Shown: piece by piece, positions 1 to 64,000 of the stretch
Numbering within the stretch: the stretch's first letter is position 1
How the letters are laid out: every line of letters starts with the position of its first letter
Origin: Actinomycetota bacterium
Lineage (GTDB): Bacteria > Actinomycetota > Actinomycetes > S36-B12 > UBA5976
Assembly (NCBI GenBank): GCA_947452755.1
Contig: CANGDT010000002.1
Span: 27,909 to 91,908, forward strand
Reading direction: 5' to 3'
DNA length: 64,000 nucleotides
Translations under genes and position numbers: made by a program
The notes under the pieces: generated by a model
The model's database searches: none
What the model was told of the DNA's origin: nothing
What the model saw: the letters and a program-made list of their open reading frames with translations, nothing else

Positions 1-804
1 GATTTGCAAGACCGTTTGGTTTCTTATGGCGCAGTGCCATTCGAAGTTCCGACAATGTCGGTTGAACCACCGCGCACACCACAGCAAATGGAACGCGCGG
101 TTCATGGACTTGTCTCGGGTCGCTACGAATGGGTTGCATTCACCAGTGTTAACGCAGTGCGTGCTATTCGTGAACGTTTCAATGAGTACGGCCTTGACGC
201 TCGTTCACTTTCCGGAATTCGTATCGCAGCAATTGGTGAAGACACCGTTGATGCGTTGATCGCTATGGGTGTTCGTCCTGACCTCGTTCCAGAAGGTGAC
301 CAAACCACTGCAGCGCTTCTTGATGAATGGCCAGAGTTCGATCAGATTCTTGATCCGATCAATCGCGTATTCCTGCCACGTGCTGACATTGCAACGGACA
401 CTTTGGTTGCTGGTCTGACCGCTCTTGGTTGGGAAGTTGAAGATGTCACTGCGTACCGCACGGTTCGCGCTGCACCACCACACATTGACACTCGTGAAGC
501 AATCAAGAGTGGTGGGTTTGACGCAGTTGTGTTCACATCAAGCAGCACTGTGCGTAACCTGGTCGGTATTGCTGGCAAGCCACATCCGTCTAGCATCATT
601 GCCTGCATCGGTCCGGCAACTGCCAAGACCGCGCAGGAACATGGTCTACGTGTTGATGTACTTCCTGAAGATGCGACCATCGATGCGCTTTCAAAGGCTT
701 TGGCAATTCATGGTGCTTCACTTCGTGACGAAGCAGCACAAGCCGGATCTGTTGGTTGGCGTCCATCGCGTCGTCGTTCAGCAGCCCGTCGTCGCGCAAC
801 CTGA
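1..804 (+). CDS. hemD: uroporphyrinogen-III synthase (HemD-like) domain protein, 5'-truncated by the window edge
   Basis: The frame is open to base 1. It carries the duplicated HemD-type motif (EWVAFTSVNAV and DAVVFTSSSTV) and an Arg-rich tail. It lies upstream of a cytochrome c maturation cluster. Confidence 0.6.
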   Translation, partial: DLQDRLVSYGAVPFEVPTMSVEPPRTPQQMERAVHGLVSGRYEWVAFTSVNAVRAIRERFNEYGLDARSLSGIRIAAIGEDTVDALIAMGVRPDLVPEGDQTTAALLDEWPEFDQILDPINRVFLPRADIATDTLVAGLTALGWEVEDVTAYRTVRAAPPHIDTREAIKSGGFDAVVFTSSSTVRNLVGIAGKPHPSSIIACIGPATAKTAQEHGLRVDVLPEDATIDALSKALAIHGASLRDEAAQAGSVGWRPSRRRSAARRRAT

Positions 805-818
805 TCACTGAGTCTGCA

Positions 819-1463
819 ATGACACAGCCGCGCACAATCGTTCACCTACTTCGCCACGGCGAAGTGCACAACCCTGAGAAGGTTCTGTATGGACGACTTC
901 CTGGGTATGTGTTGTCGGATCTTGGGCATGAAATGGCCAAGCGCGCAGCAGTGGCATTGTCTGATCATGATGTGACGCACGTAGTCGCTTCGCCCCTTGA
1001 ACGTGCGCAACAGACCGCAGCTCCGATTGCTGGCGTTCATGAATTGGCAATCCACACGGATGGCAACTTGATTGAAGCTGACAATATTTTCCAAGGCCAG
1101 CGCGTAGCTGTCGGTGATGGCGCTCTTCGCAAACCGAGCGCCTGGAAGCATCTGTACAACCCGTTTAAACCATCCTGGGGCGAACCGTACGTGCAGTTGG
1201 CTGCACGAATGGAGAGCGCGGTCTTTGCTGCCCGAGATGCGGCACGTGGGCACGAAGCGGTACTAGTCAGCCATCAGCTACCCATTTGGATCAGCCGATT
1301 GTCATTTGAAGGTAAGCGTTTTGCCCACGACCCACGTAAGCGCCAATGTGCACTTGCGTCATTGACCTCCTTGACGTTTGATGGAGATGAACTCACTGCA
1401 ATCGTGTACACCGAACCGTCTGCAGATTTGATTTGGAAAGCGAGCAAGATCGCAGGTGCGTAA
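819..1463 (+). CDS. histidine phosphatase family protein (phosphoglycerate-mutase-like)
   Basis: An in-frame ATG at 819 within ORF 756..1463 gives an N-terminus with the LLRHGEV (RHG) catalytic motif. Its position matches the phosphatase upstream of ccdA/resB in other actinobacteria. Confidence 0.75.
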   Translation: MTQPRTIVHLLRHGEVHNPEKVLYGRLPGYVLSDLGHEMAKRAAVALSDHDVTHVVASPLERAQQTAAPIAGVHELAIHTDGNLIEADNIFQGQRVAVGDGALRKPSAWKHLYNPFKPSWGEPYVQLAARMESAVFAARDAARGHEAVLVSHQLPIWISRLSFEGKRFAHDPRKRQCALASLTSLTFDGDELTAIVYTEPSADLIWKASKIAGA

Positions 1464-2016
1464 GTTTTTTGGAGTGCTGGTTGCATCAGTCATTTTGTTG
1501 ACTGGATGCGGCAGTAACTCTGGAAGCAACAACACCGATAGCGGATTTGTTAGCGGTAATGGATCGATGGTTTTGGTCGCCAGTGACAAGCGGGGCGACG
1601 CCGTAACTCTCAGTGGCACGACACTCGATGGTGCGAACGTGGATATTGCACAGTGGAAAAACGATGTTGTTGTTGTGAACCTTTGGGCATCGTGGTGTGG
1701 CCCATGCCGTGCCGAAGCTGTGAATTTGGAAAAAGTCAATAAGCAATTTGCCAACAAGGGTGTCCACTTCGTTGGCTTGAATACCCGCGATGGACTTGCC
1801 TCCGCACGCGCGTTCAACAAACGTTTTGATACGGGCTATCCATCCATTCAAGATCAAGACGGCACGTTGACCTTGGCATTTGGAAATCTGGGTCCCGCCG
1901 CAACGCCATCAACATTAGTTCTAGATCGACAAGGTCGAGTCGCGGTGCGAATTCTCGGACCAGTAACCGAAGCCCAACTGCGCGACGTTGTGTCGGCTGT
2001 AGTTTCGGAGAAGTAA
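1456..2016 (+). CDS. TlpA/ResA-family thiol-disulfide oxidoreductase lipoprotein
   Basis: It has a lipobox (LLTGCGS) and the WCGPC thioredoxin active site. The GTG start overlaps the upstream stop. It is the first gene of the cytochrome c maturation set. Confidence 0.85.
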   Translation: MRKFFGVLVASVILLTGCGSNSGSNNTDSGFVSGNGSMVLVASDKRGDAVTLSGTTLDGANVDIAQWKNDVVVVNLWASWCGPCRAEAVNLEKVNKQFANKGVHFVGLNTRDGLASARAFNKRFDTGYPSIQDQDGTLTLAFGNLGPAATPSTLVLDRQGRVAVRILGPVTEAQLRDVVSAVVSEK

Positions 2017-2781
2017 ATGTTCGTTCCCATGAGCGTTGCGGACACCGTCACTTCAGGATCATTACTCCTAGCAATCCCATTAGCGTTTGCAGCCGGATTG
2101 ATTTCGTTTCTATCGCCTTGCGTATTGCCGCTAGTACCTGGATACCTTTCGTACATCACAGGTGTGGCAGGAGCCCGTGCGTCAGTTCGCCGCGAAGACG
2201 TTTCACGCAGTCGCGCACTTTGGGGAACCGTCCTCTTTGTCGCTGGATTCAGCGCAGTATTTGTGTCGTATGGCGCATTGTTTGGTGGAGTGGGCCAAGT
2301 ACTCCTCGAACACCAGCGCAACATTCAAATTGTTATGGGTGTCGTCACAATTGTGATGGGCCTTGGATTCCTCGGGTGGATTCCGGGACTGCAACGCAAT
2401 GTGCGAGTCACCAGAATGCCGTCGGGAACTTTTCTTGGCGCGTTCTTCCTAGGCGCACTTTTTGCCGTTGGTTGGACTCCATGCATTGGACCAACTCTTG
2501 CAGCCGTGCAAAGTATGGCGTTGAACGAAGCCAGCGCTTTACGTGGCGCAATTTTGAGCGCCGCATACTGCGTTGGGCTCGGTGTTCCGTTCATTGTGAT
2601 TGGTCTGCTACTAGAGCGCGGTGTGCGTGCGGTTGGCTTCTTGAGACGACATTCACAGAGCATCATGTATGTCGGTGGCGTGCTTCTGATTGGGATTGGT
2701 GTTTTGTTAGTCACGGGCTATTGGAATCACATCACAATCTCGCTTCGAGTGTGGGCTTCCCGTTGGGGAGTAGCGCTGTGA
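2017..2781 (+). CDS. ccdA: cytochrome c biogenesis protein CcdA (thiol-disulfide transporter)
   Basis: It is a polytopic membrane protein with the conserved Cys in SPCVLPLVPGY and a second Cys in WTPCIGP. It sits between the ResA-like gene and resB. Confidence 0.85.
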   Translation: MFVPMSVADTVTSGSLLLAIPLAFAAGLISFLSPCVLPLVPGYLSYITGVAGARASVRREDVSRSRALWGTVLFVAGFSAVFVSYGALFGGVGQVLLEHQRNIQIVMGVVTIVMGLGFLGWIPGLQRNVRVTRMPSGTFLGAFFLGALFAVGWTPCIGPTLAAVQSMALNEASALRGAILSAAYCVGLGVPFIVIGLLLERGVRAVGFLRRHSQSIMYVGGVLLIGIGVLLVTGYWNHITISLRVWASRWGVAL

Positions 2782-2821
2782 TGAGAACGTGTAATTGTTG
2801 GGTTATGAAGGGTTGTCTACG

Positions 2822-4318
2822 ATGAGTTGGTTGCGTTGGTTATGGCGCCAGCTCACAAGTATGCGCACTGCATTAATCTTGCTGTTCCTGTTGGCGTTGG
2901 CGAGTGTGCCAGGTTCGCTTTTCCCACAGCGCGGAACTTCACCATTGAAGGTCAGTCAATATTTACGCGACCATCCCAAGGCCGGACCGTTCTTAGATTC
3001 ACTGCGCATGTTCGATGTGTTCGCGTCTCCATGGTTCGCTGCGATCTATTTATTGCTTTTTGTGTCACTTGCAGGTTGCGTATTGCCGCGCGCGCTTGTG
3101 CACTTCAACGAGTTGCGGGGGCTGCCACCTGAGGCACCGCGCAACTTGAGTCGCCTTCCTACTTATGTGTCATGGAATTCGCAAGCACGAAGTGAAGCAG
3201 TACTCCCGAATGTTGTGAACGATTGGAAGAGTGCACGCTGGCGCGTTCGTCATGATGGCGAATGGATTGCTGCCGAAAAGGGATACTCGCGCGAAACAGG
3301 AAATGTGATGTTTCACCTGTCTCTGCTAGTCCTCCTCGTGGCAGTGGGGCTGGGATCAGCAACCGGGTTCAAAGGCACGGTCATTGTTCGTGAAGGTTCG
3401 GGCTTTGCTGACAACGTGACACAGTTCGACACATTCACGCCAGGTCATCTTTATTCAGCCGACAAACTGCCCCCATTTTCTTTCACCCTCGATGACTTTG
3501 TTGCCGAATATCAAAGTGGTGGTCAACAAAATGGTGCAGCGCGTTTATTCCATGCTGTTGTGACATACAAGAAATCAACGACCTCTACGCCAACAAAACA
3601 TTTGATTGAAGTAAACGATCCGCTGCGCATCGACGGTGTCTCCGTGTATCTAGTTGGCCACGGTTACGCGCCAATCTTCACTGTTCGTGATGGCAAGGGC
3701 AACGTTGTGTTCCAAGATGCGTCAGTCTTTTTGCCGCAAGATGGAAACTTCACGTCTACCGGTGTTGTGAAGGCGCCAGACACTGTGCCGCAACTTGGCC
3801 TTCAGGGTTTCTTTTTGCCGACGGCAACAAAGGACCTCAGGTTTGGTCCACGCTCAACGTTCCCTGCCGCTAACGATCCGCAGGTGTTCCTCAGCGCGTG
3901 GAGTGGCGACCTCGGACTTGATTCGGGTATCCCACAAAGTGTGTACAAGCTTGATACAACAAATATGAAGCGGCTCGGCATTGAGGAATTAAAGCCTGGT
4001 CAAGGTTGGAAAATTCCAGGTGGTCATGGAACCGTTGAGTTCACTGGCTACAAAGAATGGGCTGCATTCTCAATCACCCGGGATGCCGGAAAAGGTTGGG
4101 CGCTAGGTTCGTCAATTGTTGCCATTGTCGGCTTGTGCCTGTCGCTGTTGATTCCGCGTCGTCGCGTATGGCTCAGAATTACAGCACAGCCAACTGGCGG
4201 TAGCCTTTATGAAGTTGCAGGTTTGTCAAAGACAGAAGCCCCCGGGCTGACTGCTGAGATTGAAAAACTCGCTGCACACGTTCGCAAGTACGCACCGGAG
4301 GTCGCACATGTCGATTAA
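2822..4318 (+). CDS. resB: cytochrome c biogenesis protein ResB/Ccs1
   Basis: I chose the ATG at 2822 (MSWLRWLWRQLTSMRTALILL). The protein has the typical ResB N-terminus, TM helices and a large extracytoplasmic domain. Its end overlaps ccsB. Confidence 0.85.
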   Translation: MSWLRWLWRQLTSMRTALILLFLLALASVPGSLFPQRGTSPLKVSQYLRDHPKAGPFLDSLRMFDVFASPWFAAIYLLLFVSLAGCVLPRALVHFNELRGLPPEAPRNLSRLPTYVSWNSQARSEAVLPNVVNDWKSARWRVRHDGEWIAAEKGYSRETGNVMFHLSLLVLLVAVGLGSATGFKGTVIVREGSGFADNVTQFDTFTPGHLYSADKLPPFSFTLDDFVAEYQSGGQQNGAARLFHAVVTYKKSTTSTPTKHLIEVNDPLRIDGVSVYLVGHGYAPIFTVRDGKGNVVFQDASVFLPQDGNFTSTGVVKAPDTVPQLGLQGFFLPTATKDLRFGPRSTFPAANDPQVFLSAWSGDLGLDSGIPQSVYKLDTTNMKRLGIEELKPGQGWKIPGGHGTVEFTGYKEWAAFSITRDAGKGWALGSSIVAIVGLCLSLLIPRRRVWLRITAQPTGGSLYEVAGLSKTEAPGLTAEIEKLAAHVRKYAPEVAHVD

Positions 4319-5318
4319 TGAAACGCTGGCCCAGGGCAGCAACATTTTGGTTTATGGATCGATGGCTGCGTACACCGGTGCAATGACAGCGTTCACAATC
4401 TCGCTGGCCAAGGGTCGCCGTATTGAATCACTTCAAGATTCTGCAGCACGAACCGCAGGCGCATCACACCAAGCGCGAATGGGTTCCACAGCAACTCTTG
4501 ACCGACCTGCCGTTTCCACTGCGATTACGTCAGATGACAAACTCGGTGAAGGTCGACGTGCCGGAAACATTGGCATGTCACTTACGTGGCTAGCAACAAT
4601 TTTGCTGGGAGGCGGCTTGGCGCTTCGAGGATTCTCTGCACATCGTTTGCCTTGGGGCAACATGTATGAATTCTCATTGGCCGCAGCCTTTGCAGTATCC
4701 CTGTCATTTTGCATCCTGTCGTTGAATCGCGACCTGCGTTGGCTTGGTCTATTCATCACAATGCCGGTGCTGCTCGACCTGGGTGTTGCTGTGACTGTTC
4801 TTTACACGGACTCAGCACAACTAGTTCCTGCACTGCATTCATACTGGTTGGCAATTCACGTCACGGCGATGATTGCTTGTGTTGGTGCATTTACAGTAGG
4901 CGGCGCATTGTCTGCCCTGTACCTGGTAGCCGAACATGTTGAGAATCGAATTACCGCCGGCGAAAAGCCTGGTCGATGGGGAACAATCGCCAGCCGCATT
5001 CCAGCAGCTGATCGTCTCGACTTGATGGCTTACCGCATTCACGCGTTCATGTTTCCGATGTGGACCTTCGCGGTTGTCGCCGGAGCTATTTGGGCTGAAG
5101 CTGCGTGGGGTCGTTACTGGGGTTGGGATCCAAAAGAGACTTGGGCTTTTATTACGTGGGTCATTTATGCGGCTTATCTGCATGCCCGTGCGACTCACGG
5201 GTGGCGTGGACGTAAGGCTGCCTATGTTGCACTGGGTGGATTCATCGCAATTTTGTTCAACTACTTCATTGTCAACATGTTCGTAAACGGACTTCATTCA
5301 TATTCAGGACTGAACTAA
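4308..5318 (+). CDS. ccsB: c-type cytochrome biogenesis protein CcsB/ResC (heme handling)
   Basis: It carries the Trp-rich heme-handling motif WGRYWGWDPKETWAFITW and is a polytopic membrane protein. The ATG at 4308 overlaps the resB end by 11 nt. Confidence 0.85.
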   Translation: MSINETLAQGSNILVYGSMAAYTGAMTAFTISLAKGRRIESLQDSAARTAGASHQARMGSTATLDRPAVSTAITSDDKLGEGRRAGNIGMSLTWLATILLGGGLALRGFSAHRLPWGNMYEFSLAAAFAVSLSFCILSLNRDLRWLGLFITMPVLLDLGVAVTVLYTDSAQLVPALHSYWLAIHVTAMIACVGAFTVGGALSALYLVAEHVENRITAGEKPGRWGTIASRIPAADRLDLMAYRIHAFMFPMWTFAVVAGAIWAEAAWGRYWGWDPKETWAFITWVIYAAYLHARATHGWRGRKAAYVALGGFIAILFNYFIVNMFVNGLHSYSGLN

Positions 5319-5319
5319 C

Positions 5320-5562
5320 GTGAAACCAGTATTTGTTTACACCTTGGCGCGACTCGGCTTGCTTGGTCTGTCCCTCGGGCTTGGCTATCTCGCTGGTTTG
5401 CGTGGAGCAATTTTGTTAATTGCGGCTTTCCTTGGTTCGGGCGCAGTTGCGCTGGTCGTGCTTGATAAACAGCGCGGATCTATGGGTGAAAAAGTTGCAG
5501 GTCTCTTCGGCAAGATCAATGCGCGTATCGATGAAAGCACTCGCAAAGAAGATCTTGACTAA
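5320..5562 (+). CDS. small two-TM membrane protein (DUF4229-like)
   Basis: The 80-aa ORF has two hydrophobic helices and a charged C-terminus, and it sits between ccsB and menA. The family assignment is from memory of this conserved neighbourhood. Confidence 0.55.
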   Translation: MKPVFVYTLARLGLLGLSLGLGYLAGLRGAILLIAAFLGSGAVALVVLDKQRGSMGEKVAGLFGKINARIDESTRKEDLD

Positions 5563-5566
5563 CTAA

Positions 5567-6502
5567 TTACGAAGGAACTGCCGGAGTCCATGCACTTGCG
5601 GTGATTGCAATTGTCAGAATCATCGAGAACATAAGTTGAGCTCGACCTGTGTCAACAAGCACTGTGATGAGTTCCGGACCATGTGTGTCCTTTTGGATTT
5701 GCATCAGTGGGCGACGGGCGTACATCAAAGTGAAGAGCGCAACGTAGGCGTAACGCGGCCCTGAAGGAAGTAAGAACATAGCTACTGGCATGAAGTATGC
5801 AACCAAGATGCAAATTCGATAAAGCTCGCGCGTACGTGAATCGCCAAGGCGAACTGCGAGGGTTTTCTTTCCAGCAAGTGTGTCGCCTGGAATGTCGCGC
5901 AAGTTGTTTACAACTAAAAGCGCGGTAGCAAATGCGCCGCTAGCTACGCCGCCGACAATGGACAACGAAGTGACATGGTGTGTTTGGCTGGCGGATGTGC
6001 CAATCACAGCAACAAGTCCAAAGAATACAAAGACGAACAGCTCACCAAAACCGGAATATCCATATGGGCGTTTGCCACCGGTGTAAAACCAGGCAGCGAG
6101 TATTGATAGAACACCGGCTGGCAGTAAGACCCAGTACTGACTGAGAACAGTCAAGAGCAAACCTGCAACGGCTGCTATTCCAAAAGCAATGAATGCAGCG
6201 CGTTTTACTTCGTCTGGCTCAGCGAGACCTTGGCCCACGAGTCGAACTGGGCCAACGCGTTCTTCATCTGTGCCACGAATACCGTCGCTGTAATCGTTTG
6301 CGTAGTTAACTCCGATTTGCAAGGCAAGTGCAACAACCAGCGCGAGTATCGGCAGCAATGGGTTGAACGACATTCCTGGTTTGAGAGATCCATCTAAAAA
6401 AGTTTCGTACACACTGATGGCGGTACCAATTGCTACTGGAGAAAATGCTGCCGGAAGCGTGCGTGGTCGCGCACCATCAATCCATTGCTGTCGAGTCGCC
6501 AT
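5567..6502 (-). CDS. menA: 1,4-dihydroxy-2-naphthoate polyprenyltransferase
   Basis: It has UbiA-family features: the motif NDYSDGIRGTD (NxxxDxxxD) and about 8 TM helices. It is adjacent to menE. Confidence 0.9.
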   Translation of the reverse strand: MATRQQWIDGARPRTLPAAFSPVAIGTAISVYETFLDGSLKPGMSFNPLLPILALVVALALQIGVNYANDYSDGIRGTDEERVGPVRLVGQGLAEPDEVKRAAFIAFGIAAVAGLLLTVLSQYWVLLPAGVLSILAAWFYTGGKRPYGYSGFGELFVFVFFGLVAVIGTSASQTHHVTSLSIVGGVASGAFATALLVVNNLRDIPGDTLAGKKTLAVRLGDSRTRELYRICILVAYFMPVAMFLLPSGPRYAYVALFTLMYARRPLMQIQKDTHGPELITVLVDTGRAQLMFSMILTIAITASAWTPAVPS

Positions 6503-6516
6503 CAGATTCCTTATTG

Positions 6517-7812
6517 TTAAACGCCCGGATGAGGCATTCGCCCTTCGGCAATATCTTTTGCTGCTTGTAGACGCAAACCTAGTCGGTCAATTTTGCCTGA
6601 ATCGAGCATGGGTAGCTGATTGAGGAATGCGAAGGATCGCGGTGTTGCTGCGCGACTGATTCGATCAGCCACTGTCGATCGGATATCTGAAAGTAACCGA
6701 TCGCGATCTACATCGTAACTTTGGGCCACGATGTAGGCGACAGGTAGTGAGCCCCACAAATCATCTGGCACATCAATAATTGCCACATCTTCAATGTCAG
6801 GGTGGTGGCGGACGAGAGATTCAACGGCGGACAGCGAAACGTTGACCCCGCCGACGATAACGACGTCATCGAGTCGACCGAGGACGTGCAACATTCCGGC
6901 CGCATCGAGTTTGCCGACGTCTTGAGTTTGCACACGTCCGTCAATGAACATGACGGCGTCTAAGTCGGGGCGTAGTCGGTAACCCGAGGCGATGACTGGT
7001 CCGCCGATAGAAATACGACCAGGTTCAACATCGTCCTGTGTCCCTAAAGAAATTTTCACACCGTCGAGTGGTTGTCCATCGAAAACGCATCCGCCCGATG
7101 TTTCACTCATGCCGTAGGACACTACGACGTTGACGCCTTCGTCACGAAGTCGATTCAACATAGGTTGTGGTGTGGCAGCAGCGCCACTAAGTACTAGGTC
7201 ATATGAGCGCAACGCATTCAATCCCATTTCACCAGAGTCAAGCAGCCGAGCAATTTGCGTGGGAACCAGCGACACCATGAGGCGCCGCCCATCCGATTGA
7301 CTCGCGATGACAGCACGACGGGTGGTGTCGGTGAAAGTCTCCGCAGTGAATTGTTGTGCGCCGCCAACAGAAGGATCTACCTCGAACGGACTGCCATGAA
7401 CCCAAGAACGGACCAAAATCATTGCGCCAGCCACGCGATGCACCGGCATAGAAATGACCCAACGAGCATCCGTACCAAATCGGTTGCCGAAAGCTTCCGC
7501 CGAGCTGATCAACGCTTCGCGGCTCAGCAAGACACCGCGCGGTGTGCTGGTCGAACCCGATGTCGCCAGCACCATCGCAATGCCATCAGTTTCAAGTTGT
7601 AGAAGTTCATCGTCTGGGCGGATGGCCTCGCGCATGTAAGTGACTGCTTCAGCAGGACCTGTCGGGAAAGGCGCAATTGCTGGCCCGGTGCCTTCTAGGG
7701 CCTCTCGAACTGCGGTAGCCATGGTCAGCACTCCGCCAATGCCTGAAGGCACGGTCACAGCAGCCAAGTCGCGGGAGCGACGGGCATGCTTGGATGTGTG
7801 TGAATGCGGCAT
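6517..7812 (-). CDS. menE: o-succinylbenzoate-CoA ligase
   Basis: It carries the adenylate-forming motif LATSGSTSTPRGV, YGMSET and the C-terminal GKIDR. The start is uncertain: an ATG at 7722 has a GGAG 8 nt upstream, but the longer form keeps a conserved-looking N-terminus. Confidence 0.8.
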   Translation of the reverse strand: MPHSHTSKHARRSRDLAAVTVPSGIGGVLTMATAVREALEGTGPAIAPFPTGPAEAVTYMREAIRPDDELLQLETDGIAMVLATSGSTSTPRGVLLSREALISSAEAFGNRFGTDARWVISMPVHRVAGAMILVRSWVHGSPFEVDPSVGGAQQFTAETFTDTTRRAVIASQSDGRRLMVSLVPTQIARLLDSGEMGLNALRSYDLVLSGAAATPQPMLNRLRDEGVNVVVSYGMSETSGGCVFDGQPLDGVKISLGTQDDVEPGRISIGGPVIASGYRLRPDLDAVMFIDGRVQTQDVGKLDAAGMLHVLGRLDDVVIVGGVNVSLSAVESLVRHHPDIEDVAIIDVPDDLWGSLPVAYIVAQSYDVDRDRLLSDIRSTVADRISRAATPRSFAFLNQLPMLDSGKIDRLGLRLQAAKDIAEGRMPHPGV

Positions 7813-7861
7813 CGAGACTAGCCTAGAAGCACAATCAACTCTTTGAAACTTAAGGTTTGCT

Positions 7862-8794
7862 ATGGATACCCGTAATCGTTACGTGCTACCGCCAGTAGTG
7901 GAGCAATCAAGCCCTGCGTTCACAAATCCAGGTCACTCGTCAATCGAAGTGGCGTGCGACTGGGTCAACGTTGGCGAGTATCGCGACATTACTCTCCAGT
8001 TCTCTGCGGGCGAAGATTCAGGCATTGCAAAGATCACTATCAATCGACCGGAGAAGCGCAATGCGTTTCGCCCGCAAACAGTAAAAGAACTCATCGAGGC
8101 ACTTGATATCGCCCGCGATGACCCTTCAATTGGTGTGGTTATTTTGACGGGCCAAGGCGACTGGGCATTCTGTAGTGGTGGCGATCAAATGATTCGTGGC
8201 GATGACGGGTACATCGGTGATGACGAAGTCGCGCAAGCGGGCGTAGGTCGCTTAAACGTTCTTGACTTACAGATTGCGATTCGTCGGATTCCAAAGCCAG
8301 TCGTAGCGATGGTTGCTGGTTATGCCATTGGTGGCGGACACGTGCTACACGTCGTATGCGATTTAACTATTGCTGCTGACAATGCACGCTTTGGTCAGAC
8401 CGGTCCGAAGGTTGGTTCGTTTGATGGCGGCTACGGTTCAGGCTTGCTTGCTCGCCAAATTGGTCAAAAGCGTGCGCGTGAAATTTGGTATTTGTGTCGT
8501 CAGTATGGCGCCGAGCAGGCTTACGACTGGGGTTTGGTTAACGAAGTTGTGCCGCTGGTAGATCTTGAAAAGGAAACTGTGCGGTGGGCACGCGAGATGT
8601 TGCAGTTGTCACCGATTGCACTTCGAATGTTGAAGGCGAGCCACAATGCTGCAGATGACGGTCTCGCAGGAATTCAACAGCTTGCTGGCGATGCCACGCT
8701 GTTGTTCTACATGAGCGAAGAAGGTCAAGAAGGTCGTAACGCTTACAAGGAAAAGCGTCGCCCTGATTTTGGTCAATTCCCGAAGCGTCCATAA
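7862..8794 (+). CDS. menB: 1,4-dihydroxy-2-naphthoyl-CoA synthase
   Basis: It has a crotonase fold with FCSGGDQ and [11 protein letters not shown] motifs and is full length (310 aa). It is divergent from menE. Confidence 0.95.
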
Positions 8795-8806
8795 CAAAGT
8801 CGCTCA

Positions 8807-9856
8807 GTGTCTATCGAATCTTTCGCCCGCAGTGCGCGCATGTTTGCGTTGCATTTAACGACTGAATTTCGTGGCACAACAATTCGTTCCGGCTTGCTCG
8901 TCGAAGGTCCGAGCGGTTGGGGAGAGTTCGCGCCATTTCCTGAGTACGACGATGTCATGGCGGGTCGATGGTTGGCAGGTGCGCTGGAATCGGCTTGCGG
9001 TTCATGGCCCTTGGCCGTGCGGTCGGAGATTCCTGTGAATGCGATCATTCCCGTCTTGCCTGAGGGACCCACGCGGCGTGCGGTTCATTCAGCGGCAACT
9101 TTGATGGGTGTGACGACATTTAAAGTGAAGGTTGCAAACACTCCCGATTCACTAGATGAGGATGTGTTACGCCTACGCACCATTCGCGACATGCTCACTG
9201 AACTAAATGTGCCTGGCGAAATACGTATCGATGCGAATGCACGCTGGTCAGTTTCAGAAGCAGCAGCGAACATCGCCATCCTGAATGATGCTGTTGGCGC
9301 ATTGGACTATGTGGAACAACCGTGTGCAACTCTGGATGAATTGCGTGAACTAAAAGGCTTGATGTCCGCTTGGGACTATCCCGTGCGTATCGCGGTTGAC
9401 GAGAGTATTCGGTTAAGCGATTCGCTTGATGTCAACGTGATTCAACAAATTGCGGATGTGGCAATCATCAAAGCCATTCCCGTCGGCGGTGTTAATCGTG
9501 CGTTGGACATTGTTGAACAAATTGGTTTGCCTGTCGTTGTCAGTGGAAGTTTAGATACCTCTGTTGGTTTATCAAGCGGACTTGCTTTGGCCGCAGCAAT
9601 CCCGAATCTTTATGGTGCGTGCGGACTAGGTACTGGCGCCTTGTTTGCTGAAGATGTCGTCGGCGAAACAACGATGCCGCTTGGAGGCATGATTTCTGTT
9701 GGTCGCACGGCTCCGGATCTCGATGTGCTCGATCAAGTTGAAGCTGGCATTGCTCGGACGTATCGCGCGGAATGGCAAGAGCGCATGATTCGGGCATGGA
9801 ATGCTGGTGCAAGAGAATTAGTTTCGGATGAAGTGCGTGAGGTGGTGGAGCAATGA
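8807..9856 (+). CDS. menC: o-succinylbenzoate synthase (enolase superfamily)
   Basis: It shows enolase-superfamily metal and base motifs (KVKV, IRIDANARW, YVEQP, VDES). It lies between menB and menD. Confidence 0.8.
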   Translation: MSIESFARSARMFALHLTTEFRGTTIRSGLLVEGPSGWGEFAPFPEYDDVMAGRWLAGALESACGSWPLAVRSEIPVNAIIPVLPEGPTRRAVHSAATLMGVTTFKVKVANTPDSLDEDVLRLRTIRDMLTELNVPGEIRIDANARWSVSEAAANIAILNDAVGALDYVEQPCATLDELRELKGLMSAWDYPVRIAVDESIRLSDSLDVNVIQQIADVAIIKAIPVGGVNRALDIVEQIGLPVVVSGSLDTSVGLSSGLALAAAIPNLYGACGLGTGALFAEDVVGETTMPLGGMISVGRTAPDLDVLDQVEAGIARTYRAEWQERMIRAWNAGARELVSDEVREVVEQ

Positions 9857-19147: not shown

Positions 19148-20330
19148 CTTGCTCAATCTGCAAGATCCACAACAGGTCATTAATCCTTACGGAATTTATA
19201 CATCGCTACGTGCAAGCGGTGAACTTTTGTGGAGTGAACGTTACGACATGTGGCTAGCGCCGACGCACGCTACCGCGAATGCCACACTTCGTGCCAAATC
19301 ACTCGGTCGAATTTTTTCACCAGTACTTCCAGAATCTGAGTGGGAGATTTTTAACTGGCTCCATTCAGATTCAATTTTGGATAGCGAACCACCAAAGCAC
19401 ACGCGCCTTCGTGCCCTTGTGCAAAAAGCATTTACACCTGGCCGCATTGAAGCGCTGCGTCCCAACATTGTTCAAACCTGTGTTGAACTCCTCGATCGTG
19501 CTGAAGTAAAGCGAAACGAACAAGGGCACTTCGATGTCTTGGCTGACTATGCTGAACCGCTTCCCGTATTGATCATTGCTGACTTGCTCGGCGTTCCGCG
19601 TGACATGGCTGAAGACCTTCGACGCTGGTCGCAGGACATTGTCAAAATGTACGAATTTGATCGGACTCGAGAGCAAGAGCTCGCAGCTCAAGAATCCGGC
19701 AAGGCGTTCAGTGAATATGTTTCTGCAATTGCACGTGAACGAAAGAAAAATCCACAATCAGATTTGATTACTGCATTAGTGGAAGTTGAAGAGCTAGGTG
19801 AGAAGCTCAACGAACACGAGCTGATTGCCATGTGTGTCTTGCTGTTAAATGCTGGGCACGAAGCAAGCGTGAACGGTTTTGGTAATGGAATGGTTGCGCT
19901 CTTCAACAATCCTGATCAGCTTGGACTGTTAGCTGCGCATCCACATGAACTCGCGCCGACGGCTCTTGAAGAAATGTTGCGTTATGACTCGCCGTTGCAT
20001 CTTTTTGAACGCACTGCCACGGCAGATACTCAGATTGGTGAGATAACTGTGCAGGTTGGGCAGAAAGTTGGCGCTTTGCTGGGTTCGGCAAATCGCGATG
20101 GCACTGTTTTTGCTGAGCCAGATACTTTCGACATCACGCGTGCGCAGAATCCGCATATTGCTTTTGGTGCGGGTATTCATTTTTGTATTGGTGCTCCGCT
20201 TGCTCGCCTTGAGATGTTGACGTCGCTGCCAATGTTGTTTGAGCGTTTTCCGGATTTGCAGTTAGCGGGGGAGCCGGTTCAGCGTCCGACTTTTGTACTG
20301 CGTGGCTGGGAGTCGATTCCAGCGAGCTAA
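19134..20330 (+). CDS. cytochrome P450
   Basis: It carries the heme-thiolate loop FGAGIHFCIGAPLAR, the ExxR motif (EMLRYDSP) and the I-helix LLLNAGHEAS. Confidence 0.9.
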   Translation: MSTANLLNLQDPQQVINPYGIYTSLRASGELLWSERYDMWLAPTHATANATLRAKSLGRIFSPVLPESEWEIFNWLHSDSILDSEPPKHTRLRALVQKAFTPGRIEALRPNIVQTCVELLDRAEVKRNEQGHFDVLADYAEPLPVLIIADLLGVPRDMAEDLRRWSQDIVKMYEFDRTREQELAAQESGKAFSEYVSAIARERKKNPQSDLITALVEVEELGEKLNEHELIAMCVLLLNAGHEASVNGFGNGMVALFNNPDQLGLLAAHPHELAPTALEEMLRYDSPLHLFERTATADTQIGEITVQVGQKVGALLGSANRDGTVFAEPDTFDITRAQNPHIAFGAGIHFCIGAPLARLEMLTSLPMLFERFPDLQLAGEPVQRPTFVLRGWESIPAS

Positions 20331-20379
20331 GTGGGTACTGCGTGGCTGGGAGTCGATTCCAGCGAGCTAAGTGGGTACT
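20295..20379. repeat. perfect 40-bp tandem duplication (2 copies plus a 5-nt third start) covering the P450 stop codon
   Basis: Bases 20295-20334 and 20335-20374 are identical (gtactgcgtggctgggagtcgattccagcgagctaagtgg). They are followed by gtact again. Confidence 0.95.
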
Positions 20380-21685
20380 AGTTTTCTAGTGCGTTGTGCA
20401 TTGCGGCGAATTTGGATTGTGATTCAGCCACTTCGGATTCGCTTGTTGAGCCGGAAACAATTCCGCACCCTGCGTATAGGCGAAGTTGTGTGCGGTGTGT
20501 GTCTTCAATTTGTGCGCAACGTAAGGCGATACCAAACTCACCGTTGCTGTTTCGATCAATCCATCCGACTGGTGCCGAGTAGCGTCCTCGGTCCATGTGT
20601 TCGAGTTCGCGGATCATGAGTGCTGCACGTTCTGTTGGTGTGCCGCATACGGCAGCGGTTGGATGAAGTGATGCGGCAAGTGCGAGTGCGGATGCGCCGT
20701 CTACGAGTTCACCTGAAATGTCAGTGGCGAGGTGTTGAACGTTTGCAAGCTGAAGAATGAATGGTTCTTCTGGCACGTTCAGGTCTGTGCAGTGTGACGC
20801 GAGGGCAGAGGCGACTGAGGCCACAGCATAGGCATGTTCTTCTTGATCTTTGTCAGATCCCATGAGTGCTTGTGCTAGTTGGTCGTCGCGATGCGAGTCG
20901 CTACTGCGGCGAACTGTTCCGGCGAGAACTCGGCTGGTGACTTGGTCTTGATCTTTTCTGATGAGAAGTTCAGGTGTGGCACCTATGAGTCCATCAACAC
21001 TGAAGGTCCAGCATTCGGGGAACGCGTTGTTGAGTTTGCGCAAAAGTGCACCGAGGTTTAGTGGCTGATCAAGTTTTGCCACGATGTCGCGAGCCAGTAC
21101 GACTTTGTCGAGCTCGCCGGCGTTGATTCGCTCGACTGCCGTGTCAACTGCATGCGCCCAATCTTCGACGGGACGTGAACCTTCTGCCCAAGTAACTGAA
21201 TGGTGTGCTGTTTCGATTACTCGCGGTTTTGCGAGTTCCGATTCAGCTTGCGCGATGTCGTCGTCGATTGTGTGTGCGTCGGCAGTCACTGTGAGCGTGG
21301 TGCCGTGCTCTGTTCTGCGAACGACAAATTTTGGTATGACAACGACTGAACTGCCTGAGCTTGATGAAAATGCGAATGATGCAAAGGCGATGGGTTCATC
21401 GCCAAATGCGGTCGAGCACCATTTGGTCCACCAACGTTGTGCTCGGCTAAATCGTTCGGGGCCATCTACTTCGACTCGATCTACTTCGCCCCATGCGACA
21501 ATTCCGTGTTGGTCATCGGCTGGACCGCGTACCCAAGCCAGGGCGTCATCTGCGCCAATCAAACTCAAGAGGTGCGGTTGGTCTGCGATGTGAGCTGTGC
21601 GTACACGAATGCCTTCGTGCGGATGAATAAATGCGGTGCTCACAATCTTTAAGCCTAGACCGCCAAGTTGTTTGCGGCATCTCAC
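20378..21685 (-). CDS. menF: isochorismate synthase
   Basis: It has chorismate-binding motifs (GRYSAPVGWID, GIALRCA, AGCGIV). The start is uncertain (GTG 21685 or GTG 21643). Confidence 0.85.
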   Translation of the reverse strand: MRCRKQLGGLGLKIVSTAFIHPHEGIRVRTAHIADQPHLLSLIGADDALAWVRGPADDQHGIVAWGEVDRVEVDGPERFSRAQRWWTKWCSTAFGDEPIAFASFAFSSSSGSSVVVIPKFVVRRTEHGTTLTVTADAHTIDDDIAQAESELAKPRVIETAHHSVTWAEGSRPVEDWAHAVDTAVERINAGELDKVVLARDIVAKLDQPLNLGALLRKLNNAFPECWTFSVDGLIGATPELLIRKDQDQVTSRVLAGTVRRSSDSHRDDQLAQALMGSDKDQEEHAYAVASVASALASHCTDLNVPEEPFILQLANVQHLATDISGELVDGASALALAASLHPTAAVCGTPTERAALMIRELEHMDRGRYSAPVGWIDRNSNGEFGIALRCAQIEDTHRTQLRLYAGCGIVSGSTSESEVAESQSKFAAMHNALEN

Positions 21686-21719
21686 GATGGAGATTCCGCT
21701 GTCGGCTTAGACTTCGATT

Positions 21720-23120
21720 GTGGCTCAAGTCTCTGATGTTTCCTTAACCAAAGGATTTTGGCACCGAGTGGCCGGGCCCTACGCATTTTCCTGGCAGTGG
21801 ATTGTTTTGATGTTCGCGCTGTCTGTGCCTCTGACAGCTTCGATTTATGGTCCATTTGGTTCCTATGAATACAACCGGACTTTCTTCGTGTCGTCGATCG
21901 CGCAAGTGATTAGTTTGATTCCAATCGTGTTGTTTGGTCGCATGGTTGTCGCGATAGAGCGTTTTCCTTTGCGTCTTTCGATGGTGTTGGTGCTCTTTGT
22001 AGTTGTGAACATTATTCGGTCAATAGCAAACGGCGCTCTATTTAGTTTGTGGAACATTGATGCAACGCACTACGTAGGCCGCATTTTTTCTAACGTTAGT
22101 TTTGGTGCTCCTTTGATGATCACGCTGGCGTGGATGATGGATCGTCATTACGAAAATAGACACAATGTTCGCGCATTGCGTGAGGCCTGCCAAGCAGCGA
22201 ACATGCGTATTTCAAGTTTGAGCGAGTCACTTTCGGAAACTTTTTCGTATTGGAAACGTGAACTCCATCTTGAAACTACAGAGTCTCGAGCCGCTCTTAT
22301 GCGTATTGCGGATCAACATGCAAGCGAACCAGATCGTGCGCAAATAATTGTTGAGCTTGACGATCAACTCGCAAAGGCAGAAGACGCTTCGCGACTCTAT
22401 TGGACAAATGGTTCAGGTTTAGCTGAAGACAAATCTCGGTTACCGCGGAAGTCCTCATTTCGAGATGTACTAGACGGTGCAACGATTTATCGACCTGTGG
22501 CACCGGGTATTACAGCCTTTGCGCTCTTCGCAGTTCTTGCCGCTTGGCATTCATTTGTGATTTCACGCAAAGAAGCCCTTGTAGTGTCCTCGGTTATTGG
22601 TGCAATGACATTCGTGCTTTTAAGTAGTTATCGAAAGTTTGTCTTGCCAGGAATGAAGAAGGCATCGAACGTCACACGATGGTTGATTTTTGAAAGTTTT
22701 GCGATTGCACTAACCGTGCTGGTAGTAGTAATGCTCACAATTGGTACAGGTCCAACTGGTCGCGCACTTCTTGATCCGCATATGCAGGCGTACTTAGTCT
22801 TACTGGTTTTAAATTGCGTGGCTATTTACGGTGGATTTATGAGTGGCTCAATGTTGTACATTCAGCGACTCGAATTTTATAAATCCGAACGTCAACAAAT
22901 TGTGCGTGATTTAGAAAATGAACTTGAATTGCAAAATTCGTTATCGAAGTTACTTTTCACGACCGCGATCGGACATACGCCTACCGCAGGCACGATTCGC
23001 ATTCAAGAGGCAATTGCCACACACGACGATGCACTTATTAATCGCGCACTACGTGAGTCACTTGAGATCTGGACTGAAGCCGTTGCCAAGCTTTCTCGTC
23101 GCGCAGCGATATCGGACTAA
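21720..23120 (+). CDS. polytopic membrane protein, unknown function (two blocks of about 4 TM helices, each followed by a helical soluble segment)
   Basis: The 466-aa ORF has hydrophobic stretches at roughly aa 23-140 and 262-382. I recognised no family motif. Codon usage looks AT-richer than the neighbours. Confidence 0.6.
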   Translation: MAQVSDVSLTKGFWHRVAGPYAFSWQWIVLMFALSVPLTASIYGPFGSYEYNRTFFVSSIAQVISLIPIVLFGRMVVAIERFPLRLSMVLVLFVVVNIIRSIANGALFSLWNIDATHYVGRIFSNVSFGAPLMITLAWMMDRHYENRHNVRALREACQAANMRISSLSESLSETFSYWKRELHLETTESRAALMRIADQHASEPDRAQIIVELDDQLAKAEDASRLYWTNGSGLAEDKSRLPRKSSFRDVLDGATIYRPVAPGITAFALFAVLAAWHSFVISRKEALVVSSVIGAMTFVLLSSYRKFVLPGMKKASNVTRWLIFESFAIALTVLVVVMLTIGTGPTGRALLDPHMQAYLVLLVLNCVAIYGGFMSGSMLYIQRLEFYKSERQQIVRDLENELELQNSLSKLLFTTAIGHTPTAGTIRIQEAIATHDDALINRALRESLEIWTEAVAKLSRRAAISD

Positions 23121-23245
23121 TTCACATTTCCGTCTGGACTGCTCCACGGAGTCGAATCGATAATGAACTCGGATTGCTAAACGTGCCGGGTTACTAAGGG
23201 ACAGGTATCTCCTGCAACATCCTTGACACATGGCAGACTAGGAAC

Positions 23246-23935
23246 ATGTCGAGCGCAGATCTGAACAAAGAGCCCCACGAAGTGGCAGCAATGTTTGATG
23301 GCGTTGCCGAAAAATACGACATCACGAACGACGTTCTTTCCTTTGGCCGCACTCGCGCTTGGCGCAAAGCGGTAGTGGCGGCCGTTGACCCACAGCCGGG
23401 TGAAAAAATTCTTGATTTGGCTGCGGGTACTGGGACAAGTACGCAACCATTCTTTGAAGCTGGGGCGGAAGCGATAGCTTGCGATTTCAGTTTGGGAATG
23501 CTCGAAGTGGGCAAGCGGCGTTATCCGCACCTGACATTTGTGGCCGGCGATGGGATGAACCTGCCTTTTGCTGATAATTCCTTTGATGCAGTGACTATTT
23601 CCTTCGGTTTGCGCAATATTCACGACACTTTGCGTGGTTTGCAGGAGCTTTACCGAGTCACTAAGCCCGGTGGTCGCCTGGTCGTGTGCGAGTTCAGCCA
23701 TCCAACGGTCAGCGCGTTCCGCAAGGTGTACATGGAATATTTGATGAAGGCCTTGCCTGGTGTAGCCAAAAAGGTCTCCAGCAACCCAGACGCATACGTC
23801 TATTTGGCCGAATCTATCCGGGCGTGGCCAAATCAACTGGAATTGGCCGAATTAATTGGCGCCGCTGGCTGGGAATTGTGCAAGTGGCGCGATCTCACAG
23901 GCGGAATTGTCGCTTTGCATCACGCGGTTAAGTAG
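23246..23935 (+). CDS. menG: demethylmenaquinone methyltransferase
   Basis: It is UbiE/MenG family, with the SAM motif [10 protein letters not shown] and the conserved [12 protein letters not shown]. Confidence 0.9.
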
Positions 23936-24080
23936 TTTCAAGCTGCCAAGGGCATTCACTGTGGAGTACACAGTCTTGTTCACTGCCTCAGACGTAACCA
24001 AGGTCACGGACCTATTTTGCTTCAAAATCACTCCTGCCAATCAAATGGTTCGACCTACTCACTAAACTTTGAGTTGACTT

Positions 24081-24096
24081 CGTGAAAGTTTTCACA
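24081..24096. promoter_or_regulatory. candidate CRP/FNR-family (GlxR-type) operator upstream of nuoA
   Basis: The sequence cGTGA-aagttt-TCACa matches TGTGA-N6-TCACA at 9 of 10 positions. It lies 117 nt upstream of the nuoA start, just after a TTGACT hexamer at 24074. Confidence 0.3.
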
Positions 24097-24212
24097 AGTT
24101 CACAAGCACGCTGTATCCACAAGGCTTTCGGGCTCTAGGATTAGTAGTCGCAAGTGGCTTATGTGGGCGAGGCTCGCATAATTAGTGACTTTTATAGAAA
24201 GGTGGCTGCGCT

Positions 24213-24581
24213 GTGGGACAGGGCAATGTCTACCTACCCATTCTTTTCCTAGGTCTGCTTTCATTGGGCTTTGCTGTTTTCTCAGTAGGTATCGCGCCAG
24301 TCACCGGACCAAAGCGTTACAACCGCGCAAAGGTTGACGCCTACGAATGTGGCATCGAGCCAACACCACAACCAGTCGGCGGCGGCACCTTTCCGGTGAA
24401 GTACTACCTGACGGCAATGTTGTTCATCGTGTTCGACATTGAAATTGTTTTCTTGTACCCATGGGCAGTCAGCTTTGACGCTCTGGGACTTTTTGGTTTA
24501 GTCGAAATGATCATCTTCATCGTGACCGTTCTTGCTGCGTACGCATTCGTGTGGCGCCGCGGCGGTCTCGAATGGGATTAA
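24213..24581 (+). CDS. nuoA: NADH-quinone oxidoreductase subunit A
   Basis: It is a 3-TM protein with the AYECGIEP motif. AAGG lies 8 nt upstream of the GTG. It is the first gene of a 14-gene operon. Confidence 0.9.
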   Translation: MGQGNVYLPILFLGLLSLGFAVFSVGIAPVTGPKRYNRAKVDAYECGIEPTPQPVGGGTFPVKYYLTAMLFIVFDIEIVFLYPWAVSFDALGLFGLVEMIIFIVTVLAAYAFVWRRGGLEWD

Positions 24582-24619
24582 TACTTTTTAAATATTGAGA
24601 TTGCAGAGTAGAGGACATC

Positions 24620-25174
24620 ATGGGTCTTGAAGAGAAACTCCCGAGCGGAGTTCTGCTGACGACAGTTGAAGGACTTGCAGGCTATGCCCGCAAGAATTCG
24701 CTCTGGCCAGCAACGTTTGGTCTTGCGTGCTGTGCAATCGAAATGATGGCAACAGGTGCAGGTCGTTACGACCTCGCGCGGTTCGGCATGGAAGTTTTCC
24801 GCGCATCACCACGTCAGGCTGACTTGATGATTGTTGCCGGCCGTGTCAGCCAAAAGATGGCTCCAGTTGTGCGCCAGATTTACGATCAAATGCCTGGCCC
24901 TAAGTGGGTTCTCGCTATGGGTGTGTGCGCTTCTTCGGGCGGCATGTTCAATAACTACGCAGTTGTTCAAGGCGTGGATCACATTGTGCCCGTTGATATT
25001 TACCTGCCAGGTTGCCCGCCTCGTCCAGAAATGTTGATTGACGCCCTGTTGAAACTTCATGGCGAAATTCAAGATACAAAGTTGGGTTCAAACCGCGCTC
25101 GCGAAATTATTTCTCTCGAACAGGATGCACTTCTTGCAGCACCAACTTCAGAGATGAAGGGACTGCTTCGATGA
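24620..25174 (+). CDS. nuoB: NADH-quinone oxidoreductase subunit B
   Basis: It carries the N2-cluster cysteines in [17 protein letters not shown] and LPGCPP. Confidence 0.95.
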
Positions 25175-25863
25175 GTGAAGTTACTCCTTCGAGCCTGCCA
25201 ATTCTCGATGTCACCACTGTGCGCACCGGAATGTTCGGTTCAACTGGATCAGGTGACACGTCAGGCTTCGGCGGTCTTGTCAGTGTTGTTCCAGTTCCTG
25301 CACCCTCACAACGTCCATTCGGAAGTTACTTCGATGCGATTGCCGAAGAGCTGAATGCAGCACTTCCAGAGTTTGGTTCGTCATTCGACAAAGCGATTGA
25401 AAAAGTAGTCATCGAGCACGATGAGATGACGCTCTACGTGCGCGCGTCAGAGCTCGTTGCGGTGGCCCGCACTTTACGCGACGAGCCAGGGTTACGTTTT
25501 GAATTGTGCCTCGGCGTAAACGGTGTTCACTACCCGAACCAAACCGGTCGCGAAATGCACGCGGTATATCAATTCCGTTCAATCACACACAATCGCAAAG
25601 TACGCGTTGAAGTTGCAGTTGCCGATTCACATCCGCACGTTCCATCGTTGATGTCGGTGTACCCAACTAATGACTGGCACGAACGTGAAACATTTGATTT
25701 CTTCGGCCTGATTTTCGATGGTCACCCGCATCTGACACGCATCCACATGCCAGATGACTGGGAAGGTCATCCACAGCGCAAGGACTACCCACTGGGTGGC
25801 ATTCCAGTCGAATACAAGGGTGCGACAATTCCACCGCCCGATACGCGGAGGTCATACAACTAA
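25171..25863 (+). CDS. nuoC: NADH-quinone oxidoreductase subunit C
   Basis: It has the 30-kDa subunit motif [12 protein letters not shown] and an ATGA overlap with nuoB. Confidence 0.95.
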
Positions 25864-27182
25864 TGTCCGATACATACGCACCGTCATACGACACAACAGA
25901 AGGCCGCGTTTATACGGTTCAGGGTCAGGACTGGGACACAGTCCTAGGCGCAGCCGAAGGTGAACACGAGCGCATTGTCGTCAACATGGGTCCACAGCAC
26001 CCATCAACACACGGCGTGCTTCGTCTCGTTCTTGAAATCGATGGCGAAACAGTAACCGAAGCTCGTTGCGGCATCGGTTACCTCCACACCGGTATCGAAA
26101 AGAACATGGAGTTCCGTTCATGGACGCAGGGCGTCACATACGTAACTCGCATGGACTACCTGTCACCATTCTTTAACGAAGCCGCGTACTGCCTTGGCGT
26201 TGAAAAGCTCCTCGGCATTACCGATCAAATCCCAGAACGTGCCAACGTCATCCGCGTGATGATGATGGAACTCAATCGCATTTCCTCCCACCTAGTCGCA
26301 CTCGCAACTGGCGGTATGGAACTCGGCGCATTGACCGCAATGATCTTTGGTTTCCGCGAACGTGAATCGATTCTGGATCTGTTCGAATTAGTTACCGGTC
26401 TTCGCATGAACAGTGCGTACATTCGTCCCGGTGGCGTCGCGCAAGATCTACCTGCTGGTGCTGAAGAAAAGATTCGCGAAACCATCAAGTCACTACCACG
26501 TCGTTTCAAAGACACTGCAGACATGCTTGTTGGAAATGGCGTATGGATGGGTCGTACGGACAACGTTGGTGTGCTGGATCTTTCGGCTGCGATGGCGTTG
26601 GGATCAACCGGTCCCGTTCTTCGCGCAACGGGTTTGCCGCATGACCTCCGCAAGACTGACCCATACTGTGGCTACGAAAACTACGAATTTGATGTCATCA
26701 CCAAGACAACAAATGATGCTTACGGTCGCTTCTTGATACGTCTTGAAGAGATGGAACAGTCGCTGAACATCGTTGACCAGTGTCTTGATCGTTTGGCACC
26801 CGGACCAGTCATGGTTGAAGACAAGAAGATTGCATGGCCATCACAGCTTTCAATCGGTTCAGATGGTCAGGGCAATTCGCTTGACCACATCCGTCACATC
26901 ATGGGTGAATCGATGGAAGCTCTCATCCACCACTTCAAACTGGTCACCGAAGGTTTCTCAGTTCCGGCAGGCCAGGTCTACAGCGCAGTTGAGTCACCTC
27001 GCGGTGAACTTGGCGTACATATCGTTTCTGATGGTGGAACACGTCCATACCGCGTGCATTATCGCGATCCGTCATTCACAAATCTTCAAGCTGTTGCAGC
27101 GATGTGTGAAGGCGGTCAGATTGCTGACGTCATCGCAGCCGTTGCTTCAATTGACCCAGTTATGGGAGGTGTGGATCGATAA
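25863..27182 (+). CDS. nuoD: NADH-quinone oxidoreductase subunit D
   Basis: It has the 49-kDa subunit motifs [12 protein letters not shown] and ESPRGELG. Confidence 0.95.
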
Positions 27183-27826
27183 TGTCGCTCACACAAGAAA
27201 CACGCGAGAAGGCTCGCGAAATCATTTCTCGTTACCCGCAGGCACGTTCAGCGCTTCTACCCATGTTGCACCTTGTGCAATCTGAAGAAGGCTTTGTAAG
27301 CGCCGACGGTATCGCCCTTTGTGCAGAGGAACTCGAACTCACAACTGCCGAAGTTGCTGCGGTTGCAACGTTCTACACCATGTACCACCGCAAGCCAGCT
27401 GGCGAATTCCATGTGGGTGTGTGCATCAACCCAGGCTGCGGGATTCTTGGCGGCGACGAAATTTGGAAGCGCGTGAGTGACCGCCTTGGCATCGGACACG
27501 ATGAAGTAACTGAAGATGGAAAAATCTCACTCGAGCGCATCGAATGCCAAGCAGCATGCACGCACGCACCAGTGATGACGGCGAACTGGGAATTCTTGGA
27601 CAACATGACACCAGAATCTGCCCTCGAAGTAATTGAAAAACTTTCACGCGGCGAAGAAGTACTCAGCACACGTGGTCCACGCGTTCGATCATTCAAAGAA
27701 AACGAATTGACGCTTGCTGGATTTGAAGATGAGCTTGTTGATTTTGGTCAAGCCGACGCAATGATGCTTGCTGGTTTGAACCGCGCCAAGGAACTCGGCC
27801 AGAGCGCACCGAAGGGAACACTGTGA
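27182..27826 (+). CDS. nuoE: NADH-quinone oxidoreductase subunit E
   Basis: It has the 24-kDa subunit 2Fe-2S cysteines (VCINPGC and ECQAAC). Confidence 0.9.
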   Translation: MSLTQETREKAREIISRYPQARSALLPMLHLVQSEEGFVSADGIALCAEELELTTAEVAAVATFYTMYHRKPAGEFHVGVCINPGCGILGGDEIWKRVSDRLGIGHDEVTEDGKISLERIECQAACTHAPVMTANWEFLDNMTPESALEVIEKLSRGEEVLSTRGPRVRSFKENELTLAGFEDELVDFGQADAMMLAGLNRAKELGQSAPKGTL

Positions 27827-29124
27827 CTCTCACACCCGTACTGACTGCACACTGGGACGAACCAGATTCGTACACGATTTCTGGCTACCAGCGTCACGGT
27901 GGCTACACCGCAGTTAAGAAAGCACTCAAGCAGGCACCTGATGACATCATCACGCTTGTTAAAGATTCCGGTCTTCGTGGTCGTGGTGGCGCAGGCTTCC
28001 CGACCGGTTTGAAGTGGAGCTTCGTTCCTCAGGGTGACGGCAAGCCGCACTACTTAGTTGTGAACGCTGACGAGTCAGAACCTGGTGCTTGCAAAGACAT
28101 TCCGTTGATGCTTTCAAACCCCCATTCATTAATTGAAGGCATCATCATTGCGTCATTCGCAATGCGTTCGAACAACGCATTCATTTATCTTCGTGGCGAA
28201 GTGCCACACGTTTTCCGTCGCGTAAACAGCGCGATTAAGGAAGCGTATGCAGCGGGGTACCTCGGAAAGAACATTCAAGGCTCAGGTTTTGATCTTGATG
28301 TTGTACTTCACGCGGGTGCAGGCGCTTACATCTGTGGTGAAGAAACAGCCCTGCTTGACTCACTCGAAGGTCGTCGCGGCCAGCCTCGTTTGAAGCCACC
28401 ATTTCCCGCGGTTGCGGGTCTGTACGCATCACCGTCATGTGTAAATAACGTTGAAACAATTGCGAACATTCCATACATTGTGAATAACGGTGTTGATTGG
28501 TTCCGTTCAATGGGAACAGAAAAGTCACCAGGCTTTAAGTTGTTCGCAGTTTCCGGTCACGTGAATCGTCCAGGAATTTACGAAGCTCCTTTGGGTATCA
28601 CAATGCGTGAACTTCTTGAGCATGCAGGTGGCGTACGCAACGGTCACAAGGTGAAGTTCTGGTTGCCAGGTGGGTCTTCGGTTCCCATGCTGACACCGGA
28701 CCTGCTCGATACTCCGTTGACTTATGAAGACATCGCTGCGGCAGGTTCCATGCTCGGAACTGGAACGCCGATGATCTTTGACGAGACCACGTCAGTGGTT
28801 CGCGCTGTCACTGGTTGGCTTGCGTTTTACAAGCACGAGTCATGCGGCAAGTGCACACCATGTCGTGAAGGCACGTACTGGCTCAGTGATGTACTTCATC
28901 GTCTTGAAGAGGGACACGGAACAGAAGCAGATCTCGACAAACTTGTTGAAGTATGCGCCCAGATTGCAGGCCGTTCGTTCTGCGCATTGGGCGATGCGGC
29001 AGCAACACCGTTCCCTGCTGCACTAAAGCACTTCCGTGAAGAGTTTGTCCAAGCAACCACCACGCCAGCTAACGAGTCGTTTGACCCGGCAGCAGCAACT
29101 GTCTTCGCAGGAGCTACCCGATGA
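27823..29124 (+). CDS. nuoF: NADH-quinone oxidoreductase subunit F
   Basis: It has the FMN/NADH site [13 protein letters not shown] and the 4Fe-4S motif [12 protein letters not shown]. Confidence 0.95.
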
Positions 29125-31343
29125 CCGTCACAACACAACTCGTTACCGTCACCGTTGATGGTGTGACTGTTGAAGTTCCAGCGGGCACATTGATTATTCG
29201 TGTTGCTGAAATGCTCGGCACTGCCATCCCGCGTTTTTGTGACCACCCACTTTTGGATCCCGTGGCAGCATGCCGCATGTGTCTGGTGGAAATCGAAGGT
29301 CAAGGAAAGCCACAGCCATCATGTGCTGTGACTGTCACTGACGGAATGATTGTTAAGACTCAGCACTCATCGGAAATGGCCGCAAAGGCACAGGCCGGTG
29401 TGATGGAGTTCCTCCTCATCAACCATCCGCTGGACTGCCCAATCTGCGACAAGGGCGGCGAATGCCCATTGCAAAATCAGGCAATGACTGCCGGTCAGGG
29501 CGAAACTCGTTTCGACGGCACCAAGCGCACTTTCCCCAAGCCAATCAACGTGAGTGCACAGGTGCTCCTTGACCGTGAGCGTTGCGTGTCATGTGCACGG
29601 TGCACACGTTTCGCTGACCAGATTGCTGGCGATCCGTTCATCTCGTTACTCGAGCGCGGCGCCAAACAACAGGTTGGTATCTCGTCTGATCAGCCATTCG
29701 ATTCATACTTCTCGGGTAACACAATTCAGATTTGCCCAGTTGGCGCATTGACGAGTGCGAAGTACCGTTTCCGTTCACGCCCATTCGACTTGGTGAGTTC
29801 ACCAACTGCATGTGAACATTGCGCCGCAGGTTGTGCACTTCGTACCGATGTTCGCCGCAATACTGTGATGCGTCGCCTTGCATGGGATGCTCCCGAAGTT
29901 AACGAAGAATGGAACTGCGACAAGGGTCGCTTTGCATTCCCATACTTGACCGATGGCCGTATTCAATCACCGCTTGTTCGTGATGAAGACGGCAACTTAA
30001 TTCCAGCCTCATGGCCAGAAGCACTTCGTGTTGCTGCTGCAGGTCTTAAGAAGAGTGGCGCATCGACCGCAGTTTTGACGGGTGGCCGTCTGACAAATGA
30101 AGATGCACTTGCTTACGCAGGGTTTGCTCGCAAGGTTCTTGGAACCAAGGATGTAGATTTCCGCGCACGCGCTGCCAGCGATGAAGAGACATCATTCTTG
30201 GCTCACCACGTCGCAGGTTCCGGCCTTGGCGTAACCTACGCGGATCTTGAGGCTGCGCCTTCGGTTCTCTTAGTTGGTTTTGAGCCAGAAGATGAATCTC
30301 CGATCGTGTTCTTGCGTTTGCGCAAGGCTGCGTTGAAGGGCGGCACAAAGGTATATGCAATTGCGCCGTTCTTGACTGCTGGCTTGGCAAAGATGAAGGG
30401 CACACTGATTGCCGCTTCACCGGCCGAAGAAGTTAATGCAATCGTTGGTGCAGCTGGCTATGTTCAGGATGCAGGCAGCATCGTTCTGGTCGGCGAGCGC
30501 GCAGCTCAGACACCAGGTTTGTTGACTGCGGTTTCGGCACTCGTCACATCAACTGGCGCGAAGTTGGCGTGGGTGCCGCGTCGCGCTGGCGAACGTGGCG
30601 CTCTGGATGCAGGCTTACTTCCAGTTGATGGTCGCAACACCACCGACATCATCAATGCACTTGGAAAAGACATCAAGGGTTTGCTGGTCGCTGGAGTTGG
30701 ATCCGATGACGTTGCTGCAGATATTGTCGCTGGTGCTGAACGTGCTGAATTCGTTGTATCACTGGAAACACGTCACACCGACATCACTGCAGTGGCCGAT
30801 GTTGTGCTTCCTGTTGCAGTCGTCACCGAGAAGTCAGGAACCTTCCGCAACTGGGAAGGTCGCGATCGTTCCTTTAATACGGTTGTACCGACACCTGGGG
30901 CATTGTCTGATGCAGAGGTTCTTGGCGAAATTGCGTCGGCGATGGGCGAGTTCTTTGGCGTAGATCCACAGTTCTGGAATTCTGCTGCAAAACCTGCGTC
31001 AGGTATTTCCGAACCTGCAGCTGCAAGCGTTGGTCAAGGTCAAGCATTGCTGAGCACTTGGCGTCACTTGTTAGACAACGGCACCTTGCAAGAAGGTGAG
31101 CCTTACTTGGCAGCGACTGCACGCATGGCCGTTGTTCGAGTTAGCCCGGCGACAGCAGCGAAACTCAACTTGGTTGATGGCGCCACTGCAACTGTTACTG
31201 CACATGGCCAATCGGCTAGTGCGCCAGTAATTGTGACGGTTGGAATGGCCGAAGACACAGTCTGGATTCCGGCCAACAGTGAAGGCTCTGCACTTGGTCT
31301 TCCAAGTGGAACCGTCGTGAACGTTTCAGGAGGTGCTGCATGA
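29121..31343 (+). CDS. nuoG: NADH-quinone oxidoreductase subunit G
   Basis: It has N-terminal Fe-S motifs ([33 protein letters not shown]) and a molybdopterin-oxidoreductase-like C-terminus. Confidence 0.95.
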
Positions 31344-32662
31344 ACATTCGTTCAGAAGCAGTAGGAGATCTCAGCACATTCGGCACCGACCCAATCGGTG
31401 TCGTGCTGGTCAAGGTGCTCGGCATCTTCGTGATTCTTGTCCTCTTAACGTTGTTGACCATTTGGGCAGAACGACGTGTTGTTGGCCGTATGCAGATGCG
31501 TATCGGTCCAAACCGCGTTGGACCATTTGGTTTGCTTCAGTCTTTGATGGACGGTGTAAAGCTCGCACTGAAGGAAGAAATCGTTCCAAAGGGTGTGCAC
31601 TACGCGGTCTATTGGCTAGCACCAGTGATTTCTGCTGGCGCTGCATTCTTGACCTTCGCAGTCATTCCACTCGGCCCGACAGTGTCGATGTTTGGACACA
31701 TCACTCCACTACAGCTCACTGACTTCCCAGTTTCTGTACTTTATGTTTTGGCGATTGCTTCAATCGGTATTTACGGCATTGTGCTCGGTGGTTGGGCTTC
31801 TGGCTCGACGTATCCGTTGCTCGGTGGCTTGCGTTCAAGTGCACAGATGATCAGTTACGAAATCGCGATGGGTCTTTCGTTTGTTGCGGTGTTCTTGTAC
31901 GCATCATCAATGTCAACTTCGCAGATTGTGGCTGGTCAAGAACATCTGTGGTACATCGTTTTGTTGTTCCCATCATTTGCAATTTATGCAACAGCAATGG
32001 TTGGCGAAACAAACCGCGCACCATTTGACTTGCCGGAAGCTGAAGGCGAACTCGTCGGTGGTTTCCAGACCGAATACTCGTCGTTGAAGTTTGCGCTGTT
32101 TTACCTAGCTGAATACGTGAACATGGTGACCGTTTCGGCAATGGCAACCACGCTATTCCTTGGTGGTTGGCGTGCACCGTACCCAATCTCGATGTGGTCA
32201 CAAGCAAACACAGGTTGGTGGCCACTGTTGTGGTTCTTCGGCAAAGTCTTCGCATTCCTTTTCGTATTCATTTGGTTGCGAGGCACACTTCCACGTATGC
32301 GTTACGACCAATTTATGAAGTTCGGCTGGAAGGTACTCATTCCAGTTTCAATAGCGTGGATCATGGTCGTGGCTGTTGCGCGTTACCTGCGTAATACGGG
32401 CGGCCTCGCATCACGCAACTTGTTGTTCATCGCGAGCGCAGTCCTTTTCGTAGTTGTTGTCGCTTCCTATGTCATGGAACTTCGCACTAAGAAGCGTGAA
32501 GAACTTGAACAAGAGCGTGCCGAGCTTGAAGCATCAGCAGAGTTCGATCCGTTTGCTGGCGGTTTCCCTGTCCCACCGATGCCAGGTCAAACACCTCAAG
32601 CGTCACGACGTATTCCAGTCACTGTTACTGCACCTGCAGTCGAGTCGGGCGAGGAGCAGTAA
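31340..32662 (+). CDS. nuoH: NADH-quinone oxidoreductase subunit H
   Basis: It is ND1-like, with the [15 protein letters not shown] motif. A roughly 90-aa charged C-terminal extension follows the last TM helix. Confidence 0.95.
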
Positions 32663-33205
32663 ATGCCTGTATTGCCACAAGTTGTTCGCGGGTTTGCGGT
32701 CACCTTCTTGTCGATGTTCAAGAAGGTCACGACAGAGCAGTACCCGGAAGAAAAAGATAAGTTTCCGCCGAAGCCTCGTTTTCACGGGCGTCACCAACTA
32801 AACCGTCACCCTGACGGTTTAGAAAAGTGTGTTGGTTGTGAACTATGTGCGTGGGCTTGCCCGGCAGATGCGATTTTGGTTGAAGGTGCCGACAACAGTG
32901 AAGAAGAACGTTTCTCACCAGGTGAGCGTTACGGTCGCGTCTACCAAATCAACTACGCACGTTGCATCCTGTGTGGTCTGTGCATCGAAGCATGCCCAAC
33001 CCGTGCACTAACAATGACTAATGATTTCGAGTTGGCTGAAAATTCACGCGCGAAGTTGATCTATGAAAAGCAAGATCTACTTGCCCCACTTTTGCCAGGT
33101 ATGGTCGCAGCACCACACGACATGGTCGAAGGAACAACCGAGCAGGATTATTACGCGGGCAACATCAAAGGTGCTTCAGCACCAGCAGGAGTTGACGAGT
33201 CGTGA
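32663..33205 (+). CDS. nuoI: NADH-quinone oxidoreductase subunit I
   Basis: It has two CxxCxxCxxxCP ferredoxin motifs ([12 protein letters not shown] and [12 protein letters not shown]). Confidence 0.95.
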
Positions 33206-33930
33206 ACGGTGAACAAATCGTTTTTTGGATCTGCGGAATATTTGCAGTCGTCGGCGCCTTGGGCATGATCATTTCGCGCAAGGCTGTTCACAGTGCGCTG
33301 TGGGTAGCTTTCACGATGATCAACCTGGCCATTCTCTACTTTTCGCAGCAGGCCGCTTTCTTGGGTACAACACAGATTGTTGTGTACACCGGCGCAGTCA
33401 TGATGTTGTTCTTGTTCGTGCTGATGATTGTCGGCGTTGATTCATCTGATTCATTGATCGAAACCATCAAGGGCCAGCGACTCATCGGAACGTTGCTTGC
33501 ACTTGCATTCGGCGGACTTCTTCTTGGAAGCATCACAAGCGTTGCTCGTCCAACTGTTGTCGGTTTGGACAAAGCAAATGAAGATTATGGAACAAACATC
33601 CAGGGACTTGCCCACTTGATCTTTGGCAAGTATCTGCTTGCCTTTGAAGTTACGTCAGCATTGCTGATTACTGCTGCTCTTGGCGCAATGGTGTTGGCGC
33701 ATCGTGAACGTTGGGAACCGCGCAAGACTCAGGCCGAACAGATGCGCGAACGCACCTTGTCAGGCCACCCAACACCACTGCCAAACCCTGGAGTTTTGGC
33801 TCGCAACAACTCAGTAGCGACGGCAGCCCTGCTTCCAGACGGCACACAATCACAGGAATCATTGCCCACAGCATTCAAGGCAATTGCCTCAGAAGATAGT
33901 GCTAGCAAGCCAAACGAGGTGACCCAGTGA
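33202..33930 (+). CDS. nuoJ: NADH-quinone oxidoreductase subunit J
   Basis: It is an ND6-like membrane protein in operon order, with a hydrophilic C-terminal extension. Confidence 0.9.
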
Positions 33931-34226
33931 ATCCGAATTACTACATTGCCTTAGCTGGCATTTTGTTCACGATCGGTGCACTCGGCGTTTTGATCCGCCG
34001 TAACGCAATCATCGTGTTCATGAGTGTCGAAATGATGTTGAACGCAGCAAACCTTGCCTTTGTTGCGGCAGCTCGCGAAACCGGAACGCTCGACGGTCAG
34101 GTTGCAGCATTTTTCGTCATGGTTGTGGCTGCGGCTGAAGTCGTTGTTGGTCTAGCCATCATCGTCACAATTTTCCGTTCACGTCGTTCGGCATCGATCG
34201 ACGAACCAAGTCTGCTGAAGTACTAG
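33927..34226 (+). CDS. nuoK: NADH-quinone oxidoreductase subunit K
   Basis: It is a 99-aa, 3-TM ND4L-like protein ([12 protein letters not shown]). Confidence 0.9.
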
Positions 34227-34237
34227 AGGGATAGGTC

Positions 34238-36097
34238 ATGACTGCCGCACTTATTGGGTTGCCGCTTCTCGGCGCAACCTTGCTCCTGCTCGGGGGCCGT
34301 CGCACTAATACATGGGGTCACTTCCTTGCCGTCGCAATGTCAGCAAGCTCGTTCTTCGTTGGCGTTGCGCTCTACATTCAAATGCTTGGTCGCAGTGCTG
34401 AAGAACGCGCCGTGGGTCAGCACCTATTCGACTGGATTGCAGTCGGTACTTTCAACGTGCCGTTTGGTTTACACCTCGACCAGTTGTCGATGTGTTTCGT
34501 TCTGCTGATCACTGGTGTCGGAACGCTGATTCACATTTACTCAATTGGTTACATGGAACACGATCCAAATCGTCGTCGTTTCTTTGCCTACTTGAACTTG
34601 TTCGTTGCAGCAATGTTGCTCTTGGTTCTTGCTGACAACTACTTGCTCCTTTACGTTGGTTGGGAAGGCGTGGGCCTTGCCTCGTACTTACTAATCAGCT
34701 TCTGGCAACACAAGCCGTCGGCAGCTGTTGCTGGCAAGAAGGCTTTCATTGTGAACCGTGTTGGTGACGTCGGTTTGTCACTTGCCGTCATGTTGATGTT
34801 CACGACATTAGGCACAGTAACTTTCCAGGGTGTAGCTGATGCTGCCGGACAGGGTCCGTCGCTGAAAATCACGCTTATTGGTTTTGCACTCCTTCTTGCT
34901 GCTTGCGGTAAGAGCGCCCAGTTCCCATTGCAGTCATGGTTGCTCGATGCGATGGAAGGCCCGACACCTGTTTCGGCATTGATTCACGCAGCGACCATGG
35001 TGACCGCAGGTGTTTACCTCATCATTCGTGCACATGCAATCTTTGACTTGTCACAGGATGCACGAACTGCGGTTGTAGTTATCGGTGCAATCACGCTGCT
35101 GCTCGGTGCATTTATTGGTACTGCCAAGGACGACATTAAGAAGGGCCTTGCAGGTTCAACCATGAGCCAAATTGGTTACATGATTCTTGCGGCTGGCCTT
35201 GGTCCAGTTGGATATGTATTTGCAATCTTCCACCTCCTTACTCACGGACTTTTCAAGGCTGGGTTGTTCCTCGGTGCAGGTTCGGTGATGCACGGCATGC
35301 ATGACGACGTGAACATGCGTCATTACGGTGCCCTGCGCACGTCAATGAAGATTACCTACGCAACATTCGGACTGGGATTCCTAGCAATCATTGGTATTCC
35401 ACCGTTTGCAGGTTTCTGGTCGAAGGATGAAATCATCAGCGCTGCGTTTGGCCAGAACTACCTTGTTGGTCTTGCCACTCTGATTGGTGCTGGCGTGACA
35501 GCGTTCTATATGACTCGCATGATGGCCATGACATTCTTTGGTGAATCACGTTGGGAAGATGGCGTTCATCCACATGAATCATCAACTGTGATGACGGCGC
35601 CAATGATGATCTTGGCTGTGGGTTCAGTATTTGGCGGTTTGCTGCTGAAATTCGTAGGCGACATTGAAGCGTGGCTTGAGCCAGTAACTGGTGTTGCGCA
35701 TCCGACGCACCCAATTTCTGCAGCAGTGCTGATTCCGGTCACACTCTTGGTCGTCGCATCAGGCGCTGGATATGCGTGGACAAAGTACGCGCAGCGCCCA
35801 GTTCCAGTCGTTGCTCCAACAGATGTCTCAATCCTCACGCGGGCAGCGCGTGCGGATGCCTACGGAGATGCAATCAACGAAGCGGTATTTATGCGTCCGG
35901 GTCTGCACCTGACTCGTGCATTGACCTGGTTTGATGCAAAGGGAATTGACGGAACTATCGGTGGCGTTTCGGCTGCTATCGGTGGACTTTCAGCACGTGC
36001 CCGTCGCCTTCAAAATGGCTACACACGTTCATACGCACTCACGATGCTCGGTGGAGCCGCGTTGATTGCATTCGTTCTACTCTTAGCGAGGCTCTAA
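34238..36097 (+). CDS. nuoL: NADH-quinone oxidoreductase subunit L
   Basis: It is an ND5/Mrp-antiporter-like protein of 619 aa ([12 protein letters not shown]). Confidence 0.95.
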
Positions 36098-36099
36098 TC

Positions 36100-37638
36100 A
36101 TGTCGTTAACTGCATTGATGTTGCTCCCTTTGATTGGAGCGGTAGTTGTCTTCGCACTTCCTGCTGGCCGTGACTTGTTGGCTAAGCAAGTGGCATTGGG
36201 CTTCGGACTGGTTGTTGCCGTCGCAGCAGTAGTCATGGGTCTTGGAATGGACAAGTCCAACGGCGGTCTTCAGTACGTAGAGAAGTACAGCTGGATTCCT
36301 TCGTTTGGAATTTCGTGGGGTCTTGGCGTTGACGGTATTTCAATTGTGTTGATCGTGATGGCTGCCGTAATGGTTCCACTAGTTTTCATCGCAGGCTGGA
36401 ATGATGTTGAAAACGCGGGACGTGGAACAGTTAAGGGTTTCTTCTCTCTCATGCTGCTTCTTGAAGTTTTCATGATTGGCGTTTTTGCAGCCACGGACTT
36501 GTTCTTGTTCTACGTGTTCTTCGAAGCAATGTTGATTCCGATCTATTTCTTGATCGGTCGTTTCGGTGGACCACAGCGCGCTTATGCGGCAATGAAGTTC
36601 TTGCTGTATTCACTCGTCGGTGGTCTATTTATGCTGGCTGCGTTGATTGGTCTGTACGTCGTTTCAGCGCGTGAACTCGGTGCTGGCACATTCGATTACA
36701 CCGCGCTGACCCAGCTACACATTGATCCAGCTACACAAAAGATGCTGTTCCTTGGCTTCTTCTTTGCCTTTGCCGTGAAGGCACCCATGGTGCCGTTCCA
36801 CACATGGTTGCCAGATGCCGCTGCTGAATCAACTCCAGGAACGGCAACACTTCTTGTCGGTGTTCTGGACAAGGTTGGAACATTCGGAATGATTCACTAC
36901 TTACTTCCAATTTTCCCTGATGCAAGCAAGTATTTTGCGCCGGCAATTATCACCCTCGCGGTTATCAGTATTTTCTATGGTGCGCTTCTCGCTATCGGCC
37001 AGTCAGACATGATGCGACTCGTTGCATTCTCATCGGTGTCACACTTTGGATTCATTGTGATGGGCATTTTTGCTTTCACATCACAAGGTTTATCTGGATC
37101 AACGTTGTACATGGTGAACCACGGTTTCTCGACTGGCGCACTATTCCTCGTAGTTGGTTACCTGTCATCACGTCGAGGATCCAAGAACATCGCCGATTTC
37201 GGTGGCGTACAAAAGGTCGCACCGATTATGGCCGGTGTGTTCCTGCTCGCAGGTCTGTCGTCCTTGGCACTGCCAGGTATGTCGAGCTTCGTGTCTGAGT
37301 TCTTAGTACTCGTTGGAACATTCAGCGAATACCCACAGGCCGCAAACATTGCGACAGTAGGCATTGTTCTAGCTGCGTTCTACATTTTGTGGATGTACCA
37401 GCGCACAATGACTGGGGAACCATCACAGGAAGTTTCTTCAACTGTGAACGAAATTTCGAAGCGCGAATTGGTTGCGATTGTTCCGATTATCGCGATCATC
37501 ATTGCGTTTGGTTTGTTCCCGCAGGGTTTGTTAAACATCATCAACCCGACCACAAAGCAAGTTCAATCAACTGTTCAAGTTGTGGATCCGGCTCCAGCCG
37601 TCCAAGGTTTGGCTTCAACTGAAGGGAGCGGTTCGTGA
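36100..37638 (+). CDS. nuoM: NADH-quinone oxidoreductase subunit M
   Basis: It is ND4-like, 512 aa, with the FFAFAVKAPMVPFHTWLPDA motif. Confidence 0.95.
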   Translation: MSLTALMLLPLIGAVVVFALPAGRDLLAKQVALGFGLVVAVAAVVMGLGMDKSNGGLQYVEKYSWIPSFGISWGLGVDGISIVLIVMAAVMVPLVFIAGWNDVENAGRGTVKGFFSLMLLLEVFMIGVFAATDLFLFYVFFEAMLIPIYFLIGRFGGPQRAYAAMKFLLYSLVGGLFMLAALIGLYVVSARELGAGTFDYTALTQLHIDPATQKMLFLGFFFAFAVKAPMVPFHTWLPDAAAESTPGTATLLVGVLDKVGTFGMIHYLLPIFPDASKYFAPAIITLAVISIFYGALLAIGQSDMMRLVAFSSVSHFGFIVMGIFAFTSQGLSGSTLYMVNHGFSTGALFLVVGYLSSRRGSKNIADFGGVQKVAPIMAGVFLLAGLSSLALPGMSSFVSEFLVLVGTFSEYPQAANIATVGIVLAAFYILWMYQRTMTGEPSQEVSSTVNEISKRELVAIVPIIAIIIAFGLFPQGLLNIINPTTKQVQSTVQVVDPAPAVQGLASTEGSGS

Positions 37639-39203
37639 ACAACACATTTGAATATGCAGCTCTCGCACCTGTAGTCATCCTGCTGAGTGCTGGTGTTATT
37701 TCCATGTTGATCGAAGCATTTGCCCCTCGTGATACTCGGCGGGCCCTTGAACTCACTTTGGTCTTTGCAACACTTGCAGTGGCTTTCGCATACGTTGGCA
37801 TCAACATGGCCAAGGAGATTCCCGGCGGTGCACCACTGAATGGTGGACAGTCGCATGGAATCCGCCAGCTTGCCGCAGGTGGCGCTGCTGCTATTGATGG
37901 GCCAGGTCTTTTCCTCCAAGGAACGCTGCTGTTGGTTGCATTTGTTGCAGCCCTGCTCTTGGCAGAACGCGGCATTGATCCCCAAGGTGATGCTTTTGCT
38001 GCCCGCGCGTCAACGCTTCCCGGTAGTGAAGATGAGCGTCAGTTCACCGCACAGGGATGGTTCCAGACCGAAATCTGGCCACTGTTCTTATTCAGTGTTG
38101 GTGGGATGCTCCTTTTTGTTATTGCAAACGACTTCCTGACCATGTTTGTTGCGTTAGAAGTACTGTCCCTGCCGTTGTATTTGCTGGCAGGAATGGCAAG
38201 ACGCCGTCGTCTGTTGAGCCAAGAGGCGGCCCTAAAGTACTTCGTACTCGGCGCATTCTCAAGTGCATTTTTCTTGTTCGGTTCCGCGTTGATTTACGCA
38301 GTAACTGGAGCTTTGGATTTCAGCACAATTAATGCCTCACTTGGTAACGTCACTCAAGATGGTTTGGTACTTGCCGGTGTCGGATTAATTGCGGTCGGTT
38401 TGTTGTTCAAGGTTGGCGCTGTGCCGTTCCACCAGTGGACTCCAGATGTGTATCAAGGTTCACCAACTCCGATTACTGCATTCATGGCAGCAGCCACCAA
38501 GATTGCCGCATTTGGCGCCATGTTCCGTGTGTTCTATGTCGCGTTCAGTGGCATGCGCTGGGATTGGCGCCCAATGATGTGGGTAATCGCAATTTTGTCG
38601 ATGCTGATTGGTTCAGTCATTGCGGTGACACAAACAGACATTAAGCGAATGTTGGCTTTCTCTTCAGTGGCACACACCGGATTTATTCTGTTGGGCCTCA
38701 TCGCAACCAGCGGTCACGGTTTGTCTGCAACTTTGTTCTACTTGTTCGCTTACGGATTCACCACACTTGGTTCCTTTGCGATTGTGTCGCTTGTTCGCGA
38801 TGCTTCAGGTGAAGCAACGCACTTGTCCCAATGGGCTGGGCTTGGGAAGAAATCGCCAGTTGTGGCAACAGTGTTTGCCTTCTTCTTGCTTGCACTGGCT
38901 GGTATCCCACTAACAAGTGGTTTCACGGCAAAGTTTGCGATCTTTACTGCTGCAATTGAAGGGGGTGCAACACCGCTGGTTATCGTGGCGGTTGTTGCCA
39001 GCGCTATTGCTGCATTCTTCTACGCTCGAGTCATTGTGCTGATGTTCTTTACAGAGCCACCAGTTGATGGTCCAAGCGTCGTAGTGCCAAGTTCGTTAAC
39101 GTCTGCAGCGATTGCTATCAGCGCAGTCATCACATTGATCTTGGGCGTATTCCCGCAGCCAATTCTCGATGCAGTGGCTAACGCAGGATTGTTCGTTCGC
39201 TAA
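37635..39203 (+). CDS. nuoN: NADH-quinone oxidoreductase subunit N
   Basis: It is ND2-like, 522 aa (LFKVGAVPFHQWTPDVYQG), and is the last gene of the operon. Confidence 0.95.
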   Translation: MNNTFEYAALAPVVILLSAGVISMLIEAFAPRDTRRALELTLVFATLAVAFAYVGINMAKEIPGGAPLNGGQSHGIRQLAAGGAAAIDGPGLFLQGTLLLVAFVAALLLAERGIDPQGDAFAARASTLPGSEDERQFTAQGWFQTEIWPLFLFSVGGMLLFVIANDFLTMFVALEVLSLPLYLLAGMARRRRLLSQEAALKYFVLGAFSSAFFLFGSALIYAVTGALDFSTINASLGNVTQDGLVLAGVGLIAVGLLFKVGAVPFHQWTPDVYQGSPTPITAFMAAATKIAAFGAMFRVFYVAFSGMRWDWRPMMWVIAILSMLIGSVIAVTQTDIKRMLAFSSVAHTGFILLGLIATSGHGLSATLFYLFAYGFTTLGSFAIVSLVRDASGEATHLSQWAGLGKKSPVVATVFAFFLLALAGIPLTSGFTAKFAIFTAAIEGGATPLVIVAVVASAIAAFFYARVIVLMFFTEPPVDGPSVVVPSSLTSAAIAISAVITLILGVFPQPILDAVANAGLFVR

Positions 39204-39247
39204 CCTGCGAACGAGCGACATGCGGATATCAGTGCGAGGATAAGAAC

Positions 39248-40225
39248 GTGAGCGTGTTGTTTCCCGAATCGTTAGAGAGTCTTGAGCTCAAGCTCACGGA
39301 CGGTTTGGCGTCGGTAGAGGCAATGCTTCGAGCGGAAATTGCTAGCGATTACGAGCTTGCCGATATCACCGCGCGCCACTTAGTGGAGGCCGGCGGCAAA
39401 CGTTTCCGACCACTGCTTGTGCTTCTGGCCGCTGAATTTGGTGATTCGTCTGCTCCGGGTGTTGTGCCTTCGGCAGTGGTTGTCGAACTCACGCACTTGG
39501 CCACTTTGTATCACGATGATGTCATGGACGAAGCCACTGTTCGCCGTGGCGCACAGTCAGCAAACGCCCGGTGGGGTAACTCCGTAGCAATCTTGAGTGG
39601 AGATTTTCTATTTGCGCGTTCGTCAAAGATTCTTGCTGATCTTGGTCCAGAGGCAGTAAGAGTTCAAGCACAAACATTTGAACGACTAGTTATCGGCCAG
39701 TTAATGGAAACCGTTGGTCCAAAGGACGGCGAAGATGCGGTCAAGCACCACATCCAAGTTCTGGCTGACAAGACTGGTTCCTTGATTGCAGCTGCAGGGC
39801 GCTACGGCGCAATGATGAGTGGTGTGTCAGCCGAACTTACGAATGTGATTGCGGAATTTGGCGAAGCAATTGGAATCGCTTTCCAGTTAAGCGATGACTT
39901 ACTTGATATCGAATCAAATGTGTCCGGTAAGACACCAGGCACGGATCTACGTGAAGGCGTCAAGACTTTGCCTGCACTTCTGGCACTTGCAGACCCAAGC
40001 CTCGATGCGCGACTTCGTGATTTGTTGTCGCGCCCATTACCCGATGATGACGAGCACGCCGAGGCCTTAGCTGCCCTTCGTGTGCATCCTGCAATGGGTG
40101 CCGCTCGCGGAGTACTCGGTGAATGGACGGCAAAGTCCATTTCCTGTCTTGATCAACTTCCCGATGGTGATGCAAAGGAAGCACTACGCACACTGTGCGA
40201 CAGCGTTGCAAATCGCGCCATTTAA
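39248..40225 (+). CDS. polyprenyl diphosphate synthase (menaquinone side-chain synthesis, GrcC1/HepT-like)
   Basis: It has two Asp-rich motifs (LYHDDVMDEA and FQLSDDLLD). Chain length cannot be read from the sequence. Confidence 0.85.
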   Translation: MSVLFPESLESLELKLTDGLASVEAMLRAEIASDYELADITARHLVEAGGKRFRPLLVLLAAEFGDSSAPGVVPSAVVVELTHLATLYHDDVMDEATVRRGAQSANARWGNSVAILSGDFLFARSSKILADLGPEAVRVQAQTFERLVIGQLMETVGPKDGEDAVKHHIQVLADKTGSLIAAAGRYGAMMSGVSAELTNVIAEFGEAIGIAFQLSDDLLDIESNVSGKTPGTDLREGVKTLPALLALADPSLDARLRDLLSRPLPDDDEHAEALAALRVHPAMGAARGVLGEWTAKSISCLDQLPDGDAKEALRTLCDSVANRAI

Positions 40226-40382
40226 TGTGAATTTCCAAGTAACGTACAAGGTTTGCTAGGACTTGGTTAAGAGACGGCAAACCTTCGCATTTTGGCTTGT
40301 TTTGAACAGTTCTTGCGAGCATTCTGAAGGTAGCGGTTTACACCATGGGGTGTGAACGCCCACATTAAAGGAATTGGTTTCA

Positions 40383-41243
40383 ATGGGCGCAATGCGTAAA
40401 ACAACTGGCGCAACGTTGTTGACACTGTCTTTGGTAGGTGCGGCTATCAGTCCAGCGTTTGCAGACAAGCATGGTGGCGGTAACAACCAACCACAAAAAC
40501 CAGACTGGAGTGCCGGACTTGGTCTGGGCGATTCAGGTAAGCCACACGGTGACGATAAAGGTCACGGAAAATTCAAGCACGTTGACAGCACACCAGCAGA
40601 TGCGGCGTTGCACACGGCACTTGTCGCGGCAAACGATGCGTATCGCACAGCGGATAAAGCTGCCAAGGATGCGTACAAGGCTTCTGTTGCGGATGCCAAA
40701 GCTGCAAAGACGGCTGCTCTTGCCGTTGCAACAACAGATCTTGCTCGAGTCATCGCTCAAGACACCTACATTGCTTCAACTACAGTTCAAGCGGGTACGC
40801 GTGATGCTGCCCTTGATGTAGCTTTTACAAATTGGCAGGTTGCCACGGATTCGGCATTAGCAACTTACGATGCAGCAACCACAACTGGCGATGTATTGAA
40901 TGCTCGGGTTACCTTCCGGGCTGCTGTCAAGGATGCCGGGGCAACATTGCGAAGCACGCTGGCTGCAACAAAGGTCGCGTCAAAGGCCGGTGTGGCAACT
41001 GCGCGAGCAACGCTCATTGCGGCTGCTCGTGCCGATGGTGCAACTGATGCTGACATCACTGCAGCATGGGATACCTACGTAGCCTCGGTTGCTTCAGTCC
41101 ACACAAATGCCAAGGCTGCGCGTGGAACTGCGAAAGCAACGTACAAGTTGGCGCTGAAGGCCGCTCGCGATGCATACACAACTACAACCGGACTACAGGT
41201 CACATCAACACCGGATCTAGCGAAGGCACTGAAACTCAAGTAA
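40383..41243 (+). CDS. secreted alanine-rich low-complexity protein, unknown function
   Basis: It has a signal peptide ending AFA-DK. The mature part is dominated by Ala/Thr/Lys/Asp, with recurring (K/R)DAY(K/R/T) segments. I prefer the ATG at 40383 (AAAGGA 10 nt upstream) over the TTG at 40374. Confidence 0.6.
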   Translation: MGAMRKTTGATLLTLSLVGAAISPAFADKHGGGNNQPQKPDWSAGLGLGDSGKPHGDDKGHGKFKHVDSTPADAALHTALVAANDAYRTADKAAKDAYKASVADAKAAKTAALAVATTDLARVIAQDTYIASTTVQAGTRDAALDVAFTNWQVATDSALATYDAATTTGDVLNARVTFRAAVKDAGATLRSTLAATKVASKAGVATARATLIAAARADGATDADITAAWDTYVASVASVHTNAKAARGTAKATYKLALKAARDAYTTTTGLQVTSTPDLAKALKLK

Positions 41244-41254
41244 ACCCACAATCT

Positions 41255-41299
41255 GCTGAGGGACTAGTCGACCGCAACCGACTAGTCCCTCAGCTTTTT
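41255..41299 (+). terminator. rho-independent terminator
   Basis: A perfect 16-bp stem (gctgagggactagtcg / cgactagtccctcagc) with an 8-nt loop is followed by TTTTT, 12 nt after the stop codon. Confidence 0.9.
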
Positions 41300-41364
41300 A
41301 TGTGACGCTTGCATGACAACCCCAACGGAGAATCATCGAGTCTGAGGCGTAGATTTGAGGGGTT

Positions 41365-42297
41365 ATGACATCAGCTTCCGTACGTGAGCCCCGCACTGAA
41401 GTTGCCAAGGGCACAATCTACGGATTCTCTGCGTATCTCATTTGGGGCATCGTTCCCATCTACTGGCCCAAGCTACAGCCGGCTCGACCACTTGAAATTT
41501 TGAGCCATCGCATCATCTGGAGTTTAGTTTTCCTGATTGGTGTCATTGTCATACAGAAGAAATCAGATCGAGTTATTTCAATCCTGCGGAACCGACGACA
41601 AATAGGTTTGCTAGCACTTGCTTCCGTGTTGATTGCTGTGAACTGGGGACTGTTTATCTGGTGCAGCGTCAATGGGCATCTACTCGATTCCTCATTGGGA
41701 TACTTCATCACGCCACTTGTCAGTGTCGGCTTTGGTGTTGTGTTCTTTAAAGAAAAATTACGCACCATCCAGTGGGTGGCACTGTCCATTGCTGCGGGTG
41801 CGGTCGTGTACCTGACCATTGCAATGGCCAAAGCGCCGACTGTCGCCATTGCACTTGCATTCACATTTGGAATTTATGGATACGTGAAGAAGCTCGCCAA
41901 TGTGGATGCAATTGAAAGCCTGACAGTGGAGACTCTGTTACTAGCCCCAGTGGCACTCGGATATTTGGCTTGGCTAGCTTCAAAGGGCGAGAACACATTT
42001 TTTGCTCATGGTGTGACTCATTCAATGTGGTTGGCAAGCGCTGGGGTGGTAACGGCAATTCCGCTTTTGATGTTTGGCGCTGCTGCAATTCGTGTCCCAT
42101 TGTCGACGCTGGGTATGTTGCAGTACTTGGGTCCAACGCTTCAATACTTTATTGGGCTCTACATGTTCAACGAAATCATGTCGCCGGCACGCTTTCACGG
42201 ATTCGTAATTACGTGGGTCGCGCTTATTATCTTGTCGATTGATGGGTGGCGCCATCGATCAAGTGTGACAAAAGACTTCGTTCCAGATATGGACTAA
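41365..42297 (+). CDS. rarD: EamA/RarD-family permease
   Basis: It is a 10-TM DMT-superfamily protein whose N-terminus (GTIYGFSAYLIWGIVPIYW) is typical of RarD. Confidence 0.8.
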   Translation: MTSASVREPRTEVAKGTIYGFSAYLIWGIVPIYWPKLQPARPLEILSHRIIWSLVFLIGVIVIQKKSDRVISILRNRRQIGLLALASVLIAVNWGLFIWCSVNGHLLDSSLGYFITPLVSVGFGVVFFKEKLRTIQWVALSIAAGAVVYLTIAMAKAPTVAIALAFTFGIYGYVKKLANVDAIESLTVETLLLAPVALGYLAWLASKGENTFFAHGVTHSMWLASAGVVTAIPLLMFGAAAIRVPLSTLGMLQYLGPTLQYFIGLYMFNEIMSPARFHGFVITWVALIILSIDGWRHRSSVTKDFVPDMD

Positions 42298-43355
42298 CTA
42301 ACTTGCCAGGTGTCCTTGCCTGTGAGCAGTGTCTGTAAGTCGCCGGCACCCTTTGCGGTTGCTGTTTCTATTTGATTGCGCACTAGGCGGTCATACGAAG
42401 GTCGCTTGATATCTCGGAAAATACCAATGGGTGTGTCCTGCAAAGTCTCCGGATGCGACAGGCGGGACAACGCAAATGCAAATGCTGGATCTTCTGCATG
42501 CGCATCGTGGGTGACAATGTCTTCAGCTGCTACGTCATTCACGCTGGCAACACGAAGCGTTCCATTGTGGTCACGCACAACACAGCGATCGCTGTTTGCG
42601 CCAAAAACAATCTTTTCGCCGTGAACCAAACGCATCGTGACATCATCGCGAGTGTCGGCGTCCTTCATTGGATCCCACGCACCATCGTTGAATATATTGC
42701 AGTTTTGGTAAATCTCAATCAACGCGGTGCCTTCGTGTTCAGCAGCAGCGCGAAGCACAGACTGCAGATGTTGACGATCGCTATCGACTGAACGGGCTAC
42801 GAAAGTGGCTTCAGCGCCAAGGGCGACAGAAACGGGATTGAATGGGTAATCCAATGAACCAAGCGGTGTGGTCTTGGTGATTTTGCCCATTTCCGAAGTC
42901 GGGGAGTATTGACCCTTTGTCAGACCATAGATGCGGTTGTTGAACATCAAAATCTTCAGGTTCACGTTTCGGCGTAGCGCGTGAATCAAATGGTTACCAC
43001 CGATAGACAGCGCGTCACCATCACCAGTAACTACCCAAACTGACAAGTCTGGACGCGAAACTGAAAGACCAGTCGCAATCGCAGGTGCGCGACCGTGTAT
43101 CGAGTGAACGCCGTAGGTGTTCATGTAGTACGGGAAGCGACTTGAGCAGCCAATGCCTGAAACGAAAACGATGTTTTCTTTCTTCACGCCTAGTTCAGGC
43201 ATGAATCCCTGGACGGCGGCAAGAATTGCGTAGTCACCGCAACCGGGGCACCAACGAACTTCTTGATCGGTTTTGTAATCCTTCGCGGACTGCTTTTCGT
43301 CGGACTTGGGTACGAGGTCAAGCGAGGCAAATGTGTTAGACACCTTCAACCACAT
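42294..43355 (-). CDS. korB: 2-oxoglutarate:ferredoxin (2-oxoacid:acceptor) oxidoreductase beta subunit
   Basis: It has the ThDP-binding beta-subunit motifs WCPGCGDYAIL and GDGDALSIGGNH. It overlaps the korA stop. Confidence 0.9.
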   Translation of the reverse strand: MWLKVSNTFASLDLVPKSDEKQSAKDYKTDQEVRWCPGCGDYAILAAVQGFMPELGVKKENIVFVSGIGCSSRFPYYMNTYGVHSIHGRAPAIATGLSVSRPDLSVWVVTGDGDALSIGGNHLIHALRRNVNLKILMFNNRIYGLTKGQYSPTSEMGKITKTTPLGSLDYPFNPVSVALGAEATFVARSVDSDRQHLQSVLRAAAEHEGTALIEIYQNCNIFNDGAWDPMKDADTRDDVTMRLVHGEKIVFGANSDRCVVRDHNGTLRVASVNDVAAEDIVTHDAHAEDPAFAFALSRLSHPETLQDTPIGIFRDIKRPSYDRLVRNQIETATAKGAGDLQTLLTGKDTWQVS

Positions 43356-45219
43356 CCTTAATTGCGTCCATTAGTTCTTGGGTTTTGAAAGGTAATCCGC
43401 GCACTTGGTTGTAGCCAATGGCATCGACGAGGTACTTCGCACGAAGCATCATCGATAGTTGGCCAAGGTTCATTTCAGGAACGATGACTTTCTCGTACTT
43501 TTTCAATTCCTCGCCAGTGTTTGCCGGGAACGGATTCAAGTGACGCAAATGAGCGTGTGCCACATCGAACCCCTCGAGACGAAGTCGGCGGCAAGCTGAT
43601 TCAACAGGACCATATGTAGAGCCCCAGCCAATGACGAGGACCTTTGCTTTACCGCTTGGGTCTTCAACTTTGAGTGGCTCGATGGTCTTGGCGATTCCAT
43701 CAATCTTTGCTTGACGAATGCGCACCATAAAATCGTGATTGGCCGGGTCGTATGAAATGTTGCCGGTGCCATCTTGTTTTTCAATGCCACCGATGCGATG
43801 TTCTAGACCAGCAACACCTGGTATTGCCCAAGGGCGAGCCAAAGTCTCTGGATCGCGCTTAAACGGCCAGAACACTTCGGTGCCATCGGGCATGGTGTGG
43901 TTCGGGCCGTCGGCAAATTTCACATGCAGATCGGGCAAAGCACTCACGTCGGGGACATGCCATGGTTCAGAACCATTTGCCAAGTATCCATCGGAGAGAA
44001 GGAACACTGGTGTGCGATAAACCGTCGCGATGCGTACTGCTTCAATTGCTGCATCAAAGCAGTCAGCAGGAGACTGTGGCGCAACGATTGGCACGGGTGC
44101 TTCACCGTTGCGTCCATACATTGCCTGCAGGAGGTCTGCTTGCTCGGTCTTTGTTGGCAAGCCTGTTGACGGTCCACCACGCTGAACATCAACGATGACA
44201 AGTGGTAATTCGAGAGCAACTGCCAGACCGATTGCTTCACTCTTGAGTGCAACACCTGGTCCAGAAGTTGTAGTGACACCAAGCATGCCCGCGTAGCTTG
44301 CACCAAGCGCAGCACCAATGCCAGCAATTTCATCTTCAGCCTGGAATGTACGCACACCAAAGTTTTTGTGCTTGCTCAGTTCATGCAAGATATCGGAAGC
44401 CGGGGTGATTGGGTATGAGCCAAGGAAGATTGGAAGATCAGCGCGCACAGATGCGGCAATAAGACCGTATGACAGAGCGAGGTTGCCGCTGATGTTGCGG
44501 TACGTTCCGGCGGCCATTGGAGCAGGCTTGACCGCAAATTGATTTGGAAAACTTTCAGTTGTTTCGCCAAAGCTCCAACCAGCCTGCAGCGCAGCAATAT
44601 TGGCAGCCAAAATTTCAGGCTTCTTGCCGAACTTTGCATTTAAGAAAGCAATAGTCGGTTCAATTGGTCGAGTAAACATCCACAACAGCACACCAAGTGC
44701 AAACATGTTCTTGGATCGTTCAGCATCTTTCTTGGTGATATCAAAATCTTTAAGTGCTTCAACAGTCATAGAAGTCAGCGCGATGGGGTGAACGTTGTAT
44801 CCATCGAGGCTGCCATCCTCGAGCGGGTTAGACGCGTAACCGACTTTGGTCATTGCGCGTTCGGAAAACTCATCCGTATTCACGATTAAGTCGCCACCGG
44901 GACGAAGTTCCTTCAAATTTGATTTCAAGGCTGCAGGGTTCATGGCTACAAGTACGTGAGCCTGATCGCCTGGAGTCATGATGTCGTGATCGCCGAAGTG
45001 CAGTTGGAACGCACTGACACCAGGCATAGTTCCGGCTGGTGCGCGGATCTCGGCGGGGAAGTCTGGAAGTGTGGTGAGGTCGTTTCCAAAGGCTGCAGTG
45101 GTTGAAGTGAACTGGTCACCAGTGAGCTGCATGCCGTCGCCGGAGTCGCCTGCAAAACGGATACTTACCTGGTCTAGTTCAACTATTTCTTTAGTCACGT
45201 GACCGCGCGTCCTTTGCAT
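43336..45219 (-). CDS. korA: 2-oxoglutarate:ferredoxin (2-oxoacid:acceptor) oxidoreductase alpha subunit
   Basis: The N-terminus IRFAGDSGDGMQLTGDQFT and the 627-aa alpha/gamma fusion are typical of actinobacterial KorA. Confidence 0.9.
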   Translation of the reverse strand: MQRTRGHVTKEIVELDQVSIRFAGDSGDGMQLTGDQFTSTTAAFGNDLTTLPDFPAEIRAPAGTMPGVSAFQLHFGDHDIMTPGDQAHVLVAMNPAALKSNLKELRPGGDLIVNTDEFSERAMTKVGYASNPLEDGSLDGYNVHPIALTSMTVEALKDFDITKKDAERSKNMFALGVLLWMFTRPIEPTIAFLNAKFGKKPEILAANIAALQAGWSFGETTESFPNQFAVKPAPMAAGTYRNISGNLALSYGLIAASVRADLPIFLGSYPITPASDILHELSKHKNFGVRTFQAEDEIAGIGAALGASYAGMLGVTTTSGPGVALKSEAIGLAVALELPLVIVDVQRGGPSTGLPTKTEQADLLQAMYGRNGEAPVPIVAPQSPADCFDAAIEAVRIATVYRTPVFLLSDGYLANGSEPWHVPDVSALPDLHVKFADGPNHTMPDGTEVFWPFKRDPETLARPWAIPGVAGLEHRIGGIEKQDGTGNISYDPANHDFMVRIRQAKIDGIAKTIEPLKVEDPSGKAKVLVIGWGSTYGPVESACRRLRLEGFDVAHAHLRHLNPFPANTGEELKKYEKVIVPEMNLGQLSMMLRAKYLVDAIGYNQVRGLPFKTQELMDAIKDVVEGV

Positions 45220-45320
45220 CGATTTTCCGTGTTCATTTTCGCACTGTTTGACTCCGAATGAGTGGTCGGGTGGGGTTTATCTCGTATAGCGGAATGTGAT
45301 GTGTGCCCTAGAGTCGTGCT

Positions 45321-45746
45321 GTGAGCGAATTGGGTCAATCAGCAGTGCCGGTAACGGTCATTGAGGCTGGCCTGGCCTGTTGTGGTGTCGAGGCTGGTTC
45401 CGTCGATTTTGTGACCAACCCCTTGATTAACCCCTCCCTAGAAATGCCGTGGATAAAGGTAGAAGCATCGGGTGACACACACATTCTGGTGATTGCCGGA
45501 ACCGTAACGCATGCACTAGCCCCCAGTGTGAAAGCCGCATTCGACGCATTGGCCGAGCCGCGGGTTGTGATTGCGTTTGGCGCATGTGCCATCACGGGTG
45601 GTCCGTATTGGGATTCGTATTCAGTTGTCCCTGGTGCCGACCACGTGGTGCCGGTGGATATTCATGTACCCGGGTGTCCACCGAGCCCGCAGGAATTAGG
45701 GACCGCAATATATGCCGCAGCGCAACGCGTAGAGGCAGCCCGATGA
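45321..45746 (+). CDS. NuoB-family (complex I 20-kDa / hydrogenase small-subunit-like) paralogue
   Basis: The 141-aa protein aligns by eye to the canonical NuoB in this window. All four N2-cluster Cys are retained (GLACCGVE, GACAITGG, VPGCPP). Confidence 0.8.
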   Translation: MSELGQSAVPVTVIEAGLACCGVEAGSVDFVTNPLINPSLEMPWIKVEASGDTHILVIAGTVTHALAPSVKAAFDALAEPRVVIAFGACAITGGPYWDSYSVVPGADHVVPVDIHVPGCPPSPQELGTAIYAAAQRVEAAR

Positions 45747-46228
45747 TTTTTTCAACGGAATTAATCGCAAGTGAATTGCGCGACGGTTCGCACTGGATTG
45801 TGGTGTCGAACGACAATTGGGTAGCCGTTCATCGAGAACTCGCTTCACTGTATCCACGTTTTGAGTGGCTCACCGCTGTTCACCACGAGGATGACAACTT
45901 CGCCATCACCACAATGGTGTCGACTGCGGACTTATCTGAGTCCGTCGTCACTTCAGCCAGAGTTGCGGGTGAATGTGCATCGCTCGTTGAAATATTTGCA
46001 CAGTCAGATTTCTACGAACGTGAAGTCATTCAAATGTTCGGCGTCACGATTGGCGATGGTGATCGCAGGAAAGCTTTCGACGTTGAATTCCCTGGACACC
46101 CCTTACGTAGAGATTTTGCCTTGACGCCTCGCCAGGAAACGCAATGGCCAGGTGCGGTCGAACCTGACGCCAACGCACGACGCCGACCATCACTTGCCCC
46201 TGGTGTGTTTGCAGAGTGGAAGTCATGA
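45743..46228 (+). CDS. NuoC-family (complex I 30-kDa) paralogue, short form
   Basis: The ATG at 45743 forms an ATGA overlap with the NuoB-like stop and has AGAGG 7 nt upstream. The motif DFYEREVIQMFG...FPGHPLRRDF parallels the canonical [12 protein letters not shown]...[10 protein letters not shown]. Confidence 0.75.
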   Translation: MIFSTELIASELRDGSHWIVVSNDNWVAVHRELASLYPRFEWLTAVHHEDDNFAITTMVSTADLSESVVTSARVAGECASLVEIFAQSDFYEREVIQMFGVTIGDGDRRKAFDVEFPGHPLRRDFALTPRQETQWPGAVEPDANARRRPSLAPGVFAEWKS

Positions 46229-46632
46229 CAGAACTCAATCCGCACGCAACAATTGCGCTTCATCCCGCTTCATGCACATCGTGCATGTTGTGTGTCCGTG
46301 AATGCCCGGACTGGTGCATCACAGTGGATGCGCATTCGGAACCTGACGAAGATGCACCTCAGTACAGCAACGCACGTCGCCAATCAATGAAGAACGTACT
46401 TGACGAATTTACGATTGATTTTGGAAAGTGCATGTGGTGTGGAATCTGTATAGATGTGTGCCCGTTTGATGCACTCTTTTGGTCGAGCACCCAAATGCCA
46501 GCGGCAACATCTCGCGAGGAACTGATCTTTGACGTCAATCAGCTTGCTGCATCATTGCCGGATGCCCGCCGAAACGACGGCTCACCGGCGCCGCAGATTG
46601 ATGAACCACCAAGTGGTCGTCGAAAGAAATAG
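46216..46632 (+). CDS. NuoI-like 2x[4Fe-4S] ferredoxin-domain protein
   Basis: CTSCMLCVRECP and CMWCGICIDVCP are separated by a long insert, as in NuoI. The F-x-I-D-x-x-x-C context matches canonical NuoI. It overlaps the NuoC-like gene by 13 nt. Confidence 0.75.
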   Translation: MEVMTELNPHATIALHPASCTSCMLCVRECPDWCITVDAHSEPDEDAPQYSNARRQSMKNVLDEFTIDFGKCMWCGICIDVCPFDALFWSSTQMPAATSREELIFDVNQLAASLPDARRNDGSPAPQIDEPPSGRRKK

Positions 46633-47124
46633 TTAGCGGTAGTTCTGATACTGAACGGCAAAATCCAGTTCAGCGTCGGCGAGAAGTTTTTGAACTTCCT
46701 GCAAATCATCGCGGCTTTTGCCGGTCACACGAAGTTCGTCACCTTGAATCTGGGTTTTCACATTCTTGGGACCTTCATCGCGAATAAGTTTGCCGATTTT
46801 CTTCGCCTGTTCTTGGCTAATCCCAGCGTTAAAGTCGCAGTTGATTTTGTATTCCTTGCCAGACACACGAGGGTCGCCAGCTTTAAGCGCCTTAAGGCTC
46901 ACACCGCGCTTAATAAGTTTTTCACGAAACACTTCGAGTGCAGCCTTAACACGATCTTCGGTAGATGAAGTCAGTTCTACGCCGAGTTCACCCTTCCACT
47001 CGATAGTGGTGTCAGTGCCTTTGAAGTCAAAACGTGTAGTCAGTTCCTTGGCGGCTTGCTGAAGCGCATTGTCCGCTTCTTGACGGTCCACTTTGCTGAC
47101 GATGTCCATGCTTGAATCGGCCAT
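46633..47124 (-). CDS. yajQ: YajQ-family nucleotide-binding protein (UPF0234)
   Basis: The 163-aa protein has the typical YajQ sequence ([18 protein letters not shown]...RFDFKG). Its stop abuts the stop of the convergent NuoI-like gene with no spacer. Confidence 0.8.
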
Positions 47125-47189
47125 GACGTTTCTCCTTGACTAAAAGGGCTTGACCCAACTTTACTGTGTGCCTGGTGGCAACGATGAGA

Positions 47190-47681
47190 CTAGGCGCTTG
47201 GCGTCGTTGTATATCGGAAGTCGCAGTGCGATGCGCCTTCCATCAAGGTTTGTGTCCGAGTGAATGTGATCTCTGGGTTGTAGCCGGCAATGAATTCGGC
47301 GTCGCGCACGCAGGACAGAAGCGCACCAATATCAGCAAGTCCCATCTCGCGATACATCTCGGAATACTTACAACGCATGACGTTGAAGGCGAATGTATTT
47401 TCATTTTGTTCCACTGTGGTTGTGACGAGAGCGTCACCTTTACGCCACAGACTCTGGATGTCGACGAAAGTGCTGATAGTCGCGCCATGAGTTTCCTTGG
47501 CAGCGAACTCGGCTCCGGACTTGCAGGCATCAGCGGCAATCGCATCGCGGATTATTGCGGCAGCTTTCTGCTCCCCAAGTTCGACACACATTGCGCGGTA
47601 GATCGGCGCGATGATGTTGGCTTCGATACGGCGACGTTGGAGAAACCCAATTTCTACGTCGTGTTCTGATGGCTCGGACAT
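47190..47681 (-). CDS. L-2-amino-thiazoline-4-carboxylic acid hydrolase-like family protein
   Basis: The conserved Cys pattern (RCKYSEMY, LSCVRDAEF, GASHCDFRY) resembles the ATC-hydrolase family as I recall it. Confidence 0.55.
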   Translation of the reverse strand: MSEPSEHDVEIGFLQRRRIEANIIAPIYRAMCVELGEQKAAAIIRDAIAADACKSGAEFAAKETHGATISTFVDIQSLWRKGDALVTTTVEQNENTFAFNVMRCKYSEMYREMGLADIGALLSCVRDAEFIAGYNPEITFTRTQTLMEGASHCDFRYTTTPSA

Positions 47682-47836
47682 GGTGTCTCCTTCGGTGCTA
47701 TGTGCCAGCGTAACCGCAGACCATTGCTGTTATTCAGGCATTTTGAAGCGGGTAGATTGTCGACTTTCTGCTTCGAGTCACGAAATGACTTTCGCGACTA
47801 GTCTGTAGTTATCCGGTTTATCGGAAAGTAGGCACC

Positions 47837-49060
47837 ATGACGAAACCACATGTTGTAATTCTCGGTGCGGGCTTTGGCGGTCTCACGACCGCTCGGGCCA
47901 TGTCCAAAGATTTCCGAGTTACCCTCATTGACCGTCATAACTTTCAAACCTTTTTGCCATTGCTCTACCAAGTGTCAACAGCAGGGCTTGCAGCCGATCA
48001 TGTGGCGTACCCCGTTCGAGGAGCACTTCGAAAGACCGATGTTCAATTCCGTATGGGTGTTCCACAGTCGCTTGATGCATCCGCAAATCAATTGACACTT
48101 GAAGACGGTGCGGTCATCGACTTCGATCATCTAGTCGTCGCGTTAGGTTCCACCACATCTGATTTTGGAATCCCTGGTGTGATGGAGAATGCACGAGGCA
48201 TGAAATCCGTTGCGGAAGCGCTGGCAATTCGCTCGGAAGTGATGCGTGCCTACGAAGCAATGTGTGTTCCAGGAAATGTCGACACGTTTGACATTGCAAT
48301 CGTTGGTGGCGGCCCCACTGGTGTCGAGATGGCAGGCGCCTTTGCGGAACTTATCCGCGGTCCTTTGAACTCGGATTATTCAGCTGCTGCACAGCGCATC
48401 AAAGTCAGCATCATTGAAGCTGGTCCGCGTTTAGTTCCTTCATTTTCCGAATCGTTATCTCGACGGACACAAGCGGATCTAGAGAAGCTTGGTGTGAAAG
48501 TGCTCACCGACACAGCGGTGAAGGAAGTTCTTGCAGATTCCATTGTGACAACGACGGGAAATGCCATTGCCGCAAATACGACTGTGTGGGCGGCAGGTGT
48601 GAAGGGTGTCTCAGCTATGGAGACCCTCAATCTTCCGATTGCTCGTGGCCGCATTGATACGCAATTGAGCTTGCAAGTTGTCGGACATGACAACATTTGG
48701 GCTGTTGGCGATATCGCAGGAGTTGCGAACGCTGAGGGCTACCTACTGCCCATGGTCGCTCCGGTCGCAATGCAACAAGGTCGTTTCGTGGCAAAGCAGA
48801 TTGCTGCGCTGGCCAGTGGAAAAGCAGTTGAGAACTTCGTCTACAAGGACAAGGGTTCGATGGCAACAATCGGGCGACACAAGGCAATCGTGGAAGTAAA
48901 GGGCATCAAAATTTCCGGAGCCGTGGCTTGGTTAGCTTGGCTGTGGCTGCATTTGTTCTACATTCTGGGCGGTCGTAACAAAATTGGAACCATGGCGGAC
49001 TGGACATGGAATTACTTGACGTTTGACCGCGGAAATCGTCACATCATGGACTCGATGTAG
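47837..49060 (+). CDS. ndh: type II NADH:quinone oxidoreductase (NDH-2)
   Basis: It has two Rossmann motifs (VVILGAGFGGL and IVGGGPTGVE) and is 407 aa long. Confidence 0.85.
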   Translation: MTKPHVVILGAGFGGLTTARAMSKDFRVTLIDRHNFQTFLPLLYQVSTAGLAADHVAYPVRGALRKTDVQFRMGVPQSLDASANQLTLEDGAVIDFDHLVVALGSTTSDFGIPGVMENARGMKSVAEALAIRSEVMRAYEAMCVPGNVDTFDIAIVGGGPTGVEMAGAFAELIRGPLNSDYSAAAQRIKVSIIEAGPRLVPSFSESLSRRTQADLEKLGVKVLTDTAVKEVLADSIVTTTGNAIAANTTVWAAGVKGVSAMETLNLPIARGRIDTQLSLQVVGHDNIWAVGDIAGVANAEGYLLPMVAPVAMQQGRFVAKQIAALASGKAVENFVYKDKGSMATIGRHKAIVEVKGIKISGAVAWLAWLWLHLFYILGGRNKIGTMADWTWNYLTFDRGNRHIMDSM

Positions 49061-49126
49061 CAGTTGCGATTGGCATATTTCGCGGATTTCACGGTATTGT
49101 TTCGGAGTTGCCCGAAACGGTGACAT

Positions 49127-49210
49127 GGCAGATTGCCCGAGCGGCCAATGGGAGCGGACTGTAAATCCGTCGCGAAAGCTACAGTGGTTCGAACCCACTA
49201 TCTGCCACCA
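49127..49210 (+). tRNA. tRNA-Tyr (GTA)
   Basis: Hand folding gives acceptor ggcagat/atctgcc, anticodon loop ctGTAaa, a long variable arm, T-arm agtgg-ttcgaac-ccact and an encoded CCA. Confidence 0.9.
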
Positions 49211-49213
49211 ACA

Positions 49214-49246
49214 AGCGCTGGTTTCTTTCGAGAAACTGGCGCTTTT
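49214..49246 (+). terminator. terminator-like hairpin after tRNA-Tyr
   Basis: A 12-bp stem (agcgctggtttc / gaaactggcgct, with two G-U pairs) and a 6-nt loop are followed by TTTTGGTTT. Confidence 0.5.
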
Positions 49247-49309
49247 GGTTTGTCGGGCTCAATTTCACCAATCCACCCTTTAATAGATAGGCTATCTGGG
49301 CACGTACCC

Positions 49310-49381
49310 GCCCCCTTGGCACAGTGGTAGCGCACTTCCTTGGTAAGGAAGAGGTCGTCAGTCCGATTCTGACAGGGGGCT
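49310..49381 (+). tRNA. tRNA-Thr (GGT)
   Basis: Hand folding gives acceptor gccccct/agggggc, anticodon stem cttcc/ggaag with loop ttGGTaa, and T-arm gtcag-tccgatt-ctgac. No CCA is encoded. Confidence 0.85.
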
Positions 49382-49412
49382 CGATAGCCGCGGGAAAACC
49401 TCGCGGTTACCT

Positions 49413-49486
49413 GCCGGGGTAGCTCAGCTTGGTAGAGCAAGCGGCTCATAATCGCTGTGTCGCCGGTTCAAGTCCGGCCCTCGGTA
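49413..49486 (+). tRNA. tRNA-Met (CAT), elongator type
   Basis: Hand folding gives D-arm tagctcagcttggtagagc, anticodon loop ctCATaa and T-arm gccgg-ttcaagt-ccggc. The acceptor gccgggg/cctcggt needs two G-U pairs. It lacks the initiator-specific 3 G-C pairs in the anticodon stem. Confidence 0.8.
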
Positions 49487-49536
49487 CTACAGAACGACCG
49501 GTCACATCACGTGGCCACTAAACGAAAGGCACGACA

Positions 49537-49701
49537 GTGGCACGCAACGACGTTCGTCCAAAGATCACTTTGGCATGCGAAGACTGCAAGAACCGCAACT
49601 ACATCTCACGCAAGAATCGTCGTAACGATCCTGACCGTCTTGAGATCAAGAAGCATTGCCCGAACTGCAACAAGCACACCGTTCACAAGGAAACCCGCTA
49701 G
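49537..49701 (+). CDS. rpmG: 50S ribosomal protein L33
   Basis: It is absent from the ORF track because it is under 60 aa. The GTG at 49537 (GAAAGG upstream) translates to [54 protein letters not shown], a Zn-ribbon (CxxC...CxxC) L33. Confidence 0.9.
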
Positions 49702-49750
49702 TTTTTCCTTTCGCACGTCGACGCGTCCAGGTAGGGGTAGTTCTGTGGGT

Positions 49751-50191
49751 ATGAACCACGACATGATCGGGTTTCAGTACGCCCCGTCAGAACCGTTTGT
49801 AGTGACTGCCGAGAGCATTAAAGCTTTCGCGCAGGCACTCGGTGACGACAACCCTGTTTATTCAGACGCGTCGGCTGCGCTTGCTCTTGGGCACGAGACT
49901 GTGGTGGCCCCACCTACTTATCCCATTGTCGTGACGATGACCGCGATGGAAAATTCATTCCACGACCCAGCGTTAAATATGAACTATTCACGCGTGGTCC
50001 ACAGCGATCAGCGATTTGAATACGTTCGCCCGATCCGTGTTGGTGATGAATTAGTTGTCACCACAATCGTCGAAGACATTCGCACAATGGCTGGCAATGA
50101 CATGGCAACGTTTCGCACTGAAGTTTCCTCGGACGGCGAAATAGTTGTGACTGCATGGTCCAAGCTTGTTGTTCGCGGTGATGACGCATGA
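49751..50191 (+). CDS. hotdog-fold dehydratase subunit (HadA-like, MaoC N-terminal type)
   Basis: The ATG at 49751 is the first start downstream of rpmG in the 49457..50191 ORF. The order tRNA-rpmG-hadA-hadB matches conserved actinobacterial synteny. Confidence 0.75.
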   Translation: MNHDMIGFQYAPSEPFVVTAESIKAFAQALGDDNPVYSDASAALALGHETVVAPPTYPIVVTMTAMENSFHDPALNMNYSRVVHSDQRFEYVRPIRVGDELVVTTIVEDIRTMAGNDMATFRTEVSSDGEIVVTAWSKLVVRGDDA

Positions 50192-50619
50192 CAACAAAAA
50201 TTGCGTTCGCAGACGTCGTGGTCGGGTTTGAACTTCCTGAGTTGACTGTGAACTTTACTCGCGAAGGACTTGCTGCCTATGCCCACGCGTCAGGCGACAT
50301 GAATCCAATCCATCAAGACGAAGAAGTCGCAAAATCCGTTGGTTTACCGGACGTGATTTCCCACGGCATGTTGACCATGGGTCGGGCAGTTCGAGTGGTT
50401 ACTGATTGGGTTGGCGATCCAACGGCAGTCATCGAATACTCGGCTCGTATGACTCGACCAGTTGTTGTGCCAAATACAGCTGAAGGTGTACCCGTTACGT
50501 TCACCGGTAAAGTCGCTGCAATCAACGAAGATGGCACAGTGCGTGTTGATATTTCTGCAGTATTCGATGGTCAAACTGTTCTAGGTCAAGCCCGAGCCAC
50601 GGTTCGCCTGTCAGACTAG
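50188..50619 (+). CDS. MaoC-family (R)-specific hydratase/dehydratase (HadB-like)
   Basis: It has the hydratase-2 motif ASGDMNPIHQD and an ATGA overlap with the upstream gene. Confidence 0.8.
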   Translation: MTTKIAFADVVVGFELPELTVNFTREGLAAYAHASGDMNPIHQDEEVAKSVGLPDVISHGMLTMGRAVRVVTDWVGDPTAVIEYSARMTRPVVVPNTAEGVPVTFTGKVAAINEDGTVRVDISAVFDGQTVLGQARATVRLSD

Positions 50620-50623
50620 ACAA

Positions 50624-51631
50624 GTGATGACCACGTCGCTTTCTCACCTCACGACGCTGCGCGTTGGTGGTACACCACGTTCGCTCACTGTGGTGACAAA
50701 TGAAACTGAAATTATTGAGGCAGTCCGCACAGCAGACTTCGAACAGCGACCGATTTTTATTCTTGGTGGCGGTAGCAACATCATTGTGGCCGATGATTTT
50801 GCTGGCGATGTCATCAAAATTGAATCTCGTGGAATCGACAACGATTCAACTGCGTGCGCAGGAGCATGGGTCACAGTTCAAGCAGGACAACCGTGGGATG
50901 AATTTGTTTCACACGCAGTCTCGAATGGTTGGGTTGGAGTTGAAGCTCTTTCGGGAATCCCTGGAACTGTTGGAGCGACCCCCATTCAAAATGTTGGTGC
51001 GTATGGTCAACAAGTTAGCGACACAATCGCTCAAGTGCGTGCCTGGAATCGTGAAACAAACGAAGTGGACACACTGTTCGTTGGGGGATGTGACTTCGGC
51101 TATCGCAGTTCACTTTTTAAGAGCAATCCAGGAAAGTGGGTTGTGCTCAGCATTGTTTTCCAATTGAAGCTCGGAGATCTTTCTACCCCGATTGCCTACC
51201 CCGAGTTAGCCGCACACGTTGGTACCGAAGTTGGTTTGCGAGCCAGCTTGGTTGAAGTTCGCGATGCAGTCCTCGCGCTTCGTCGCAACAAAGGAATGGT
51301 CGTAGACCCTTCCGATCCTGATACGTGGAGTGTTGGATCTTTCTTTTTGAATCCGCGTTCCGAATTAGTACCTGAGGGTGCACCGTCGTGGGAGCAACCC
51401 GACGGTCTTCACAAAATCAGTGCAGCCTGGCTCATCGAACAAGCAGGATTCGGTAAAGGTTTTGGTCTCAATGATCGCGCCACAGTATCCACCAAGCACA
51501 CGCTTGCATTAACTAACCGCGGTGATGCCAGTGCTGCCGATGTACTCGAACTTGCCCAGCACATCCGTGCCGGCGTACAGAACAAGTTTGGCATCGTGCT
51601 CGATATGGAACCACAAATTATTCGTTCGTAA
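50624..51631 (+). CDS. murB: UDP-N-acetylenolpyruvoylglucosamine reductase
   Basis: It has an FAD-binding PCMH domain (LTTLRVGG, ILGGGSNI) and a MurB C-terminal domain (SAAWLIEQAGF). Confidence 0.9.
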   Translation: MMTTSLSHLTTLRVGGTPRSLTVVTNETEIIEAVRTADFEQRPIFILGGGSNIIVADDFAGDVIKIESRGIDNDSTACAGAWVTVQAGQPWDEFVSHAVSNGWVGVEALSGIPGTVGATPIQNVGAYGQQVSDTIAQVRAWNRETNEVDTLFVGGCDFGYRSSLFKSNPGKWVVLSIVFQLKLGDLSTPIAYPELAAHVGTEVGLRASLVEVRDAVLALRRNKGMVVDPSDPDTWSVGSFFLNPRSELVPEGAPSWEQPDGLHKISAAWLIEQAGFGKGFGLNDRATVSTKHTLALTNRGDASAADVLELAQHIRAGVQNKFGIVLDMEPQIIRS

Positions 51632-51635
51632 TTAG

Positions 51636-52013
51636 TTAAAGAGATTTACTTGGTTTCATCAACCAGGCAAAGAATTTTCGATTATTAGCCACGTATCTGT
51701 ATAGGCCAGCGCAAATCCATGAAGCCGGTGGGATGAAAGCATGCCAGCCCACCCACGACCAAAACCCGCCTCGCATGCGCAACACTTTTCCGATTGCCTT
51801 AGCGCCACTCAAAGTCTCAAATCCGTCATCGGTGAACTCCACAAGCCACACCGACCGAGCCAACTGCTCGACAGAGAGTCCAAAGGTTTCAGTGAGACTT
51901 GTGCTCGGTAAATTCACCCAACCTGAAGGCACAATGCGAGCAAGCTTCACAGCCGAACGTTGGCAAAACTCGCATTCACCGTCTGTGATCAGAAGCGCAT
52001 CCATTGCCTGCAC
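51636..52013 (-). CDS. DCC1-like thiol-disulfide oxidoreductase family protein (DUF393)
   Basis: It has the N-terminal DGECEFCQ motif and is 125 aa long. An alternative ATG start lies at 52004. Confidence 0.7.
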   Translation of the reverse strand: MQAMDALLITDGECEFCQRSAVKLARIVPSGWVNLPSTSLTETFGLSVEQLARSVWLVEFTDDGFETLSGAKAIGKVLRMRGGFWSWVGWHAFIPPASWICAGLYRYVANNRKFFAWLMKPSKSL

Positions 52014-53641
52014 TAGCCCATGAAGGGATAGGTGTAGTCCTGCGCCGGAACGAATGTTTCCTTGATACTGCGCGCACTCGTCCAGCGCATTAGGTTCTGT
52101 GGTGCACCAGCCTTGTCGTTCGTACCCGATGCGCGCCCACCACCAAATGGTTGCTGACCAACGACTGCGCCAGTTGGCTTGTCATTGATGTAGAAATTTC
52201 CAGCAGCGAATCGAAGCGCATGACTCATCTCAGTGACTGCCGTGCGATCTTGGGCAATGATGGCCCCAGTAAGCGCGTACGGTGCAATGCTTTCCATTTG
52301 CTCGAGAACTGAACGGTAGTTGTTGTCCTCATAGACGTGAATCGCCAAGACCGGGCCGAAGTATTCAGTAGTGAAGAATTCAGCAGTCGGATCAGTTCCC
52401 AACAGCACTGTTGGGCGAATAAACCAACCCTCGCTCTTGTCGTAGGTTCCGCCGGCAGCAACCGTAATTGACGAATCTGCATGAGCTCGATCAATTGCAC
52501 CAGAGACACGATTGAATGCCTTCTCGTCAATCACTGCAGTCATAAAGTTGCTGAAGTCATTAACGTGTCCCATTTTGATGTTTTCAACTTGATGTAGGAA
52601 GTCATCGCTGATTTGATTCCACACGCTACGTGGAATGTATGCGCGTGATGCGGCAGAACACTTCTGTCCTTGGAATTCGTAGGCGCCGCGAATCATTGCA
52701 ATCTTCAAAGTCTGCGGATCTGCGGATGGGTGAGCAAAGATAAAGTCCTTGCCGCCGGTCTCGCCAACAATGCGTGGGTACGAGCGGTAGTTCGCAATGT
52801 TGTTACCAACTTGCTTCCACAGATGTTGGAACACCGCGGTTGAGCCGGTGAAGTGAATACCGGCCAAGTCTGGGTCAGCGAGTGCAACATCAGACACTGC
52901 AATACCGTCGCCTGTCACCATGTTGATGACACCAGCTGGTAGACCAGCAGCTTCGAGAAGGTCCATGGTCAAAGATGCCGCGACCTGCTGTGTTGCAGAG
53001 GGCTTCCACACAACGGTGTTACCCATCAACGCTGGGGCTGTTGGCAAGTTACCTGCAATCGCTGTGAAGTTGAACGGTGTGATTGCGTACACAAAGCCTT
53101 CAAGTGGACGATGATCCGTGCGGTTCCACACACCAGGTGAAGACACAGGTTGTTCTTCTAAAATCTGTCGCGCAAAGTGAACATTGAATCGCCAAAAATC
53201 GATAAGTTCGCACGCGGCATCAATTTCGGCCTGGAACACTGTCTTTGATTGACCCCACATGGTGGCAGCCAAAATCTTGTTGCGCCATTCAGGTGCCGCT
53301 AACAAATCAGCGGCACGCAAAATTACTGCGGCACGTTCATCGAATGGTAAGTCACGCCAACCTGGTGCGGCTGCTTTCGCTGCGGCTACCGCTGACTTTG
53401 CGTCTTCGTGTGTTGAGTTGCCGGTAACACCTAGTACGCGTGAGTGTTCGTGAGGGCTACGGACCTCGATGCGTTCGCCACCAGCCATCGAACGCTTGCC
53501 GCCAATAACGTTAGTTAGCTCGTGTTGTGTCGTGACGAGCTCGCCGAGTGCTTTCTCAATGCGTGCGCGTTCTGGGCTGCCAGGTGCGTAATTGAGAATC
53601 GGTTCGTTGATTGGTGTGGGAACTTGGGTAACTGCATCCAT
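52013..53641 (-). CDS. pruA: L-glutamate gamma-semialdehyde (1-pyrroline-5-carboxylate) dehydrogenase
   Basis: It is an aldehyde dehydrogenase with ETGGKD and the catalytic FEFQGQKCSA. The 542-aa length is typical of PruA. Confidence 0.85.
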   Translation of the reverse strand: MDAVTQVPTPINEPILNYAPGSPERARIEKALGELVTTQHELTNVIGGKRSMAGGERIEVRSPHEHSRVLGVTGNSTHEDAKSAVAAAKAAAPGWRDLPFDERAAVILRAADLLAAPEWRNKILAATMWGQSKTVFQAEIDAACELIDFWRFNVHFARQILEEQPVSSPGVWNRTDHRPLEGFVYAITPFNFTAIAGNLPTAPALMGNTVVWKPSATQQVAASLTMDLLEAAGLPAGVINMVTGDGIAVSDVALADPDLAGIHFTGSTAVFQHLWKQVGNNIANYRSYPRIVGETGGKDFIFAHPSADPQTLKIAMIRGAYEFQGQKCSAASRAYIPRSVWNQISDDFLHQVENIKMGHVNDFSNFMTAVIDEKAFNRVSGAIDRAHADSSITVAAGGTYDKSEGWFIRPTVLLGTDPTAEFFTTEYFGPVLAIHVYEDNNYRSVLEQMESIAPYALTGAIIAQDRTAVTEMSHALRFAAGNFYINDKPTGAVVGQQPFGGGRASGTNDKAGAPQNLMRWTSARSIKETFVPAQDYTYPFMG

Positions 53642-53685
53642 GTCTACATCCTGACATCTATTTAGTAACGCGACAGAATGGACCC

Positions 53686-54051
53686 ATGAGAGTTTGGTTA
53701 CCCGTTACAGTCGATCAGATTGCGTCGTGGCAGGACAATGGGGAACTGCCAGTTCTGGATGGGTTTGCGGTAACTGCGCAGTGGGCTAGCCAATTTGATG
53801 ATGATGACCCAGAGGTGCTTGAAGACGAGGCATTGCAGGCTGCCGGGACTGGTCAGGCCGTTGTGGTTGTTGAAGCCTCGGCATCGATTGTTGACGACGG
53901 CGCTGGAACTGTTCACCTTGATGGCCCCATTATTAAGAGGCAAATCCAGGCTTTCTTCGCTAAATCGGACCCTGCAGACGAGGTCTTGTCGTGGTTTGGC
54001 CCTACTGAGGCCCTTGAGCTGTTGGATTTCGCCCGAGGCGTAGGCCGGTAG
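53686..54051 (+). CDS. acidic hypothetical protein
   Basis: It is a 121-aa ORF with good coding appearance and no motif I recognise. It is divergent from pruA across a 44-bp spacer. Confidence 0.5.
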   Translation: MRVWLPVTVDQIASWQDNGELPVLDGFAVTAQWASQFDDDDPEVLEDEALQAAGTGQAVVVVEASASIVDDGAGTVHLDGPIIKRQIQAFFAKSDPADEVLSWFGPTEALELLDFARGVGR

Positions 54052-54061
54052 GTCCACATTT

Positions 54062-54088
54062 CTGGCACTCAAATTGACCGAGTGCCAA
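54062..54088. promoter_or_regulatory. CIRCE-like inverted repeat (variant HrcA operator)
   Basis: The sequence cTGGCACTC-N9-GAGTGCCAa has the geometry of TTAGCACTC-N9-GAGTGCTAA, with a compensated A:T to G:C change in each half-site. Confidence 0.6.
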
Positions 54089-54107
54089 AGGACTCGTAGA
54101 TTTGGAG

Positions 54108-54134
54108 TTAGCACCCGCCACCTGCGAGTGCTAA
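54108..54134. promoter_or_regulatory. CIRCE element (HrcA operator) upstream of groES
   Basis: TTAGCACCC-N9-GAGTGCTAA has one mismatch to the CIRCE consensus. It lies 64 nt upstream of the groES GTG. Confidence 0.85.
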
Positions 54135-54197
54135 AGCTGGACTCCACAATGAGCCCAGTCCACGAAATACAAGTCGAGTAACAACAGGAGACAGGCC

Positions 54198-54497
54198 GTG
54201 TCGGTCAACATTAAGCCACTTGAGGATCGCATCCTCGTTCAGTCGTTGGAAGCCGAGCAGACCACTGCGTCAGGTTTGGTTATCCCAGACACCGCCAAGG
54301 AAAAGCCACAAGAGGGCAAGGTAGTTGCTACCGGCCCGGGTCGCTTTGATGAATCAGGCGAAAAGCGCATTCCTTTGGATGTCAAGGTTGGCGACGTAGT
54401 TATCTACTCAAAGTACGGCGGCACCGAAGTTAAGTACCAGGGAACTGAGTACTTGCTATTGGGCGCGCGCGACATTTTGGCAATCGTCGAAAAATAG
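54198..54497 (+). CDS. groES: co-chaperonin GroES
   Basis: The 99-aa protein has the typical sequence ([11 protein letters not shown]...[17 protein letters not shown]). AGGAG lies upstream of the GTG. Confidence 0.95.
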
Positions 54498-54500
54498 TCG

Positions 54501-54659
54501 AGCGTAGCGAGACATTTTTCGACGGTGAGTACTGCCGAAAAAGAAATCGCAGGAGCGTAGCGAGACATTTTTCGACGGTGAGTACTGCCGAAAAAGAAAT
54601 CGCAGGAGCGTAGCGAGACATTTTTCGACGGTGAGCACTGCCGAAAAAGTGATCGCTAA
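54501..54659. repeat. three tandem copies of a 53-bp unit, each with an internal hairpin, in the groES-groEL spacer
   Basis: Units begin at 54501, 54554 and 54607. Copies 1 and 2 are identical, and copy 3 diverges at its 3' end. Each contains tttttcgacggtgagtactgccgaaaaa (7 + 4 bp stem, 4-nt loop). Confidence 0.95.
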
Positions 54660-54672
54660 AAAGTAATTTCAC

Positions 54673-54706
54673 GTTAACGCCTCGGCCGATTAGTCGAGGC
54701 GTTAAC
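54673..54706 (+). other. perfect 12-bp stem-loop just upstream of the groEL RBS
   Basis: The stem gttaacgcctcg / cgaggcgttaac encloses a 10-nt loop and is followed by an A/T-rich stretch (taattaa) with no clean U-tract. Confidence 0.7.
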
Positions 54707-54713
54707 TAATTAA

Positions 54714-56369
<1,656 letters not shown>

Positions 56370-56378
56370 TTGATGACA

Positions 56379-56420
56379 TGAAGAAGCCCCCGAGATTTCT
56401 CTTGGGGGCTTCTTCATTTT
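56379..56420 (+). terminator. rho-independent terminator of groEL
   Basis: A 17-bp stem (tgaagaagcccccgaga / tcttgggggcttcttca, one G-U pair) with a 4-nt loop is followed by TTTT. Confidence 0.85.
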
Positions 56421-56433
56421 GTGAAGTTGCGAT

Positions 56434-56742
56434 TTAGCTAATTTGCTTCTTCTTTGAATCTTGGCGTGCGTAGTACGCTTCGCGATCGTCTTCGCTCATG
56501 CCGCCCCATACGCCGTATGGCTCGCGGGCTTTGAGTGCTGCTTCGCGGCACTGCATGATGACTGGGCACGTTGCGCAAATTGACTTTGCAATTTGGACGC
56601 GACGTTCGCGGGCTTGGCCACGTTCGCCGTCTGGGTGGTAGAACAAGTCTGAATCCAAGCCACGGCAAGCGCTGTCGAGCTGCCAGTCCCAGAAGTCTGC
56701 ATTAGGTCCGGGTAGTCGTGAAAGATCGGCCATGATGTCCAT
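56434..56742 (-). CDS. whiB3: WhiB-family Fe-S transcriptional regulator (WhiB3/WhiD-like)
   Basis: It has LPGPNADFWDWQL, four Cys (C...CATCPVIMQC) and GVWGG. Its position after groEL matches the Mycobacterium whiB3 locus. An alternative ATG start lies at 56733. Confidence 0.85.
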   Translation of the reverse strand: MDIMADLSRLPGPNADFWDWQLDSACRGLDSDLFYHPDGERGQARERRVQIAKSICATCPVIMQCREAALKAREPYGVWGGMSEDDREAYYARQDSKKKQIS

Positions 56743-56779
56743 CCATTTTGGCTCCGTTGTGGCGCCTTGTTCTCACTAT

Positions 56780-56824
56780 AAAACTTGTTCATTACTTGGT
56801 CAAGTGATTTGATGAACAAGTTTT
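56780..56824. promoter_or_regulatory. 13-bp perfect inverted repeat (candidate operator) in the whiB3 / MerR-like divergent intergenic region
   Basis: The arms aaaacttgttcat and atgaacaagtttt are separated by 19 nt. An inner palindrome, acttg-gt-caagt, lies in the spacer. Confidence 0.4.
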
Positions 56825-56930
56825 GCCCTAAAAATTCCCTTATGGAATATGGTCCACAGGGCAAACCCATTGATTTAGGCGATATATCCCTCGACATGCG
56901 CAATATGGAACTTTCCATGAGACTTAAGTC

Positions 56931-57878
56931 ATGTCGCAGAGCCAGGGTCAGCCAGAGGTGAGTCTCACCATCTCTGCAGTTTCCCGTCGTTTGGGTATCC
57001 CAGCGGACACTTTGCGCACGTGGGGACGCCGATATGGCCTTGGCCCATCGGAGCATCAAACTGGTTCTCACCGTCGCTACACACTTATTGACGTAGCTCG
57101 ACTGGATTACATGAGCCGATTATTGGCCAATGGAATTGCTCCGGTTGATGCCGCACGCCTTGCCATTGCCGAAGATGTTGAAGCTGCCACCTTGCTGCCT
57201 TTGGCCCGTGCCTCACTCAAAGTTGTGGCTGATCTCGATGATGAAAACGTCATCTCGCTAACCGGGCCTCGGGCAAGTATTCGAGGGCTCTTGCGTGCAG
57301 CGAACATGATGGATTCGGCGAAGTGTTCGGCGATCATCGCCAACTTACTGAAGACAGACGGTGTTGTTGCGGCGTGGACAGATGTGTTGTGTCCAGTGCT
57401 TGCCCAACTTGGCGACCAGTGGGCAAAGACTGGCGAAGGTGTGGAAGTAGAACACCTCATATCTGAAGTGGTCGCTAATGAACTGCACAAGATTGTTGAT
57501 GCGCGACCTGATTCTCTGAACGCACGACCTGTTCTGCTAGCAAGCGCACCTCACGAACTTCATACGCTGCCGCTGTACGCCATTGCGGCTGGCCTGGCTG
57601 AACAAAACATTAGTTCGCAGGTTATGGGTGCTCGATTCCCGGCCGATGCACTTGCTGCGGCATGTAAAAAGATTGGTCCAAGTGCCATTGTGATTTGGTC
57701 ACAGACCCAAGGAACAGCCGATAACGCAATCTGGGACGACATTGAAGGTCAACGACCAGAGCCGCTGCGCATGAGTGCCGGGCCTGGATGGAAAGAACCG
57801 CTCCCAGAAGGCGTCGTTCCCACCACCGATTTGCCATCAACCCTACTAACTCTTGCGGTTGCTGCGGGTGTCCGCTAG
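56931..57878 (+). CDS. MerR-family regulator with a C-terminal B12-binding-like domain (LitR/CarH-like)
   Basis: The N-terminal MerR HTH is LTISAVSRRLGIPADTLRTWGRRYG. W-AKTGEGVEV-EH fits Wx9EH. ELHTLP, 36 aa later, fits ExHxx(G) with Pro at the Gly position. Confidence 0.65.
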   Translation: MSQSQGQPEVSLTISAVSRRLGIPADTLRTWGRRYGLGPSEHQTGSHRRYTLIDVARLDYMSRLLANGIAPVDAARLAIAEDVEAATLLPLARASLKVVADLDDENVISLTGPRASIRGLLRAANMMDSAKCSAIIANLLKTDGVVAAWTDVLCPVLAQLGDQWAKTGEGVEVEHLISEVVANELHKIVDARPDSLNARPVLLASAPHELHTLPLYAIAAGLAEQNISSQVMGARFPADALAAACKKIGPSAIVIWSQTQGTADNAIWDDIEGQRPEPLRMSAGPGWKEPLPEGVVPTTDLPSTLLTLAVAAGVR

Positions 57879-57938
57879 CCCGAGCGCAATTTAGTGGCAC
57901 GCCCAGTTCACGGTAGCCTTGGGGAAACAAACGCGTGA

Positions 57939-59441
<1,503 letters not shown>

Positions 59442-59449
59442 GAGAGATC

Positions 59450-60562
59450 ATGACTGACGTAGAGGTAGGTCGCGCCAAGCGCGCACGCGTTGCTTATTCG
59501 TTTGATGATGTGTCACTAGTACCAAGCCGTCGCACGCGCGATATGGAATTGGTTAACCTCAATTGGAAAATTGACGCATACACTTTCAGCCACCCGATCA
59601 TCGCTGCGCCAATGGATTCTGTTGTGTCCCCAGAATCCACGAAGTCGTTTGCGGCAGCGGGCGGTCTTTCGATTTTGAACCTTGAGGGAATTTGGACTCG
59701 TTACGAGGATCCGACTCCCATGCTTGCGGAAATCGCGAAGTTGCCAATTGCGGAAGCAACACGTGCTCTTCAGCGCATCTACTCCGAACCAATTAAGGGT
59801 GAACTCATCACTCGCCGCATCAGTGAATTACGCGATCAGGGCTACACAGTCGCCGGCTCGCTCAGCCCACAACGCACAGCACAGTTTGCACAAGACGTGG
59901 TTAAGGCTGGCGTTGATATCTTCGTCATTCGTGGAACAACCGTCAGTGCAGAGCATGTCAGCGAAGGTGGCGATGTTCTCAACCTGAAGGAATTCATCTA
60001 CAAGCTAGATGTCCCAGTCATCGTTGGTGGTTGCGCAACGTACACCGCAGCACTTCACCTAATGCGCACAGGCGCAGCAGGCGTACTTGTTGGTTTCGGT
60101 GGAGGTGCTGCACACACAACGCGCGACGTTCTCGGCGTGCGGGTACCAATGGCAAGCGCGGTTGCGGATGTCGCTGCTGCCCGTCGTGACTACATGGATG
60201 AATCAGGTGGCCGTTACGTTTCAGTAATCGCCGATGGCTCAATGGGTCGAAGTGGCGATGTCGCAAAGGCAATTGCACTGGGCGCAGACGCAGTAGTTGT
60301 CGGTTCAGCTTTTGCCCGAGCAACAGATGCACCAGGTCAAGGCCGTCACTGGGGTCTTGAAGCCACTCATCCAGATTTGCCTCGTGGAGAAATGGTTGAG
60401 CTTGGCACTGCTGGAACACTCAGCGAAATTTTGTCGGGACCTTCACATACTGCGGACGGCACCATGAATCTGATTGGTGCGCTTCGTCGTGCAATGGCAA
60501 CTTGTGGGTACCAGGATCTCAAGGAATTCCAGCGCTGTGAAGTAGTGGTTACACCTAACTAG
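59450..60562 (+). CDS. guaB3: GuaB3-family IMP dehydrogenase-related protein
   Basis: It is an IMPDH-like barrel without CBS domains, immediately after guaB as in Mycobacterium. Confidence 0.85.
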   Translation: MTDVEVGRAKRARVAYSFDDVSLVPSRRTRDMELVNLNWKIDAYTFSHPIIAAPMDSVVSPESTKSFAAAGGLSILNLEGIWTRYEDPTPMLAEIAKLPIAEATRALQRIYSEPIKGELITRRISELRDQGYTVAGSLSPQRTAQFAQDVVKAGVDIFVIRGTTVSAEHVSEGGDVLNLKEFIYKLDVPVIVGGCATYTAALHLMRTGAAGVLVGFGGGAAHTTRDVLGVRVPMASAVADVAAARRDYMDESGGRYVSVIADGSMGRSGDVAKAIALGADAVVVGSAFARATDAPGQGRHWGLEATHPDLPRGEMVELGTAGTLSEILSGPSHTADGTMNLIGALRRAMATCGYQDLKEFQRCEVVVTPN

Positions 60563-60606
60563 TCAGACCGCAGGTGAAACGGCAATTTTGCTTCTAGTCT
60601 GGTGTT

Positions 60607-64000: not shown

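Follow-up and report, generated by a model that had tools for sequence, protein, structure and literature searches.

A putative soluble iron-sulfur relay derived from the actinobacterial nuo2 cluster

Architecture of the trio locus

The stretch of actinobacterial DNA analysed here (the window, 64 kb) carries on its plus strand, at 45321-46632, three intact and overlapping open reading frames for proteins resembling the complex I subunits NuoB, NuoC and NuoI, which we refer to as B2, C2 and I2. The trio and its surroundings are laid out as follows.

24276-39203, plus strand: canonical nuoA-N operon, complete (genomic context)
25863-27182, plus strand: NuoD, sole copy in the window, part of canonical nuoA-N
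41365-42297, plus strand: EamA transporter gene, a synteny marker (Pfam, conserved position)
42294-43355, minus strand: korB, TPP and [4Fe-4S] beta subunit (Pfam/NCBIfam)
43336-45219, minus strand: korA, alpha/gamma subunit of a two-subunit 2-oxoacid:acceptor oxidoreductase (TIGR03710, 673 bits; Pfam POR, POR_N and PFOR_II)
45220-45320, no strand: divergent korA-B2 spacer, 101 bp (sequence, ORF ends)
45309-45314, plus strand: -10-like hexamer TAGAGT of a putative leaderless-mRNA promoter, 6 nt before the B2 GTG at 45321 (conserved in homologous loci)
45321-45746, plus strand: B2, NuoB/PSST-like [4Fe-4S] subunit, 141 aa, nuo2 B2 orthologue by sequence (Pfam, NCBIfam and PDB matches, signature motif)
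45743-46228, plus strand: C2, NuoC/30-kDa-like scaffold subunit, 161 aa (Pfam/NCBIfam, AF2 model, Foldseek)
46225-46632, plus strand: I2, NuoI/TYKY-like 2x[4Fe-4S] subunit, 135 aa from ATG 46225, or 138 aa from GTG 46216 (NuoI models, start conservation)
46633-47124, minus strand: yajQ (DUF520), convergent, directly next to the I2 stop codon and a conserved marker of nuo2 loci (Pfam, conserved position)

The three genes are tightly coupled, as one ATGA overlap joins the B2 stop to the C2 start and a second joins the C2 stop to the I2 ATG at 46225. This ATG is most likely the true I2 start, because the gene calls on record use it and homologues conserve it. The initial annotation had taken I2 to be a NuoI-like protein of 138 aa with two 4Fe-4S motifs and a long insert between them; all of this stands apart from the length, which is more likely 135 aa. 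Its picture of three small coupled genes besides nuoA-N, divergent from korAB across 101 bp, agrees with the ORFs, the Pfam and NCBIfam matches, the cluster cysteines, which are all kept (four in B2 and eight in I2), and the korA start at 45219. Likewise, it had seen no NuoD or membrane subunit encoded with the trio, and we found no NuoD homologue in the trio or nuo2 loci either here or among about 60 related ones. A second set of membrane subunits is absent from the 64 kb, with A2, H2, J2, K2, L2, M2 and N2 all missing. Pfam and NCBIfam detected no ferredoxin (Fer4) domain in KorAB, and the only 2x[4Fe-4S] proteins encoded in the window are I2 and NuoI. An Rfam scan of the window returned two tRNAs only.

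Family assignment of B2, C2 and I2

Profile searches, a check already proposed in the initial annotation, placed the three proteins among complex I subunits. Pfam Oxidored_q6 (PF01058) matched B2 with 75.4 bits (cut-off 27) and Complex1_30kDa (PF00329) matched C2 with 55 bits (cut-off 22.5), and the best NCBIfam matches of I2 were NuoI models. All three proteins score below the NCBIfam family cut-offs: B2 reached 108.4 against NF005012 (cut-off 116) and 105.9 against TIGR01957 (cut-off 142.7), C2 reached 44.1 against NuoC_fam (cut-off 122.45) and I2 reached 58.4 against TIGR01971 (cut-off 113). Matches of I2 to the PorD_KorD and OGOR_delta models were weak and below cut-off (TIGR02179, 34 versus 60; NF042987, 30.6 versus 125). 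The following residues and motifs, all on the plus strand, define the proteins.

45378-45383, plus strand: tandem Cys20-Cys21 codons of B2, N2-type cluster ligands (invariant in two family alignments)
45585-45587 and 45675-45677, plus strand: Cys89 and Cys119 of B2, the other N2-type ligands (invariant in the family)
46073-46225, plus strand: C-terminal arm of C2, residues 111-161, PLRRDFAL..R..WPGAVEPD.NARRRPSLAPGV..EW (almost invariant columns)
46273-46308, plus strand: first cluster motif of I2, CTSCMLCVRECP (CxxCxxCxxxCP)
46429-46464, plus strand: second cluster motif of I2, CMWCGICIDVCP (CxxCxxCxxxCP)
46603-46629, plus strand: basic C-terminal tail of I2, EPPSGRRKK (unchanged in nearly every Nanopelagicales locus)

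Of 41 extracted loci, 40 retain all four B2 cysteines; the exception (L014) is N-terminally truncated and lacks the tandem pair. B2 shares 37% identity with the window's own NuoB, and a recent duplication of canonical nuoB/C/I was rejected as the source of the trio, its members being only 30-37% identical to the NuoB, NuoC and NuoI encoded here. Among PDB entries, B2 matched complex I PSST best (88 bits), followed by HycG (63 bits) and MbhJ (56 bits). An origin from Mbh, Ech or Hyc hydrogenases was rejected on these scores and on the absence of a large subunit in the window. In a search of 1.84 billion representatives, the B2 family was set apart from other NuoB-like proteins (222 bits versus at most 149), with one exception, an artefactual repeat protein of 177 bits. 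The AF2 model of B2 was of low confidence (mean pLDDT 59), too low for a fold search, and the assignment of B2 relies on its sequence.

The C2 model is confident over residues 1-100 (pLDDT >90), and its top Foldseek match was complex I NuoC (8qby_C, E 2e-8, TM 0.60). C2 shares the core motifs HERE..MFG and PLR[KR]D with canonical NuoC. The C-terminal arm is nuo2-specific: full-nuo2 and trio-only forms of C2 have it in common across actinobacteria, and canonical NuoC lacks it. AF2 predicts the arm to be disordered in isolation (pLDDT <50).

In I2, the insert between the cluster motifs spans 40 residues, compared with 33 in the window's NuoI, and only ~15 residues precede the first cysteine, the N-terminal NuoI helix (GLxxT...YPE) being absent. 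All eight cysteines are invariant in every complete I2 sequence; those of L031 and L042 are incomplete at a contig end. Across Nanopelagicales, I2 is 72-84% identical. The basic tail has D for E in one locus (L017) and is missing from high-GC relatives.

The trio is a reduced form of nuo2

Sequence comparison shows the trio to be orthologous to B2, C2 and I2 of the actinobacterial nuo2 cluster (A2-B2-C2-H2-I2-J2-K2-L2-M2-N2), because a B2 signature, the C2 arm, the I2 core and synteny are all common to both. The signature is SGGPYWDSY, the arm reads WPG..EP..RRR..PGV..W and the I2 core reads CTSCMLC.RECPDWCI...NVLD.F.IDF..CM.CGIC..VCPFDAL.WS. The gene order, also shared, runs nuoN, polyprenyl synthase, EamA, korBA, then nuo2 or the trio, M48 peptidase and yajQ; the window lacks the M48 peptidase gene. 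Pedococcus, Janibacter and Flexivirga have full ten-gene nuo2 clusters, with a membrane arm but no NuoD. Where nuo2 membrane genes are present, they are always contiguous with B2, C2 and I2, and NuoD, NuoE, NuoF and NuoG are never encoded in nuo2 clusters. The label "orphan" given to the trio in the initial annotation is thus misplaced, since the trio is a remnant of this cluster; and since the nuo2 orthologues sit with a full membrane arm, its ancestors belonged to a second complex in the sense of that annotation. Rather than an isolated oddity, the trio is a variant of nuo2, which is itself known but uncharacterised.

The reduction left its mark on the proteins. Canonical and full-nuo2 forms have the segments WGRRxSLW, RxDFxRxG and PRQAD of B2 and the GLxxT...YP helix of I2, and these persist in the recently reduced loci L046 and L048. 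The same segments are absent in the derived trio-only forms, including the window, where B2 lacks the N-terminal WGRRxSLW segment (canonical NuoB: ..SLWP..FGLACC) and the RxDFxRxG...PRQAD loop (canonical NuoB: RxDxxRFG...SPRQxD). In addition, the EMM/EFI that follows the CC motif has been replaced by polar EAG/ESS. In complex I structures, those segments anchor NuoB and NuoI to NuoH/NuoA of the membrane arm and contribute to the lining of the quinone channel. In L046, L048 and L133, the trio adjoins a protein of ~660 aa; the three proteins share no homology with one another, so a conserved neighbour of this size was rejected.

Like the trio, the nuo2 clusters of Streptomyces coelicolor (SCO4599-4608) and S. 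ambofaciens (nuoA2...N2) lack NuoD, NuoE, NuoF and NuoG, and they share its signature motifs and its chromosomal place near korAB, an M48 peptidase gene and yajQ. The trio differs from nuo2 in lacking all seven membrane subunits (A2, H2, J2-N2) and the B2 and I2 segments just described, and its proteins are shorter (141, 161 and 135 aa versus about 200, 176 and 180-220). The function of nuo2 has been called unclear in the literature.

Comparison with other known modules sharpens these differences. The Q-module of complex I (NuoB/PSST, NuoC/30 kDa, NuoD/49 kDa and NuoI/TYKY) uses the same folds and families and the same N2, N6a and N6b ligands, whereas the trio has no NuoD, membrane arm or N-module and, because NuoD is missing, no quinone site. 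Compared with the module of group 4 [NiFe]-hydrogenases, Mbh, Ech and Hyc, the trio lacks the large (NuoD-like) subunit and its B2 is nearer to complex I PSST. In the NuoEFG-less 11-subunit relatives of complex I (cyanobacterial/chloroplast NDH-1, Fpo-type), the input site is likely the NuoI-type subunit. Such ferredoxin-using relatives resemble the trio in having no NADH-oxidising module, but they keep NuoD and the whole proton-pumping arm, of which the trio keeps neither. PorD/KorD delta subunits and polyferredoxins are, like I2, 2x[4Fe-4S] proteins beside a 2-oxoacid oxidoreductase without its own ferredoxin domain; I2 differs in being clearly NuoI-derived and in always travelling with B2 and C2. 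Literature searches returned no description of a module made of B, C and I only, without NuoD and membrane arm.

The trio is maintained by selection

Within Nanopelagicales, the most abundant order of freshwater bacterioplankton, the trio persists in about 40 species with its ORFs intact and overlapping, and no nuo2 membrane subunit lies within 10 kb in about 40 loci. The dN/dS ratios, which are approximate as dS is near saturation, are 0.06-0.08 for B2, 0.17-0.20 for C2 and 0.02 for I2. By this measure the genes are under strong purifying selection in this order. Reduction to the same subunits recurs in Nanopelagicales, Austwickia, Microbispora and five metagenomic lineages; outside Nanopelagicales, at least two such events took place in actinobacteria. 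Clearly decaying nuo2 clusters were seen in further lineages (L049, L131 and L132).

The selection and the repeated reduction argue that a portion of the Q-module is able to exist independently, which bears on the modularity of complex I. The series from full nuo2 through recent to derived trios amounts to a natural deletion experiment, in which neither the SGGPYWDSY signature nor the C2 arm nor any of the clusters proves to depend on the membrane arm.

The trio mRNA is probably leaderless

The arrangement TANNNT-N6-7-start is found in 34 of 34 distinct homologous loci, whatever the upstream sequence, compared with 1.7% of arbitrary start-like triplets used as a control. This pattern supports the proposal of the initial annotation that TAGAGT gives rise to a B2 mRNA without leader, and the trio transcript is probably leaderless. 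A generic sigma-70 and terminator scan found nothing relevant at the trio because its promoter has no -35 consensus. We found no conserved operator upstream of this promoter, which looks constitutive. In relatives without korAB, the EamA stop codon overlaps the -10 hexamer of the trio.

A soluble electron relay as the preferred explanation

The explanation that we rate best overall, with roughly even confidence, is that the trio derives from nuo2, has lost the membrane arm and now serves as a soluble relay of three [4Fe-4S] clusters. The Nanopelagicales lineage of this window has lost the seven nuo2 membrane subunits and kept the three hydrophilic ones, coupled and behind a conserved putative promoter of their own. 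B2 and I2 appear to have shed their membrane-anchoring and quinone-channel segments, and from this loss it would follow that the trio is no longer a membrane-bound quinone reductase. Its products may form a soluble or loosely peripheral heterotrimer in which the two [4Fe-4S] clusters of I2 and the one of B2 lie in series, like N6a-N6b-N2 of complex I, and in which C2, with its invariant C-terminal arm, would clamp both Fe-S subunits together. The assembly would then relay electrons over three clusters and be comparable to a large ferredoxin. A trio acting as quinone reductase, or as a subunit swap into complex I, is unlikely.

In such a swap, B2, C2 and I2 would take the places of NuoB, NuoC, NuoI and the NADH module on NuoD and the membrane arm of canonical complex I, yielding a proton-pumping menaquinone reductase driven by ferredoxin or KorAB. 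Since nuo2 never encodes NuoD, even the full cluster must borrow one or go without, and a hybrid nuo/nuo2 machinery has been suggested by Streptomyces authors. Canonical nuo lies directly upstream in most Nanopelagicales loci with a visible upstream flank, and also in Austwickia. The NuoC core motifs of C2 point the same way. In complex I, the main packing partner of NuoC is NuoD, so C2 might have a NuoD-type partner supplied in trans. We nonetheless consider this hybrid rather improbable: docking on the canonical arm should have kept the B2 and I2 segments under selection, but these decay after membrane-gene loss and are absent here, and the residues after the CC motif have turned polar. With WGRRxSLW, the PRQAD loop and the I2 N-terminal helix lost, docking of the trio onto the canonical NuoD and membrane arm, as entertained in the initial annotation, is unlikely.

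A non-catalytic role, for which we see only a small chance, would make the trio an assembly or maintenance factor or an Fe-S redox sensor for complex I or Fe-S homeostasis, the proximity of korAB being inherited synteny. Synteny across the whole region (nuo, polyprenyl synthase, EamA, korBA, nuo2, M48, yajQ) is indeed ancient, and both the constitutive look of the promoter and the retention of the trio without korAB in most Nanopelagicales and Austwickia would fit. However, the 12 cluster cysteines, the NuoI-type inter-cluster geometry and dN/dS values down to 0.02 are what is expected of an active electron-transfer chain. Moreover, we know of no bacterial complex I assembly factor that is a paralogue of NuoB, NuoC or NuoI.

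A conventional second complex, in which the trio assembles with NuoD-type and membrane subunits encoded at another place in the genome, is very improbable. Our view of this genome is 64 kb, orthologues in other species belong to a ten-gene membrane complex and a separate nuoD2 has been reported in S. ambofaciens; against this stand the strict contiguity of nuo2 membrane genes with B2, C2 and I2, their absence from flanks of up to 10 kb at about 40 Nanopelagicales loci, the lost B2 and I2 motifs that canonical and full-nuo2 forms share, and descriptions of the streamlined genomes of this group with a single NADH:quinone oxidoreductase. Decay into pseudogenes, for which the initial annotation had proposed a test and which is seen in the nuo2 clusters L049, L131 and L132 of other lineages and for which the truncated B2 of the metagenome-assembled genome L014 could speak, is already refuted here by the comparative data, as intact overlapping ORFs in about 40 species, invariant cysteines and motifs, dN/dS values of 0.02-0.2 and a conserved promoter mark the trio genes as functional paralogues.

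KorAB as a candidate partner of the relay

If the trio acts as a soluble relay, its likeliest partner in this genome would, speculatively, be the divergently encoded two-subunit KorAB, because KorAB itself lacks a ferredoxin domain and no ferredoxin-type protein other than I2 is encoded nearby. The linkage, which the initial annotation had proposed to profile, extends beyond this locus: korAB is adjacent to or near the trio or nuo2 in Microbispora, Janibacter and many metagenomic actinobacterial contigs. A scan for close relatives of korA in metagenome contigs gave only 61-75% identity, mostly from soil, and these contigs added to the evidence on nuo2 linkage. Conversely, in 27 of 32 informative Nanopelagicales genomes the locus has the trio but no korAB, with purifying selection on the trio just as strong; Austwickia likewise has the trio and no korAB there, and several actinobacteria have kept korAB and deleted nuo2. 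KorAB is therefore not an obligatory partner, nor can the partnership be exclusive, as most relatives keep the trio without an adjacent korAB. Judged from this mixed gene-neighbourhood picture, the link between korAB and nuo2 or the trio is ancient but not obligatory. Of the earlier proposal that korAB is the electron source of the trio, the recurrent linkage thus holds and an obligatory partnership does not. Published acI genomes use an OGDH-type enzyme.

A more specific but doubtful version is that B2-C2-I2 would be the dedicated physiological electron acceptor of KorAB and thereby the "missing ferredoxin" of an aerotolerant KOR. Full nuo2 would then wire 2-oxoglutarate oxidation into a NuoD-borrowing, proton-pumping complex-I-like enzyme, and the freshwater trio would be a soluble low-potential relay. 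In the study of Baughn et al. 2009, no physiological acceptor could be identified for actinobacterial KOR, in agreement with the initial annotation, and the recurrent divergent korBA/nuo2 arrangement offers a concrete, testable candidate. The trio itself is a testable candidate electron relay in abundant freshwater bacteria. Both KorA and Nuo2 proteins have been reported at higher abundance in S. coelicolor than in S. lividans.

Three complex I-like genes lie divergent from korAB

Between 45321 and 46632 the forward strand carries three intact ORFs, and their Pfam and NCBIfam matches bear out the initial annotation, which had described NuoB-, NuoC- and NuoI-like genes at this site (B2, C2 and I2, together the trio).

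Genes of the trio
45321-45746, +, B2, NuoB-like, 141 aa; Pfam Oxidored_q6, 75 bits (cut-off 27)
45743-46228, +, C2, NuoC-like, 161 aa; Complex1_30kDa, 55 bits (cut-off 22.5)
46225 (start ATG) to 46632 (end of stop), +, I2, NuoI-like, 135 aa; best matches NuoI models

B2 scores slightly below the cut-offs of the NCBIfam NuoB subfamily models (108 vs 116 and 106 vs 143). I2 contains two CxxCxxCxxxCP motifs (nt 46273 and 46429) that are 40 residues apart, the corresponding gap in the window's NuoI being 33. B2 and C2 overlap by an ATGA, and starting I2 at ATG 46225 gives a second such overlap, with C2. This ATG is most probably the I2 start, as it is used in the gene calls on record and conserved in homologues; the GTG at 46216, chosen initially, is less likely. 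As korA starts at 45219 on the minus strand, it is separated from B2 by a spacer of 101 bp, in agreement with the earlier value. The I2 stop (ending at 46632) directly adjoins that of the convergent yajQ gene (starting at 46633), leaving no spacer, and no hairpin resembling a terminator was detected at this junction (46630-46635).

The canonical nuoA-N operon is present in one complete copy with a single NuoD, and no second set of membrane subunits was found in the 64-kb window, as stated originally. B2, C2 and I2 share 37%, 32% and 30% identity with NuoB, NuoC and NuoI of the same genome, respectively, and are old paralogues of these subunits. A hydrogenase-type identity was rejected in favor of the complex I type, judging from the scores of B2 against PSST/NuoB chains (88 bits), HycG (63 bits) and MbhJ (56 bits).

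In all 34 distinct homologous sequences upstream of B2, a TANNNT hexamer (TAGAGT, TAAAGT or TACGCT) precedes the in-frame GTG or ATG by 6-7 nt; the control, arbitrary triplets of the window that resemble starts, gave a rate of 1.7%. The arrangement is independent of what stands further upstream, and at loci lacking korAB the hexamer and the stop codon of EamA overlap. Such spacing is typical of actinobacterial leaderless transcripts (compare mycobacterial TSS maps). The conserved spacing supports a putative leaderless-type promoter of the trio's own, and with it both the leaderless mRNA guessed at before and the proposed B2 start at GTG 45321.

The trio is conserved under purifying selection

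Homologues of B2 and C2 are plentiful in freshwater metagenomes. A C2 profile scan of one genome per species yielded 36 actinobacterial loci, among them a more distant MAG (L042); those named to order are Nanopelagicales MAGs. The order B2-C2-I2 is found in every one of them as far as the contig extends, usually preceded by nuoN, a polyprenyl synthase gene and EamA. Convergent yajQ follows in every locus with a visible and close downstream flank; it was not detected after the trio in L042 and L007.

Loss of cysteine ligands in orthologues, raised initially as a sign of decay, was seen in a single B2 copy: the four B2 cysteines are otherwise invariant, as are all eight of I2 wherever its sequence is complete. 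The exception, L014 9627-9929 (MAG WB6_1B_195), is the only one among ~40 loci whose B2 ORF lacks the N-terminal tandem-Cys part, which could reflect a frameshift, an assembly error or genuine loss. The C-terminal arm of C2 is nearly invariant (PLRRDFAL..R..WPGAVEPD.NARRRPSLPPGV..EW), and the I2 C-terminus, EPPSGRRKK, is invariant. Pairwise dN/dS (NG86, pairs with dS ≤2.5; approximate, as dS is near saturation) is ~0.06-0.08 for B2, ~0.17-0.20 for C2 and ~0.02 for I2. These values and the invariant cluster cysteines exclude a pseudogene reading.

The trio derives from the nuo2 cluster

When 1.84 billion representative proteins were searched with a profile, the B2 family came out as one 50% cluster scoring 222 bits. 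Leaving aside an artefactual repeat protein (177 bits), the hits that followed, at 130-149 bits, were high-GC actinobacterial NuoB-like proteins that share with the B2 family the signature SGGPYWDSY, the canonical NuoB counterpart of which is SGGMFNNY. The genomic contexts of these relatives settle the origin of the trio. The B2 orthologue of Pedococcus dokdonensis, Janibacter melonis and Flexivirga endophytica belongs to a 10-gene cluster, A2-B2-C2-H2-I2-J2-K2-L2-M2-N2, which is followed by an M48 peptidase gene or lies near one.

Full clusters in Pedococcus, Janibacter and Flexivirga
L045 9645-18529; L047 9645-18215; L130 9600-18438

Streptomyces has the same cluster (SCO4599-4608), known as nuo2; the trio, sharing the C2 arm and I2 core motifs with the Pedococcus proteins, can be recognized by sequence as a remnant of it. 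The function of Streptomyces nuo2 has been described as unclear, and a hybrid with the canonical complex has been speculated upon in the literature. It was also described as lacking NuoC, whereas the three clusters here contain a NuoC-like gene; they contain no NuoD, the 49-kDa subunit of the quinone site, and no NuoE, F or G. No NuoD homologue was found in the ~60 trio or nuo2 loci examined. The nuo2 cluster is of a known but uncharacterised kind, and the trio, which differs from full nuo2 in being membrane-less and equally lacks NuoD, represents a new form of it.

nuo2 occurs in full, decaying (L049, L131, L132), reduced to B2-C2-I2, or completely deleted. Reduced loci include Microbispora, with I2 4 kb away, the 2-Mb metagenomic contig L048, Austwickia, Nanopelagicales and L050, L051, L056, L097 and L104. 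Deletion is seen in L065-L072, where the M48 peptidase gene and yajQ abut korA; these and L086 (upstream of korA) are soil actinobacterial contigs, several in number, with nuo2 cleanly excised and korAB retained. In an NJ tree, the B2 proteins of full clusters evolve slowly and group in a tight clade, to which the L046 and L048 trios also belong; the remaining trio-only B2 proteins are all on long branches. This topology implies at least two independent reductions and faster evolution once the membrane arm was lost.

Canonical, full-nuo2, L046 and L048 proteins have the B2 N-terminal WGRRxSLWxxxFGLACC, the B2 RxDFxRxG...PRQAD loop and the I2 N-terminal GLxxT...YP helix, all of which are gone in derived trios including that of the window; there, the hydrophobic residues after the B2 CC motif also changed from EMM/EFI to EAG/ESS. 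In complex I structures, the lost segments are the ones by which NuoB and NuoI rest on NuoH/NuoA and which form the lining of the quinone cavity. The clusters, SGGPYWDSY and the C2 arm are kept throughout, in full-nuo2 and trio forms. The C2 core is confidently predicted to fold like NuoC, residues 1-100 reaching pLDDT >90 and Foldseek matching it to 8qby_C (E 2e-8), and the arm is disordered in the model of C2 alone, as would be expected for a segment ordering on a partner.

The best-supported reading is that the trio would form a soluble or loosely peripheral heterotrimer. I2 with two [4Fe-4S] clusters and B2 with one would place these in series, like the N6a-N6b-N2 chain, and C2 may act as a clamp. 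The trio would then be an electron relay; it would neither reduce quinone nor pump, nor replace subunits of complex I. The initial interpretation is supported in part.

KorAB is a possible partner

The initial annotation had linked the trio to KorAB. Recurrent adjacency was indeed found: korBA divergently adjoins nuo2 or the trio, or lies within 5 kb, in many loci, namely the window and its closest relatives, five Nanopelagicales species genomes (L007, L016, L017, L029, L038), Microbispora, Janibacter, L048, L049, L131, L132 and ten KorA-centred metagenomic contigs. KorAB contains no ferredoxin domain, and within the 64 kb no ferredoxin-type protein other than I2 is encoded close to it. The acceptor of mycobacterial KOR was not identified by Baughn et al. 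2009, and KorA and the Nuo2 proteins differ in abundance in the same sense between two Streptomyces species.

An obligatory link did not hold, as the trio persists with korBA absent at the locus in 27 of 32 informative Nanopelagicales species genomes. dN/dS in such loci is as low or lower. No korBA lies within 10 kb in Austwickia, Pedococcus or Flexivirga, several actinobacteria kept korBA but deleted nuo2, and acI genomes use an OGDH-type enzyme. The region as a whole is an ancient syntenic block, and adjacency alone is therefore weak evidence. KorAB is not a general requirement for the trio; in the genome of the window it ranks first among single candidates for a partner, at a rather low probability.

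Other genes of the window

An island of respiration and menaquinone genes (2795-23120) lies upstream of nuo, so that the trio is part of an extended stretch of genes for quinones and respiration.

Genes of the respiration and menaquinone island
2795-4318, ResB
5567-6502, UbiA/MenA-like
6517-7812, AMP-ligase, MenE-like
9853-11499, TPP enzyme, MenD-like
19134-20330, cytochrome P450
20378-21685, isochorismate synthase

No Pfam match at E ≤1e-5 was obtained for the ORFs at 11545-12918 (-, 457 aa) and 21720-23120 (+, 466 aa), nor for a 289-aa ORF (40374-41243, +) between polyprenyl synthase and EamA, which has a weak homologue (35%) at the same position in L025. The 983-aa ORF at 15685-18636 (-) fuses APH-type phosphotransferase, Peptidase_M23 and class-III aminotransferase domains in an unusual architecture. 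A type-II NADH dehydrogenase (Pyr_redox_2 and NDH2_C; 47837-49060, +) lies 0.7 kb past yajQ; it keeps the trio neighbourhood in many Nanopelagicales loci and immediately follows yajQ in L011 and L025. Rfam matched nothing in the window but two adjacent tRNA genes (49310-49381 and 49413-49486, +). At 56931-57878 (+), a LitR/CarH-like regulator of the MerR family carries a B12-binding_2 domain and possibly responds to light.

Follow-up and report, generated by a model that had tools for sequence, protein, structure and literature searches.

The open reading frame divergent from the whiB3-type gene raises two questions: what kind of regulator does it encode, and does this regulator act on the promoter of its neighbour? 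A sequence-only reading of the window (the whole stretch of DNA that was analysed, 64,000 nucleotides in length) had proposed a B12-dependent light-sensing regulator of the LitR/CarH type. The features on which the following argument rests are collected in Table 1. According to Pfam the window further contains men, nuo, groE, guaB, aldehyde dehydrogenase and other genes.

Table 1. Features of the regulator gene and of the adjoining whiB3 promoter (positions in the window)
Feature	Position	Strand	Basis
whiB3-type gene, 102 aa, transcribed divergently to the regulator gene as its presumed target	56434..56742	-	Pfam Whib E 1e-23
Predicted whiB3 promoter: -35 box TTGACC (56803..56798), -10 box TATAGT (56780..56775), 17-nt spacer	56775..56803	-	scan, 10/12 matches
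Candidate operator: perfect 13-nt inverted repeat AAAACTTGTTCAT-N19-ATGAACAAGTTTT, arms 56780-56792 and 56812-56824	56780..56824	.	repeat search
CarH/LitR-type MerR regulator gene with cobalamin-binding module	56931..57878	+	315 aa, ATG start
MerR-type winged helix-turn-helix, residues 13-74	56967..57152	+	Pfam MerR_1 E 1e-13; alignment to the TtCarH DNA-binding domain
Variable linker, predicted to be disordered, approximately residues 85-112	57183..57266	+	AF2 pLDDT <50 at 89-109; lengths differ among homologues
Four-helix bundle (B12-binding_2) with G161xxW164 and Wx9EH	57267..57500	+	Pfam PF02607, residues 118-181; model helices 113-190
Rossmann-type cobalamin-binding subdomain with E209-L-H211-T-L-P214, G233xxxP237, S257-Q-T259 and G284-P-G286	57525..57830	+	model and alignment

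Architecture and predicted cobalamin ligands of the regulator

The regulator is composed, in this order, of a MerR winged-helix domain, a four-helix bundle and a Rossmann cobalamin-binding module, as found with Pfam and NCBIfam and in an AF2 model (pLDDT 83) in which five beta strands of the Rossmann module alternate with helices. Its reading frame starts with ATG, and the N-terminus MSQ is common to the homologues. The N-terminal MerR helix-turn-helix, which had been recognised from the letters, was recovered with the Pfam model MerR_1 (Table 1). Its wing is GPSEHQTGSHRRY and its recognition helix reads RTWGRRY (LRTWGRRYG), compared with RTWDRRY (LRTWDRRYG) in its family. The recognition-helix motif of CarH is RxWERRY (PMC9304148); RxW-RRY is also found in the regulator, with Glu exchanged for Gly in the window protein or for Asp in the family.

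The NCBIfam model for CarH (NF052513 TransRegCarH) matches residues 12-256 with an E value of 1.2e-22. Its score of 80.5 bits lies far below the curated cut-off of 400, which counts against a CarH/LitR repressor; by NCBI's rule the regulator is not an NF052513 equivalog, but it is homologous nonetheless. The top sequence match in the PDB was CarH of Thermus thermophilus (TtCarH; PDB 5C8D/5C8E/5C8F), with E values of 7e-18 by phmmer and 3e-22 with the family profile. TtCarH is an AdoCbl-dependent photoreceptor-repressor with which the regulator has the three-part architecture and the predicted fold in common, although the identity is only about 24%. When the model was compared with the PDB by Foldseek, full-length TtCarH was again the best match (5c8d, E 5e-15), and all of the best 50 matches were to TtCarH or CtMerR; for the cobalamin domain the target-normalised TM was about 0.8 and the rmsd 2.8 A.

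CtMerR of Chloracidobacterium thermophilum (PDB 8JBS/8JBT), a cobalamin photoreceptor found by SignatureFinder, likewise joins a MerR domain to a cobalamin-binding domain. It is light-responsive, and its crystal structure contains bound AdoCbl. The family profile of the regulator matches it with an E value of 3.5e-9 and Foldseek with a target-normalised TM of 0.76, whereas the identity is 19% and the organism belongs to another phylum. By description, the regulator also resembles the class I LitR proteins of Streptomyces and Bacillus, i.e. AdoB12-dependent regulators of light-induced carotenogenesis that are defined by a MerR HTH and two B12-binding domains, and many of its homologues are labelled 'light-induced transcriptional regulator' by the JGI pipeline. 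Streptomyces LitR controls crt promoters by way of LitS, an ECF sigma factor; near the regulator gene, in contrast, no LitS-type partner or crt genes were seen, and the region upstream of the gene gave no fit to a LitS-type promoter (GCATCCR-N15-CVGAAD).

Class II LitR (Pseudomonas type), which consists of the four-helix bundle only and is without a functional Rossmann B12-binding domain, does not match the regulator, for which a Rossmann module with five strands is predicted and in which the motif of the axial His is present. A B12-independent paralogue of the CarA type is disfavoured because the Trp and the full Wx9EH motif are present and conserved. CarA of Myxococcus xanthus resembles the regulator in having a MerR domain and a CarH-like C-terminal domain, but is devoid of the Trp and the flanking residues of this motif, which the regulator keeps as a whole (PMC9304148).

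A lack of B12-domain hits had been set beforehand as grounds for rejecting the assignment. The regulator scores 28.1 bits with B12-binding_2 (PF02607), above the Pfam GA of 23. With the second model, B12-binding (PF02310), it scores 20.5 bits, under the GA of 32.1, which counts against a CarH/LitR repressor, though this domain is annotated in many of its relatives. The other check concerned the ligand residues. W164 (nt 57420-57422), AKTGEGVEV and E174-H175 (nt 57450-57455) constitute the exact Wx9EH motif that had been noted earlier. Both in the PDB phmmer search and with the family profile W164, E174 and H175 align with W131, E141 and H142 of TtCarH, and H211 of the lower-ligand motif E209-L-H211-T-L-P214 (nt 57555-57572) aligns with H177, so that the Trp/Glu/His and the axial His line up with the CarH ligand residues. 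H175 and H211 are 36 residues apart; the phmmer alignment to Thermus CarH has one gap in this interval, in agreement with the 35 residues given for Thermus CarH in the first reading. The same reading had remarked on Pro in place of the Gly of ExHxxG. At the place of Pro214, Pro is admitted by the CarH Rossmann motif as published, D/ExHx2G/P-x41-SxT/V-x22-27-GG (PMC9304148), which in the regulator takes the form ELHTLP-x42-SQT-x24-GPG, the first spacer being longer by one residue and GPG replacing GG. In TtCarH, Gly180, Gly174 and GG stand in the places of Pro214, His208 and GPG.

The ligand residues are well conserved. Across 120 homologues W164, E174, H175 and H211 are invariant, and P214 is found in 118; among 145 representatives with 35-50% identity the Glu is kept in 141, H175 in 142, H211 in 141 and the Trp in 117. 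Measured against the SignatureFinder signature of light-responsive cobalamin domains (GxxW, EH, GxxH, GxxxP), G161xxW164, E174H175 and G233xxxP237 are present, and GxxH has its His but carries His208 in place of the Gly. Across the 145 representatives this position is occupied by E, D or G; CtMerR keeps the Gly. Furthermore, the Trp is followed by Ala165, whereas TtCarH has His132, the histidine of the bis-His light state, in this place. His208 and Ala165 each count against a repressor of the CarH/LitR type. As in the regulator, no His follows the Trp in CtMerR, and the last position of ExHxxG/P is taken by a residue other than Gly (Ala in CtMerR).

Taken together, the B12-binding_2 domain, the ligand alignment and the match of the AF2 fold to TtCarH bear out the LitR/CarH-type identity. 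They support the regulator as a vitamin-B12-binding member of the CarH/LitR light-sensor family, for which cobalamin binding and a light response are predicted from the sequence.

The whiB3 promoter and its repeat

The divergent neighbour had been named whiB3 from the sequence, and among the WhiB paralogues its product is indeed closest to WhiB3 of M. tuberculosis (8cwr; phmmer against the PDB, E 4e-35), followed by WhiB1 (8e-14), WhiB7 (2e-8) and WhiB4 (3e-7). In nearly all of 86 loci, down to 40% identity, the genes follow one another as groES-groEL-whiB3(-)-regulator(+)-guaB. At one locus (L058) groESL separates the regulator gene from whiB; there whiB retains the promoter element described below and the regulator gene is still close by. 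The regulator gene would occupy roughly the position that sigD/rsdA has in the Mycobacterium locus. All organism-named homologues of the regulator belong to the Nanopelagicales (acI), and further protein searches with high-GC relatives, together with cluster look-ups, yielded only MAGs named Candidatus Nanopelagicales, Actinomycetes or Actinomycetota and one truncated sequence labelled Candidatus Angelobacter.

The neighbours of TtCarH are carotenoid genes, in contrast to whiB3 beside the regulator. No carotenoid (crt), rhodopsin/opsin or photolyase genes appear in the Pfam listing of the 64-kb window, which counts against a photoreceptor-repressor, and an Rfam scan of the window found no cobalamin riboswitch. 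An association with photoprotection genes is usual for CarH/LitR and is not a strict criterion of the family.

The arms of the inverted repeat bracket the -35 box of the predicted whiB3 promoter: one is situated in the spacer that leads to the -10 box, the other upstream of the -35 box. Each arm contains TGAACA, in keeping with the TnnACA core of the CarH repeats, and the arm centres are 32 bp apart; in spanning the -35 box and holding TnnACA cores the candidate operator is similar to that of TtCarH. Apart from the two arms no exact copies are present in the window, and the two matches with two mismatches, at 14713 and 21065, are no more than expected by chance. Those CarH operators that have been characterised consist of 11-bp direct repeats in tandem (nnnnTnnACAn) which overlap the -35 or the -10 box, TtCarH having three of them (PMC9304148). 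The inverted geometry of the candidate operator differs from this arrangement and counts against a CarH-type repressor. The operator of CarA, about 55 bp long, has inverted-repeat character and an embedded -35 box (PMC9304148). Both arms fit the current consensus nnnnTnnACAn (PMC9304148); a fit by eye to the older TtCarH consensus nAnnTnnACAn failed at the A position.

We aligned the promoter at 76 loci, using the TTGA of the -35 box as anchor, which is why the TTGA is invariant in this alignment. The AAC flank, the spacer and the TAnnnT -10 box are conserved, and the spacer comprises 17 nt in the window and 16-18 nt in the relatives. The halves of a degenerate repeat, AANNNNTTCA / TGAANNNNTT, recur at constant positions in 30 and 40, respectively, of the 76 distinct related loci. 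In a scan of 718 kb of related DNA, i.e. about 0.7 Mb around the regulator locus, all 24 occurrences of the degenerate repeat were situated at whiB3 promoters, with 0-1 in shuffles. Palindromy between the spacer element and the upstream DNA reaches significance at no more than about 9 of 75 loci. Therefore the perfect palindrome is specific to the lineage of the window, in which both arms have changed jointly, and the degenerate repeat is general. In the relatives a weaker upstream repeat is present at -31 and -20, in an 11-bp phase.

Given that both the gene order and the repeat in the whiB3 promoter are conserved, the link to whiB3 is stronger than it had first been stated. The suggested extension of this link to groE and guaB, in contrast, was left without support because groES carries its own CIRCE elements and the repeat is found only at whiB3.

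The core of the spacer element varies together with the regulator. Where the core departs from CG, which is so at 8 loci, the DNA-reading residues are in every case altered (D32G or H42R), whereas 63 of the 67 loci with a CG core have the canonical residues. This covariation speaks for the repressor reading; that it rests on about 3-5 lineages and is uncorrected for phylogeny counts against it.

Proposed light control of whiB3 and the alternatives

We consider it moderately probable, on the strength of sequence comparison, that the open reading frame encodes a photoreceptor-repressor of the CarH/LitR family which would repress whiB3 in its B12-bound form in the dark and would be released by light. 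In the dark, AdoCbl would be held by the C-terminal module with H211 as lower axial ligand and with W164, E174 and H175 capping the adenosyl group. The holo-protein would then oligomerise, and the MerR-type domains of the oligomer would occupy the repeat at 56780-56824. With an arm on either side of it, the -35 box would be covered and RNA polymerase would be blocked at the divergent whiB3 promoter; the predicted effect is repression rather than activation. Near-UV to green light would break the Co-C bond and loosen the oligomer, and whiB3 would be transcribed. The arrangement thus suggests light control of whiB3 via the adjoining B12 regulator. The acI genomes are mostly unable to make B12 and depend on its import, which counts against a photoreceptor-repressor.

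We considered three alternatives. First, the protein could be a genuine B12 photoreceptor of the CarH/LitR type with its true targets elsewhere in the genome, for instance at its own promoter or at genes for carotenoids, rhodopsin or photolyase, and the repeat at whiB3 could be the site of another factor, or else a promoter element or an element of the UP type. Conservation is much stronger in the spacer element than in the upstream arm, as for a core promoter feature, and the upstream DNA is A-rich with an 11-bp phase and thus UP-element-like; the geometry, as stated above, is unlike that of characterised CarH operators (PMC9304148), and the specificity scan spanned the surroundings of the locus rather than whole genomes. 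However, the repeat core and the recognition-helix and wing residues of the regulator covary, both arms changed jointly into a perfect palindrome in the lineage of the window, the divergent adjacency is kept over the 86 loci, and the arms hold the TnnACA core of the CarH repeats (PMC9304148). We regard it as unlikely that the repeat serves another purpose.

Second, the protein could mainly sense the supply of B12 or another form of cobalamin instead of light, as a corrinoid-binding regulator, or it could have become independent of the cofactor like Myxococcus CarA and control whiB3 constitutively or under the direction of a partner. The acI lineages are largely B12 auxotrophs, and the occupancy of the cofactor site would therefore track the external supply. 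His208 at the Gly of GxxH, Ala165 at the bis-His ligand and the sub-threshold Pfam score of the Rossmann domain point in the same direction, and CarA shows that the fold can lose its dependence on B12 (PMC9304148). Against this stands the loss of the Wx9EH Trp in CarA, which is the published discriminator (PMC9304148), whereas the Trp, Glu and His of the regulator do not vary among close relatives and have mostly been retained by distant ones. In addition, CtMerR is light-responsive despite lacking the bis-His histidine, and AdoCbl in a pocket of the CarH type is intrinsically photolabile (PMC9304148). A sensor of B12 supply or a cofactor-independent regulator appears quite improbable to us.

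Third, a canonical MerR-type activator that binds the promoter spacer, remodels the DNA and switches whiB3 on with its ligand would agree with the MerR-family N-terminal domain and with the arm between the -35 and -10 boxes, but we give it hardly any weight: MerR-activated promoters have overlong spacers of 19-20 nt, whereas the spacer here is already optimal both in the window and in the relatives, the second arm is situated upstream of the -35 box, and the C-terminal module is predicted to resemble that of CarH rather than the coiled-coil effector domain of MerR.

Light and vitamin B12 in the Nanopelagicales

The acI bacteria (Nanopelagicales) are the most abundant order of the freshwater bacterioplankton, dominant in lake surface waters, and count as photoheterotrophs since they possess rhodopsins. 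In the literature searched we found no description of a light-responsive transcription factor in acI, and nothing relevant on LitR or CarH from acI, on a combination of CarH with WhiB or on diel whiB expression. A CarH-type sensor at one fixed locus throughout the order is a candidate for light sensing in acI cells. We put forward, as a tentative possibility, that across the Nanopelagicales a B12-based photoreceptor directly gates the transcription of the Fe-S redox regulator WhiB3. With whiB3 as a specific predicted first target and with a defined DNA site, this hypothesis is testable in cultured strains.

If the regulator does not act on whiB3, it would be one more annotated LitR homologue. 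If light control of whiB3 holds true, the regulons of CarH/LitR would extend from photoprotective pigment genes to a redox regulator of the WhiB family, and light would be wired into the WhiB regulatory cascade and not into pigment genes alone. As most Nanopelagicales are unable to make B12, the perception of light would then depend on cobalamin supplied by the community and would be tied to the exchange of vitamin B12 in lake communities.

Domain architecture and conservation of the regulator

The open reading frame proposed by the sequence-only reading to encode a B12-dependent light-sensing regulator is present, with a product of 315 aa. Pfam places MerR_1 at residues 13-74 (E 1e-13) and B12-binding_2 at residues 118-181 (28.1 bits, threshold 23); the match to B12-binding at residues 201-257 reached 20.5 bits and is below the threshold of 32.1. 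The NCBIfam CarH model matched residues 12-256 with an E value of 1.2e-22, the 80 bits being far under the 400-bit equivalog cut-off. The best relatives of solved structure by sequence are Thermus thermophilus CarH (TtCarH; E 7e-18, or 3e-22 with the family profile) and the cobalamin protein CtMerR of Chloracidobacterium thermophilum (8JBS). In an AlphaFold2 model calculated with 24 homologues (pLDDT 83), a winged helix is followed by a disordered linker, four helices, and a Rossmann module of five strands. Its top Foldseek matches in the PDB are all TtCarH (full-length E 5e-15), and the cobalamin domain superimposes with a target-normalised TM of ~0.8 and an rmsd of 2.8 A.

The exact Wx9EH motif claimed earlier was found as W164-AKTGEGVEV-E174-H175, and the lower-ligand motif as E209-L-H211-T-L-P214, with 36 residues from H175 to H211. 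In the alignments W131, E141, and H142 of TtCarH stand opposite W164, E174, and H175, and its axial ligand H177 opposite H211. The proline in place of glycine, which had been a cause of concern, is no deviation since the published CarH motif D/ExHx2G/P-x41-SxT/V-x22-27-GG allows both residues (PMC9304148); the regulator reads ELHTLP-x42-SQT-x24-GPG. Of the four motifs GxxW, EH, GxxH, and GxxxP, put forward as a signature of light-responsive cobalamin domains (PMC11796333), the regulator contains G161xxW164, E174H175, and G233xxxP237, and in GxxH the His is kept but His208 replaces the Gly. Loss of the Wx9EH tryptophan is the published discriminator between B12-independent CarA and B12-dependent CarH (PMC9304148), and in the regulator this residue is present. 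Class II LitR proteins are without a Rossmann module, whereas one is predicted here. His208, the sub-threshold Pfam score of the Rossmann module, and Ala165, where TtCarH has the bis-His ligand, are points against a CarH-type photoreceptor. CtMerR, however, has Ala at the G/P position and no His after the Trp, yet it was crystallised with AdoCbl bound and is light-responsive. The evidence points to the regulator being a member of the CarH/LitR family.

W164, E174, H175, and H211 are invariant in 120 homologues (46-100% identity), and P214 is found in 118 of them. An exhaustive search gave 360 clusters (50% identity) at E < 1e-30. Of 145 cluster representatives, 141 retain E174, 142 H175, 141 H211, 129 P214, and 117 W164; those without W164 mostly have another aromatic residue or His. 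Nearly all named homologues, high-GC relatives included, are from 'Candidatus Nanopelagicales' or unclassified Actinomycetes/Actinomycetota MAGs, the sole exception being one truncated match labelled Candidatus Angelobacter.

Gene neighbourhood

As claimed earlier, the regulator gene is adjacent to and divergent from a 102-aa WhiB gene of the WhiB3 type. groES and groEL are situated upstream of this pair, guaB and a guaB3-like gene downstream. In 86 loci comprising the window's own contigs, two genome loci, and 80 metagenome loci, with identities down to 40%, the gene order groES-groEL-whiB(-)-regulator(+)-guaB-guaB3 shows almost no exceptions. In one rearranged locus, L058, groEL and groES sit between whiB and the regulator gene; the conserved promoter of its whiB is retained, and so is the TTGTTCA element upstream. 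Some high-GC relatives carry a 250-336-aa protein with weak TPR matches between the regulator gene and guaB, in some cases together with a REC+GerE (NarL/LuxR-type) response regulator; L071 (~49% GC) has instead a 227-aa protein in which GerE is the sole domain. In the streamlined window genome (window GC ~52%) these inserted genes are lost or were never present.

The suggested link of the regulator to groE and guaB is unsupported: the palindrome is absent from the rest of the window and of the 718 kb scanned, and groES is preceded by two CIRCE-like repeats, with zero expected by chance. These imply that groESL is under heat-shock control of the HrcA type and does not depend on the regulator gene for it. 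Similar elements occur in L058 between groES and the regulator gene. The link is further weakened by a strong hairpin between the convergent groEL and whiB3 ends, followed by a T-run on the plus strand, which is probably a shared terminator; a simple terminator scan missed it. A 191-aa antisense reading frame runs across the 5' end of whiB3, the intergenic stretch, and the beginning of the regulator gene. Since it shares this DNA with two well-supported genes and a conserved promoter, it can almost certainly be dismissed as a gene.

The remaining genes of the window are men, nuo, aldehyde dehydrogenase, guaA, and similar ones; carotenoid, opsin, photolyase, and cobalamin genes or a B12 riboswitch were not found in the window. 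The menaquinone genes, which flank genes for an ECF-type sigma factor and a cytochrome P450, encode crotonase/MenB-like, enolase-superfamily MenC-like, and TPP-dependent MenD-like proteins, isochorismate synthase, and a UbiE-type methyltransferase. A two-gene 2-oxoacid:ferredoxin oxidoreductase (POR/TPP) adjoins a small divergent trio (nuoB-like, nuoC-like, 4Fe-4S ferredoxin) apart from the full nuo operon.

Features of the window and of related loci (L numbers, in their own coordinates)
Feature	Coordinates	Strand	Details
Regulator gene	56931-57878	+	
whiB3	56434-56742	-	
Predicted whiB3 promoter	56775-56803	-	good sigma-70-type match; TTGACC, 17 nt, TATAGT
Palindrome	56780-56792 / 56812-56824		perfect 13-nt inverted repeat
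Second inverted repeat	56822-56829 / 56858-56865		TTTGCCCT / AGGGCAAA, 28 nt apart
Elements upstream of regulator gene	~56890-56930		
CIRCE-like inverted repeats	54062-54088, 54108-54134	+	upstream of groES; TTAGCACTC-N9-GAGTGCTAA, 3 and 1 mismatches
Hairpin	56378-56417		GAAGAAGCCCCC...GGGGGCTTCTTC, -34.9 kcal/mol, z -6.2
Antisense reading frame	56496-57071	-	very unlikely to be a gene
tRNA genes	49310-49381, 49413-49486	+	two, adjacent; sole Rfam matches in window
POR/TPP pair and adjoining trio	42294-46228		pair on minus strand, trio divergent
Full nuo operon	~24.2-40.2 kb		
Menaquinone-pathway genes and those they flank	7862-15684, 19134-23935		
ECF-type sigma factor gene	13089-13559		
Cytochrome P450 gene	19134-20330		
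Rearranged locus, L058	1803-5493		
Regulator-guaB insertion, L006	6941-8721		
Regulator-guaB insertion, L078	2680-4415		
Regulator-guaB insertion, L035	5921-6676		
Regulator-guaB insertion, L083	6088-6828		

The whiB3 promoter and the candidate operator

The repeat cited by the sequence-only reading is a perfect palindrome, its left arm lying within the spacer of the predicted whiB3 promoter and its right arm just upstream of the -35 box. Alignment of 76 distinct related intergenic regions with the -35 box as anchor gave the conserved promoter cTTGACCAAC-yTaTGAmgCGrTT-n-TAnnnT. Conservation across the order is unusually strong for this promoter, and its spacer exceeds most of the nearby coding sequence in this respect. 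TGAANNNNTT is found at +12 in 40 of the 76 loci (62 with a looser pattern) and its reverse complement AANNNNTTCA at -20 in 30, with a weaker copy at -31, in 11-bp phase with the -20 copy. Within 718 kb (loci and window) the composite pattern AA-N4-TTCA-N19-25-TGAA-N4-TT was found 24 times, in each case at a whiB promoter; shuffled sequence gave 0-1.

The geometry of the candidate site is a point against it: characterised CarH operators are tandem repeats, whereas its arms are inverted, with centres 32 bp apart. Both arms in the window carry TGAACA, which fits the TnnACA core of the CarH direct repeats, and the site encloses a -35 box, as CarH operators do (PMC9304148).

Another short inverted repeat, also between whiB3 and the regulator gene, overlaps the palindrome at its end; no conservation of it was seen, and it may be due to chance. 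Upstream of the regulator gene, the window and related loci share a conserved (G/A)TGC(G/A) followed ~20 nt on by A(G/C)AAT or ACACT, the window version being weaker. In many relatives just 6-8 nt separate the second element from the start codon, suggesting a leaderless transcript whose promoter lacks a canonical -35 box. The sequences of these elements do not match the LitS consensus.

The spacer element could belong to the core promoter and be recognised by some other factor. Its CG core is nearly invariant, as is the DNA-binding domain of the family (LTVAAVARRLGVAPATLRTWDRRYGLGPSxHxxGxHRRY). The CG core is combined with the canonical Asp32/His42 in 63 of 75 loci and with a variant domain in four; a non-CG core never occurs with the canonical domain, all eight such loci carrying D32G or H42R (Fisher's exact test 3e-8, not corrected for phylogeny, the eight loci representing ~3-5 lineages). 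The window lineage, together with the related locus L007, is the D32G case, in which CG is changed to AA, so that the spacer element mirrors the upstream arm perfectly. In the H42R lineages the wing is TtCarH-like (R...GGH), and two of these lineages carry TGAACA half-sites. This covariation is suggestive, though not proof, of the regulator reading the spacer element.

Proposed regulation and its context

By analogy to CarH, the AdoCbl-loaded regulator would oligomerise in the dark, occupy the ~45-bp site that has the whiB3 -35 box at its centre, and block transcription; light would photolyse the cofactor and relieve repression. The analysis supports this through the architecture, the conserved ligand residues, the fold, the synteny, the position and specificity of the site, and the covariation, whereas cofactor binding, photosensitivity, oligomeric state, the sign of regulation, and occupancy of the site are inferred. 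The 17-nt spacer argues against activation by DNA distortion as in MerR promoters.

The CarH/LitR family is well known, and many homologues are already annotated as 'light-induced transcriptional regulator' by the JGI pipeline, and relatives are called LitR by automatic annotation. The literature searched contained no mention of CarH/LitR with WhiB or in Nanopelagicales/acI; in a paper on photoglobin operons WhiB appears as one of the output domains close to B12-linked sensors, though the system is a different one. The regulator belongs to a distinct, order-wide clade whose regulatory context is undescribed and testable. As members of acI are mostly B12 auxotrophs capable only of uptake or salvage (PMC5574706; PMC12817590), formation of the holo-protein would depend on external cobalamin.
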